64,000 bases of DNA from Macrostomum hystrix (lineage: Eukaryota > Animalia > Platyhelminthes): NCBI GenBank assembly GCA_950097015.1, contig CATNEN010000026.1:1364001-1428000 (forward strand), written 5' to 3'. Positions 1 to 64,000 of the stretch are shown piece after piece. Position 1 is the first letter of the stretch. Each line of letters opens with the position of its first letter. The notes beneath the pieces were generated by a model. That model was given only the letters and a program-made list of their open reading frames with translations, searched no databases and was not told the DNA's origin. Made by a program: the position numbers and the translations under genes.

Positions 1-919
1 CCATATACTGGCCCATATTGGCCCACATATACTGGCCCATATTGGCCCACATATGCTGCCACATATACTGGCCCATATTGGCCCACATATACTGGCCCAT
101 ATTGGCCCACATATGCTGCCACATATACTGGCCCATATTGGCCCACATATACTGCCACATATACTGGCCCATATTGGCCCACATATACTGCCACATATAC
201 TGGCCCATATTGGCCCACATATGCTGCCACATATACTGGCCCATATTGGCTCACATATACTGGCCCATATTGGCCCACATATACTGGCCCATATTGGCCC
301 ACATATACTGGCCCATATTGGCCCACATATACTGGCCCATATTGGCCCACATATACTGGCCCATATTGGCCCACATATACTGGCCCATATTGGCCCACAT
401 ACGCTGGTTCATATTGGCCCACATATACTGGCCCATATTGGCCCACATATGCTGGCCCATATTGGCCCACATATACTGGCCCATATTGGCCCACATACGC
501 TGGTTCATATTGGCCCACATATACTGGCCCATATTGGCTCACATATACTGGCCCATATTGGCCCACATATGCTGGCCCATATTGGCTCACATATGCTGGC
601 CCATATTGGCCCACATATACTGGCCCATATTGGCCCACATATACTGGCCCATATTGGCCCACATATACTGGCCCATATTGGCCCACATATACTGACCCAT
701 ATTGGCCCATATTGGCCCACATACGCTGGTTCATATTGGCCCACATATACTGGCCCATATTGGCCCACATATACTGGCCCATATTGGCTCACATATACTG
801 GCCCATATTGGCCCACATATACTGACCCATATTGGCCCATATTGGCCCACATATCCCAGCCTATATTGGCCTACATATACTGGCCCATATTGGCCCACAT
901 ACGCTGGCCCATATTGGCT
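1..919 (+). repeat. 24-bp tandem array CCATATTGGCCCACATATACTGGC (left arm), with 12-bp insertion variants
   Basis: Direct reading; translates as HIYWPILA repeats. Confidence 0.97.
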
Positions 920-1223
920 GGTCCATATATTATAGCGCATAGGGCCAAAGTAATTACTAATTACTATAAAAAACAAGTACCTATTTCTCTTTAATACGGC
1001 TTGCCTCTTAAATATTTACTTGCCATGTAACTAATTGTGAATGGATTGTGAATGAGCAATGCTTGTATTGCGCAAAACTTGCACAGCAACATGTGTAGGA
1101 TACAAGTAGGAAACAAATTAATAGAAAGATTGTAACGCATGGATTGATTGGTTGACTGAAAGGTTCAGTCATGTAGGACACATTTGGTTTTCATAACCAC
1201 ATACTCTCCGCTGCATCTATAGT

Positions 1224-1697
1224 CTAGGTTTTCTTCTTCGCTTCAGCAGCTGACAGATCCCGCAATGGCCGCTTACGACGAGGCAACGACTTCATAGCTT
1301 CGATAGGCGCTTCAGGGGGTGTAGGGGGCATCTCGATTGCCCAAAACTGGGCATCGCCAGTTCGAATCTTCGGCTGGTTGCTGCGATGCCTGCCGGCCAC
1401 CTGTAGCCTCTTTCTTCGACTCTCAGGCGACAGATCGGCAAACCAGGCCTCGCAGTCCGGACAACAGTGCGCCTGGAGCTCCAGTCTGTCCTCTTTGCGT
1501 CGGCAGACATGCACACAGGCCGGCCCGGAGCTTCTCTCTGGAAGCCGATTGTAATCCGCTCGAATTTCAGCCGCCGTCTTTCCTTCGAATATGCCGCCTA
1601 AGGCGTGCCGACGAACCCCGTCTCTGGGGCCTGCGGCCTCAGACCCATCATCGCCGCACTCGCCGGGGCCCTGGGTCTCAGACCCATCATCGCCGCA
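1224..1697 (-). CDS. RBBP8: CtIP/Sae2 (RBBP8) C-terminal domain, isolated; no in-frame ATG (spliced exon or captured fragment)
   Basis: VCRRKEDRLELQAHCCPDCEAWFADLSPESRRKRLQVAGRHRS...FWAIEMPPT aligns with the CtIP C-terminus as I recall it ([41 protein letters not shown]...FWEVGFPST). CxxC, RHR and FW..P are retained. The frame is open from 1697 to TAG at 1224-1226. Confidence 0.8.
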   Translation of the reverse strand, partial: CGDDGSETQGPGECGDDGSEAAGPRDGVRRHALGGIFEGKTAAEIRADYNRLPERSSGPACVHVCRRKEDRLELQAHCCPDCEAWFADLSPESRRKRLQVAGRHRSNQPKIRTGDAQFWAIEMPPTPPEAPIEAMKSLPRRKRPLRDLSAAEAKKKT

Positions 1698-1850
1698 TCA
1701 TCATCATATATATTCTCGGGATCGGGATCGGGATTGGGATATATATATATACTCGGGATCGAGTACCTTCAACCCTTAATCGATACTTTATCACTTTGAA
1801 ACCTTCAAGACGAACAAATCAGTTACAAAATCACTGCGGGGAACAATCGC

Positions 1851-3990
1851 TTAAGGATCGATATCGGCGGCATCGTTTTCGCCGGCTCCGGCGGCAACAG
1901 TGGCAGTAGCTGCGGCGCCAGCGTTGTCGCCGACAACGGAGGCACCAGCTGCCGCGGCAGTCGGGACATCGGCGGCGGTAACGGTCTGCAGTCCCCTCTG
2001 CGTACGGGCCGTGCGCCTGAAAACGCTGCCCAGTAGAGTATCCGGCAAGCGTTTGGTCTGTGTGAGAACGAAGAAAGTGAAGTAATGAAAAACTAATATT
2101 CTAACAGTTTATATACAATGTATTCCGATGCTGTAGACATGACGCTGCACTAAATCGCCCAAAATAGTAGTACAACTAGTGTAGAACAGCAATGCACATA
2201 ATATTATGTACTAAAGAAAAGAAAAAGAAAAAGAAACAGTTAGTGTACAGCTTACGTCCAATTTTTTCTCTAGTAGATAAGCTCGGATGGCCCGCTTTTT
2301 CGTCTCGTCCAATCCCGGCCTGTTTGGCTTGTTTGATTTTTTGCTCTGGCGCCCTTCCCAGGAAGAGCCACTGAAGTCGGCAACAGTCAGGACGCCTCGG
2401 AAAAGTGTGCGGAGCATCGTGCCGCGCAGCTTTTGGCTGGTATCCGCCGCCTTGTATGCGCTGACGGCGGCCTCAATTTTGTTTAGCTTAGTGGTGGAAA
2501 CCGTCACAGTAGGGATGCTGCTTACTAAGGGCACAAGGACATCGGCATCCGCGATGGCATGAGCGGCTGTCCGCTGAGCAGCTGACGATCGCGATAGTCC
2601 CATTGAATCTATTGCCGCTGAGATGCCCAGCTGGCACACAAATGAAGATCTGCCGGCATCGTCGGTGCTGGAGTCGATGCTAGACGGCAAAACTGTAGCG
2701 TCGTGGGTATCTGACGGAAGTACATCAGAACCAACACAGTTGCTATCTGCAGACACAGCAGGCCCTCCGGTTGAATGCGCCATTATACTGTTGGGTAGTG
2801 CTTCCCATGTGGCGTTTAACTGCCTCAATAGTTCGTGGCCATATTGCAACGCCTGCTTGCCTGAGTCGACCATAAGTCGGGCAACTCTGTCGGCCTGCAG
2901 TGTACTGCGGCCCAGGGTGCGTATAGCGTTCGTCAAACGCTCGTTGAAATCAACGGCAGTCTGTAGGCGAGTGTCGTAGTCAGCCAGTAAGTCGTGATTC
3001 TGGGTTATTACGGCGTCTCTATCTTTGAGATCTTGAATCAGAGTCTCGTTCAGATTTTTGAGAGCCTCAAGCTCATCATTTAGGCGCCTGTTTGTTTCAA
3101 TTTCTGCGTCTGTTCGCTTCTGGGCATCCTGAACGCCGCTGCGGAGCTTGTGACACTCAACTTCCAGATTTCTGCAGCGTACGCAGTCACCGTCTGGCAC
3201 ATTAATTGTCGTCGTGCTAAGGACGCTTCGATTACTCGAATTAGGGCGGCCTGTTGACGACGAAGCGGCGGTGGAAGCCTGGTGCACGATGCGGCCCATG
3301 GCAGACGTTGCATCCTTTCGTATTCGAAAGGGGCCTGCGGTAATAAAAGCGCGATGCTTTTTGGCGCCAATGCTGCGTCCCGTGACGACATCAACCGCCG
3401 CGCCGATAGCTCGTTGGGCAGGTACGGCCGGCGAGACAATGTTTTTTGCGCTCACAACCTGAGAATGTAGATCAGTGGCATTCAAGTGGGATCGTGGAAT
3501 CCGATCATGATATCGACATGTCGGTATACTGCACACGTACATCTGCATCTGCATGTAGGGATGCTAAAATTTCAGATTCGCTCACCTGCAGAGAATTTGA
3601 AGAGCAGTAAGTGACTACCCAGAAGCTGTCACTCTGGATAGCAGGCGCAGCGATGGCAACTGGACTAGCGGAAGCATCAGCAGGCGGAATCTTCCGCTGC
3701 TGTAGCGGAAACCGTTTAGCTTTTCGGTTCTGTTGACCATCCTCGTCAGTTACGTCTGCAGCAGCTGATGCGCTCGGCGGCAGTGGGTCTTCCGTGCACC
3801 GGACCCGCTTGGATTCAGCGCTGCACTCATCAATTGCAGCTGCAGACCTCTTCAGCTGGTCTGTGTGGTCTGCGTGGCCGAAGTTGCTGTTGGCGTCCAA
3901 GTCGACATTCTTGCGTACAGCGGGTTTCCTTGGCTTGGCCGTCTGAGCCGCTTTTTCGGAGGCCTTCTGCTGCTTAGCCGTGGCCTTGGC
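1851..3990 (-). CDS. Coiled-coil + C-terminal BEN-domain protein (exons ~3990-3586, 3548-2256, 2057-1851; start codon not identified)
   Basis: GT-AG introns 3585-3549 (37 nt) and 2255-2058 both join in phase 0. Heptad coiled coil (LEVECHKLRSG...LNDELEALKNLNETLIQDLKD). BEN-like MLRTLFRGVLTVADFSGSSWEGRQSKKSNKPNRPGLDETKKRAIRAYLLEKKLD|TKRLPDTLLGSVFRRTARTQR resembles the BEN consensus (LL..LF..eel...s..G.......pLDp.kl..I). Confidence 0.72.
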
Positions 3991-4148
3991 TTATATTTCA
4001 TTGTGATATTAAACAAAGTTACATCATTTGCGCTGTGCAACTTGGACTTTAAAGTCATAAAAAACGTATTCGAATGCTAGTGAAAAAACAATCCATTTAT
4101 CTAGCCATTGACAAGCATACGCATTGGCTATTTAAATCCTTTTGCATG

Positions 4149-5995
4149 AGCCAATATGGGCCAGTATATGTGGGCCAATATGGGCCAGTATATGTGGGCC
4201 AATATGGGCCAGCATATGTGAGCCAATATGGGCCAGCATATGTGAGCCAATATGGGCCAGTATATGTGGGCCAATATGGGCCAGCATATGTGAGCCAATA
4301 TGGGCCAGCATATGTGAGCCAATATGGGCCAGTATATGTGGGCCAATATGGGCCAGCATATGTGAGCCAATATGGGCCAGTATATGTGGGCCAATATGGG
4401 CCAGCATATGTGAGCCAATATGGGCCAGTATATGTGGGCCAATATGGGCCAGCGTATGTGGGCCAATATGGGCCAGTATATGTGGGCCAATATGGGCCAG
4501 TATATGTGGGCCAATATGGGCCAGCGTATGTGGGCCAATATGGGCCAGTATATGTGGGCCAATATGGGCCAGTATATGTGGGCCAATATGGGCCAGCGTA
4601 TGTGGGCCAATATGGGCCAGTATATGTGGGCCAATATGGGCCAGCGCATGTGGGCCAATATGGGCCAGTATATGTGGGCCAATATGGGCCAGCATATGTG
4701 AGCCAATATGGGCCAGTATATGTGGGCCAATATGGGCCAGTATATGTGGGCCAGTATATGTGGCAGTATATGTGGGCCAATATGGGCCAGTATATGTGGC
4801 AGTATATGTGGGCCAATATGGGCCAGTATATGTGGACCAATATGGGCCAGTATATGTGGGCCAATATGGGCCAGTATATGTGGGCCAATATGGGCCAGTA
4901 TATGTGGGCCAATATGGGCCAGTATATGTGGCAGTATATGTGGGCCAATATGGGCCAGTATATGTGGCAGTATATGTGGGCCAATATGGGCCAGTATATG
5001 TGGCAGTATATGTGGGCCAATATGGGCCAGTATATGTGGGCCAATATGGGCCAGTATATGTGGCAGTATATGTGGGCCAATATGGGCCAGTATATGTGGG
5101 CCAATATGGGCCAGCGTATGTGGGCCAATATGGGCCAGTATATGTGGGCCAATATGGGCCAGCGCATGTGGGCCAATATGGGCCAGTATATGTGGGCCAA
5201 TATGGGCCAGCATATGTGAGCCAATATGGGCCAGTATATGTGGGCCAATATGGGCCAGTATATGTGGGCCAGTATATGTGGCAGTATATGTGGGCCAATA
5301 TGGGCCAGTATATGTGGCAGTATATGTGGGCCAATATGGGCCAGTATATGTGGGCCAATATGGGCCAGTATATGTGGGCCAATATGGGCCAGTATATGTG
5401 GGCCAATATGGGCCAGTATATGTGGGCCAATATGGGCCAGTATATGTGGCAGTATATGTGGGCCAATATGGGCCAGTATATGTGGCAGTATATGTGGGCC
5501 AATATGGGCCAGTATATGTGGCAGTATATGTGGGCCAATATGGGCCAGTATATGTGGGCCAATATGGGCCAGTATATGTGGCAGTATATGTGGGCCAATA
5601 TGGGCCAGTATATGTGGGCCAATATGGGCCAGTATATGTGGGCCAATATGGGCCAGTATATGTGGGCCAATATGGGCCAGTATATGTGGCAGTATATGTG
5701 GGCCAATATGGGCCAGTATATGTGGCAGTATATGTGGGCCAATATGGGCCAGTATATGTGGGCCAATATGGGCCAGTATATGTGGCAGTATATGTGGGCC
5801 AATATGGGCCAGTATATGGGCCAGTATATGTGGGCCAATATGGGCCAGTATATGTGGCAGTATATGTGGGCCAATATGGGCCAGTATATGTGGCAGTATA
5901 TGTGGGCCAATATGGGCCAGTATATGTGAGCCAATCTGGGTCAGCATATGTGGGCCAATATGGGCCAGCGCATGTGGGCCAATATGGGCCAGCAT
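4149..5995 (-). repeat. 24-bp tandem array, reverse complement of 1-919 (right arm), with internal ~518-bp duplication
   Basis: GCCAATATGGGCCAGTATATGTGG repeats; the variant GCGCATG context recurs at 4644 and 5162. Confidence 0.97.
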
Positions 5996-6470
5996 TCTTG
6001 GGTCACAATAGTGGGCCGAAAGTGGGCTGAATTGGACATTCGGCTCGTTATATGGGCCAATTATTAATGGGCTCTTAATGGGCCTATGTGGGCCACTTGT
6101 TGGCCCATCTATATGTGGGCCGAAACTGGGCAAAAAGCCCGCAAATTGGGCTAAAAGGCACTGGCCCACTGTTGGCCCACTGAAAAGCCCATACTTGCAT
6201 GAAAAAAGCCCTTTGGTTTGGCAACCGGGTCTATCTAGTAGATCTATCAATCAGCATCCACATCTATCTAGTAGATCTATCAATCAGCATCTACATTTAT
6301 CTTGTAATCTTGTTTATCTTGTAGATTAATCAATCGGAATCAACATTTATATTCTAGACCTATTTATCAATCAGGATCTAGTTTTTATCTATAGTAAATA
6401 TCTATAGAATAATCTTGTAGATCTAGACCTATATCTATAGATCCAACACAAGTGTCAAGCCATCGCCCAC

Positions 6471-6836
6471 CTTGGCTGCAGACTAGGATCGGCCAGCATG
6501 TCAGCCTCCTCTTTGCACACTACTGTGAGTAGGCAGCGCAGGAAGCGGTCTGCGTCAACTCGACTGTTTGGCGAAGTCTCTAGCGAGGCCAACAGACGCC
6601 TGTCGCAGATCAGCGAATCCACCAGCAGATTAACCAGGAATTGGTAGCGGGCATTCGGCTGTTCCATGATGTCATGCAGTGCAGCGGCTCGCTCTGTTGA
6701 CGTTGGCAACAGTAGGCGCCAGGCCTTCTCTAGGCAGGCCTGGGCGCTGCGTTGGATGCCGGAATAGCCGGCTAGGCCGCCTGTGGCCAGGTGCACAATG
6801 GCTGACTTCAGCTGAGCGGCCGTGTCCGCGGACAGC
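6471..6836 (-). CDS. HERC2: HERC2-like E3 ubiquitin ligase, exon 6 (gene continues beyond window start)
   Basis: SAQACLEKAWRLLLPTSTERAAAL...YQFLVNLLVDSL matches HERC2 SAAQAVLQSGWSVLLPTAEERARAL...RRFMIDLLVGSL (recalled). The acceptor CCCAAACAG is in phase 2 with exon 5; donor GTGGGC at 6470. Confidence 0.85.
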
Positions 6837-6884
6837 CTGTTTTGGGTGTGAAAAAATGTCTCATATAACAATAAAACAAAAATT

Positions 6885-7243
6885 ATAATTATAATTATAT
6901 TATATTATAATAATAATAATAATTATTATTATTATTATTATTGATTACACCTGCCCTAACTGCCAAAACTGCAGCCGACAGCACAACAGCAGCAATTGCG
7001 CAGCGCATCTGAAGGCTGCGTACGACTGTTCAGTCCATGGACTGGGGGGACGCCACGACCACCCTCAATCGTTTACATTATGGGTACAATGCTGGTACCT
7101 ATTTAATTGCTGAGTGAACTGAAGCAATGCAGAGTTGAATGTCTTGCTAAACGACACAGTTTGTTTTAGTGGGGTCGGGAATCGAACCCCCGACCTTCAA
7201 GTCGTGAGTCCGACACTCTAACCACTAGGCTATAAGCCCACGC
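6885..7243 (-). mobile_element. tRNA-headed SINE with CORE-like central domain and (TAA)n tail, copy 1
   Basis: A box TAGTGGTTAGAG, B box GGTTCGATT, and a central GTGTC..TAGCAAGACA..AACTCTGC..CAGTTCAC..AAAT.GGTACC resembling the MIR/CORE domain. Homologous to 27787-28075. Confidence 0.8.
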
Positions 7244-7420
7244 TGCGGGGTTGCTCAACTCTTCAGCAGCTTCTGTTTATTTAATTAATACACTTACCAT
7301 ACTACTCATCCGATTTTTAGACACTTTAACTAGCAAGTTTTGCCCCCCTTCGGGGAGCAGAAATACTTTTAATTCGTCTAGTATATACTTTTTAGCAGCT
7401 GAATTTACAGCTTTTTAAAG

Positions 7421-9297
7421 CTACAATGAACCCCCAGTTGACAATGATCCCCCAGTTGACAATGATCCCCCAGTTGACAATGAACCCCCAGTTGACAACG
7501 ATCCCACAGTTGACAATGATCCCCCATTTGACAATGATCCCCCAGTTGACAATGATCCCACAGTTAACAATGATCCCCCAGTTGACAAAGATCCCCCAGT
7601 TCACAATGATCACCCAGTTGATGATGATCCCCCAGTTGATGATGATCCCCCAGTTGACAATGAACCCCCAGTTGACAATGAACCCCCAGTTGACAACGAT
7701 CCCACAGTTGACAATGATCCCCCATTTGACAATGATCCCCCAGTTGACAATGATCCCACAGTTGACAATGATCCCCCAGTTGACAATGATCCCCCAGTTG
7801 ACAATGATCCCCCAGTTAACAAAGATCCCCCAGTTCACAATGATCCCCCAGTTGATGAAGTCTCCCCATTGATGATGATCCCCAGTTAACAATGTTCCTC
7901 CATTTGACAATGTTCCCCCAGTTGACAATGATCCCCCAGTTGATGATGATCACCCAGTTGACAATGATCCCCCAGTTGATGATGATCCCCCAGTTGACAA
8001 TGAACCCCCAGTTGACAATGAACCCCCAGTTGACAACGATCCCACAGTTGACAATGATCCCCCATTTGACAATGATCCCCCAGTTGACAATGATCCCACA
8101 GTTGGCAATGATCCCCCAGTTGACAAAGATCCCCCAGTTCACAATGATCACCCAGTTGATGATGATCCCCCAGTTGATGATGATCCCCCAGTTGAAAATG
8201 ATCCCCCAGTTGACAATGATCCCCCATTTGACAATGATCCCCCAGTTGACAATGATCCCCCAGTTAACAAAGATCCCCCAGTTCACAATGATCCCCCAGT
8301 TGATGAAGTCTCCCAATTGATGATGATCCCCAGTTAACAATGTTCCTCCATTTGACAATGTTCCCCCAGTTAACAATGATCCCCCAGTTAATGATGATTC
8401 CCCAGTTGAAAATGATCCCCCAGTTGACAATGATCCCCCAGTTGAGAATGATCCCCCAGTTGACAATGATCCCCCAGTTAACAAAGATCCCCCAGTTCAC
8501 AATGATCCCCCAGTTGATGAAGTCTCCCCATTGATGATGATCCCTAGTTAACAATGTTCCTCCAGTTGACAATGTTCCCCCAGTTGACAATGATCCCCCA
8601 GTTGATGATGATCCCCCAGTTGACAATGATCCCCAGTTGACAATGATCCCCCAGTTGACAATGATCCCCCAGTTGACAATGATCCCGCCGGTTGACAATG
8701 ATCCCACAGTTGACAATGAACCCCCAGTTGACAATGATCCCCCAGTTGATGAATGATCCCCCAGTTGACAATGGTCCCCCAGTTGACAATGATCCCCCAG
8801 TTGACAATGAACCCCCAGTTGACAACGATCCCCCAGTTGACAATGATCCCCCAGTTGACAATGATCCCCCAGTTGACAATGATCCCACAGTATACAATGA
8901 TCCCCCAGTTGACAAAGATCCCCCAGTTCTCAATGATCCCCCAGTTGATGATGATCCCCAGTTGATGATGATTCCCCAGTTGACAATTATCCCCCAGTTG
9001 ACCATTACCCCCCACTTGACAATGATCTCTCAGTTCACAATGATCCCCCAGTTGACAATGATCCCCCAGTTGACAATGAACCCCCAGTTGACAATGAACC
9101 CCCAGTTGACAAAGATCCCCCAGTTGACAATGATCCCCCATTTGACAATGATCCCCCAGTTGACAATGATCCCCCAGTTGACAATGATCCCCCGGTTGAC
9201 ATTGATCCCCCAGTCGACAATTATCCCCCAGTTTACCATGATCCCCCAGTTCACCATGATCCCCATTTTGATGATGACTCCCCAGTTGACGTTGATT
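7421..9297 (+). repeat. 18-bp minisatellite CCCCCAGTTGACAATGAT (~100 copies)
   Basis: Direct reading; MIPQLT repeat ORFs. Confidence 0.97.
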
Positions 9298-9309
9298 TTT
9301 CAAACAGGT

Positions 9310-12300
9310 TAGCCAAGATTCAAACTCAGGTTTCGCCATGTTTTAAACCCTGGTGGGCTATGATTCAAACTCTCGTTTTGCCATGATTCAGACTCTGGTT
9401 GGCTATGATTCAAACTCTGGTTTAGCCATGATTCAGACGCTGGTTTAGCCATGATTCAGACGCTGGTTTAGCCATGATTGAAACTCTGGTTTAGCCATGA
9501 TTCAAACTCTGGTTTAGCCATGATTCAGACGCTGGTTTAGCCATGATTCAGACTCTAGTTTAGCCATGATTCAGACTCTAGGTTTAGCCATGATTCAGAC
9601 TCTAGTTTAGCCATGATTCAGACTCTAGTTTAGCCATGATTCAGACTCTAGGTTTAGCCATGATTCAGACTCTGGTTTAGCCATGATTCAGACTCTATTT
9701 TAGCCATGATTCAGACTATGGTTTAGCCATGATTCAGACGCTGGTTTAGCCATGATTCAGACGCTGGTTTAGCCATGATTCAGACGCTGGTTTAGCCATG
9801 ATTGAAACTCTGGTTTAGCCATGATTCAAACTCTGGTTTAGCCATGATTCAGACGCTGGTTTAGCCATGATTCAGACTCTAGTTTAGCCATGATTCAGAC
9901 TCTGGTTTAGCCATGATTCAGACTCTGGTTTAGCCATGATTCAGACTCTATTTTAGCCATGATTCAGACTATGGTTTAGCCATGATTCAGACTCCAGTTT
10001 TGCCATGATTCAGACTCTGGTTTAGCCATGATTCAGACTCTGGTTTAGCCATGATTCAGACTCTGGTTAAGCCATGATTCAGACTCTGGTTTAGCCATGA
10101 TTTAAATTCTGGTTAAGCCATGATTCAGACTCTGGTTTAGCCATGATTCAAACTCTGGTTAAGCCATGATTCGAACTCTGGTTTAGCCATGATTCAAACT
10201 CTGGTTTAGCCATGATTCAAACTCTGGTTTAGCCATGATTCAGACGCTGGTTTAGCCATGATTCAGACTCTAGTTTAGCCATGATTCAGACTCTGGTTTA
10301 GCCATGATTCAGACTCTAGTTTAGCCATGATTCAGACTCTGGTTTAGCCATGATTCAGACTATAGTTTAGCCATGATTCAGACTCTGGTTTAGCCATGAT
10401 TCAGACTCTATTTTAGCCATGATTCAGACTCTGGTTTAGCCATGATTCAGACTCTATTTTAGCCATGATTCAGACTATGGTTTAGCCATGATTCAGACTC
10501 CAGGTTTAGCCATGATTCAGACTCTAGTTTAGCCATGATTCAGACTCTGGTTTAGCCATGATTCAGACTCTGTTTAAGCCATGATTCAGACTCTGGTTTA
10601 GCCATGATTCAAATTCTGGTTAAGCCATGATTCAGACTCTGGTTTAGCCATGATTCAGACTCTAGTTTAGCCATGATTCAGACTCTGGTTTAGCCATGAT
10701 TCAGACTCTATTTTAGCCATGCTTCAGACTATGGTTTAGCCATGATTCAGACTCCAGGTTTAGCCATGATTCAGACTCTGGTTTAGCCATGATTCAGACT
10801 CTGGTTTAGCCATGATTCAGACTCTGGTTAAGCCATGATTCAGACTCTGGTTTAGCCATGATTCAGACTCTGGTTTAGCCATGATTCAGACGCTGGTTTA
10901 GCCATGATTCAGACTCTGGTTTAGCCATGATTCAGACTCCAGTTTAGCCATGATTCAAGCTCATGGCTAAACCATGGTTTAGCCATGATTCAGACGCTGG
11001 TTTAGCCATGATTCAGACTCTAGTTTAGCCATGATTCAGACTCTGGTTTAGCCATGATTCAGACTCTAGTTTAGCCATGATTCAGACTCTGGTTTAGCCA
11101 TGATTCAGACTCTAGTTTAGCCATGATTCAGACTCTGGTTTAGCCATGATTCAGACTCTATTTTAGCCATGCTTCAGACTATGGTTTAGCCATGATTCAG
11201 ACTCCAGTTTAGCCATGATTCAGACTCTGGTTTAGCCATGATTCAGACTCTGGTTTAGCCATGATTCAGACTCTGGTTTAGCCATGATTCAGACGCTGGT
11301 TTAGCCATGATTCAGACTCTAGTTTAGCCATGATTCAGACTCTGGTTTAGCCATGATTCAGACTCTGGTTTAGCCATGATTCAAACTCTGGTTAAGCCAT
11401 GATTCAAACTCTGGTTTAGCCATGATTCAAACTCTGGTTTAGCCATGATTCAGACGCTGGTTTAGCCATGATTCAGACTCTGGTTTAGCCATGATTCAGA
11501 CTATGGTTTAGCCATGATTCAGACTATGGTTTAGCCATGATTCAAACTCTGGTTTAGCCATGATTCAGACTCTAGTTTAGCCATGATTCAGACTCTGGTT
11601 TAGCCATGATTCAGACTCTATTTTAGCCATGATTCAGACTATGGTTTAGCCATGATTCAGACGCTGGTTTAGCCATGATTCAGACGCTGGTTTAGCCATG
11701 ATTCAGACGCTGGTTTAGCCATGATTGAAACTCTGGTTTAGCCATGATTCAAACTCTGGTTTAGCCATGATTCAGACGCTGGTTTAGCCATGATTCAGAC
11801 TCTAGTTTAGCCATGATTCAGACTCTGGTTTAGCCATGATTCAGACTCTAGTTTAGCCATGATTCAGACTCTGGTTTAGCCATGATTCAGACTCTATTTT
11901 AGCCATGATTCAGACTATGGTTTAGCCATGATTCAGACTCCAGTTTTGCCATGATTCAGACTCTGGTTTAGCCATGATTCAGACTCTGGTTTAGCCATGA
12001 TTCAGACTCTGGTTAAGCCATGATTCAGACTCTGGTTTAGCCATGATTTAAATTCTGGTTAAGCCATGATTCAGACTCTGGTTTAGCCATGATTCAAACT
12101 CTGGTTAAGCCATGATTCAAACTCTGGTTTAGCCATGATTCAAACTCTGGTTTAGCCATGATTCAGACGCTGGTTTAGCCATGATTCAGACTCTAGTTTA
12201 GCCATGATTCAGACTCTGGTTTAGCCATGATTCAGACTCTAGTTTAGCCATGATTCAGACTCTGGTTTAGCCATGATTCAGACTCTAGTTTAGCCATGAT

Positions 12301-15300
12301 TCAGACTCTGGTTTAGCCATGATTCAGACTCTATTTTAGCCATGATTCAGACTCTGGTTTAGCCATGATTCAGACTCTATTTTAGCCATGATTCAGACTA
12401 TGGTTTAGCCATGATTCAGACTCCAGTTTTAGCCATGATTCAGACTCTGGTTTAGCCATGATTCAGACTCTGGTTTAGCCATGATTCAGACTCTGTTTAA
12501 GCCATGATTCAGACTCTGGTTTAGCCATGATTTAAATTCTGGTTAAGCCATGATTCAGACTCTGGTTTAGCCATGATTCAGACTCTAGTTTAGCCATGAT
12601 TCAGACTCTGGTTTAGCCATGATTCAGACTCTATTTTAGCCATGCTTCAGACTATGGTTTAGCCATGATTCAGACTCCAGTTTTGCCATGATTCAGACTC
12701 TGGTTTAGCCATGATTCAGACTCTGGTTTAGCCATGATTCAGACTCTGGTTAAGCCATGATTCAGACTCTGGTTTAGCCATGATTCAGACTCTGGTTTAG
12801 CCATGATTCAGACGCTGGTTTAGCCATGATTCAGACTCTGGTTTAGCCATGATTCAGACTCCAGTTTAGCCATGATTCAAGCTCATGGCTAAACCATGGT
12901 TTAGCCATGATTCAGACGCTGGTTTAGCCATGATTCAGACTCTAGGTTTAGCCATGATTCAGACTCTGGTTTAGCCATGATTCAGACTCTAGTTTAGCCA
13001 TGATTCAGACTCTGGTTTAGCCATGATTCAGACTCTAGTTTAGCCATGATTCAGACTCTGGTTTAGCCATGATTCAGACTCTATTTTAGCCATGCTTCAG
13101 ACTATGGTTTAGCCATGATTCAGACTCCAGTTTTAGCCATGATTCAGACTCTGGTTTAGCCATGATTCAGACTCTGGTTTAGCCATGATTCAGACTCTGG
13201 TTTAGCCATGATTCAGACGCTGGTTTAGCCATGATTCAGACTCTAGGTTTAGCCATGATTCAGACTCTGGTTTAGCCATGATTCAGACTCTGGTTTTAGC
13301 CATGATTCAAACTCTGGTTAAGCCATGATTCAAACTCTGGTTTAGCCATGATTCAAACTCTGGTTTAGCCATGATTCAGACGCTGGTTTAGCCATGATTC
13401 AGACTCTGGTTTAGCCATGATTCAGACTATGGTTTAGCCATGATTCAGACTATGGTTTAGCCATGATTCAAACTCTGGTTTAGCCATGATTCAGACTCTA
13501 GTTTAGCCATGATTCAGACTCTGGTTTAGCCATGATTCAGACTCTATTTTAGCCATGATTCAGACTATGGTTTAGCCATGATTCAGACGCTGGTTTAGCC
13601 ATGATTCAGACGCTGGTTTAGCCATGATTCAGACGCTGGTTTAGCCATGATTGAAACTCTGGTTTAGCCATGATTCAAACTCTGGTTTAGCCATGATTCA
13701 GACGCTGGTTTAGCCATGATTCAGACTCTAGTTTAGCCATGATTCAGACTCTGGTTTAGCCATGATTCAGACTCTAGTTTAGCCATGATTCAGACTCTGG
13801 TTTAGCCATGATTCAGACTCTATTTTAGCCATGCTTCAGACTATGGTTTAGCCATGATTCAGACTCCAGTTTTGCCATGATTCAGACTCTGGTTTAGCCA
13901 TGATTCAGACTCTGGTTAAGCCATGATTCAGACTCTGGTTTAGCCATGATTTAAATTCTGGTTAAGCCATGATTCAGACGCTGGTTTAGCCATGATTCAG
14001 ACTCTAGTTTAGCCATGATTCAGACTCTGGTTTAGCCATGATTCAGACTCTAGTTTAGCCATGATTCAGACTCTGGTTTAGCCATGATTCAGACTCTAGT
14101 TTAGCCATGATTCAGACTCTGGTTTAGCCATGATTCAGACTCTATTTTAGCCATGATTCAGACTCTGGTTTAGCCATGATTCAGACTCTATTTTAGCCAT
14201 GATTCAGACTATGGTTTAGCCATGATTCAGACTCCAGTTTTGCCATGATTCAGACTCTGGTTTAGCCATGATTCAGACTCTGGTTTAGCCATGATTCAGA
14301 CTCTGTTTAAGCCATGATTCAGACTCTGGTTTAGCCATGATTTAAATTCTGGTTAAGCCATGATTCAGACTCTGGTTTAGCCATGATTCAGACTCTAGTT
14401 TAGCCATGATTCAGACTCTGGTTTAGCCATGATTCAGACTCTATTTTAGCCATGCTTCAGACTATGGTTTAGCCATGATTCAGACTCCAGTTTTGCCATG
14501 ATTCAGACTCTGGTTTAGCCATGATTCAGACTCTGGTTTAGCCATGATTCAGACTCTGGTTAAGCCATGATTCAGACTCTGGTTTAGCCATGATTCAGAC
14601 TCTGGTTTAGCCATGATTCAGACGCTGGTTTAGCCATGATTCAGACTCTGGTTTAGCCATGATTCAGACTCCAGTTTAGCCATGATTCAGACTCTGGTTT
14701 AGCCATGATTCAGACTCTAGTTTAGCCATGATTCAGACTCTGGTTTAGCCATGATTCAGACTCTAGTTTAGCCATGATTCAGACTCTGGTTTAGCCATGA
14801 TTCAGACTCTGGTTTAGCCATGATTCAGACTCTAGTTTAGCCATGATTCAGACTCTGGTTTAGCCATGATTCAGACTCTAGTTTAGCCATGATTCAGACT
14901 CTGGTTTAGCCATGATTCAGACTCTATTTTAGCCATGATTCAGACTCTGGTTTAGCCATGATTCAGACTCTATTTTAGCCATGATTCAGACTATGGTTTA
15001 GCCATGATTCAGACGCTGGTTTAGCCATGATTCAGACGCTGGTTTAGCCATGATTCAGACGCTGGTTTAGCCATGATTGAAACTCTGGTTTAGCCATGAT
15101 TCAAACTCTGGTTTAGCCATGATTCAGACGCTGGTTTAGCCATGATTCAGACTCTAGTTTAGCCATGATTCAGACTCTGGTTTAGCCATGATTCAGACTC
15201 TAGTTTAGCCATGATTCAGACTCTGGTTTAGCCATGATTCAGACTCTATTTTAGCCATGCTTCAGACTATGGTTTAGCCATGATTCAGACTCTAGTTTAG

Positions 15301-18300
15301 CCATGATTCAGACTCTGGTTTAGCCATGATTCAGACTCTGGTTTAGCCATGATTCAGACTCTAGTTTAGCCATGATTCAGACTCTGGTTTAGCCATGATT
15401 CAGACTATGGTTTAGCCATGATTCAAACTCTGGTTTAGCCATGATTCAGACTCTAGTTTAGCCATGATTCAGACTCTGGTTTAGCCATGATTCAGACTCT
15501 ATTTTAGCCATGATTCAGACTATGGTTTAGCCATGATTCAGACGCTGGTTTAGCCATGATTCAGACGCTGGTTTAGCCATGATTGAAACTCTGGTTTAGC
15601 CATGATTCAAACTCTGGTTTAGCCATGATTCAGACGCTGGTTTAGCCATGATTCAGACTCTAGTTTAGCCATGATTCAGACTCTGGTTTAGCCATGATTC
15701 AGACTCTAGTTTAGCCATGATTCAGACTCTGGTTTAGCCATGATTCAGACTCTATTTTAGCCATGCTTCAGACTATGGTTTAGCCATGATTCAGACTCCA
15801 GTTTTGCCATGATTCAGACTCTGGTTTAGCCATGATTCAGACTCTGGTTTAGCCATGATTCAGACTCTGGTTAAGCCATGATTCAGACTCTGGTTTAGCC
15901 ATGATTTAAATTCTGGTTAAGCCATGATTCAGACTCTGGTTTAGCCATGATTCAAACTCTGGTTAAGCCATGATTCAAACTCTGGTTTAGCCATGATTCA
16001 AACTCTGGTTTAGCCATGATTCAGACGCTGGTTTAGCCATGATTCAGACTCTAGTTTAGCCATGATTCAGACTCTGGTTTAGCCATGATTCAGACTCTAG
16101 TTTAGCCATGATTCAGACTCTGGTTTAGCCATGATTCAGACTCTAGTTTAGCCATGATTCAGACTCTGGTTTAGCCATGATTCAGACTCTATTTTAGCCA
16201 TGATTCAGACTCTGGTTTAGCCATGATTCAGACTCTATTTTAGCCATGATTCAGACTATGGTTTAGCCATGATTCAGACTCCAGTTTTGCCATGATTCAG
16301 ACTCTGGTTTAGCCATGATTCAGACTCTGGTTTAGCCATGATTCAGACTCTGTTTAAGCCATGATTCAGACTCTGGTTTAGCCATGATTTAAATTCTGGT
16401 TAAGCCATGATTCAGACTCTGGTTTAGCCATGATTCAGACTCTAGTTTAGCCATGATTCAGACTCTGGTTTAGCCATGATTCAGACTCTATTTTAGCCAT
16501 GCTTCAGACTATGGTTTAGCCATGATTCAGACTCTGGTTTAGCCATGATTCAGACTCTATTTTAGCCATGCTTCAGACTATGGTTTAGCCATGATTCAGA
16601 CTCCAGTTTTGCCATGATTCAGACTCTGGTTTAGCCATGATTCAGACTCTGGTTTAGCCATGATTCAGACTCTGGTTTAGCCATGATTCAGACGCTGGTT
16701 TAGCCATGATTCAGACTCTAGTTTAGCCATGATTCAGACTCTGGTTTAGCCATGATTCAGACTCTGGTTTTGCCATGATTCAAACTCTGGTTAAGCCATG
16801 ATTCAAACTCTGGTTTAGCCATGATTCAAACTCTGGTTTAGCCATGATTCAGACGCTGGTTTAGCCATGATTCAGACTCTGGTTTAGCCATGATTCAGAC
16901 TATGGTTTAGCCATGATTCAGACTATGGTTTAGCCATGATTCAAACTCTGGTTTAGCCATGATTCAGACTCTAGTTTAGCCATGATTCAGACTCTGGTTT
17001 AGCCATGATTCAGACTCTATTTTAGCCATGATTCAGACTATGGTTTAGCCATGATTCAGACGCTGGTTTAGCCATGATTCAGACGCTGGTTTAGCCATGA
17101 TTCAGACGCTGGTTTAGCCATGATTGAAACTCTGGTTTAGCCATGATTCAAACTCTGGTTTAGCCATGATTCAGACGCTGGTTTAGCCATGATTCAGACT
17201 CTAGTTTAGCCATGATTCAGACTCTGGTTTAGCCATGATTCAGACTCTAGTTTAGCCATGATTCAGACTCTGGTTTAGCCATGATTCAGACTCTATTTTA
17301 GCCATGCTTCAGACTATGGTTTAGCCATGATTCAGACTCCAGTTTTGCCATGATTCAGACTCTGGTTTAGCCATGATTCAGACTCTGGTTAAGCCATGAT
17401 TCAGACTCTGGTTTAGCCATGATTTAAATTCTGGTTAAGCCATGATTCAGACGCTGGTTTAGCCATGATTCAGACTCTAGTTTAGCCATGATTCAGACTC
17501 TGGTTTAGCCATGATTCAGACTCTAGTTTAGCCATGATTCAGACTCTGGTTTAGCCATGATTCAGACTCTAGTTTAGCCATGATTCAGACTCTGGTTTAG
17601 CCATGATTCAGACTCTATTTTAGCCATGATTCAGACTCTGGTTTAGCCATGATTCAGACTCTATTTTAGCCATGATTCAGACTATGGTTTAGCCATGATT
17701 CAGACTCCAGTTTTGCCATGATTCAGACTCTGGTTTAGCCATGATTCAGACTCTGGTTTAGCCATGATTCAGACTCTGTTTAAGCCATGATTCAGACTCT
17801 GGTTTAGCCATGATTTAAATTCTGGTTAAGCCATGATTCAGACTCTGGTTTAGCCATGATTCAGACTCTAGTTTAGCCATGATTCAGACTCTGGTTTAGC
17901 CATGATTCAGACTCTATTTTAGCCATGCTTCAGACTATGGTTTAGCCATGATTCAGACTCCAGTTTTGCCATGATTCAGACTCTGGTTTAGCCATGATTC
18001 AGACTCTGGTTTAGCCATGATTCAGACTCTGGTTAAGCCATGATTCAGACTCTGGTTTAGCCATGATTCAGACTCTGGTTTAGCCATGATTCAGACGCTG
18101 GTTTAGCCATGATTCAGACTCTGGTTTAGCCATGATTCAGACTCCAGTTTAGCCATGATTCAGACTCTGGTTTAGCCATGATTCAGACTCTAGTTTAGCC
18201 ATGATTCAGACTCTGGTTTAGCCATGATTCAGACTCTAGTTTAGCCATGATTCAGACTCTGGTTTAGCCATGATTCAGACTCTATTTTAGCCATGCTTCA

Positions 18301-19110
18301 GACTATGGTTTAGCCATGATTCAGACTCCAGTTTTGCCATGATTCAGACTCTGGTTTAGCCATGATTCAGACTCTGGTTTAGCCATGATTCAGACTCTGG
18401 TTTAGCCATGATTCAGACGCTGGTTTAGCCATGATTCAGACTCTAGTTTAGCCATGATTCAGACTCTGGTTTAGCCATGATTCAGACTCTGGTTTTGCCA
18501 TGATTCAAACTCTGGTTAAGCCATGATTCAAACTCTGGTTTAGCCATGATTCAAACTCTGGTTTAGCCATGATTCAGACGCTGGTTTAGCCATGATTCAG
18601 ACTCTGGTTTAGCCATGATTCAGACTATGGTTTAGCCATGATTCAGACTATGGTTTAGCCATGATTCAGACTATGGTTTAGCCATGATTCAAACTCTGGT
18701 TTAGCCATGATTCAGACTCTGGTTTAGCCATGATTCAGACGCTGGTTTAGCCATGATTCAGACTCTGGTTTAGCCATGATTTAAACTCAGGTTTAGCCAT
18801 GATTCAGACTCTGGTTTAGCCATGATTTAAACTCTGGTTTAGCCATGATTCAGACTCTGGTTTAGCCATGATTCAGACGCTGGTTTAGCCATGATTCAAA
18901 CTCTGGTTTAGCCATGCTTCAAACTCTGGTTTAGCCATGATTAAAACTCTGGTTTAGCCATGATTTAAACTCTGGTTTAGCCATGATTTAAACTCTGGTT
19001 TAGCCATGATTCAAGCTCTGGTTTCGCCATGATTCAGACTATGGTTTAGCCATGATTCAGACGCTGGTTTAGCCATGATTCAGACTCTATTGTTGCAATG
19101 ATTCAAACTC
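9310..19110 (+). repeat. 23-bp satellite TTTAGCCATGATTCAGACTCTGG (~9.8 kb, ~425 copies) with higher-order repeats
   Basis: Direct reading; variant monomers recur at ~1.92-kb spacing; the ORF track has no ORF here. Confidence 0.98.
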
Positions 19111-19214
19111 AGATTTGCTATGATTTATGATATTTTATTTACGAAATGAAAAAAATAAATCAAAATAATCTTCAATCACTACTGGCTGAAAATTAGTTTA
19201 AATGATTTGACGCA

Positions 19215-19275
19215 GTGCAGAATCGAACCCTAGCCTAGCCTATAACCTATTCCTAGTGCCTACACATCGGCTATT
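19215..19275 (-). mobile_element. Possible degenerate tRNA-like SINE head
   Basis: Minus strand has GGTTCGATTC (B box) downstream of a weak A-box-like TAGCCGATGTGTAGG. Confidence 0.25.
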
Positions 19276-19369
19276 CCGACTGTAGGTTAGTGGGTGCAAA
19301 AATCAGCCTTATAAAATGAATTCTCAAAGTTCTGGCTTTGTACAATAAAGTAAGAAAATAGAGTACACT

Positions 19370-19750
19370 CAGTCTGGCGGTTGGTTGTGTACATTTATTT
19401 CCAATTTGTCTCCAGAGTGCAGGCTTCAAATTCAATCAGCTAGGGGTTGTTGCGCAATTTGACGATGCAATTCTAATTCAGTGGCAGTGAGTAAAATTCT
19501 CAATAGGCTAAGATGGTTTGACCTTTGAAAAATCATGTTTTTCGAATATTTAATCCCCTTAGCAATAAAGTTAAGCTTAATAAAAATACGTGTACAATTG
19601 TCCCCATATTTAGCATCTTTTGGTGAAGAAATGGTGAAAATCGGTTGAGCCGTTCGGAAGAAAATCAATTACAAGCAAGCAAGCAAGCAAGCAAGCATTT
19701 CATTTTTAGTATAGTGGAAGACAGACAGACTTTAGAGATTTAGTATAGTT
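19370..19750 (+). mobile_element. Possible Helentron/HINE (DINE-1/Lep1-like) non-autonomous element
   Basis: GAAAATCGGTTGAGCCGTTCGG followed by (GCAA)n, then (GACA)n, and ends in TTTAGTATAG (twice), the layout of HINE-type 3' ends. Confidence 0.4.
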
Positions 19751-19886
19751 GGATTAACATGCTACTTACTCGACTAAATACACCCAACATACTACTTACC
19801 TTACCTAATGTACATGTAATGTAATGTAATGTAATGTACTATTTAAAAATAAAAATGTATTAACTCTTCACTACACACAAACTCAC

Positions 19887-20330
19887 CTGTATCTATTAGC
19901 GACGCATAGAGACAATTGCAAGGTTAACAAATCCAAGCAAGCGATGGCCGAACACTCTCGATCCTGTGTAATGGGACTGGAATCGGTGAGTTGGGCTAGC
20001 AGATCTGACAGCTGGCGCAGGCAGCGGTCTGTGAGTTCGATGCAATACGGAGCAGTTAGATTCCTGGCGCGGCTAAAACGCCAGCCAATCAGAGTTGAGC
20101 TAGAATTCAGCAGGGCTAGGCCGGAGAATTCGCCAACTGCTAAGCGAACTGGCTGCTGCTGCTGAGTCGCCAGCTGACGCGGCTTCAGTTGCAACGCCTG
20201 AGGATTAACTGAATCTTGAGTCTGAGCTTGAGTTTTATCGCCAGCGCTGGCCCAGTTCTCCAGGTAGCTGCAAGTTTGGATGAGTTGCGACAACTGCACA
20301 ATGGGGATCTGGGAAAGACACAGTGACGAA
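19887..20330 (-). CDS. HERC2: HERC2-like, exon 5
   Basis: APYCIELTDRCLRQLSDLLAQL...QDRECSAIACLDLLTLQL matches HERC2 VPFVVDICSMTFEQLDLLLRQV...QEKECVAVATLNLLRLQL. Donor GTGAGT at 19886; acceptor at 20331 inferred from phase. Confidence 0.8.
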
Positions 20331-20430
20331 CTGAGGATCGTTTCTCATGGCGATCCCGAGCTGGGGATCTGGGAAAACATGGACTACATAATGAGGATCT
20401 GGGAAGACAGGGACTAGAAAATGAGGATCT
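20300..20430 (+). repeat. Short ~30-bp array with TGAGGATCTGGGAA core, overlapping the exon 5 acceptor
   Basis: GGGGATCTGGGAA / GAGGATCTGGGAA at ~30-bp spacing. Confidence 0.6.
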
Positions 20431-20559
20431 TGAATTGTGGCCCTTACGATGCTAAGTATCTGGCAATACTTAACTACTTAACTAGACCTACATATGCAAG
20501 TCTTAGCAAGTCCAATAAGCAGACAAAATTATCAAACTAATCTAAAAAATAACACTGAC

Positions 20560-21107
20560 CAGGTCCAACCGCTACGGACGCCACCGTTATCGACGAAGCT
20601 GCCGCTATCATTGGCTCCGTCGTCGCTGCGGTCATCGTGGAAAGAGTAAAACGGGCCGTCGCAACCCAAATACAAGCCGGCCACTTGGGCAGTTGCGAAA
20701 ACCCGAACAAAGACCTGATGATGCTGCTGCTGCTGCGGCTGCGGCCCAGCTGAGCAGCAAGATCCATTGCGACAATTCTCCGTGTAGGAGTACACCCGCC
20801 GACTGCGAGTCAGGGCGAAATAACTGGCGTCGCTGACAACCAAGCAGGTGATCTGCTCGCCCTCCGGAGCCGCCAGGTTCAGCGCTGTCAAACTGCCGCC
20901 GGTGGGCTTCAAGCGCGACTGATGCCGGCAGGCCTCGGAATGATTGAAATGCCAAACGCTGGCCGACGCTGGGCCGTATCTGACGGTGCGATCAGAGTCG
21001 CCGCAGGCCAGCATGTCGCCTGGCCGCATGTCGCGTGGCAACAGGGCCAGGTCTGGCGAGATCTGCCGGGGTGGGGAGAGAATTCGACGAGTAGGAGATT
21101 TGCATTT
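20560..21107 (-). CDS. HERC2: HERC2-like, exon 4 (degenerate RCC1-like repeats)
   Basis: Phase-0 acceptor TTCTCAG|AAA, donor GTCAGT; EQITCLVVSDASYFALTRSRRVYSY is an RCC1-blade-like segment. Confidence 0.7.
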
Positions 21108-21269
21108 CTGAGAATGGTCATCAATTCCAAAGATGAACAATAGTTTTTTCTACGAAAATATGTAATCAAATTTCAAATTACTCGATTTAAAAATATGAAT
21201 CCCATAAAAAATCTGACAATTGTCTCAGTCTCAATTGAGTAGGAATAACACAAATATTACGGGTTGCGG

Positions 21270-21514
21270 GCAATGGCACATCATTTGGTGACACTAGACC
21301 CGCAGCCAGCGAGGAGGCAATTCCGCCCATTTTGCTGACTCCTGAGCACACACGCACACCGAGACTGTACCCAGGCATACACTCACACTGCAGGTGTGTA
21401 CATCTGCCCTGACTTTCTCATCGTCAGGCAGTGTACACTCTCACTGTGCCTGGGAGGTTGACCCACAAGGGCGTAAATTGCACGACAAGCCCCCAAGCCT
21501 TCTCTCCGCGGCTG
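21270..21514 (+). repeat. Unclassified dispersed repeat, copy A
   Basis: Homologous to 22836-23132 and (inverted) 49949-50222: GCAGCCAGCGAGGAGGCAAT...CTGACTCCTGAGCACACACGCACAC...CATCGTCAGGCAGTGTACAC...AAGGGCGTAAAT...CACGACAAG. Confidence 0.8.
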
Positions 21515-21805
21515 AGAGAGACAACCACGTTGGTCTCTCTGCTACTCCACACCCCAAATTGAACATTAAGTATCCCATTCGAAATTGAGTAGGGATTACA
21601 GAAGAAAGACCAAGCTATTTCAAACCAATAGGGAAAGACCCCACTGCCTACTTCACGACAGCTCCAAAACCGAATGACCGATTTTCCGAGTCAGAATCGT
21701 CGAGATATTCAGCGATCTTGTCGAAAAACCTGGTGACAAGAACCAGTAACATTGCTCTGCATAAACTTCTATAAGCGAATCCGTTTTGAAATCCATCCGA
21801 CTCAC

Positions 21806-22675
21806 CTTGGACTCAGCGGTCAACGGAAGCGTCACTTTGCACGGCTCGGCGTTGGCGCATTTGAGCACAAAAGCGACGTGCCTCGAGCCGCAGGTTAGGC
21901 CGGAGATTGAGGCGCCAACAGCCCCGGTGAAAATCTCTGACGGCCAACAGTCCAGACGAACTAGACTGCCGCAGGCATCGCCTCCGCCAGTGTCATAGAC
22001 TAACAACTTCTGGCCAGCGTGAGTAGCGATGACGAGTAGATGACCGCGCCTGTAAGCAGCAATGTCAAATATGTCCGGTTCTGATAGTTTCCGAGCTGGC
22101 GAATCAAACGAGCTGTAGATCAGAGCCCCAACTGCGGGCTGGAGTAGGGCGACGAAATTCGCCCCAGTTGCCACCTTGGAGATGGCAGCCGATGGTGCTT
22201 GCAGTCGGCGAACCAGCCGACCAGACGGGCCGTACTGCATCAGCGTCAGTCGACGATTCGCTTCTTCGTTCTCTTCGTCGACAGCGTCGACTAGAAGAAA
22301 TTCACTATCAACATTTTCAGCTTCTACAACCTCCGAAGACGTTGTCGCTGTCGCCGATTCATTCGGCGCTCGCCGATTTGCCGCCGTAGAAAACATCGGC
22401 GAAGCCGACGACAATCGTCGAACTGCCAGGCAGTCCAGAAAGCACATTATGTGGCAAGTCGCTTGACGGAGGTCGACATTCGGCGAACTGCTGGGCAGAC
22501 GCCAGTGCTGAATCGGTTGCCAGGCGGGCGAGCTCGGCAAGGCGTCGCGTTGACTCGCCTGGAGACGGCGAAGCAAGCCGAGCAGTGGCGCCTGGGACAA
22601 TCGGTTTGGCTTGGCGGCACGGCGGAGCTCCGACAGGCTCTGGACGAGGTCTAACAGAGCGGAGAGGCGGCCCTC
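21806..22675 (-). CDS. HERC2: HERC2-like, exon 3 (start of degenerate RLD1)
   Basis: EGRLSALLDLVQSL...QAPLLGLLRRLQ matches HERC2 QRGTLSQMLSAILLLL...SAPLLPLLQRFQ; 870 nt, phase 0/0, donor GTGAGT. Confidence 0.8.
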
Positions 22676-22835
22676 CTGAGTACATGTTAATTAGGGGACT
22701 GTGAGTAGGCGCAGCTATATAATACTATTTAGTTGAATGATTTTGATTCGTGAACTCATGCGAGAGCTCAAATTCTCAGCCCATAGAATATTTTTTGTGT
22801 TAATAATAGTCTTTTTTCGCATGAGGGCTGCAGGC

Positions 22836-23132
22836 ACAATGGCACACCATTTGGTGGCGTGCAGCAGCACGCAGCCAGCGAGGAGGCAATGCTGCCTATT
22901 TCGCTGACTCCTGAGCACACACGCACACAGATATTGTACGCAGACACACGCTCACACTGTTGTGTACATCTGCACTGACTTCCTTATCGTCAGGCAGTGT
23001 ACACTCACTGTGCCCTGGAGGTTGGCCCTCAAGGGCGTAAATTTCACGACAAGAACCCAAGCCTTCTTGCCGCGGCTGCGCCTCAAATGAATGTGGCCTC
23101 GTCGCGGAATCGAGCTCAGGGACCTTGGTGAC
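22836..23132 (+). repeat. Unclassified dispersed repeat, copy B
   Basis: See copy A. Confidence 0.8.
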
Positions 23133-23169
23133 TAGGACTAAATAGAAGTGCAGCAGGTAAGCAGCTGAC

Positions 23170-23731
23170 CTGAAAGTGCAGATGCACCAATAGCGCCAGG
23201 CAGACCCGGCGAATCCCGCCGGGAGCCTCCGCTGAGAAGGCCGCCTCGCGCAGAAACGACGCGCCTCGTTCAAAGATGCCCAGCCAGGGCGAGGCGGCCG
23301 GTTCGCCGCTCAGTCTGGCCTTACCGAACGGCAGCTGTTCAACTTGACGCAGTAAATCATCTAGGAGCTCCTGGCACATCGCTAAATCGGAGCCGGAGGC
23401 TCCGGCCGGTTGGCACCAGGAGCGGCGCAGGAAGGCGAAGGCGAAAGAGGCTCCGCAGTTGGCGAAGACTTCGCCGAGAGAGCGTGGATTATGAGTCGCC
23501 GACGTCGCTGAGATTGGCAACGATAATTCAGCTGGCAGAAGGTCGACAAAATTCGACGAATCGTCGAGATTATTCAAAAACAAATCGACCGTTAATTCTT
23601 CGTTGATTGGAGCAAAATCGGCGTTACCGTCGGCTGCAGTTGAATGGCCGCAGCGGCCGTCTAGAATTTCTGCGTGGCGCGGCAGAAGTTCTCGGAGCAG
23701 GCGGTCACAATAGGGACTCGCCGTGCCCACA
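23170..23731 (-). CDS. HERC2: HERC2-like, exon 2
   Basis: SFAFAFLRRSW...DLAMCQELLDDLLRQVEQLP...WLGIFERGASFLR matches HERC2 SFAFAFLRRAW...DLCSELLQESLDALRALP...WLEVVERATRFLR; acceptor ATTTGCAG, donor GTCAGC. Confidence 0.88.
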
Positions 23732-23799
23732 CTGCAAATAGAGAAATCCGCCTTTATTTTAACCTAATTCAAGTTTCTTTCATTAAACCGTAGCTGGAT

Positions 23800-24140
23800 A
23801 AAGACCACTTTCATGAATTCGGATATTATTATGGATAAAGACTAACTTCAGAAACAGGTTTAGGATAAAGAACCACTTTAAAAACAAGCTTTATGATAAG
23901 GACCCCACTTCATAAAACTAGTTTTAGGATAAAAAAACGCTTTAACAACTAGCTTTAGGATAAAGACCAACATCAGAAACTAGCTTAGGGTAAAGACCCA
24001 TTTAGAAAATAGTTTTTAGGATAAAGACCCACTTCAGAAACCGGTTTAGAATAGAGACCCACTTCAGAAAACTGATTTAGGATAAAGACCCACTTCAGAA
24101 ACAATATTTAGGATAAAGACTCACTTCAAAAACTGAAATG
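23800..24140 (+). repeat. ~30-31-bp degenerate tandem array TTAGGATAAAGACCCACTTCAGAAAC...
   Basis: Direct reading. Confidence 0.85.
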
Positions 24141-24204
24141 AAGATTCATGAAGAACCAAAAAATCGTTAAGGCCAGAACTCCATAGCAAGAAAGAAAGTC
24201 CTAC

Positions 24205-24614
24205 CGGTGCCCGATCTGCACGGCTAACACTCGCAACTCGTCCGCCCGCTGACGGCAGAACTGGGCGCTCCGATCTGAAGCCCGACTGGCCGAGGCGGAC
24301 CACAAGGCGGCCGGGTGTGGCAGCGCGTCATCTCCGCTAACAATGACTGACCTGCCACCGCCAGCAACAGCTGCCGTCACTGCTGGCATCAAACGATTGG
24401 CATTGCTGTCGCTGCTACCGAATCCACAGCTGTCAACCAGCTCTGGCATTAGAAGAAATTCGATGTGATCGCCGCCGATGCCGACGCCATTGTCGGCAGT
24501 AGCTGTGCCACCTCCGACACGTGCTGAGGCAGCATTTTGTCGAATTATTCTATAGGCTTGACATTCCGGCGATGCAATCCAGCGATTCCATGTGGCATCC
24601 TCTGCTGGCTGCAT
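24205..24614 (-). CDS. HERC2: HERC2-like, probable first coding exon (MQPAEDATWNRWIAS...)
   Basis: ATG at 24614; GC-rich open frame; donor CG|GTAGGA is in phase 2 with exon 2; little recognisable homology. Confidence 0.6.
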
Positions 24615-26439
24615 TGCTGGCAAAATATTTAGCAAACAATTTGGCGCTAAAAATAAAGAGCAAGTTGCTAATGCTTAATAATTTTTTTTTCAAAATTCAA
24701 TGTGCTTTACTTTACTGATAAACTAAGGTGTGTTCTTATTAATACTAAGTTAAACCATACTTAAACTATTTAAGATAAATGAATTAATAATGCTTATAAC
24801 AAATATGCCTGGTTATATCATCACCAGCCCTCCTAAGTATAGATTAAGGTGGTTAATATGATACATGACAGATAAAACAATAACCTAACAGTTCTATATG
24901 GATTATCTAATTGGGTTAGGAAGCTAATCAAAAAGGTTACAAGACTTTTCATGGGTAAAAATAAGAAAGTATGTAACTGACAACTGAATTTATTTACAGA
25001 GGTACCATTTTAATAAAAAAATATCTAGAAAACATTACAAGCCAATTGAGATATGGGGTAGAATAAATTGACAACAGCTACAACTTGCTTACAACACATT
25101 TTTTAGTATTTATTGTAAGCATTTGCTTATCTAATTAATTGATGCAGGTGGGGTCGACACAATAAATAATAATACAAAATAAGTATATTTAAAGGAAAAT
25201 ACTAAAATATAAGACTTATCTATAACTTCATAATACACATTTTATAATTTAAACAGTAAAATATTTTTACATTGAATTATAACTGATTTACAAAATATAA
25301 GGATGCCAAAAAAATCAACTACCTAGTCATTTATATTGGTTGGAAATGGGCAAGTGTGCTATCTGCATAGAGCTTTTAGGCAGTCATTTTGTTTGAGTGT
25401 CTATCATATAGGTCATAGAGTGCAAAAATTGCTTAGTATAATGTCTTAGAGGTTTGTACAACAAATATGTAGTTGATTTCATAATAAAATAAGAAAATAC
25501 TATACACAGCAAACATATTATGATGAGCTATTTTATATTAGCATTATCTACTATTTGATTTTAACTTATTTTTAAAACAATATTATAAATTAGAATTTTT
25601 TTCTAATTTATATTTTTGTGCTTGTGCTTATTTTTTATTCACATACAACATTCATATCTATATACTGTTGATTGATTCATTTAAATAGTTTTTAACCTTT
25701 GTCACGAATTATTTAGAATATACGAGTGTATATGTTTTTTTAAACATTATTAACATGAAGATATAAGAAATATTTAAAAAAGCTTGTCAAGGACAGGGAC
25801 ATTTGTCTGGCATCCCCCAACAGCTGAAGCAAAGCACAAACAAGCTAGGGGTTAGTACAATATAATGATTAGATCGATCATCCAGTCTATTTATATGAAA
25901 TGTATTTTTTGCTAATATTCTAATCATCTGAAAGCTATGAACGAATTCTTTTGTGAGTTCAGACTCAATACTCAACAAAACTACTTTCTCCAAATTAACT
26001 ATTGCTGGAAGCTTTAACAGTCCATAAATGTATCGCAATTAATAAAAGATAAAGCGTGTTGCATTTATCTTTATTGTTGACAAAATATACTTTCAAAACG
26101 ATAAGTACTTTGTACTAATATAGTTTTTACACCTATATCGTTTGGCAGTATTGATTGGTTGTTTCCTAGAATACGCAATGTTCGCCTTAAGTTAAAAATT
26201 ACATTGCAATCTGTATTTTAATACACAAGTCTATATTAAAAAATCGCTTTACTTTTTTTAATTTATGTAAGTTTATTTAACTAATCTAAATATTTCTCAG
26301 ACTAGTAATATCTAAAAGTTTATTTTTTGTTATTGCGAATGCTGCTAAGACAAATATATTTAGTTTTGTGGCTTCTGCTGAATTTAATGTTTTGTGTTAC
26401 CGAATTGCCTTTAACAACAAAAATAAAACTTGTAAAGTA

Positions 26440-27234
26440 ATGGCAACAGAGGAAAATTTCCCTCCTGAAAACCCCGGTAATTTTTTTAGATTGTTTTGCT
26501 TTTTGTAGCTTCTCATCTAAAAATTTTTTGCAGTTATTGCGAGTATGGTAGGCTTATAATATGCATGCAATGATAGCAATATTGAAACAATCATTCTTCT
26601 TATAATGTGACAAATTTAGTAGCTTTTGTCTATCTATCCATCCATCTATTATGATTACTCAACGTATATTTTAGAAGATGCAGCAGTGCTGGAACTAAAG
26701 AAGCGAATTTCTGATGCATTCGAGATATTTGACCACGAAGCCAATCAAACTGTCGATGTGCGAGAAGTTGGAACCATCATTCGTTCGCTTGGCTGCTGCC
26801 CGACTGAAGGCGAACTTCATGACATTCTAAAAGAAATGGAGGAAGAGGAACCACTTCCATACGTCACTTTTGATGCGTTTCTCGGCGTTGCGCTAAAAAT
26901 TCTACAGGAGAAGCGCTATAAGCCTGCCCTAGAAGATCAACTATTAAAGGCGTTTAAAGTCTTGGACATCGAGAATAATGGATATCTCACTAAAGAAGAA
27001 ATTGAAAAGTACATGGTAGAGGAAGGTAGATGAAACGATTAAGCTATTATCATATTATATAATAGTATGCAGCATTCTTCGATTCAATTTAATTTGCAAA
27101 TTGGCTGATTTTTAGGCGAGCCATTCTCCACAGAGGAACTGGAAGAGATGCTCTCGGCCGCCATTGATCCGGAGAAGGGCACCGTAGTCTACAAGGAGTA
27201 TGTGCCTCTGCTGGTTGTTGATGACGTCGTCTGA
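26440..27234 (+). CDS. EFCAB2: EF-hand calcium-binding protein EFCAB2 / dynein regulatory complex subunit DRC8 (exons 26440-26476, 26675-27025, 27116-27234)
   Basis: DAFEIFDHEANQTVDVREVGTIIRSLGCCPTEGELHD...EEG|EPFSTEELEEMLSAAIDPE closely matches EFCAB2; both GT-AG introns phase 1; ATG to TGA complete. Confidence 0.93.
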
Positions 27235-27786
27235 ATCAGATTTTTTGCTTCTTTTGTGAATTTGGCTAGACTCCAATTATAGAGTCGGAAAATTCAGAAA
27301 AATAATCTGTGTCGCTTTGTGACTTGTATAATAAGCTTAATTTTTCGAAAAATGCTATACTATATGCGTGTTTTTTATAAATTCAACATTTTGCAGTGAC
27401 TGAAGCAAAGAAATCGATACTTGCTGTTGTAATTTAAAACTTTTAATTATTTGCTTTAGTAACATTAGCTTCCGATGGAGTACTTATGAAGTCATGATAC
27501 CTGTACATGTCAACCAGTTATCAACCTATACTCGTGGACTATTTAGGGATTTCACTGACCTTCAAAACTATCCGATATTCTCATACACGAAATTTTTTTA
27601 AACTAGAAAATGTGATAACTTTGCAACGGAATGTGATTAAGAAACGTCACGATTCACTCGAAGATAGATAACACATTTTAATTATCTTTTAAGTTTGCAC
27701 TCGTAAAATAATAACATATTAAACACCTCTCGAAGAGCATCTCAGATGGGATTGGCTGCAGCTACGAGTAGTTCTGTTGCCGCAGT

Positions 27787-28075
27787 AGAGGTTTTAGCCT
27801 AGTGGTTAGAGCGTCGGACTCACGACTTGAAGGTCGGGGGTTCGATTTTTGACTCCACTGGAACAATTTGTGTCCTTTAGCAAGACACTTAACTCTGCAT
27901 TGCTTCAGTTCACCTAGCTGTTAAATGGGTACCAGCATTAGCTGGGATAATTGAGGGTGGGTGTGGCGTCCCCCAGTCCATAGACTGATCAGCCGTATGC
28001 AGCCTTCAGATGCGCCGCGCCATAACTGCGGCAGTGCTGTCGGCTGCAAATCTGGCCCAATGGGGCAGGTGTAAT
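27787..28075 (+). mobile_element. tRNA-headed CORE-like SINE, copy 2
   Basis: AGCCTAGTGGTTAGAGCGTCGGACTCACGACTTGAAGGTCGGGGGTTCGAT head; ends GGGCAGGTGTAAT like copy 1. Confidence 0.8.
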
Positions 28076-28397
28076 TTGTTGTGCGTCAAGCACTTTTGTC
28101 GTTCCACTTAGTTTCAGCCGCCCACCATAGTAATCCGTTTGTTGCTGTTTGCCCTTGTTCTCACCCTCAGTCGACAACGCTGTCTATGTTCCATCCCACC
28201 GGGCATTTGTTTTTGCGGACCTCTCCTGCGATTCAATCGAAAGAACTACGCGCAGAATAAAACATGAGCAGAGCCCCCTTCTAGCAATTTGTGCATCTCG
28301 CTTTGAGACGATCTGAAACCTCAACGAGTGGTCTTCAATACATAACATAATTAATTATTGTTAATATTATTATTATCATTATCATTGTTGCCGCAGC

Positions 28398-29788
28398 TCA
28401 TGGATAGGTGAATCCGTAGGCCATGACCTCGCAAAGGGTCAGGATGCCAAGTTTCTCGATTCGAAGCTTACTGCCGAAAGTGTTGCAGGTAAAGTTGGCC
28501 ACAAGGAAACTGTTGGTAAAGTTCGCCCGGTAACACACAAAGCCGTCCACAAGGATGTTGAAGATGTTGAGCCTTTCACCATGGCTGTCTTGCCTGTTGT
28601 AGATGGTGACGAAGGTCACGAGTGACGAGGCAGCCATTGTGGCCTCCCACCACTGGGTGGCATTGTGATCCGTGCGAGTGCATGTTCCCGTGGTCATGTT
28701 CATGTCGGTGTTTCCGTCTATGGCAGAGTCGCACCCCCTGCCGTTCTCAACGGAGCTCTGGGAGCAGCCCGCAAAGGTCAGCTTCTTCACTCCTGCGGAG
28801 GGTTTCAGATCGGGTTGGGAAGTTTACAGTAGGACTACCAAGCCATTTTGCCGCCCGTTTTTATACCAAGGGGGGAGGATTCCCCCCCCCGTATATCCGC
28901 CCGGTGTGTGAATTTTTTGGCAGCGCCTGAATGCGAACATTGTGCTAACATTGGGTGGTGACTGATTGGTTAACAGACTAGGCGATGGTGTACTGTGGTT
29001 GAGCTGCGCCTTATATTTTGGCTTGAGCAGTGAAACTGGAGAAATTCGCGTCAGGGACGCGTCAGTGACCTATTTCCACCAGTTGTAGCCCTTGAAGGTC
29101 CAGCAAATCCGTCTAGATAAAGGACCACAGACCACAGAAGACGGAGTTAAATTTTGAAGGCCTGGCAAGGCCGCACTGAGGCACAGTGCTTATTCGTGTA
29201 TAGGGGTGTATGAAATACACTAGCGCTAATGGGAAAAATCTGACCTACGGCCAGAACCATTGAATATCTCGACGGTCTGAAGAACTGGAGACTTGATTAT
29301 TGTTTCAGAAGATACGCAACAAAAATTTGGCCCGTGTTCTCAAGTTTCGCTTGGTTGCGTTGCTCCGTTCGGCTGCAGCACAAATAACTGTCAGGGGGGA
29401 AATTTCCCCTTGGTAGCTCTACTGTTTATAAGCCTAGCACTCTTTGAGTCACGTGGCACAGAAGGCAGCCCTTACCGAGTGAGAAAATATCGCACGGCAG
29501 CGCGGTGCCGGTCCAAGCGCTGGCATTGAGGAACGCCGGCATGTCGAACAGCCGACAAGCTCCGAGCAGCCAGTAGAAGCCGAAGCAGTTGGCCGCCAGA
29601 CTGCAGACAAGGCTGCAGCCACGCTGGTTGCCAGCCGGCTGAGCGAGAAAGCTTGGCGGCGCTGCGGTGCTGCCGGAGCCGACGCTCTCGAAGCTGACAC
29701 CCTTGCCGAGCATGTCAGCCGCAGCGGGCAGCAGAACCGCCAGGCAGCAGGCTGCGAGTGCAAATATCTCAGCAGCTCTGGGACGCAT
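28398..29788 (-). CDS. Secreted PAN/apple + F-type (fucolectin/FTP) lectin, ~235 aa (exons 29788-29476, 28792-28398)
   Basis: Signal peptide MRPRAAEIFALAACCLAVLLPAAA; PAN-like CSLVCSLAANCFGFYWLLGACRL; FTP motifs AIDGNTD...CTRT...QWWE...VTIYNRQD...ERL...LTLCEVMAYG; phase-1 GTAAGG...CGCAG intron. Confidence 0.85.
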
Positions 29789-31644
29789 AATGGCCAGTTG
29801 GGATCGCTTCAGGATTTGGCCAGAACAGACAGGACGGGAGTAAATGGTCGCATGGATTTTTTGTCTCCGCTTTTTTCCCGCAGTCGTTTGCTTTTCAGCG
29901 TTTCTTGGGTGCCATGGTGACAGATTGGCTAGAAGGAAGCAGGCCAAGGGATTGACAGTGGGAGCCGTAAATTGACGGTTGGATAGGCTTGATGTGGACT
30001 TAAGCAAAGAGCTTAGCAAGCTACAGCTTCTGTCTGTAAGTTCTCTCATCGCGACAAGTTGCAATTAGTTGCAGTTTGTTAGTTGCAAGCGTTTCTCGAT
30101 TGCATCTGGCTGCTTAAGCCAGATTTTTTTTACATTTTTTCGGCCTTAGCTACCATTATAAGATCGTGAATGGATCTCACCTAAAGTTGTATTCGTTGAC
30201 GATTCCGCTTTATTTCAAATTACGAGCTATGACCTTTGTACCTTCCTCACTACTGCTGAGTAGTACGAAGTATCTATGGTAAATAAAGTTATATAATTTA
30301 CAGACGCCTAACTACCTGTATGAGTTGTTCATAACTCTGCGTTGCAGTAATTGTGCAACGCGACTGCCCGCATTATCGATGACAATAATGCACAGGTAGG
30401 GACCTCGGCAACTAAAGCATGGAATTGTCCCACGGTGGGTAAGCATGATCGCATGCATGCATGGGAACTGTTAGAGCAACGCGCATCCAGATAACTCGCG
30501 GGCCGTATTAGCCACTTATCCTTTCTGTCTCGATTGAAATCACCTGACTTCGTTTCTGGCATCGGGGCTGGCTAGCAGCGGGGGGAGGGGCTCTGGTTGC
30601 TTTGCCAGCAAGACACCATGCGAACAGATAGAGGAGCCAGATTCTGGCCCTGGGACCCACTTGCCATTCCAGACATGCTGCATTCTCTGCGACTGCGGCC
30701 TCGGCAGGGGTGCGCGGACTGGGCAAGGCGACGCAGGGCTACTTCGACCAACTCGACCTGCCACGCCCCCCACTGTCTGCTATCGCAGCCTTGACTACGA
30801 CGAGCACTGTGGGGGGCGGAGAATTAGGGGAAGACAGCATGGAGAAGAGCTGATTTGGGATTGAGGGGCAGGGTGCAGAGAGAGGACCCGTGGGAGTGGA
30901 GCAGCGGTCACTCTCACCTAGTCGCTAAGGCTGGCTTCCTGGAGATGGTGTCGCGAAGGACAGCACAAGCGTGTACGTCACATGCAGCAGCAGCTTAGGG
31001 TGTTGGCAAAGCTATAGCAGCCTTCCGCGGCCGGCGGACCCCGCCGGGTGATTGACAAAAACAAAAAAGCGTCTACCCCCCGTCCTGCGTCCGCAGATTG
31101 AGAAAACAAAGACCTGTGGGAATTAAGAAAAAAGTGGGGAAAACGCCCTAGGGGTTGGGCGGTGTTTTCGAATGCGCACAGAAGTGGGACAACCTTATGC
31201 TTGTGGGATTGGGATTCGGGCGGAGATGCGTTGTAAAATGGGGCATCTGGTTTCCTCCCTCCGGATTCTTCCATGCGCCCACCCCCAAGATGTCTATGGC
31301 GCAACTGGTACCCCCTAGTCATCTATTTGTCTTTCGAGTTCTGTGTTGTGAATTCCAGCCATTTTCCTGTTTCCAGTCCTGCAGAAGCATTTTATAGCAG
31401 CGCTTGATGAAGTAGCTCGCCATGTCGAGTGATGGAGGGACCATGCATAGGACTTTGTTTACCATTAAGCAAAAAATTGTCAACCCAAATCAAAGGGAAG
31501 CAATCAACAAAAACTTGCTGAATTCTTGTATTGAACTGCGTGGACACCTGTCCGCTTTGCGAATTGAAACATTCAGTCAAAATTGGCGTCACAATATTTT
31601 CCATGCCTGGAAATTTCGTCAAGACATTTTCACTTAGTTTAAAA

Positions 31645-31890
31645 CCTCGCGTCGGTAAAACCTCCCATCGGTAAAACCTCCCGTCGGTAAAACCTCCCGT
31701 CGGTAGAACCTCCCGTCGGTAGAACCTCCCGTCGGTAGAACCTCCCGTCGGTAGAACCTCCCGTCGGTAGAACCTCCCGTCGGTAGAACCTCCCGTCGGT
31801 AGAACCTCCCGTCGGTAGAACCTCCCGTCCGTACCTCCGTCGGTAGAACCTCCCGTCAGTAAAACCTCCCGTCGGTAGAACCTCCCAAAT
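31645..31890 (+). repeat. 16-bp tandem array TCCCGTCGGTAGAACC
   Basis: Direct reading. Confidence 0.95.
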
Positions 31891-32789
31891 TTGATGTTTG
31901 CATATTTCTGTACTCGTCCTCTGAATGACACACTTAGTGCCAGTAGCCAAGTGGCCATTGATACTGACTTACGCGGACGGACCGCCCGTCAATGCGGCCA
32001 TAGCTTGACGCTGAGAGGCAGCTGGACACGCTAAAAGCTACGCGCAGGGGGCTGGTTGGCGCTGGTCAGCCAAAGGGCTTAATTAAAGCTTAGAGCTTGG
32101 CCAAGGTTGCCAACCATGGGTCGCGGCTTTTTCGAAGCTAAAGGATGAATTCGAAAAGTGTTTCAAGCTTCACAGTCTTTTAGTATTTCTTCAGTTCGGG
32201 TTAGCCCAAGAATTTGCAACTGTTAGGGGGTGGTGAGGCCCTATACAGGATGCGGAAACTATGGCACTGCTGGGAAACATTTTTTAGCGGGAGTTCAAAA
32301 ATGCTTCTCTAGTATTCTCTCTGAACTGTCTATTGCGTTCGCTGTCTCCTTAACAACAACTGTCCGATTCTCCCATCGCAACCCAGCGCTGGAATAGTTG
32401 GTTTGGCAGGCCGCATGGACATGTCAGAGAATTAAACTAGACATTCCCGACGGCCCTTTAAACCCCTTCCTCTATTGAGCCATGGGCAATGAATGATCCT
32501 TAGTTTTTAATAATCCCTTTCCCACGGTAAGATAAATGTTCAGCCTCTTGTTGACTGTAATCCCTGCTGCTAAATGTCGCGTTGCACAACAACAATGAAT
32601 TAAAGCTTTCCCATACATTTTTCGGAAATGAATGGAAAAACTTCCGGAAAAAAGTGTAACTTTTCATCGATTCATGTTGTAGGAATTCGGTTGCATATTT
32701 AGGGCATAGGCCTATGCCCTAAGGAGATTATCAATATCTAGTAAGCATAGGCCATAGACTAGGGATCTATGCACAATCTGGCAAGTGGC

Positions 32790-35700
32790 CCAGATCTCTC
32801 GCCTGTCTCATCTCTCCCGTCTCTTGCCTGCCTCATCTCTCGCCTGTCTCATCTCTCCCGTCTCTTGCCTGCCTCATCTCTCGCCTGTCTCATCTCTCCC
32901 GTCTCTTGCCTGCCTCATCTCTCGCCTGTCTCATCTCTCCCGTCTCTTGCCTGCCTCATCTCTCGCCTGTCTCATCTCTCCCGTCTCTTGCCTGCCTCAT
33001 CTCTCGCCTGTCTCAACTCTTGCCTGTCTCATCTCTCCCCTGTCTCATCTCTCCCGTCTCTTGCCTGCCTCATCTCTCGCCTGTCTCAACTCTTGCCTGT
33101 CTCATCTCTCCCCTGTCTCATCTCTCCCCTGTCTCATCTCTTGCCTGTCTCATCTCTCCCGTCTCTTGCCTGCCTCATCTCTCGCCTGTCTCATCTCTCC
33201 CGTCTCTTGCCTGCCTCATCTCTCGCCTGTCTCATCTCTCCCGTCTCTTGCCTGCCTCATCTCTCGCCTGTCTCAACTCTTGCCTGTCTCATCTCTCCCC
33301 TGTCTCATCTCTCCCCTGTCTCATCTCTTGCCTGCCTCATCTCTTGCCTGCCTCATCTCTCCCGTCTCTTGCCTGCCTCATCTCTCCCGTCTCTTGCCTG
33401 CCTCATCTCTCGCCTGTCTCATCTCTCGCCTGTCTCATCTCTCCCGTCTCTTGCCTGCCTCATCTCTCGCCTGCCTTAACTCTTGCCTGTCTTATCTCTC
33501 GCCTGTCTCATCTCTCGCCTGTCTCATCTCTCCCGTCTCTTGCCTGCCTCATCTCTCCCGTCTCTTGCCTGCCTCATCTCTCGCCTGTCTCATCTCTCGC
33601 CTGTCTCATCTCTCCCGTCTCTTGCCTGCCTCATCTCTCGCCTGCCTTAACTCTTGCCTGTCTTATCTCTCGCCTGTCTCATCTCTCGCCTGTCTCATCT
33701 CTCCCGTCTCTTGCCTGCCTCATCTCTCCCGTCTCTTGCCTGCCTCATCTCTCGCCTGTCTCATCTCTCGCCTGTCTCATCTCTCCCGTCTCTTGCCTGC
33801 CTCATCTCTCGCCTGCCTTAACTCTTGCCTGCCTCATCTCTCGCCTGCCTCATCTCTCGCCTGTCTCATCTCTCGCCTGTCTCATCTCTCCCGTCTCTTG
33901 CCTGCCTCATCTCTCCCGTCTCTTGCCTGCCTCATCTCTCGCCTGTCTCATCTCTCGCCTGTCTCATCTCTCCCGTCTCTTGCCTGCCTCATCTCTCCCG
34001 TCTCTTGCCTCTTGCCTGCCTCATCTCTCGCCTGTCTCAACTCTTGCCTGTCTCATCTCTCCCCTGTCTCATCTCTCCCCTGTCTCATCTCTTGCCTGCC
34101 TCATCTCTTGCCTGCCTCATCTCTCCCGTCTCTTGCCTGCCTCATCTCTCCCGTCTCTTGCCTGCCTCATCTCTCGCCTGTCTCATCTCTCGCCTGTCTC
34201 ATCTCTCCCGTCTCTTGCCTGCCTCATCTCTCGCCTGTCTCATCTCTCGCCTGTCTCATCTCTCCCGTCTCTTGCCTGCCTCATCTCTCCCGTCTCTTGC
34301 CTGCCTCATCTCTCGCCTGTCTCATCTCTCGCCTGTCTCATCTCTCCCGTCTCTTGCCTGTCTCATCTCTCGCCTGCCTTAACTCTTGCCTGTCTTATCT
34401 CTCGCCTGTCTCATCTCTCCCCTGTCTCATCTCTTGCCTGTCTCATCTCTCCCGTCTCTTGCCTGCCTCATCTCTCGCCTGTCTCATCTCTCGCCTGTCT
34501 CATCTCTCGCCTGTCTCATCTCTCGCCTGTCTCATCTCTCGCCTGTCTCATCTCTCCCGTCTCTTGCCTGCCTCATCTCTCGCCTGTCTCATCTCTCCCG
34601 TCTCTTGCCTGCCTCATCTCTCCCGTCTCTTGCCTGTCTCATCTCTCCCCTGTCTCTTGCCTGCCTCATCTCTCGCCTGTCTCATCTCTCGCCTGTCTCA
34701 TCTCTCCCGTCTCTTGCCTGCCTCATCTCTCGCCTGTCTCATCTCTCCCGTCTCTTGCCTGCCTCATCTCTCGCCTGTCTCATCTCTCCCGTCTCTTGCC
34801 TGCCTCATCTCTCGCCTGTCTCATCTCTCCCGTCTCTTGCCTGCCTCATCTCTCGCCTGTCTCAACTCTTGCCTGTCTTATCTCTCCCCTGTCTCATCTC
34901 TCCCCTGTCTCATCTCTTGCCTGTCTCATCTCTTGCCTGCCTCATCTCTCCCGTCTCTTGCCTGCCTCATCTCTCCCGTCTCTTGCCTGCCTCATCTCTC
35001 GCCTGTCTCATCTCTCGCCTGTCTCATCTCTCGCCTGTCTCATCTCTCCCGTCTCTTGCCTGCCTCATCTCTCGCCTGCCTTAACTCTTGCCTGTCTTAT
35101 CTCTCGCCTGTCTCATCTCTCCCCTGTCTCATCTCTTGCCTGTCTCATCTCTCCCGTCTCTTGCCTGCCTCATCTCTCGCCTGTCTCATCTCTCCCGTCT
35201 CTTGCCTGCCTCATCTCTCGCCTGTCTCAACTCTTGCCTGTCTCATCTCTCCCCTGTCTCATCTCTCCCCTGTCTCATCTCTCCCCTGTCTCATCTCTTG
35301 CCTGTCTCATCTCTCCCGTCTCTTGCCTGCCTCATCTCTCGCCTGTCTCATCTCTCCCGTCTCTTGCCTGCCTCATCTCTCGCCTGTCTCATCTCTCCCG
35401 TCTCTTGCCTGCCTCATCTCTCGCCTGTCTCAACTCTTGCCTGTCTTATCTCTCCCCTGTCTCATCTCTCCCCTGTCTCATCTCTTGCCTGTCTCATCTC
35501 TTGCCTGCCTCATCTCTCCCGTCTCTTGCCTGCCTCATCTCTCCCGTCTCTTGCCTGCCTCATCTCTCGCCTGTCTCATCTCTCGCCTGTCTCATCTCTC
35601 GCCTGTCTCATCTCTCCCGTCTCTTGCCTGCCTCATCTCTCGCCTGCCTTAACTCTTGCCTGTCTTATCTCTCGCCTGTCTCATCTCTCCCCTGTCTCAT

Positions 35701-37700
35701 CTCTCGCCTGTCTCATCTCTCCCGTCTCTTGCCTGCCTCATCTCTCGCCTGTCTCATCTCTCCCGTCTCTTGCCTGCCTCATCTCTCGCCTGTCTCAACT
35801 CTTGCCTGTCTCATCTCTCCCCTGTCTCATCTCTCCCCTGTCTCATCTCTTGCCTGTCTCATCTCTCCCGTCTCTTGCCTGCCTCATCTCTCGCCTGTCT
35901 CATCTCTCCCGTCTCTTGCCTGCCTCATCTCTCGCCTGTCTCATCTCTCCCGTCTCTTGCCTGCCTCATCTCTCGCCTGTCTCAACTCTTGCCTGTCTTA
36001 TCTCTCCCCTGTCTCATCTCTCCCCTGTCTCATCTCTTGCCTGTCTCATCTCTTGCCTGCCTCATCTCTCCCGTCTCTTGCCTGCCTCATCTCTCCCGTC
36101 TCTTGCCTGCCTCATCTCTTGCCTGTCTCATCTCTCGCCTGTCTCATCTCTCGCCTGTCTCATCTCTCCCGTCTCTTGCCTGCCTCATCTCTCGCCTGTC
36201 TCATCTCTCCCGTCTCTTGCCTGCCTCATCTCTCGCCTGTCTCATCTCTCCCCTGTCTCTTGCCTGCCTCATCTCTTGCCTGCCTCATCTCTCGCTTGTC
36301 TCATCTCTCGCCTGTCTCATCTCTCCCCTGTCTCTTGCCTGCCTCATCTCTCCCCTGCCTCATCTCTTGCCTGCCTCATCTCTCGCCTGCCTCATCTCTT
36401 GCCTGCCTCATCTCTCCCCTGTCTCTTGCCTGCCTCATCTCTCCCCTGCCTCAACTCTTGCCTGTCTCATCTCTCCCCTGTCTCTTGCCTGCCTCATCTC
36501 TTGCCTGCCTCATCTCTCGCTTGTCTCATCTCTCGCCTGCCTCAACTCTTGCCTGTCTCATCTCTCCCCTGTCTCTTGCCTGCCTCATCTCTTGCCTGCC
36601 TCATCTCTCGCTTGTCTTATCTCTCGCCTGTCTCATCTCTCCCCTGTCTCATCTCTTGCCTGTCTCATCTCTCCCGTCTCTTGCCTGCCTCATCTCTCGC
36701 CTGTCTCATCTCTCGCCTGTCTCATCTCTCGCCTGTCTCATCTCTCGCCTGTCTCATCTCTCGCCTGTCTCATCTCTCCCGTCTCTTGCCTGCCTCATCT
36801 CTCCCGTCTCTTGCCTGTCTCATCTCTCCCGTCTCTTGCCTGCCTCATCTCTCGCCTGTCTCATCTCTCCCGTCTCTTGCCTGCCTCATCTCTCGCCTGT
36901 CTCATCTCTCCCGTCTCTTGCCTGCCTCATCTCTCGCCTGTCTCATCTCTCCCGTCTCTTGCCTGCCTCATCTCTCGCCTGTCTCATCTCTCCCGTCTCT
37001 TGCCTGCCTCATCTCTCGCCTGTCTCATCTCTCCCGTCTCTTGCCTGCCTCATCTCTCGCCTGTCTCATCTCTCCCCTGTCTCTTGCCTGCCTCATCTCT
37101 TGCCTGCCTCATCTCTCGCTTGTCTCATCTCTCGCCTGTCTCATCTCTCCCCTGTCTCTTGCCTGCCTCATCTCTCCCCTGCCTCATCTCTTGCCTGCCT
37201 CATCTCTCGCCTGCCTCATCTCTCGCCTGTCTCATCTCTCCCCTGTCTCTTGCCTGCCTCATCTCTCCCCTGTCTCATCTCTCCCCTGTCTCTTGCCTGC
37301 CTCATCTCTCCCCTGTCTCATCTCTTGCCTGCCTCATCTCTCGCCTGTCTCATCTCTCGCCTGTCTCATCTCTCCCCTGTCTCTTGCCTGCCTCATCTCT
37401 CCCCTGTCTCATCTCTCCCCTGTCTCTTGCCTGCCTCATCTCTCCCCTGTCTCATCTCTCCCCTGTCTCATCTCTCCCCTGTCTCATCTCTCCCCTGTCT
37501 CTTGCCTGCCTCATATCTCCCCTGTCTCATCTCTCCCCTGTCTCATCTCTCCCCTGTCTCATCTCTCCCCTGTCTCTTGCCTGCCTCATCTCTCCCCTGT
37601 CTCATCTCTCCCCTGTCTCATCTCTCCCCTGTCTCATCTCTCCCCTGTCTCTTGCCTGCCTCATCTCTCCCCTGTCTCATCTCTCCCCTGTCTCATCTTT
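32790..37700 (+). repeat. Pyrimidine-rich composite minisatellite (~4.9 kb; 41-bp unit built from 11/14/16-bp subunits TCTCTTGCCTG, TCTCATCTCTCCCG, CCTCATCTCTCGCCTG)
   Basis: Direct reading; source of the 955/1607-aa SSLACLIS ORFs. Confidence 0.97.
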
Positions 37701-39237
37701 TCCTTGTCTTTAGGTTAGAGCTTAACTAAAAAGGAAAATAATTTTAAGACACATGAATAATTTTTTCAAGCGAACTTTAGACTGTTCGCTGTCTTGGGCT
37801 TTGGAAAATCACTTTACTAAAAATAAGGCTTTCACTGAAAAGTGAGAGTGAAAAGAAAAAGTGAAATTGTGGACCTGTCACAATGTGACAATCAGATACG
37901 TGTGAACTTTTTGTGGATCCGAGTTAATTTGTAAAACTCGTAATAAAAAAATAATAAACTTTTCAGCGAAAAAAAACAAAGGAAATTGAACCGAATTCGA
38001 AATGCATAACGAATTTTTTCTTTTTTCATTTAGCATTTCTGGTACTCGACAATAGCATAGCATAAACTTTATTGTACAAAAGCGGAAAATGTTCAAGGTA
38101 TTTGAAAAGCATTCTAATATTCATAAAGTCAATAGTGACGAAACCAATGAATAGTTAGTGTGTTCACTTTCTCATTTGAATTCCCACGCTTTTAAGAGGA
38201 CGGGATAGGAAATAAAGCTGACAAATGGTGTGCGGAAGCTACAGGAAACTTTCAGAGAAAATTGCATTTTAGAAGAGCGAAAAAATGATAATGATAATGA
38301 TTCTGTTCCATTATTTATTGTTAATGAAAAGTGATTTTAAAGGCAGTTATAAATCTATTCCGTTTTTTAACTATTGCTTTTGTGGAAAATGATTCGCGAA
38401 GTAAAATAACATGGCTAGCAAAGTCGTCAATTAATGTAATTTTTTATCTAGCCTGTCGCTTATAATTATTGTCTAGTTAACTTTGCTTATTTAGTCCGCA
38501 TAAGTAAAGTACACAACAAAGACGCTGACGCTGTTATTATTTATCAGTCTCCTAGACTGGGCCCTTATTTATTATTATTATTAATTCTTATTAAATTAAG
38601 TAAGACTGAGACGGCTTCTCGAGAGAAGTTGGAAGGGGTTTGTAGTTATCGTTTTACAATGTACGCACACATATGTACAAACCTTTAGTATCATTAAAAA
38701 AACAGTAAGGCACCCGCGCTGGACTTGATAAAATATAAAAAAGCCGATGTAAAGGATTGTCAACCTGCCACCCCTCTCCGCCAAATGAGGCTAGCCAACC
38801 AGGTCGCGAGTAGGACACCCCACCCCCGCCCAGCTCGGCAAATTGAAAGGCAAGTTTTTCGCTTATAAAATTGGCTACCCCCGCCGGCCTCATAGAATTT
38901 ATTTTGCACAGGACGAATCCCGCGCCGCCGACGGCTCTTCCCACGCTGTGTTGTTTTTTTCAGTTTGGAGCCCCTCCGATTTTACCGCCGACAGCCACCC
39001 CACTCCCCCGGCTCTAGTTTGAAAGAACCAAAACTCGACTGCTCTTCTTTATCCCCGAACTGTTCTTTTAGATACCAGAAGAAAAGAAGAATCACTTGCT
39101 TTTTTGTAGAAGCTTGAAGTGAAGCGAAACTTATCAGATTTCTCTTAGTGTCGAAAATTCTTCTTGTTGTTTTCTTCGTAGTTACAATTAATCGATTGAC
39201 AAAATTGATTAAGTCGCAAATTAACACGATAGCAAAA

Positions 39238-39313
39238 ATGTCGGCGCGGATTCTGCTGCTGCCAATGTTGCTGTTGTTAGTCCTGCTAACAACTGCGCTA
39301 CCCGCAGGGGCTG
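39238..39313 (+). CDS. NOTCH: Notch-like receptor, exon 1 (signal peptide)
   Basis: MSARILLLPMLLLLVLLTTALPAGA + G|GTGAGT phase-1 donor matching the exon 2 acceptor phase. Confidence 0.7.
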
Positions 39314-39394
39314 GTGAGTTTCGATTTGCGAACTACAGAATAATCATATTATTGACTCTAGAGAGATCAGTTTAAATATAAATTAGAGACAGTA

Positions 39395-39545
39395 ATTAGA
39401 CTTGGGGAGAGATTAGACTTGGGGAGAGATGAGACATGGGGAGAGATGAGACATGGGGAGAGATTAGACTTGGGGAGAGATGAGACATGGGGAGAGATTA
39501 GACTTGGGGAGAGATTTTTCGATTTGGAGACAAGACAATGAGTGA
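39395..39545 (-). repeat. Short ~19-bp array GAGATGAGACATGGGGAGA, inverted relative of the 32790-37700 satellite
   Basis: Reverse complement TCTCCCCATGTCTCATCTC resembles CCCCTGTCTCATCTCTC. Confidence 0.75.
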
Positions 39546-40094
39546 TGAGACAGTGAAGTAGGTGTTTGATGGGCAGGGCTTCCCCAGGAGGCCGGATTTG
39601 GGCTGATGGTTTCCGACCCTGAAGTACGCTTTTTAGCATTTCCCTGTTGTCTATCTTTCTGTTGCATAATTAATCTTCTTCAGCAACGCCTTTTGTAGGG
39701 CTGAAGTAAAACAAGGCAATAAGCAAACAGGCAGATGCAAAGCAAACTTGTGGATCTGTGTCCCATAATCAGTTCAATTTGGTTTAGCCATTGCTGACAA
39801 GTCTGCTGCTGATATAAAAATTATAACACAATAAGTAAAGGAAAAAGAAGACATTCAGCAAAGTAGTTATGCTATTGCCACCGCAACACAGTGTAGCGAA
39901 ATTTAATTTAACTAGAATCTTCAGCGCTTTTATGTCAGGATAATCAGACAGATTACACTTTCTCATGCCATGCATAGGGCCTAGGGCTTACAGTTACAGA
40001 TGACAGTGACTTCACTGAGGGGCATGGCTCACAGTGGTGCCTTAGCTATCATGTTACTGATTGAATGGGGGCTGCAGCCCTGATGCAAGTGTGG

Positions 40095-42265
40095 GCTAAA
40101 GACTGCAGTCCCTGAAGAATTGGGAACTTAGCGACTGCAGTCCCTGAATGATTGGGAACTTAGTGACTGCAGTCCCTGAATGATTGGGAACTTAGCGACT
40201 GCAGTGCCTGAATGATTGGGAACTTAGCGACTGCAGTCCCTGAAGGATTGGGAACTTAGCGACTTCAGTCCCTGAAGGATTGGGAACTTAGCGACTGCAG
40301 TCCCTGAATGATTGGGAACTTAGCGACTGCAGTGCCTGAATGATTGGGAACTTAGCGACTGCAGTGCCTGAATGATTGGGAACTTAGCGACTGCAGTGCC
40401 TGAATGATTGGGAACTTAGCGACTGCAGTCCCTGAAGAATTGGGAACTTAGCGACTGCAGTGCCTGAAGAATTGGGAACTTAGCGACTGCAGTGCATGAA
40501 TGATTGGGAACTTAGCGACTGCAGTGCCTGAATGATTGGGAACTTAGCGACTGCAGTCCCTGAATGATTGGGAACTTAGCGACTGCAGTCCCTGAAGGAT
40601 TGGGAACTTAGCGACTGCAGTGCCTGAATGATTGGGAACTTAGCGACTGCAGTCCCTGAATGATTGGGAACTTAGCGACTGCAGTCCCTGAATGATTGGG
40701 AACTTAGCGACTGCAGTCCCTGAATGATTGGGAACTTAGTGACTGCAGTCCCTGAATGATTGGGAACTTAGTGACTGCAGTCCCTGAATGATTGGGAACT
40801 TAGCGACTGCAGTCCCTGAATGATTGGGAACTTAGCGACTGCAGTCCCTGAATGATTGGGAACTTAGCGACTGCAGTCCCTGAATGATTGGGAACTTAGC
40901 GACTGCAGTCCCTGAATGATTGGGAACTTAGCGACTGCAGTCCCTGAATGATTGGGAACTTAGCGACTGCAGTGCCTGAATGATTGGGAACTTAGCGACT
41001 GCAGTGCCTGAATGATTGGGAACTTAGCGACTGCAGTGCCTGAATGATTGGGAACTTAGCGACTGCAGTGCCTGAATGATTGGGAACTTAGCGACTGCGG
41101 TCCCTGAATGATTGGGAACTTAGCGACTGCAGTCCCTGAATGATTGGGAACTTAGCGACTGCAGTCCCTGAATGATTGGGAACTTAACGATTGCAGTCCC
41201 TGAATGATTAGGAACTTAGCGACTGCAGTCCCTGAATGATTGGGAACTTAGCGACTGCAGTCCCTGAAGGATTGGGAACTTAGCGACTGCAGTCCCTGAA
41301 GGATTGGGAACTTAGCGACTGCAGTCCCTGAAGGATTGGGAACTTAGCGACTGCAGTCCCTGAAGGATTGGGAACTTAGCGACTGCAGTCCCTGAATGAT
41401 TGGGAACTTAGCGACTGCAGTCCCTGAATGATTGGGAACTTAGCGACTGCAGTCCCTGAAGGATTGAGAACTTAGCGACTGCAGTGCCTGAATGATTGGG
41501 AACTTAGTGACTGCAGTCCCTGAATGATTGGGAACTTAGCGACTGCAGTGCCTGAATGATTGGGAACTTAGCGACTTCAGTCCCTGAAGGATTGGGAACT
41601 TAGCGACTGCAGTCCCTGAATGATTGGGAACTTAGCGACTTCAGTCCCTGAAGGATTGAGAACTTAGCGACTGCAGTGCCTGAATGATTGGGAACTTAGT
41701 GACTGCAGTCCCTGAATGATTGGGAACTTAGCGACTTCAGTCCCTGAAGGATTGAGAACTTAGCGACTTCAGTCCCTGAATGATTGGGAACTTAGCGACT
41801 GCAGTCCCTGAAGGATTGGGAACTTAGCGACTGCAGTCCCTGAATGATTGGGAACTTAGCGACTGCAGTCCCTGAATGATTGGGAACTTAGCGACTGCAG
41901 TCCCTGAATGATTGGGAACTTAGCGACTTCAGTCCCTGAAGGATTGAGAACTTAGCGACTGCAGTGCCTGAATGATTGGGAACTTAGTGACTGCAGTCCC
42001 TGAATGATTGGGAACTTAGCGACTTCAGTCCCTGAAGGATTGGGAACTTAGCGACTGCAGTCCCTGAATGATTGGGAACTTAGCGACTTCAGTCCCTGAA
42101 GGATTGAGAACTTAGCGACTGCAGTGCCTGAATGATTGGGAACTTAGTGACTGCAGTCCCTGAATGATTGGGAACTTAGCGACTTCAGTCCCTGAAGGAT
42201 TGAGAACTTAGCGACTTCAGTCCCTGAATGATTGGGAACTTAGCGACTGCAGTGCCTGAAGGATT
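40095..42265 (+). repeat. 32-bp minisatellite TAGCGACTGCAGTCCCTGAATGATTGGGAACT (~68 copies)
   Basis: Direct reading; no spacers. Confidence 0.97.
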
Positions 42266-42939
42266 AGCTAATTTCGAGTACAAATTTACTAAATTGTGCA
42301 TATAAAATTGTTGACTATATTATATTAGCTAGCTAGAGAGCATCGGGACCCTGGATTAGCTAGCCGCGGCAAGATTTGAGCACTGTTTGAGCACTGAATC
42401 TTTACACTGTTCGAAGCCTCAACTATACTATATGGTAGCTATATCTTTAGCTAGCATCTGAACAAGTTCATCCTTTGTATATGTAATATACACTCGTAAA
42501 GTAGATCCGCCAATGCTACTGGAGATCTTAACCAGATGGATCAGCATCTGCCAACTGGATTTCTTGGGAATATATTTTCAATTTTGTTTTCCACTGGACT
42601 TGTTTGAGCCATCACTATGTGTAGCTAGCTGTGTTCCGAAAAGTCATCATCGCGTTATATTTATTCATGAGTTCTATAGAAGAAAGTTTGCACTTTTAAT
42701 TCTGTTTCCTGTTTAATTTGATAGCTGCTAGTAGCCATAGCTACTTGAATATCTTCAAGAAATCTAATTATCTACAACACTTGCTTGATACAGCTCTGAT
42801 AGAGTTTTAGCAATTAAGAAAATTAGGAAAAACGATGGAATGAATTAGTTATCGTGCATACCGATGCAGAATTTTGACACCTGAGAATCAAGTATGATCC
42901 CTAGAGATCATACTTGGTCGATCTCGGTCGAGATCTTTA

Positions 42940-43755
42940 GAATCCTGTTTAGGATCTTTAGAATCCTGTTTAGGATCTTTAGAATCCTGTTCAGGATCTT
43001 TAGAATCCTGTTTAGGATCTTTAGAATTTTTTGTGATCTTTAGAATCATCTTTGAAATCTTTTGAATCCGGTTTGGGATCTTTAGAATCCTCTTTGAAAT
43101 CTTTTGAATCCTGTTTGGGATCTTTAGAATCCTCTTTGAAATCTTTTGAATCCGGTTTGGGATCTTTAGAATCATCTTTGAAATCTTTTGAATCCTGTTT
43201 GGGATCTTTAGAATCCTGTTTAGGATCTTTAGAATCCTGTTTAGGATCTTTAGAATCCTGTTTAGGATCTTTAGAATTTTTTGTGATCTTTAGAATCATC
43301 TTTGAAATCTTTTGAATCCGGTTTGGGATCTTTAGAATCCTCTTTGAAATCTTTTGAATCCTGTTTGGAATCTTTAGAATCCTGTTCAGGATCTTTAGAA
43401 TCCTGTTTAGGATCTTTAGAATTTTTTGTGATCTTTAGAATCATCTTTGAAATCTTTTGAATCCGGTTTGGAATCTTTAGAATCCTGTTCAGGATCTTTA
43501 GAATCCTGTTTAGGATCTTTAGAATCCTGTTTAGGATCTTTAGAATTTTTTGTGATCTTTAGAATCATCTTTGAAATCTTTTGAATCCGGTTTGGGATCT
43601 TTAGAATCCTCTTTGAAATCTTTTGAATCCTGTTTGGGATCTTTAGAATCCTCTTTGAAATATTTTGAATCCTGTTTGTGATTTTTAGAATCCTGTTTGG
43701 GATCTTTAGAAACCTGTTTGGGATCTTTAGAATCCAGTTTGGGATCTTTAAATTA
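42940..43755 (+). repeat. 21-22-bp composite array GATCTTTAGAATCCTGTTTAG
   Basis: Direct reading. Confidence 0.92.
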
Positions 43756-44384
43756 CAGATTAGAATTTTTTACGACTTTTTTAATCCTCGCTAAGATTTG
43801 TTTCAGCTGAGAGTTTTATGAATTTTTTTTGTTTATTTATCTAGGAGTGCATTTGATATTTGACAAGACGAGTTCAACTTGAGTACAATTTAGCGGATTG
43901 ATCACTGAGAACAGAATGTAAGCTATGCATTGCTCAGCTAGCTTTAAACTGCTGTAAATCTGACTCAAAAGCCGAAATCTAAATAACTGCCAGTTCCCAG
44001 GCACTACTGTGAGCTAAGTCGTATGTGGCCTTACCTCGCTGTCGTTATGTTGGTAGTTCAACCTTTTTTAACTCGTCAGGTGCAAGAACAGGTTTATTTG
44101 ACTAGTTACTGCCCGATGATAGTCTCAAGATAAGGTTTTGTTAATGTAGGACAGTTGAAGGAACCAGTTATGCAGATTGCACATTAGATAGATCTTCTAA
44201 GCTGTTCATGAGCACAACACATTTTATGGTTTTACTGCGTTAGCTAGATTTAGTAGATAGAAGCCTAAAATGGAAAAGTTTAGCTTAAGTCGCAAACACG
44301 AGTACTTGCTTGTTGAAAGAATAAAAAAATCGGAAAGCCTATATAAAATTTCCAAAATAGCTATTCATTAAATCTCATACATAA

Positions 44385-44690
44385 TCCCGAATCTAAAATC
44401 CAGAATACCGAAAAAATTCCAAATCCTAAATCCCAAATCCCGAATCCGAAATCCCGAATCTAAAATCCGAAATCCGAAATCTTGAATCTAAAATCCGAAA
44501 TCCCGAATCCTCAATCCGAAATACCGAAAAATCCCAAAAACTAATCTCAAATCCCGAATCCGAAATTAATAATTCGAAATCCCGAATCTGAAATCCTGAA
44601 TCCGAAATCCCGAATATAAAATCTCGAATCCGAAATTCGAAATCCCAAATCTGTAATCCCGAATCTGAAATCCCGAATCGGAAATACCAA
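44385..44690 (+). repeat. Degenerate short-period array (AATCCGAAATCCC) just upstream of Notch exon 2
   Basis: Direct reading. Confidence 0.8.
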
Positions 44691-44723
44691 AAATAAAACA
44701 AACACTGTTTTCACCGTCGACAG

Positions 44724-44902
44724 AGCCCAGCAGTGAAAGCTGCAGTCGGCAGTTCTGCAGCGGTCGCGGCATGTGCCGCCGTGATTCAACGACAGAGGGC
44801 CGGGCTCGGTGCGACTGCACAAACGGCTGGACTGGCGAGAACTGCTCGGTGAATGTGGACGATTGCGTCAGCGCCAAGTGTCAGAACAATGCAACCTGCA
44901 AG
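44724..44902 (+). CDS. NOTCH: Notch-like receptor, exon 2 (EGF1 and start of EGF2)
   Basis: [18 protein letters not shown]...[31 protein letters not shown]; acceptor GTCGACAG, donor GTAGGC. Confidence 0.88.
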
Positions 44903-44974
44903 GTAGGCGTAATGTAACTTGCTATACATAGAGATATGTCTAGTTTCTATTTATTATCATTTCATTGCCCTCCA

Positions 44975-46060
44975 GTCTCATCCTCAGTTCCCTCTCCCTC
45001 AGTTCCCTCTCCTTCAGTTCCCTCTCTACCAGTTCTCTCTCCCTCAGTTCCCTCTCTACCAGTTCTCTCTCCCTCAGTTCCCTCTCTACCAGTTCTCTCT
45101 CCCTCAGTTCCCTCTCTACCAGTTCTCTCTCCCTCAATTCTCTCTCCCTCATTTCTCTCTCCCTCAGTTCCCTCTCTACCAGTTCTCTCTCCCTCAGTTC
45201 CCTCTCTACCAGTTCTCTCTCCCTCAATTCTCTCTCCCTCATTTCTCTCTCCCTCAGTTCTCTCTCTCCTTCAGTTCTCTCTCCCTCAGTTCCCTCTCTA
45301 CTAGTTCTCTCTCCCCCAGTTCCCTCTCCCTCAGTTATCTCTCTTTCAGTTCCCTCTCCCCCAGGTGCCTCTCCCCCTGTTCCCTCTCCCCCTGTTCCCT
45401 CTCCCCCAGGTCCCTCTCCCCCAGTTCCCTCTCCCCCAGTTCCCTCTCCCCCAGTTCCCTCTCCCTCAGTTCCCTCTCCCCCAGTTCCCTCTCCCCCAGT
45501 TCCCTCTCCCCCAGTTCCCTCTCCCTCAGTTCCCTCTCCCCCAGTTCCCTCTCCCTCAGTTATCTCTCTTTCAGTTCCCTCTCCCCCAGGTGCCTCTCCC
45601 CCTGTTCCCTCTCCCCCTGTTCCCTCTCCCCCAGGTCCCTCTCCCCCAGTTCCCTCTCCCCCAGTTCCCTCTCCCCCAGTTCCCTCTCCCTCAGTTCCCT
45701 CTCCCCCAGTTCCCTCTCCCCCAGTTCCCTCTCCCCCAGTTCCCTCTCCCTCAGTTCCCTCTCCCCCAGTTCCCTCTCCCCCAGTTCCCTCTCCCCCAGT
45801 TCCCTCTCCCCCAGTTCCCTCTCCCCCAGTTCCCTCTCCCTCAGTTCCCTCTCCCCCAGTTCCCTCTCCCCCAGTTCCCTCTCCCCCAGTTCCCTCTCCC
45901 CCAGTTCCCTCTCCCCCCAGTTCCCTCTCCCCCAGTTCCCTCTCCCCCAGTTCCCTCTCCCCCAGTTCCCTCTCCCCCAGTTCTCTCTCCCCCAGTTCCC
46001 TCTCCCTCAGTTCTCTCTCCCTCAGTTCCCCCTCCCCCAGTTCCCTCTCCCTCAGTTATC
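44975..46060 (+). repeat. 15-bp C/T-rich array CAGTTCCCTCTCCCC
   Basis: Direct reading; fills most of Notch intron 2. Confidence 0.95.
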
Positions 46061-46088
46061 TCTGTGGCCACCCTGCTCACTTCAACAG

Positions 46089-46626
46089 GACCTGGAGAAT
46101 CGCCGTTACGAATGCGTCTGCCGTCTGGGATTCGTTGGGAAATTCTGCGAACTGCCAGACGCTTGCTATGATTTGAATCCGTGCCACCCGACGGCCCGTT
46201 GCGAAACCAACCTTATCACCGGCAAGCCGGTGTGCATCTGCCAAGCCGGCTACTCGGGTGAAACCTGCAGCACTCAAACCTCTGAACTCATCTGCGCCAA
46301 GAAGCCCTGCCTTAACAACGGCACCTGCAGGCAGTCCAACAGGAGCGAGCTGAACCACTTTGTCTGCGACTGTCGACCCGGCTTTCGCGGACCCCTCTGC
46401 GGCGAACAGATTATCGATCCGTGTAGCCACTCTCCCTGCCTAAACGGCGGCAGCTGCACCTCCGGTAGCGATTCCAATGGGCCAGCGAAATATCATTGCT
46501 CCTGCCCTGATGGCTATACGGGGGACAGGTGCGAGACTGAGCCTGCCAACTGTGACTGCCTGAATGGCGGCGTTTGCATTTGGGAGACCAACAAGCCTTT
46601 CTGCAACTGTGCCATTGGATTTAGCG
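46089..46626 (+). CDS. NOTCH: Notch-like receptor, exon 3 (EGF2-6)
   Basis: [20 protein letters not shown]...[23 protein letters not shown]; TTCAACAG acceptor, GTGAGT donor. Confidence 0.92.
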
Positions 46627-46669
46627 GTGAGTAGTTTGACAATTTGAGTGCGATTTTGATGTTGAAACT

Positions 46670-47460
46670 GTAAGTTTTTACTACAGCAGTTGAGATTTTG
46701 TAGCTACAGCAGGTCAGATTTTGTAGCTACAGCAGTTGAGATTTTGTAGCTACAGCAGGTGAGATTTTGTAGCTACAGCAGGTGAGATTTTGTAGCTACA
46801 GCAGTTGAGATTTTGTAGCTACAGCAGTTGAGATTTTGTAGCTACAGCAGGTGAGATTTTGTAGCTACAGCAGGTGAGATTGTGTAGCTACAGCAGTTGA
46901 GATTTTGTAGCTACAGCAGGTGAGATTTTGTAGTTACAGCAGTTGAGATTTTGTAGCTACAGCAGTTGAGATTTTGTAGCTACAGTAGGTGAGATTTTGT
47001 AGCTACAGTAGGTGAGATTTTGTAGCTACAGCAGTTGAGATTTTGTAGCTACAGCAGTTGAGATTTTGTAGCTACAGCAGTTGAGATTTTGTAGCTACAG
47101 CAGTTGAGATTTTGTAGCTACAGCAGTTGAGATTTTGTAGCTACAGCAGGTGAGATTTTGTAGCTACAGCAGGTGAGATTGTGTAGCTACAGCAGTTGAG
47201 ATTTTGTAGCTACAGCAGTTGAGATTTTGTAGCTACAGCAGTTGAGATTTTGTAGCTACAGCAGTTGAGATTTTGTAGCTACAGTAGGTGAGATTTTGTA
47301 GCTACAGTAGGTGAGATTTTGTAGCTACAGCAGTTGAGATTTTGTAGCTACAGCAGTTGAGATTTTGTAGCTACAGCAGTTTAGATTTTGTAGCTACAGC
47401 AGTTGAGATTTTGTAGCTACAGCAGTTTAGATTTTGTAGCTATAGTAGGTGAGATTTTGT
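46670..47460 (+). repeat. 23-bp array CTACAGCAGTTGAGATTTTGTAG
   Basis: Direct reading. Confidence 0.95.
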
Positions 47461-47489
47461 AGGCTCAGGAGCTAGGTAAGATTTTGTAG

Positions 47490-48840
47490 GCTCAGGAGCT
47501 AGGTAAGATTTTGTAGGTACAGTAGCTAGGTGAGATTTTGAAGCTACAGTAGCTAGGTGAGATTTTGAAGCTACAGTAGCTAGGTGAGATTTTGTAGCTA
47601 CAGTAGCTAGGTGAGATTTTGTAGCTACAGTAGCTAGGTGAGATTTTGTAGGTACAGTAGCTAGGTGAGATTTTGTAGGTACAGTATCTATGTGAGATTT
47701 TGAAGCTACAGTAGCTAGGTGAGATTTTGTAGGTACAGTAGCTAGGTGAGATTTTGAAGCTACAGTAGCTAGGTGAGATTTTGAAGCTACAGTAGCTAGG
47801 TGAGATTTCGAAACTACAGTAGCTAGGTGAGATTTTGTAGCTACAGTAGCTAGGTGAGATTTTGTAGCTACAGTAGCTAGGTGAGATTTTGTAGGTACAG
47901 TAGCTAGGTGAGATTTTGTAGGTACAGTATCTATGTGAGATTTTGAAGCTACAGTAGCTAGGTGAGATTTTGTAACTACAGTAGCTAGGTGAGATTTTGA
48001 AGCTACAGTAGCTAGGTGAGATTTTGTAACTACAGTAGCTAGGTGAGATTTTGTAGCTACAGTAGCTAGGTGAGATTTTGTAGCTACAGTAGCTAGGTGA
48101 GATTTTGTAGGTACAGTAGCTAGGTGAGATTTTGTAGGTACAGTATCTATGTGAGATTTTGAAGCTACAGTAGCTAGGTGAGATTTTGTAGGTACAGTAG
48201 CTAGGTGAGATTTTGAAGCTACAGTAGCTAGGTGAGATTTTGAAGCTACAGTAGCTAGGTGAGATTTCGTAACTACAGTAGCTAGGTGAGATTTTGTAGC
48301 TACAGTAGCTAGGTGAGATTTTGTAGCTACAGTAGCTAGGTGAGATTTTGTAGGTACAGTAGCTAGGTGAGATTTTGTAGGTACAGTATCTATGTGAGAT
48401 TTTGAAGCTACAGTAGCTAGGTGAGATTTTGTAACTACAGTAGCTAGGTGAGATTTTGAAGCTACAGTAGCTAGGTGAGATTTTGTAACTACAGTAGCTA
48501 GGTGAGATTTTGTAGCTACAGTAGCTAGGTGAGATTTTGTAGCTACAGTAGCTAGGTGAGATTTTGTAGGTACAGTAGCTAGGTGAGATTTTGTAGGTAC
48601 AGTATCTATGTGAGATTTTGAAGCTACAGTAGCTAGGTGAGATTTTGTAGGTACAGTAGCTAGGTGAGATTTTGAAGCTACAGTAGCTAGGTGAGATTTC
48701 GTAACTACAGTAGCTAGGTGAGATTTCGTAACTACAGTAGCTAGGTGAGATTTTGAAGCTACAGTAGCTAGGTGAGATTTTGAAGCTACAGTAGCTAGGT
48801 GAGATTTTGAAGCTACAGTAGCTAGGTGAGATTTCGTTGT
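47490..48840 (+). repeat. 27-bp array TAGCTAGGTGAGATTTTGTAGCTACAG, related to the adjacent 23-bp array
   Basis: Direct reading; KISPSYCSY repeat ORF. Confidence 0.95.
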
Positions 48841-49948
48841 TAAGCATGTGGGTTTTTTGAGATTTGAGAATGCAGTGGTTGAGATTATATTGTACAGTGG
48901 ATCAGATTTTAAGATACCAGTGGATTTATGTGTTTTGATTTTTTGTAATTAAAAGCCGTTTACAAATTTTAGAACAATAAAGTATTCATAATTTTCTTTT
49001 ATCTTTTTAGACGAAAATGGTATCAGAAAGAACTAAGCAATTAGGCATTGCAAATAATCAACTATTCCGATTTAGGAGAAGCTAGCCTGAAAGAATCGCA
49101 TTGGATCTGCTTAGAAACTAGACAATAATGTTATCGAAGCCATTCTAGGCTGGTGCTTTCATCTCTAATTCTCTTTCCGTCTTCTTTTTTATTCAGTCAC
49201 TTGAAGATAGGCAGCTAAAACTATTTAGTTAGCTCACATTTGCTTATCTCGATGCCGTGGCCTGGGCAGGCCTATATTCACCTGTGAGTTTGATATTCAG
49301 ATTATTAAGTGAGAAGTTGCAGTTATCTTCCGTAAGCTGTTCTGAGATTGTTTAAACATAGTTTTTGATAACTCGCTTACCACTCTAACAGTTCCAGGGT
49401 TCTGTTCCGAAACAAATGATATTTGTTTGTGCTGTTCATTGGCAGGGCAGGGGGCTCTTCAAGTGCAACTCTAGGGTGACTAGATTGAGAAGGGTTCGTT
49501 AACTGCACAACTACAATTTTGCTAAATAACACGCGACCCTGTAGTGCTTTATTTGACCAGACCATTAGTGTCCCTTTCCCAGGCCGTAGAGTGAAATAAC
49601 AAAGCTCTACCGGGTCTTTGTTCGCGTGTTTTGGGGCCCTCCCTGAGCGCCTCGAAATTCTCTTAGATACAAAAAATAACCGTGGGGTTAACTTTGTGTG
49701 CGAGTGTTTGCGCATATTGTAACGAGGCACTTAAATAGTTTTATTGCTCAGTTCAAGGATCAGTATTTGGTTTCTTGGAAGTCCCCGATAAACTAGCAGT
49801 TCGTGATACGTGTCCCCGTATTTTATTGCTATTCACGGGGAGATGTACGAGTAAATTGAGAATGTGAGAGGTAGAGTGAGAAGTAGAGATGTGTGAGAGA
49901 GAGAAGGGGTCGGTAGGTGGCAGGCTGGGTTAACGCGTCTGACTCTCG

Positions 49949-50222
49949 CACCAAGGTCCCTGAGCTCGATTCCGCGGCGAGGCCACATTTATTTAGGGCG
50001 CAGCCGCGGAGAGAAGGCTTGGGGGCTTGTCGTGCAATTTACGCCCTTGAGGGCCAACCTCCAAAGCACAATGAAGTGTACAACTGCCTGACGATGAGAA
50101 AGTCAGGGCAGATGTAGCGCATGCTGCGTACAGTATCTGTGTGCGTGTGTGCTCAGGAATCAGCGGAATGGGCAGAATTGCCTCCTCACTTGGCTGCGGG
50201 TCTAGTGTCACCAGATGCTGTG
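49949..50222 (-). repeat. Unclassified dispersed repeat, copy C (inverted relative to A and B)
   Basis: ACCAAGGTCCCTGAGCTCGATTCCGCG...TCTAGTGTCACCAGATG is the reverse complement of segments in A and B. Confidence 0.8.
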
Positions 50223-51154
50223 CTCACTCCTGCTCATTCACCAAATGATTGCCCGTGAATGAGCTGGAGAGAGGTAGAATGGGCATTGTCTCTCGATTGT
50301 CAGCAATTGGTATAAAATGTAGCACCCATTGATGGTCTCTGCTACAATTTGTCATGCATTTTTACGCTCGTATTTCAATCTTTGTCGCACAGAAAATTGA
50401 ATTACAAGTATTATGAAAGGAAATGATGAAAGTGATAGAAGATGGGCAGACAGAGATGGAGATACCTGCAGTGGGCCACACGATTTGACAAGACCGCCTA
50501 TTAATTCTATTGTGTTCGCATTGCTAATTAGCTAAACAAGTCTTTGTCTAGTACGCGGAATGAATACGCCGATCTCATTGTTCTGCATTAATGAGTCTTT
50601 GTCTGGCAATTGCAACAAATTTTCCAATAATTAGAATACAGAAAATTCACCCTTGTCCCTCGATTTTCTTAACGTTTCTGATCTCTTTAACACACTTGCA
50701 GTGAGTTTATATAATCGTAGATAATAGGCATATATCTTAAAACGATTGGCGACTTGACTGACACATTGCTGATTTCTATATTCGATAAGCAACGATTGTT
50801 ACAGCTTTAAATAGCAAATCTATTAGCTAATTGTGTTCAAGCAATTTATTGATTATTTCACTAGAAACTTTACTGCAACAACTTCTTAGCTCTTCTGCTT
50901 TTAGCTACACGGAAACACTGCATCCTTTCACAAAGAATAATTGATTTTCTCCATAAAACAACTTTCTCTTTTGTCTTGTCTATTCTTTGCGATCACTTCC
51001 GCATTGTATTGTTGCAGAGAAAGCAGATACTACCGGAAAAAAGTCCCCGCCAAGCAATGATTTCCCGAACCAGTGAAGGATGACTGTGGCTTGTCCCATT
51101 AGACCTAAGAAAAAGTGTCAATTAGCTTAAATTTCATTAAACTGAAGAAACCGA

Positions 51155-51319
51155 GACACTGCAGTGCTTCAAATTCGCACAGTTGTTAAATGAGAAATTT
51201 ACTGAATTAGTTGTTCGATATTTAGGGTGGGTGTGTCGTCCCCCCAGTCCATGGACTGAACAGCTGTACGCAGCCTTCAGATGCGCCGCGCAATAGCTGC
51301 GTCTGTGCTGTCGGCTGCA
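51155..51319 (+). mobile_element. 5'-truncated copy of the CORE-like SINE (copy 3)
   Basis: GGGTGGGTGTGTCGTCCCCCCAGTCCATGGACTGA...GCAGCCTTCAGATGCGCCGCGC...GTGCTGTCGGCTGCA matches the 3' half of copies 1 and 2. Confidence 0.75.
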
Positions 51320-51949
51320 CATCAACAGTTTTTTAATCTGTAGTTTCATTAACAGAATTGCTAAATTTGTAAATTTCTTTTATACCCTACCAATAACAGT
51401 GGGGTTGTCTCTAAATTCCTGAACATTTGCGATGTGGTATGCATTGAAAAAAAACTAGATTGTAATTCTTTAACTGCAATCCCACTTGAAGCCATGCAGC
51501 TAAAAATCTGTTATGCAGCAGAAAATTGTTGTATCATATTTCATTCTCCAAACCTCTTTGGCTCTTTCTCTGCGGAGTCAAAGATTTCAATTGTGTCGCT
51601 AGTTTATATACATATATATATATGTAACAAGCATCAGACATCTAACAACCGCCTAGCATTTTCTCACGCTGCTCTGTTTCCAGACTGATTGTTATTAGAT
51701 AGCCTTCTTAGCAGCTGCTCCTCCCACCGAGAACCAGGAAAGACACACATAACGCGCAGAGAAACAGCGACTATACAGAGGGCCTGGACTTCTTCATCTT
51801 GCCTTGTCTTCTCTTGGCTTTATATTCGATACCTAGCCAAATTCAATACCCCCAGGCTGAACTCCGGGAAACGATACGAAAGCTAATACATTAATTATCT
51901 AAAGCTGTATGACCACACAACTGTGACAGCAGGCTGCGAAAATTGAAAT

Positions 51950-53990
51950 CAGAAATGATCTAGGACAGTGACTCTGCTAACCTGATGATCTAGGACAGTG
52001 ACACTGCTAACTTGATGATCTAGGACAGTGACACTGCTAACTTGATGATCTAGGACAGTGACACTACTGACTTGATGATCTAGGACAGTGACACTGCTAA
52101 CTTGATGATCTAGGACAGTGACACTGCTAACCTGATGATCTAGGACAGTGACACTGCTAACCTGATGATCTAGGACAGTGACACTGCTAACCTGATGATC
52201 TAGGACAGTGACACTGCTAACCTGATGATCTAGGACAGTGACACTGCTAACTTGATGATCTAGGACAGTGACACTGCTAACTTGATGATCTAGGACAGTG
52301 ACACTACTGACTTGATGATCTAGGACAGTGACACTGCTAACTTGATGATCTAGGACAGTGACACTGCTAACCTGATGATCTAGGACAGTGACACTGCTAA
52401 CCTGATGATCTAGGACAGTGACACTGCTAACCTGATGATCTAGGACAGTGACACTGCTAACTTGATGATCTAGGACAGTGACACTGCTAACTTGATGATC
52501 TAGGACAGTGACACTACTGACTTGATGATCTAGGACAGTGACACTGCTAACTTGATGATCTAGGACAGTGACACTGCTAACTTGATGATCTAGGACAGTG
52601 ACACTACTGACTTGATGATCTAGGACAGTGACACTGCTAACTTGATGATCTAGGACAGTGACACTACTGACTTGATGATCTAGGACAGTGACTCTGCTAA
52701 CTTGATGATCTAGGACAGTGACACTGCTAACTTGATGATCTAGGACAGTGACACTGCTAACCCGATGATCTAGGACAGTGACACTACTAACTTGACGATC
52801 TAGGACAGTGACACTACTAACTTGATGATCTAGGACAGTGACACTGCTAACTTGATGATCTAGGACAGTGACACTACTAACTTGATGATCTAGGACAGTG
52901 ACACTACTAACTTGATGATCTAGGACAGTGACACTGCTAACTTGATGATCTAGGACAGTGACACTACTGACTTGATGATCTAGGACAGTGACACTGCTAA
53001 CCCGATGATCTAGGACAGTGACACTACTAACTTGACGATCTAGGACAGTGACACTACTAACTTGATGATCTAGGACAGTGACACTGCTAACTTGATGATC
53101 TAGGACAGTGACACTACTGACTTGATGATCTAGGACAGTGACACTACTGACTTGATGATCTAGGACAGTGACACTGCTAACTTGATGATCTAGGACAGTG
53201 ACACTACTAACTTGATGATCTAGGACAGTGACACTGCTAACCTGATGATCTAGAACAGTGACACTGCTAACCTGATGATCTAGGACAGTGACACTACTAA
53301 CTTGACGATCTAGGACAGTGACACTACTAACTTGATGATCTAGGACAGTGACACTGCTAACTTGATGATCTAGGACAGTGACACTGCTAACTTGATGATC
53401 TAGGACAGTGACACTACTAACTTGATGATCTAGGACAGTGACACTACTAACTTGATGATCTAGGACAGTGACACTGCTAACTTGATGATCTAGGACAGTG
53501 ACACTACTAACTTGATGATCTAGGACAGTGACACTGCTAACCTGATGATCTAGGACAGTGACACTGCTAACCTGATGATCTAGGACAGTGACACTGCTAA
53601 CTTGATGATCTAGGACAGTGACACTGCTAACCTGATGATCTAGGACAGTGACACTGCTAACCTGATGATCTAGGACAGTGACACTGCTAACCTGATGATC
53701 TAGGACAGTGACACTGCTAACCTGATGATCTAGGACAGTGACACTGCTAACTTGATGATCTAGGACAGTGACACTGCTAACCTGATGATCTAGGACAGTG
53801 ACACTACTAACTTGATGATCTAGGACAGTGACACTGCTAACCTGATGATCTAGGACAGTGACACTGCTAACCTGATGATCTAGGACAGTGACACTGCTAA
53901 CTTGATGATCTAGAACAGTGACACTGCTAACCTGATGATCTAGGACAGTGACACTACTAACTTGATGATCTAGGACAGTGACACTGCTAA
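51950..53990 (+). repeat. 30-bp array A TGATGATCTAGGACAGTGACACTGCTAACC (~68 copies)
   Basis: Direct reading. Confidence 0.98.
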
Positions 53991-53994
53991 CAGT

Positions 53995-54910
53995 CAACCT
54001 GAAAATCTGGAAAAGGTGACAGTCACAACCTGAGGATCTGGGAAGGTGACAGTCACAACCTGAGGATCTGGGAAGGTGACAGTCACAACCTGAGTATCTG
54101 GGAATGTGACAGTCACAACCTGAGGATCTGGGAAGGTGACGGTCACAACCTGAGGATCTGGGAATGTGACAGTCACAACCTGAGGATCTGGGAATGTGAC
54201 AGTCACAACCTGAGGATCTGGGAATGTGACAGTCACAACCTGAGGATCTGGGAATGTGACAGTCACAACCTGAAGATCTGGGAAGGTGACAGTCACAACC
54301 TGAGGATCTGGGAAGGTGACGGTCACAACCTGAGGATCTGGGAAGGTGACGGTCACAACCTGAGGATCTGGGAATGTGACAGTCACAACCTGAGGATCTG
54401 GGAAGGTGACAGTCACAACCTAAGGATCTGGGAAGGTGACAGTCACAACCTGAGGATCTGGGAAGGTGACAGTCACAACCTGAGGATCTGGGAATGTGAC
54501 AGTCACAACCTGAGGATCTGGGAATGTGACAGTGACAACCTGAGGATCTGGGAATGTGACAGTCACAACCTGAGTATCTGGGAATCTGACAGTCACAACC
54601 TGAGGATCTGGGAAGGTGACGGTCACAACCTGAGGATCTGGGAATGTGACAGTCACAACCTGAGGATCTGGGAATGTGACAGTCACAACCTGAGGATCTG
54701 GGAATGTGACAGTGACAACCTGAGGATCTGGGAATGTGACAGTCACAACCTGAGGATCTGGGAATGTGACAGTGACAACCTGAGGATCTGGGAATGTGAC
54801 AGTCACAACCTGAGGATCTGGGAAGGTGACAGTCACAACCTGAGGATCTGGGAAGGTGACGGTCACAACCTGAGGATCTGGGAATGTGACAGTCACAACC
54901 TGAGGATCAG
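53995..54910 (+). repeat. 30-bp array B TGAGGATCTGGGAAGGTGACAGTCACAACC (~30 copies)
   Basis: Direct reading; 22/30 identical to array A. Confidence 0.98.
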
Positions 54911-55669
54911 TGGACCAAAAGTTCCTCGAAGGTCAGGGCAGCTATGACTAGGAAATTAGCCATGTTGATCGAACAGCATGAAGTCTTTTTTTTCAGTAAA
55001 TAGTTTTTTTGCACATCAAAAAAATTCTAAATGGCATTTTACATTTAAATTTGTTTTTAGTACTCTGTTTTTAATTAGTTCTTTCTCCAGTGTAATGTAG
55101 CGATGTAACGATTTCGTAAGTGGCTCTTTTGTCGACCTTAAGCAGGTTAATTAAATTTCTAAATATTTAGTGTTTAACAGGTTGTTAAGTAATAAAACAT
55201 AGTTTTTTTCTTTCGCAACTTTCATTTAATGCTAGATTGCAACTGTCCAACTTGTTGGCTTACTAACAAAACGTGCCGCTTCTAACGGCATTGCTATAGT
55301 TCAGAAACCGAGAATTTCTCACTATTTCCATATATCCTTCTTTGCTGATTTATCTAATCCCGTGGGAAAAGCAAATGCAAAAGACTATTTCTGAAGGGTA
55401 GGATTTGTTAAAACTGACACTTCTAGTCGTAAATTGCTTCCCTCTCCGGGAACTTCGTCAGAAAAAATGTTAGAAATCTATATTTTAAGAATGATAGTAG
55501 ACACAATAAATACCATTAAGATTACCTATTGGTCTAATTCTGCCTAGTATATTAAAAATAACAAATCAATGATCCTGGACCAAAATGACAAAACCACTAG
55601 ATCGATCCAAAACTGAAAATCCAACTCAAAATTCTCAAATCCCATATTTCTTACTAATATGCCTGGTTC

Positions 55670-56190
55670 AAAACTCAGATCCCAAGCTCAGATCCGAGAT
55701 CCCAAACTGAGATCCCAGATCCCAAGCTCAGATCCCAGATCCGAAACTCAGATCCCTGATCACCAAGTCAGATCCCAGATCCCAGATCCCAAACTCAGAT
55801 CCCTGATAACAAACTGAGATCCCAGATCCCAAACTCAGATCCCAGATCCGGAACTCAGATCCCAGATCCCAGATCCCAAGCTCAGATCCCTGATAAAAAA
55901 CTCAGATCCCAGATCCTAAACTGAGATCCCAGATCCCAAGCTCAGATCCCTGATAACAAACTCAGATCCCAGATCCTAAACTGAGATCCCAGATCCCAAG
56001 CTCAGATCCCTGATAACAAACTCAGATCCCAGATCCTAAACTGAGATCCCAGATCCCAAGCTCAGATCCCTGATAACAAGCTCAGATCCCAGATCTTAAA
56101 CTGAGATCCCAGATCCCAAGCTCAGATCCCTGATAACAAACTCAGATCCCAGATCCTAAACTGAGATCCCAGATCCCAAGCTCAGATCCA
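55670..56190 (+). repeat. 20-bp/60-bp composite array CTCAGATCCCAGATCCCAAA, upstream of Notch exon 4
   Basis: The 60-base lines starting 55921 and 55981 are identical. Confidence 0.92.
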
Positions 56191-56233
56191 GAGCTCATGT
56201 TCCAACCCAGCAACCAAACCTTGATTTCCACAG

Positions 56234-56840
56234 GCAGCCGATGCGAAATCAGCATGGACAGATGCTCATCTGCCGGCTCCCCCTGCCTCAATGGCGGCAC
56301 CTGCCAGCGCTCGGTCAGCGGCTTCCGCTGCCTCTGCCCAGCCGGCTGGTTCGGCGAGCGCTGCGCCAGCCGCTCGAATCCCTGCCAGTCGGCGCCCTGC
56401 GCCAATTCAGCCGCCTGTCGCGCCACGCCGGACTGGCTGAACTTCAGCTGCGACTGCTCCTCGGCTGTTGGCGGCTTTCAAGGCCCCCTCTGTCAGGCAG
56501 ACATCGACGAGTGCCTGGCTGGCCGCTGCAGTTCCGCAGGCACCGAGCGCTGCATCAACACCGTCGGCTCCTATAAATGTGTCTGTAGACCCGGCTTCGA
56601 AGGCGACGTGTGCGACAAGCCGACCGAGCCGTGCTCCCGAGTTCGATGTCTGAACGGCGGCCAATGCGACTCCCGCACCGGCGCTTGCCGATGCCCGCCA
56701 GACTTTGGCGGTGGCGACTGTTCTTACAGGAAAGACAACTGCTTCCCGCATCCGTGCTTCAGTGGCGGCCAGTGCCGCGACTTTGTTGACAGCTATTCGT
56801 GCGAGTGCCCACCGGACTTCGCCGGCCCGAGCTGCGAATT
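56234..56840 (+). CDS. NOTCH: Notch-like receptor, exon 4 (EGF6 end to EGF11)
   Basis: GSRCEISMDRCSSAGSPCLNGGTC...DIDECLAGRC...CPPDFAGPSCE; CCACAG acceptor, GTTAGT donor. Confidence 0.92.
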
Positions 56841-56899
56841 GTTAGTTCTTGTTGGTTTACAATAAAAGCATTGACAAATTATTCTCAAATCCAAGAACT

Positions 56900-57415
56900 C
56901 AAAACTCTAATCTGAAATCCCAAACTCAAATCCTAGATCCCAAACTCAATTCCTAGATCCCAAACTCAAATCCTAGATCCCAAACTCAGATCCCAGATCT
57001 CAGATCCCAGATCCCAAACTCAATTCCTAGATTCCAAACTCAAATACTAGATCCCAAACTCAATTCCTAGATCCCAAACTCAAATCCTAGATCCCAAACT
57101 TAAATACTAGATCCCAAACTCAATTCCTAGATCCCAAACTCAATTCCTATATTCCAAACTCAAATACTAGATCCCAAACTCAATTCCAAGATCCCAAACT
57201 TAAATCCTAGATCCCAAACTCAATTCCTAGATCCCAAACTCAAATCCTAGATCCCAAACTCAAATCCCATATCCCAAACTCAATTCCTAGATTCAAAAAT
57301 CAAATCCTAGATCCCAAACTCAAATCCTAGATCCCAAACTCAAATCCCAGTTCCCAAACTCAGATACTAGATCCCAAACTCAATACTCAAATCCTAGATC
57401 CCAAACTCAAATCTG
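56900..57415 (+). repeat. 20-bp array CTCAAATCCTAGATCCCAAA, downstream of Notch exon 4
   Basis: Direct reading; homologous to 55670-56190. Confidence 0.92.
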
Positions 57416-57510
57416 AATGTAGGTGCCGGTTCAAATAAAAGTAAAATGCAGTGCATCATTTTGTGTCGGCTTAGCAAACTTGAATCTACTCGTACAAACA
57501 AAATCGTCAG

Positions 57511-57925
57511 GTTCGTACACTGTTCAAAATCGTCCTGCCTGGGCCGTGGCGAGTGTCTTCAACGGCGCGCCAACGGCACCAACCAATTCGCCTGCCGATG
57601 CCAGCCCGGATTCTTCGGCGAATTCTGTCAGCACAGGTCGGCCAGCGGCAATGTTGGCCAAGTTCTCAATGGCCGCTGCATCGATTCGTTGTGCTCTAAC
57701 AGAGGCCGCTGCTTCGAAAACGACCAAGCTAACCCAGGCGAAGACGCCGTCATCTGCCAGTGTAGTCCGGGCTTCGTCGGCAGCCGCTGCGAGTGGCGCC
57801 AGGACGCCTGCCAGGTCGCAGCGGAGCGTGCCGGCCAGCGAGGCCCCTGCCAGAATGGCGGCGTCTGCGAGAACAGCGACTCGGCTCCGGCCGGCTACAG
57901 GTGCAACTGCCGGGATGGATTTCAG
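57511..57925 (+). CDS. NOTCH: Notch-like receptor, exon 5 (EGF12-14)
   Basis: FVHCSKSSCLGRGEC...CQNGGVCENSDSAPAGYRCNCRDGFQ; phase 2/0; donor GTGAGC. Confidence 0.88.
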
Positions 57926-58054
57926 GTGAGCGGCGGCAATAGTGATGTGTCAGACACTTTCACTCTTTGCTTATCCCATTTCCTCTTTTCTAAATCCCTT
58001 TCACTCTTTCCTATCCCATTCCTTTTTTTCCTTTTTTCTTATCTGATTCCCTCC

Positions 58055-58580
58055 TTTTATTGTTTCATCCCCTCTTTTCCCAAATCTCACCCCTCTTTTC
58101 CCTGTCTCATCCCCTCTTTTCCCAAGTCTCACCCCTCTTTTCCCTGTCTCATCCTCTCTTTTCCCAAGTCTCACCCCTCTTTTCCCTGTCTCATCCCCTC
58201 TTTTCCCTGTCTCATCCCCTCTTTTCCCTGTCTCATCCCCTCTTTTCCCTGTCTCATCCCCTCTTTTCCCTGTCTCATCCCCTCTTTTCCCAAGTCTTAC
58301 CCCTCTTTTCCCTGTCTCATCCCCTCTTTTCCCTGTCTCATCCCCTCTTTTCCCTGTCCCATCCCCTCTTTTCCCAAGTCTCACCCCTCTTTTCCCAAGT
58401 CTCACCCCTCTTTTCCCAAGTCTCACCCCTCTTTTCCCAAGTCTCACCCCCTCTTTTCCCAAATCTCACCCCTCTTTTCCCTGTCTCATCCCCTCTTTTC
58501 CCAAGTCTCACCCCCTCTTTTCCCAAATCTCACCCCTCTTTTCCCTGTCTCATCCCCTCTTTTCCCTGTCTCATCCCCTG
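58055..58580 (+). repeat. 21-bp C/T-rich array CCCCTCTTTTCCCTGTCTCAT
   Basis: Direct reading. Confidence 0.93.
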
Positions 58581-59165
58581 TTTTGCCTCCCCAAAGTCTG
58601 TCCTTTTTCTCGCCAGTTTCCGCGTCACCTCTCTTTTGGGTCATTCTCACCTTCGTTGCCGCTGTTAATTCTCACTACGATGCAGCCAGATTGAGCCAGA
58701 ATTTAATATTGGCCTGAATGACTCTCAGTCTCAGTCCTAAATCCTTAATCGGAGATTCGCAATCAGCGAGGCGGGCAGAATTTAGTTTGCGGCTCATTTT
58801 CCCCATCGTTAAGTCGCCATCCGGGGCCGGACAGGTGAGAGAGATAATTGCATTTCTGTCTCTCAGATTCAGCTGCTCAATTTGATCAGATTGAGCAGAC
58901 AGTCGCTTGACACTTTCTGCTAATCTCAATTACCAATGGGCAACGATTCTCACGCTAGTGTTGAGTTGTTGCATTTTAGTAAGGAATCGAATGATGACGC
59001 GATTGAATGGAATAATGGCACGTTGGAATGAAAAAATGACACGATAGAACGAAATAATGACACAATAGAATGGAATAATGACACTATATAATTAAATAAT
59101 GACACAATGGAATAGAATCGGAGTCTTATGAAATGGATAAAATGTCATGATTATTCAAATGGCAG

Positions 59166-59788
59166 GGCTATCACTGCGAGGGCAACATTGACGAGTGCTC
59201 AACGAATTCCTGCTCGGCGGAGGGCACGGAGGCCTGCATTGACGGTATTAACAGGTTCACCTGCCTCTGTAGACCGGGCTACACTGGCCGGCTGTGCAAT
59301 CTGTCTATAGACTATTGCCGGCAGCAGCACAACGCCAGCGCAGCCCCTCCGGCCTGTCGGAACGGCGGCATCTGCCGGTCGATCAACCGACCGTCTCATC
59401 TGCCCGCATTGTCTAATAAGCAACAAAAATTGTCGGCCAAATTCACTCCGGGCGCTGTGTGCGACTGTCCGTCGGGTTTCTACGGCCCCCTCTGCCAGTT
59501 CAAAGTCGACCTGTGCTCATCTATGCCGCCTGACAAAGCCTGCCTCAACGGTGGCATCTGCGAGGCTGTCAGCGATAATTTGACTCGATGCCTCTGCCCC
59601 GATGGCACAGCCGGGTTGCGCTGCGAAGTCGACTATTTAAATGCGTGCCGCGACGGCGTCAGTCCCTGCCACGGTAACGGCTCGGAGTGCCGCGACCTGC
59701 CCGACGGTTTCCGCTGCAGATGCCAGCCGGGACTGTGCGGCCCGACCTGCTCGGAGGAGTGTCCCACGTTTGAGCTGCAGCGCACCGA
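59166..59788 (+). CDS. NOTCH: Notch-like receptor, exon 6 (EGF14 end to EGF18)
   Basis: GYHCEGNIDECSTNSC...CRPGYTGRLC...CHGNGSECRDLPDGFRCRCQPGLCGPTC; phase 0/2; donor GTATGA. Confidence 0.88.
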
Positions 59789-59829
59789 GTATGACTAGCG
59801 CGAGTGCTCTTTGTCTAGTCTAGCTTGCT

Positions 59830-60555
59830 GACATCAGAGAATAGAGATGGAAGAGAAGGAGAATGGAGATGGAAGAGAACGAGAATAGAGATGGAAGAGA
59901 GAGTAGAGATGGGAGAGAGGGAGAATAGAGATGAGAGGGAGAATAATAGAGATGGGAGAGAAGGAGAATAGAGATGGGGAGAGGGAGAATAGAGATGGAA
60001 GAGAAGGAGAATAGAGATGGGAGAGAAGGAGAATAGAGATGGAAGAGAAGGAGAATAGAGATGGGAGAGAAGGAGAATAGAGATGGGAGAGAAGGAGAAT
60101 AGAGATGGGAGAGAGAAGGAGAATGAAGATAAGGAAGAAGGAGGATAGAGTTGGAAGAGAGAGTAGAGATAGGAGAGAGGGAGAATAGAGATGGAAGAGA
60201 AGGAGAATAGAGATGGGAGAGAAGGAGAATAGAGATGGGAGAGAAGGAGAATAGAGATAGGGAGAGGGAGAATAGAGATGGAAGAGAAGGAAAATAGAGA
60301 TGGAAGAGAAGGAGAATAGAGATGGGAGAGAAGGAGAATAGAGATGGAAGAGAAGGAAAATAGAGATGGAAGAGAGAAGGAGAATGAAGATAAGGAAGAA
60401 GGAGGATAGAGTTGGAAGAGAGAGTAGAGATAGGAGAGAGGGAGAATAGAGATGAGAGAGAGGGATAATATAGATGGGGAGACGGGGAATAGAGATGGGG
60501 TTGAGGGAGAATAAATGTGAGAGAGAGAGGGAGAATAGAGATAAGGAAAAAGGAG
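59830..60555 (+). repeat. ~22-bp purine-rich array GAGAATAGAGATGGGAGAGAAG
   Basis: Direct reading; fills Notch intron 6. Confidence 0.93.
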
Positions 60556-60626
60556 AATAGATACACTTCAAGCTATTATGGTTCAATTATACAGAAGTCT
60601 ACGATGCCGAATTTCCGCCGCCACAG

Positions 60627-61293
60627 GTGCCTAAACCTGGGCTGTCCGATGATTGCCGGAGACGGCAAATGCGACCAGGCGTGCAACAGCCTGGCCTGCG
60701 ACTGGGACGGTGGCGACTGTGCCTTCGGCTGGCAGCCCTGGTCAAACTGCAGCGCCGCTCGCAGCGGCGACCTCGGCGGCTGCGTGGCCGGCTACGCCGA
60801 CGGCCTCTGCCAGCCGGAGTGTGGCGATCAGCGCTGCCTGTTCGACGGCGGCGACTGCGACGCCGCCGCGCGGCCAGCCGGCAATGCCGACGCCGCCACT
60901 GCCTGCGAATTCGAAGCCTACTGCAAGTCGCACTTCGCCGACGGTCGCTGCGACTCCGGCTGCGACAACGCCGCCTGCCTGTTCGACGGCGGCGACTGCC
61001 TACTGAGGCCGGGACACCCGCAGCCGCTCCCGCTGCAGCCGCCGCCGACGCTGCCAACCGCCGGCCTCCTGGAGCTGTTCTTAGCCGTCAATAGCAGCGA
61101 ATTGCGTCCGGGCAGCGATGCCGAGAGGCAGTTCGCCAGGAGCCTCAGTCAGCGGCTCGGCTGTCTAGTTCAACTTGCCGCCCAGCCCGCTTCGACAGCA
61201 GGAGCCACCGTCAACTTCAGCATCGTTTTCTACAGCCTCGGCGTCTGCCATCGGCCCGATCGGTGCTTCACCAGCGCTGACTATGCGGCACAG
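60627..61293 (+). CDS. NOTCH: Notch-like receptor, exon 7 (3 LNR repeats + NOD/HD)
   Basis: CLNLGCPMIAGDGKCDQACNSLACDWDGGDC; CQPECGDQRCLFDGGDC; YCKSHFADGRCDSGCDNAACLFDGGDC; FARSLSQRLGC...CHRPDRCFTSADYAAQ. Confidence 0.93.
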
Positions 61294-61329
61294 GTTGGCA
61301 AAGCTGCTTTGCACTTCTACTCGTTAGAA

Positions 61330-61605
61330 TCTTTTTCCCAATCCCCATATTGGAGTCGCCATTCTCCCAAATCCTCAAATTGTGATCGTCATCCTTCCAG
61401 ATCCTCAAATTGGGATCGCCATCCTTCCAGATCCTCAAATAGGGATCGCCATCCTTCCAGATCCTTAAATAGGGATTGTCATCCTTCCAGATCCTCATAT
61501 TGGGATCGCCATCCTCCTTGATCCTCAAATTGGTCCTCTTCCTGATCCTCAATTTGGGATCGCCATCCTCCCAGATCCTCAAATAGGGATCGCCATTCTC
61601 CCAGA
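61330..61605 (-). repeat. 30-bp array, inverted homolog of array B (TGAGGATCTGGAAGGATGGCGATCCCAATT on minus strand)
   Basis: About 23 of 31 aligned positions match array B. Confidence 0.8.
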
Positions 61606-61742
61606 AATTAACATAAGAACAAAGGAATCATTTTTCTTAAAACCTCTGGTTTTAGTCGCCAGCCTCTCAGATCCGAAAAGTCCATTCCTAACAGATTCCA
61701 AACTAAATTTGGGATTAATTTCTCCCCACCTCTGCACCGCAG

Positions 61743-62219
61743 GCTCTCTCCGCCGATCTGCGCTTCCGGCCCGGCCGCTCCGGTCCGTCACTGACACTGC
61801 CTCTTAGCAGCGTCTCAGCCCGTTTGGCCCCGGCCGCCACCAACCCGCTGGTGCGCCAGGACTCCGTCCTTCTGCCCGTCATCGTCGGCTGCGTCTGTGT
61901 CTGTGTCATCGCTCTATTCCTTGGCGTCCTACTGCGGACTCTGAAGACGCCGCGCCAGACCAGCCGGCTGTGGCACCCGCCCGGCTTCGACCGACTCGCC
62001 AGCAGCGCCAGCAGCAGCGGAGGTGGTACCGCCGGCCCGACAGCAGCCGATTGGTCTCGTCGACACGATGACAAGGCGCAAGCCTGCTCTAGTACAGACG
62101 TCGCATCGTCGCATTACCAGCAGCAGCGGCAGCGGCATCAGGAGTTGCTGCTACTAGAGGAAGGCGGTGGCTCGTTTGGCCAACCAGCCGCTAAGCGGTC
62201 TAAGCGATGCCTCGATCAG
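61743..62219 (+). CDS. NOTCH: Notch-like receptor, exon 8 (HD end, TM, RAM-like motif, NLS); ankyrin repeats expected beyond window
   Basis: TM VLLPVIVGCVCVCVIALFLGVLL; RTLKTPRQTSRLWHPPGF (cf. Notch LWFPEGF); PAAKRSKR; phase 0/0; donor GTGGGT. Confidence 0.88.
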
Positions 62220-62324
62220 GTGGGTGTTCAATGCACCTTTTTATTCTGCCTTAATTTATTTGCATCGGTATGCCCTTTTTATAGTTTACATTGCCTTCAA
62301 GGATTTACCTCAATTTCTTGAGTT

Positions 62325-63480
62325 AGCAGTTTCCTCAGGCCTCTCTCTTATCTTCAGGACCCTCAGGCCTCTCTTTATTATCTTGAGGAGTTTCCTCAGG
62401 CCTCTCTATTATCTGCAGGAGTTTCTTCAGGACTCTATTATCTTCAGGAGTTTCCTCAGGCCTCTCTCTTATCTTCAGGACCCTCAGGCCTCTCTTTATT
62501 ATCTTGAGGAGTTTCCTCAGGCCTCTCTATTATCTGCAGGAGTTTCTTCAGGACTCTATTATCTTCAGGAGTTTCCTCAGGCCTCTCTATTATCTTCAGG
62601 AGTTTCCTCAGGCCTCTCTCTTATCTTCAGGACCCTCAGGCCTCTCTTTATTATCTTGAGGAGTTTCCTCAGGCCTCTCTATTATCTGCAGGAGTTTCTT
62701 CAGGACTCTATTATCTTCAGGAGTTTCCTCAGGCCTCTCTATTATCTTCAGGAGTTTCCTCAGGCCTCTCTATTATCCTCAGGAGTTTCCTCAGGCCTCT
62801 CTATTATCTTCAGGAGTTTCCTCAGGCCTCTCTATTATCTTCAGGAGTTTCCTCAGGCCTCTCTTTATTATCTTCAGGAGTTTCCTCAGGCCTCTCTTTA
62901 TTATCTTCAGGAGTTTCCTCAGGCCTCTCTTTATTATCTTCAGGAGTTTCCTCAGGCCTCTCTTTATTATCCTCAGGAGTTTCCTCAGGCCTCTCTTTAT
63001 TATCCTCAGGAGTTTCCTCAGGCCTCTATTTATTATCTTCAGGAGTTTCCTCAGGCCTCTCTATTATCTTCAGGAGTTTCCTCAGGCCTCTCTATTATCT
63101 GCAGGAGTTTCTTCAGGACTCTATTATCTTCAGGAGTTTCCTCAGGCCTCTCTATTATCCTCAGGAGTTTCCTCAGGCCTCTATTTATTATCTTCAGGAG
63201 TTTCCTCAGGCCTCTCTATTATCTTCAGGAGTTTCCTCAGGCCTCTCTATTATCCTCAGGAGTTTCCTCAGGCCTCTCTTTATTATCTTCAGGAGTTTCC
63301 TCAGGCCTCTCTTTATTATCTTCAGGAGTTTTCTCAGGCCTCTCTATTATCTTCAGGAGTTTCCTCAGGCCTCTCTATTATCTTCAGGAGTTTCCTCAGG
63401 CCTCTCTATTATCTTCAGGAGTTTCCTCAGGCCTCTCTATTATCTTCAGGAGTTTTCTCAGGCCTCTCTATTATCTCCAT
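62325..63480 (+). repeat. 31-33-bp array TCTTCAGGAGTTTCCTCAGGCCTCTCTATTA
   Basis: Direct reading. Confidence 0.95.
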
Positions 63481-63889
63481 CAGTTTCCTAATGCAATATA
63501 ATTATATTAGGCATTATAAATTGCACCACTGTAATTGCAACACACGAATACGGCACAGAAGGCGGTGCATTTGGAGCAGCTACCGCGACTATTGTCGAGA
63601 TTGCCAGGTAGTTGCATCATCCACAGTTCAGCATTTTCACTATCGCATAATTGCATTCTGACCCAAGAAACCAATAGTGTGTACAACCATGCCTAACTAT
63701 GTGCAGTATAACATGTGTTATGTTTTGTACATTGAAATTTAAATCCAATAGACAGAGTCATCAACTCTCCTGTTTGTTATAATACAAATTTGTTTTATTT
63801 ATAACCTTGCAATAAATCTATAAAATAGTGTACTCGTAACATTTCGGTAATAAAAGAGTGAGAGAAATAGGGGATATTGTAAGGGAAAA

Positions 63890-64000
63890 ATAACTATTGT
63901 GGGTGGGATATTTAGATAGGGGAATATTTAGGTTTGGGATATTTAGATAGGATAAGAGTTAGGGTAGGGATATTTAGATAGGGAAAAAATTGGGGTTGGG
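63890..64000 (+). repeat. Start of a degenerate GGGATATTTAGATAGGG array, running off the window
   Basis: Direct reading. Confidence 0.6.

Follow-up and report, generated by a model that had tools for sequence, protein, structure and literature searches.

A 64-kb stretch of the Macrostomum hystrix genome (GCA_950097015.1, contig CATNEN010000026.1, positions 1,364,001–1,428,000; hereafter the window) contains a unit that appears to be a new type of mobile element with its own DNA-repair helper. Our preferred reading, to which we assign a probability of roughly two in three (0.68), is that the unit, with arms amplified from the hexamer GGCCCA, is one copy from a family of cut-and-paste style DNA transposons of the TIR type, and that it encodes a BEN protein and the C-terminal module of CtIP/Sae2 (mini-CtIP) but no recognisable transposase. 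Its resemblance to an element of Macrostomum lignano makes the window copy a probable member of that element's family, without a transposase of its own.

The unit is organised around two arrays of a 24-bp monomer, GGCCCATATTGGCCCACATATACT, delimited by TRF at 2–918 and 4150–5992. The left arm (1–919, plus strand) is a forward array of at least 35 units that continues past the window edge, with 65 GGCCCA motifs per kb, and the right arm (4149–5992, minus strand) is an inverted array of the same monomer, measuring 65 full repeat units when split by variant or ~77 monomer lengths by TRF, with a segmental duplication inside it. At ≤3 mismatches the monomer has 100 matches in the 64 kb (0 expected by chance), of which 34 lie on the plus strand in 10–905 and 66 on the minus strand in 4163–5990, with none outside the two arrays. 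Inverted pairs between the arms reach 95% complementarity over 493 nt, and the inverted arms of tandem subrepeats by which foldback elements are recognised are thus present in the window. Both arms stop in the same inner register, with the common inner end CATATTGGCT on either side of a 3.2-kb core; these edges are slightly fuzzy, the left arm ending in ...CCCATATTGGCT and decaying into GGTCCATATAT, and the right arm possibly extending 4–5 nt more. The paired arrays and their matched register had been described in the first-pass annotation, and both were confirmed. Monomer variants, including a 36-bp variant, are common to both arms, and their order shows no mirror symmetry, which indicates that the arms are old copies evolving independently and not a fresh palindrome; a recent hairpin duplication was ruled out as their origin on the same grounds.

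Beyond the right arm lies a subterminal region (5993–6229, minus strand) of degenerate GGCCCA motifs in both orientations, at a density of 34 per kb against a background of <1 per kb. It ends in a putative terminus that reads CCCGGTTGCCAAACCAAAGGGC on the minus strand (abbreviated CCCGGTTGCCAAACC..., at 6229; in mirrored form ...GGTTTGGCAACCGGG/CCCGGTTGCC), occurs once in the window and, beginning CCCGG..., resembles the M. lignano TIR, CCCG...AAAGGGCT (CCCGTAT...). The three bases directly after 6229 are TCT, and a 33-bp minisatellite of the host intron starts at 6230 (TRF). Nearly all long introns in the window have a minisatellite of their own. The visible end of this copy is the right end only, the left end lying beyond the window. 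The unit had been placed in an intron of HERC2, an identity that Pfam and Atlas did not confirm: the flanking minus-strand exons have no Pfam match and show only a generic beta-propeller resemblance.

Evidence for mobility comes from M. lignano (GCA_002269645.1), where a homologous unit, L001, occupies 8857–16821 of NIVC01001566.1 and deletion derivatives occur in NIVC01002788.1 and NIVC01001309.1 (L002 and L003 are the same locus). In L001, inverted arrays of a 51-bp monomer at 8935–9623 and 16115–16711 are 95–97% complementary and, as in the window, their inner edges are in matched register; between them, a mini-CtIP ORF (12157–13005) adjoins a BEN ORF. A perfect 36-bp TIR, CCCGTATAAAACGAAACGGTCACAAAAAGGGGCTGT, stands at both ends of L001 and L002, the TSDs are 3 bp long (TAA at L001 and CTA at L002), and the flanks of the two share no similarity, marking two independent insertion sites. 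The inverted layout recurs at three M. lignano loci, which represent these two independent sites. TIRs, TSDs and two unrelated sites together indicate that the M. lignano unit is mobile, and the earlier proposal of a mobile element with long inverted arms of tandem subrepeats is supported by this relative.

In both species, a subterminal motif repeated in tandem builds the long inverted arms, whose inner registers match, the coiled-coil/BEN and mini-CtIP ORFs run in the same direction, the terminus begins with CCCG and a transposase is lacking; none of the ORFs of the window core or of L001 gave a transposase match in Pfam. The elements differ in the monomer (51 bp with a GGTCAC/GGTAAC motif in M. 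lignano, 24 bp with GGCCCA in the window), in arm length (0.7–0.8 kb versus ~2.1 kb) and in gene order (ORF1, mini-CtIP, BEN versus BEN, CtIP-C). In M. lignano, mini-CtIP starts with an ATG of its own and includes a CxxC N-terminal part, unlike the window ORF, and TIRs and TSDs are demonstrated in the M. lignano element, not in the window copy. The combination of a BEN protein with a CtIP/Sae2 module and no transposase, already noted in the first-pass annotation, was supported, with a SAE2 match above the Pfam cutoff and a BEN match below it. The annotation called these genes 'cargo', a word that says too little: the same pair is conserved in the units of both species, and it is element-encoded and not a chance capture. 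Family sampling covers two species, with two independent insertion sites in M. lignano.

Alternatively, the window unit may not be a mobile element. A host locus could have produced a similar arrangement if a BEN gene and a CtIP remnant resided in an intron and a minisatellite was split and part-inverted by a local inversion. The abundance of intronic minisatellites in the window and the lack of mirror order between the arms would suit such a history, and the 5' leader exon missing from the core (see below) could sit past an inversion breakpoint. Set against this, the same pair of genes, inverted arrays and matched registers recur at two unrelated M. lignano sites within an element bounded by TIRs and TSDs, and hexamers in both orientations also occupy the subterminal region outside the array, as expected of transposon ends and not of an inversion breakpoint; we consider this origin rather unlikely. 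It is highly improbable that the inverted arrangement is an artefact of assembling repeat arrays. Arrays 1–2 kb long whose units are nearly identical, and an RNA leader exon that the window lacks, could point that way, but the same layout appears at three loci (two insertion sites) in an independent assembly of another species, and the arm–core junctions are unique sequence, with RNA contigs reaching 997 and 3989.

The core, ~3.2 kb, corresponds to a single spliced minus-strand transcript in which a coiled-coil/BEN ORF is followed by a stop codon and then by the CtIP/Sae2 C-terminal ORF. Contigs from four RNA runs of the same species (X6–X9; exons only, GT..AG joints) showed that the core is transcribed and spliced, as the expression check suggested with the first-pass annotation had called for, by the joint of 2256 to 2057 and the acceptor at 3989. 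Reading along the minus strand, a unique, AT-rich spacer (3990–4148) separates the right arm from the acceptor and forms the 3' end of an intron. It is followed by an upstream coding exon (3586–3989; 3' splice site AG| at 3991–3990) with an open frame of ~134 codons and no ATG, having ACG where a near-identical wastewater transcript has ATG. A 37-nt mini-intron (3549–3585; 43 nt via the acceptor 3543/3542) is predicted from frame analysis because the two exons are otherwise not in one frame, and it is retained unspliced in wastewater contigs. Within the main coding exon (2256–3548) lie a conserved N-terminal region, a CxxC pair, a coiled coil and the greater part of the BEN domain. After an intron at 2058–2255 (GTAAGC donor, CAG acceptor; its two sides joined in a same-species RNA contig), the last exon (997–2057) carries the BEN C terminus (2057–1854), a TAA stop (1853–1851) and the CtIP-C ORF; X6 contigs are contiguous at even depth across 2057–1663 and 1680–997. 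A short, unique spacer (920–996, minus strand) leads from the transcript 3' end, near which the RNA contigs stop at about 997, to the left arm. The earlier description of two co-oriented minus-strand coding units therefore stands for the BEN and CtIP-C domains and their strand, but the two belong to one transcript and neither has an ATG of its own in this copy.

The 5' end of this transcript is not found in the window. An X6 contig has a 30-nt 5' leader spliced at 3989, its RNA 5' exon ending in ...CGGAATTAGGCCTGACCGCATTCACGAAGA, and both RNA 5' leaders, searched as 9- to 30-mers, are absent from all 64 kb. A general spliced leader was considered and rejected: transcripts of the EF-hand gene (from ~26677) in the same runs start without it, and it was found on none of the other transcript loose ends among those listed. 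The absent leader and the ORFs without an ATG may reflect a defective copy, a locus differing between individuals or RNA from another copy. The window copy, lacking the 5' exon seen in RNA, has probably been rearranged or truncated, and this same exon suggests that the species probably has at least one further copy or structural variant.

Assignment of the first ORF to the BEN proteins draws on several modest similarities. Pfam PF10523 scored 16.5 bits for the window ORF and 15.2 for its M. lignano counterpart, both below the cutoff of 23.2, and in Atlas the window ORF was closest to BEND5 clusters (0.88). A PDB search with the BEN region gave the NAC1 BEN domain as its only matches (E 0.18), and the AF2 model of the region (pLDDT 52) was too poor for a fold search. 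Aligned with the BEN proteins of M. lignano, the window ORF shows 34% identity across 85 aa (E 8e-11). Exhaustive HMMER among 1.84 billion proteins returned one true BEN relative, P0002 of M. lignano, named 'BEN domain-containing protein' in UniRef, while the word-based protein search and the metagenome scan with the BEN exon gave no match. In M. lignano, the BEN ORFs are annotated as hypothetical or BEN domain-containing (PAA66355.1, PAA55211.1 and PAA69591.1). We also considered whether the core could be a single CtIP gene, with an N-terminal coiled coil and the C-terminal domain, and rejected this: the BEN ORF stops at TAA 1853–1851, the RNA contig continues straight across this codon, and the M. 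lignano BEN relatives stop at the corresponding position and contain no CtIP.

The second ORF (1224–1697, minus strand; 157 codons plus stop, no ATG) follows the BEN stop within the last exon, and its translation shows the CtIP-C motifs CxxC (CCPDC), RHR and FW...PPTPPE. Against Pfam SAE2 (PF08573, cutoff 19.8), a 96-aa ORF scored 21.6 bits, above the cutoff, and the 157-aa ORF 19.6, and Atlas placed CtIP-C with SAE2 clusters (0.87–0.89). Its identity with the mini-CtIP of M. lignano is 60% over 100 aa (E 4e-40), far above the ~30% for BEN, which argues for selection on the CtIP module. Word-based protein searches with CtIP-C from the window and with mini-CtIP from M. lignano, and a metagenome scan with the CtIP alignment, gave no match. 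At the CDK site equivalent to human T847 or yeast S267, a phospho-site needed for MRN stimulation, neither species has TP: the window reads RTGDAQFW and M. lignano NYDPNFF, where human CtIP has NTPENFW.

The state of these ORFs could also be that of a domesticated or decaying relic, immobile, in which the BEN protein has taken on a host role, such as that of a chromatin factor binding repeats, and the CtIP sequence is an untranslated 3' UTR remnant. All four RNA runs show good expression and splicing of the transcript, CtIP-C lies behind a stop codon and lacks an ATG, four of the five between-strain variants in the BEN exon are non-synonymous, and the arms have diverged from each other, all of which would fit such a relic. 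Nevertheless, the 157-codon CtIP ORF is intact and retains its identity with the M. lignano protein, which would be hard to keep without translation, and a candidate alternative acceptor (phase 0 at 1670), in frame with the donor at 2256, would lead into CtIP-C. We regard a relic as unlikely and prefer a transposon copy with an element-encoded BEN and mini-CtIP pair.

For such a transposon, we propose that the window copy would be mobilised in trans by some other transposase. An oligomeric BEN protein could bind the repeated hexamers of both arms and pair or mark the ends, much as TnpA does on the subterminal repeats of En/Spm, and mini-CtIP might engage the host MRE11–RAD50–NBS1 complex to process hairpin, cruciform or blocked ends arising from excision or from the palindromic arms; alternatively, mini-CtIP may steer donor-site repair. 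Both activities, BEN binding to the arm repeats and end processing by CtIP, are inferred. A bolder version, which we hold to be quite improbable, makes BEN and mini-CtIP the element's own machinery for mobility or maintenance, with the host repair nuclease acting as the 'transposase' and no DDE transposase involved. BEN would then coat and pair the palindromic arms, mini-CtIP would recruit MRE11–RAD50–NBS1 to cut or open the hairpin or cruciform, and the family would move, or copy itself by break-induced repair.

Transposons depend on host end-processing factors: Sae2/MRX opens hairpins at palindromes, and some excisions make hairpins. Our literature searches found no report of an element encoding its own CtIP/Sae2 module, and none of an element pairing CtIP/Sae2 with a BEN protein whose likely sites fill kilobase arms. 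If confirmed, the unit would represent a new accessory-gene strategy for DNA transposons and a natural case in which a cofactor dedicated to hairpin processing accompanies long palindromic repeats, and it would offer a ready explanation for the seeding and keeping of satellite-like arrays in inverted pairs. M. lignano is a laboratory flatworm amenable to RNAi and transgenesis, and the presence there of a relative with clean TIRs and TSDs makes the hypothesis directly testable.

The unit can be compared with several groups of known elements. Drosophila FB/NOF, Galileo (P superfamily) and C. elegans Tc4 likewise have very long inverted arms with tandem subrepeats, a variable central 'loop' and often no transposase. 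We consider it improbable that the window unit belongs to the Drosophila-type, Mutator-related foldback elements and is mobilised by NOF-like transposases: its tandem subrepeat arms, degenerate toward the outer end and regular toward the inside, recall FB, but the relative's TSD is 3 bp and not 9–10 bp (7–8 bp in Galileo), and Pfam detected no MULE or NOF domain in either element. To our knowledge, and in the literature searched, BEN plus mini-CtIP content has not been described for FB/NOF, Galileo or Tc4. PIF/Harbinger elements share a 3-bp TSD and a DNA-binding accessory protein (Myb-like) separate from the transposase, but one of the two M. lignano TSDs is CTA and not TWA, neither a DDE nor a Myb ORF is present, and the termini differ. 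With host CtIP/Sae2/Ctp1, the window module shares the CxxC, RHR and F/W motifs of the C terminus and a SAE2 match above cutoff; unlike the host proteins, it lacks the long central region, the N-terminal tetramerisation domain and TP at the T847 equivalent, and it is encoded inside a transposon-like unit. The label 'CACTA-like' in the first-pass annotation fails at the ends of the elements, since the termini in the window and M. lignano are CCCGG and CCCGTAT and not CACTA (CACTR); Pfam also found no Transposase_21/Tnp2-type transposase in the window core or the L001 ORFs, and En/Spm has neither a BEN binder nor a CtIP module. Even so, En/Spm (CACTA, CMC) resembles the unit in its short TSD (2–3 bp in CACTA/CMC, 3 bp in the relative) and in subterminal regions dense with a short motif in both orientations, the hexamers being strongly enriched in both Macrostomum elements, and its TnpA, which the element encodes and which binds DNA without being catalytic, is the natural counterpart for the role proposed here for BEN.

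The forward and inverted arrays of a single 24-bp monomer reported in the first-pass annotation were recovered by repeat finding. The left arm occupies the plus strand from the start of the window, which begins within the array, to 919, and the right arm is a reverse-complement array on the minus strand (4149–5992). Allowing at most 3 mismatches on both strands of the whole 64 kb, the consensus monomer matched 100 times (0 expected by chance), with 34 plus-strand matches all within 10–905, 66 minus-strand matches all within 4163–5990 and none outside the arms. The arms are complementary at up to 95% over 493 nt and share an inner edge (...CCCATATTGGCT), in agreement with the identical register claimed earlier except that neither edge is sharp, each degrading within a few bases. 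When the arms were split into units, some monomer variants, including a 36-bp unit, were common to both and others private to one arm each, and unit-by-unit comparison revealed no mirror symmetry in variant order; the arms therefore had one origin and then evolved separately through local duplication. Outside the right arm, a non-array subterminal region (5993–6229) carries forward and reverse GGCCCA hexamers at a density of 34 per kb (core and neighbouring sequence, <1 per kb) and stops abruptly at 6229, where a 33-bp minisatellite of the host intron begins.

Three-frame translation and contigs from four same-species runs (X6–X9) define the core between the arms as one minus-strand transcript. 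These runs act as RNA, with exon-only coverage and GT..AG joints, and their contigs match the window at 100% identity. A 3′ splice site placed by RNA contigs at 3989 opens an upstream coding exon (3989–3586), followed by an intron of 37–43 nt predicted from reading frame (between 3586 and ~3548), the main coding exon (~3548–2256), an intron confirmed by a same-species contig (2058–2255) and a last exon (2057 to ~997). Both co-oriented coding units proposed earlier were found as ORFs, carried on this single transcript rather than separately, and no core ORF matched a transposase, as the annotation had held. The first ORF, with a TAA stop codon at 1853–1851, encodes a conserved N-terminal region, a CxxC pair, a coiled coil and a BEN-like domain; its Pfam BEN score (16.5 bits) is under the cutoff, its closest Atlas clusters are BEND5, and the only PDB match of a small family profile is the NAC1 BEN domain. 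The second, CtIP-C, is an intact 157-codon ORF for the SAE2/CtIP C-terminal module, downstream of the BEN stop in the exon that ends the BEN ORF (21.6 bits against Pfam, cutoff 19.8; Atlas agrees). Use of another acceptor at 1670, which is in frame, would join the exon ending at 2256 to CtIP-C; no RNA contig shows this splice. Short-read assemblies all break at 1646–1696, where CtIP-C begins with a short tandem duplication (GATGATGGGTCTGAG(A/G)CC...). A 601-nt wastewater contig has only 1646–1685 in common with CtIP-C, and its frame continues upstream into unrelated sequence.

Both ORFs lack an ATG in the window copy. In the X6 transcript, at least 30 nt of extra 5′ sequence are spliced on at 3989; this sequence occurs nowhere in the 64-kb window. 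Transcripts from wastewater metatranscriptomes (X1–X4, 2024; 880–4180) match the core at ~99.7% identity but differ at the 5′ end, diverging upstream of 3979 and reading ATG where the window has ACG (3981–3979). With its leader exon missing, ACG for ATG and a CtIP-C that has no ATG, the window copy may be rearranged; alternatively, individuals may differ in structure here, or the core may invert between its flanking arms. Near-identical wastewater transcripts with different 5′ ends also point to M. hystrix or a close strain in the wastewater, carrying structural variants or additional copies of the two genes.

Flanking minus-strand exons, with a good donor at ~6470, had been read as HERC2, which Pfam and Atlas searches did not confirm. 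The first exon of that long gene (24205–24647) continues into 20–23 off-window transcript letters in two runs, which may be a short 5′ leader. Large minisatellites fill nearly every long intron or spacer (7423–19125, 31643–37698, 40101–48834, 51955–63489), including a 23-bp unit over ~9.8 kb (9309–19125) and a 16-bp unit over 4.9 kb (32794–37698), and several separate the exons of a plus-strand Notch-like gene (EGF and LNR domains, ~45–62 kb). An interspersed repeat of ~150–270 bp (27782–27980, 6962–7235 inverted, 51220–51319) reaches RNA word depths of ~1,900–4,000 in all four same-species runs, compared with 5–150 for neighbouring genes, and probably represents a MITE or SINE-like family that is abundant and transcribed.

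When 1.84 billion representative proteins were searched exhaustively by HMMER, the main exon had one true relative: P0002, named a 'BEN domain-containing protein' in Macrostomum lignano, whose domains follow the order seen in the window protein. At M. lignano locus L001 (NIVC01001566.1), a 51-bp array (8935–9623, left arm) is 95–97% complementary to an inverted copy (16115–16711, right arm) whose inner edge keeps the left arm's register. Between the arrays lies mini-CtIP, a 282-aa ORF whose last 100 residues are 60% identical to CtIP-C (E 4e-40); the adjoining BEN ORF, on the same strand, is 34% identical to the window's in the BEN domain and 27% in the CxxC/coiled-coil part. The unit ends in a perfect 36-bp terminal inverted repeat (TIR; CCCGTATAAAACGAAACGGTCACAAAAAGGGGCTGT) flanked by a 3-bp duplication, TAA. 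Two further cluster members, the deletion derivatives L002 and L003 (NIVC01002788.1 and NIVC01001309.1), have mutually homologous flanks and represent one second locus; their TIRs are as in L001, their 3-bp duplication is instead CTA, and no similarity was found between their flanks and those of L001. They lost mini-CtIP through an internal deletion joined over 13-bp microhomology. In M. lignano the unit is truly mobile, and no transposase domain was found in it. Its arrays and subterminal regions are made up of GGTCAC/GGTAAC motifs, rare elsewhere in the locus.

In P0002 itself, an N-terminal ORF of acidic repeats is connected with the BEN ORF over a 3-kb L001 'intron' without canonical splice sites; because this junction (10001–10675 and 10648–13750) is contiguous DNA in L002, with the 13-bp microhomology, the intron is probably a mapping artefact from deleted-copy transcripts. 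An extra 43-bp array (15365–15935) separates the BEN gene from the right arm, and an inverted pair of 29-bp repeats outside the element (1257–1340 and 16926–17057, 15 kb apart) may mark another, larger inverted structure.

Inverted arrays, matched inner registers and BEN and CtIP genes are common to both elements, the M. lignano motifs parallel GGCCCA, and the window's right terminus (CCCGGTTGCCAAACCAAAGGGCT) weakly resembles the M. lignano TIR in its initial CCCG and a AAAGGGCT box. With the two genes and this uncommon arm design in common, the most economical interpretation places the window element in the M. lignano family, with BEN and mini-CtIP a conserved pair encoded by the element rather than chance cargo. 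The far better conservation of CtIP-C (60%) than of its BEN partner (~30%) argues for selection on CtIP-C.

En/Spm subterminal repeats are coated and paired by TnpA, and long inverted arms, like certain transposase reactions, give rise to blocked or hairpin ends. The window monomer includes CCAATATGG and the M. lignano 51-bp monomer ACATGT. BEN domains bind DNA sequence-specifically, often as oligomers, at short and frequently palindromic sites, such as CCAATTGG for Insv (PMC4281564) and ACATGT/CATG for NAC1 (PMC7764960, PMC11472053). With one hexamer repeated ~185 times across the window arms, the coiled-coil BEN protein could coat and pair them in a TnpA-like manner. The C-terminal module of CtIP/Sae2 is the portion that cooperates with MRE11-RAD50 in cleaving ends that are blocked or form hairpins (PMC11341764, PMC5795780), and mini-CtIP might do so on such ends produced by the long arms or by transposition. 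Because the CDK site required to activate host CtIP/Sae2 proteins is unconserved in the element modules, these could be constitutive, differently regulated or decoys.

Full-text literature searches turned up no description of a transposon carrying a BEN domain, a CtIP/Sae2 module or both. We rate the window element as probably a TIR transposon that has subterminal repeat arrays and an accessory-gene pair both new and conserved, with a small chance of something more unusual. Its earlier designation as foldback/CACTA-like is doubtful: the termini of the window element and its relative are not CACTA, and the relative's 3-bp target-site duplication (TSD) is unlike Drosophila FB. A 3-bp TSD is compatible with CMC, PIF/Harbinger, Zator or Academ.
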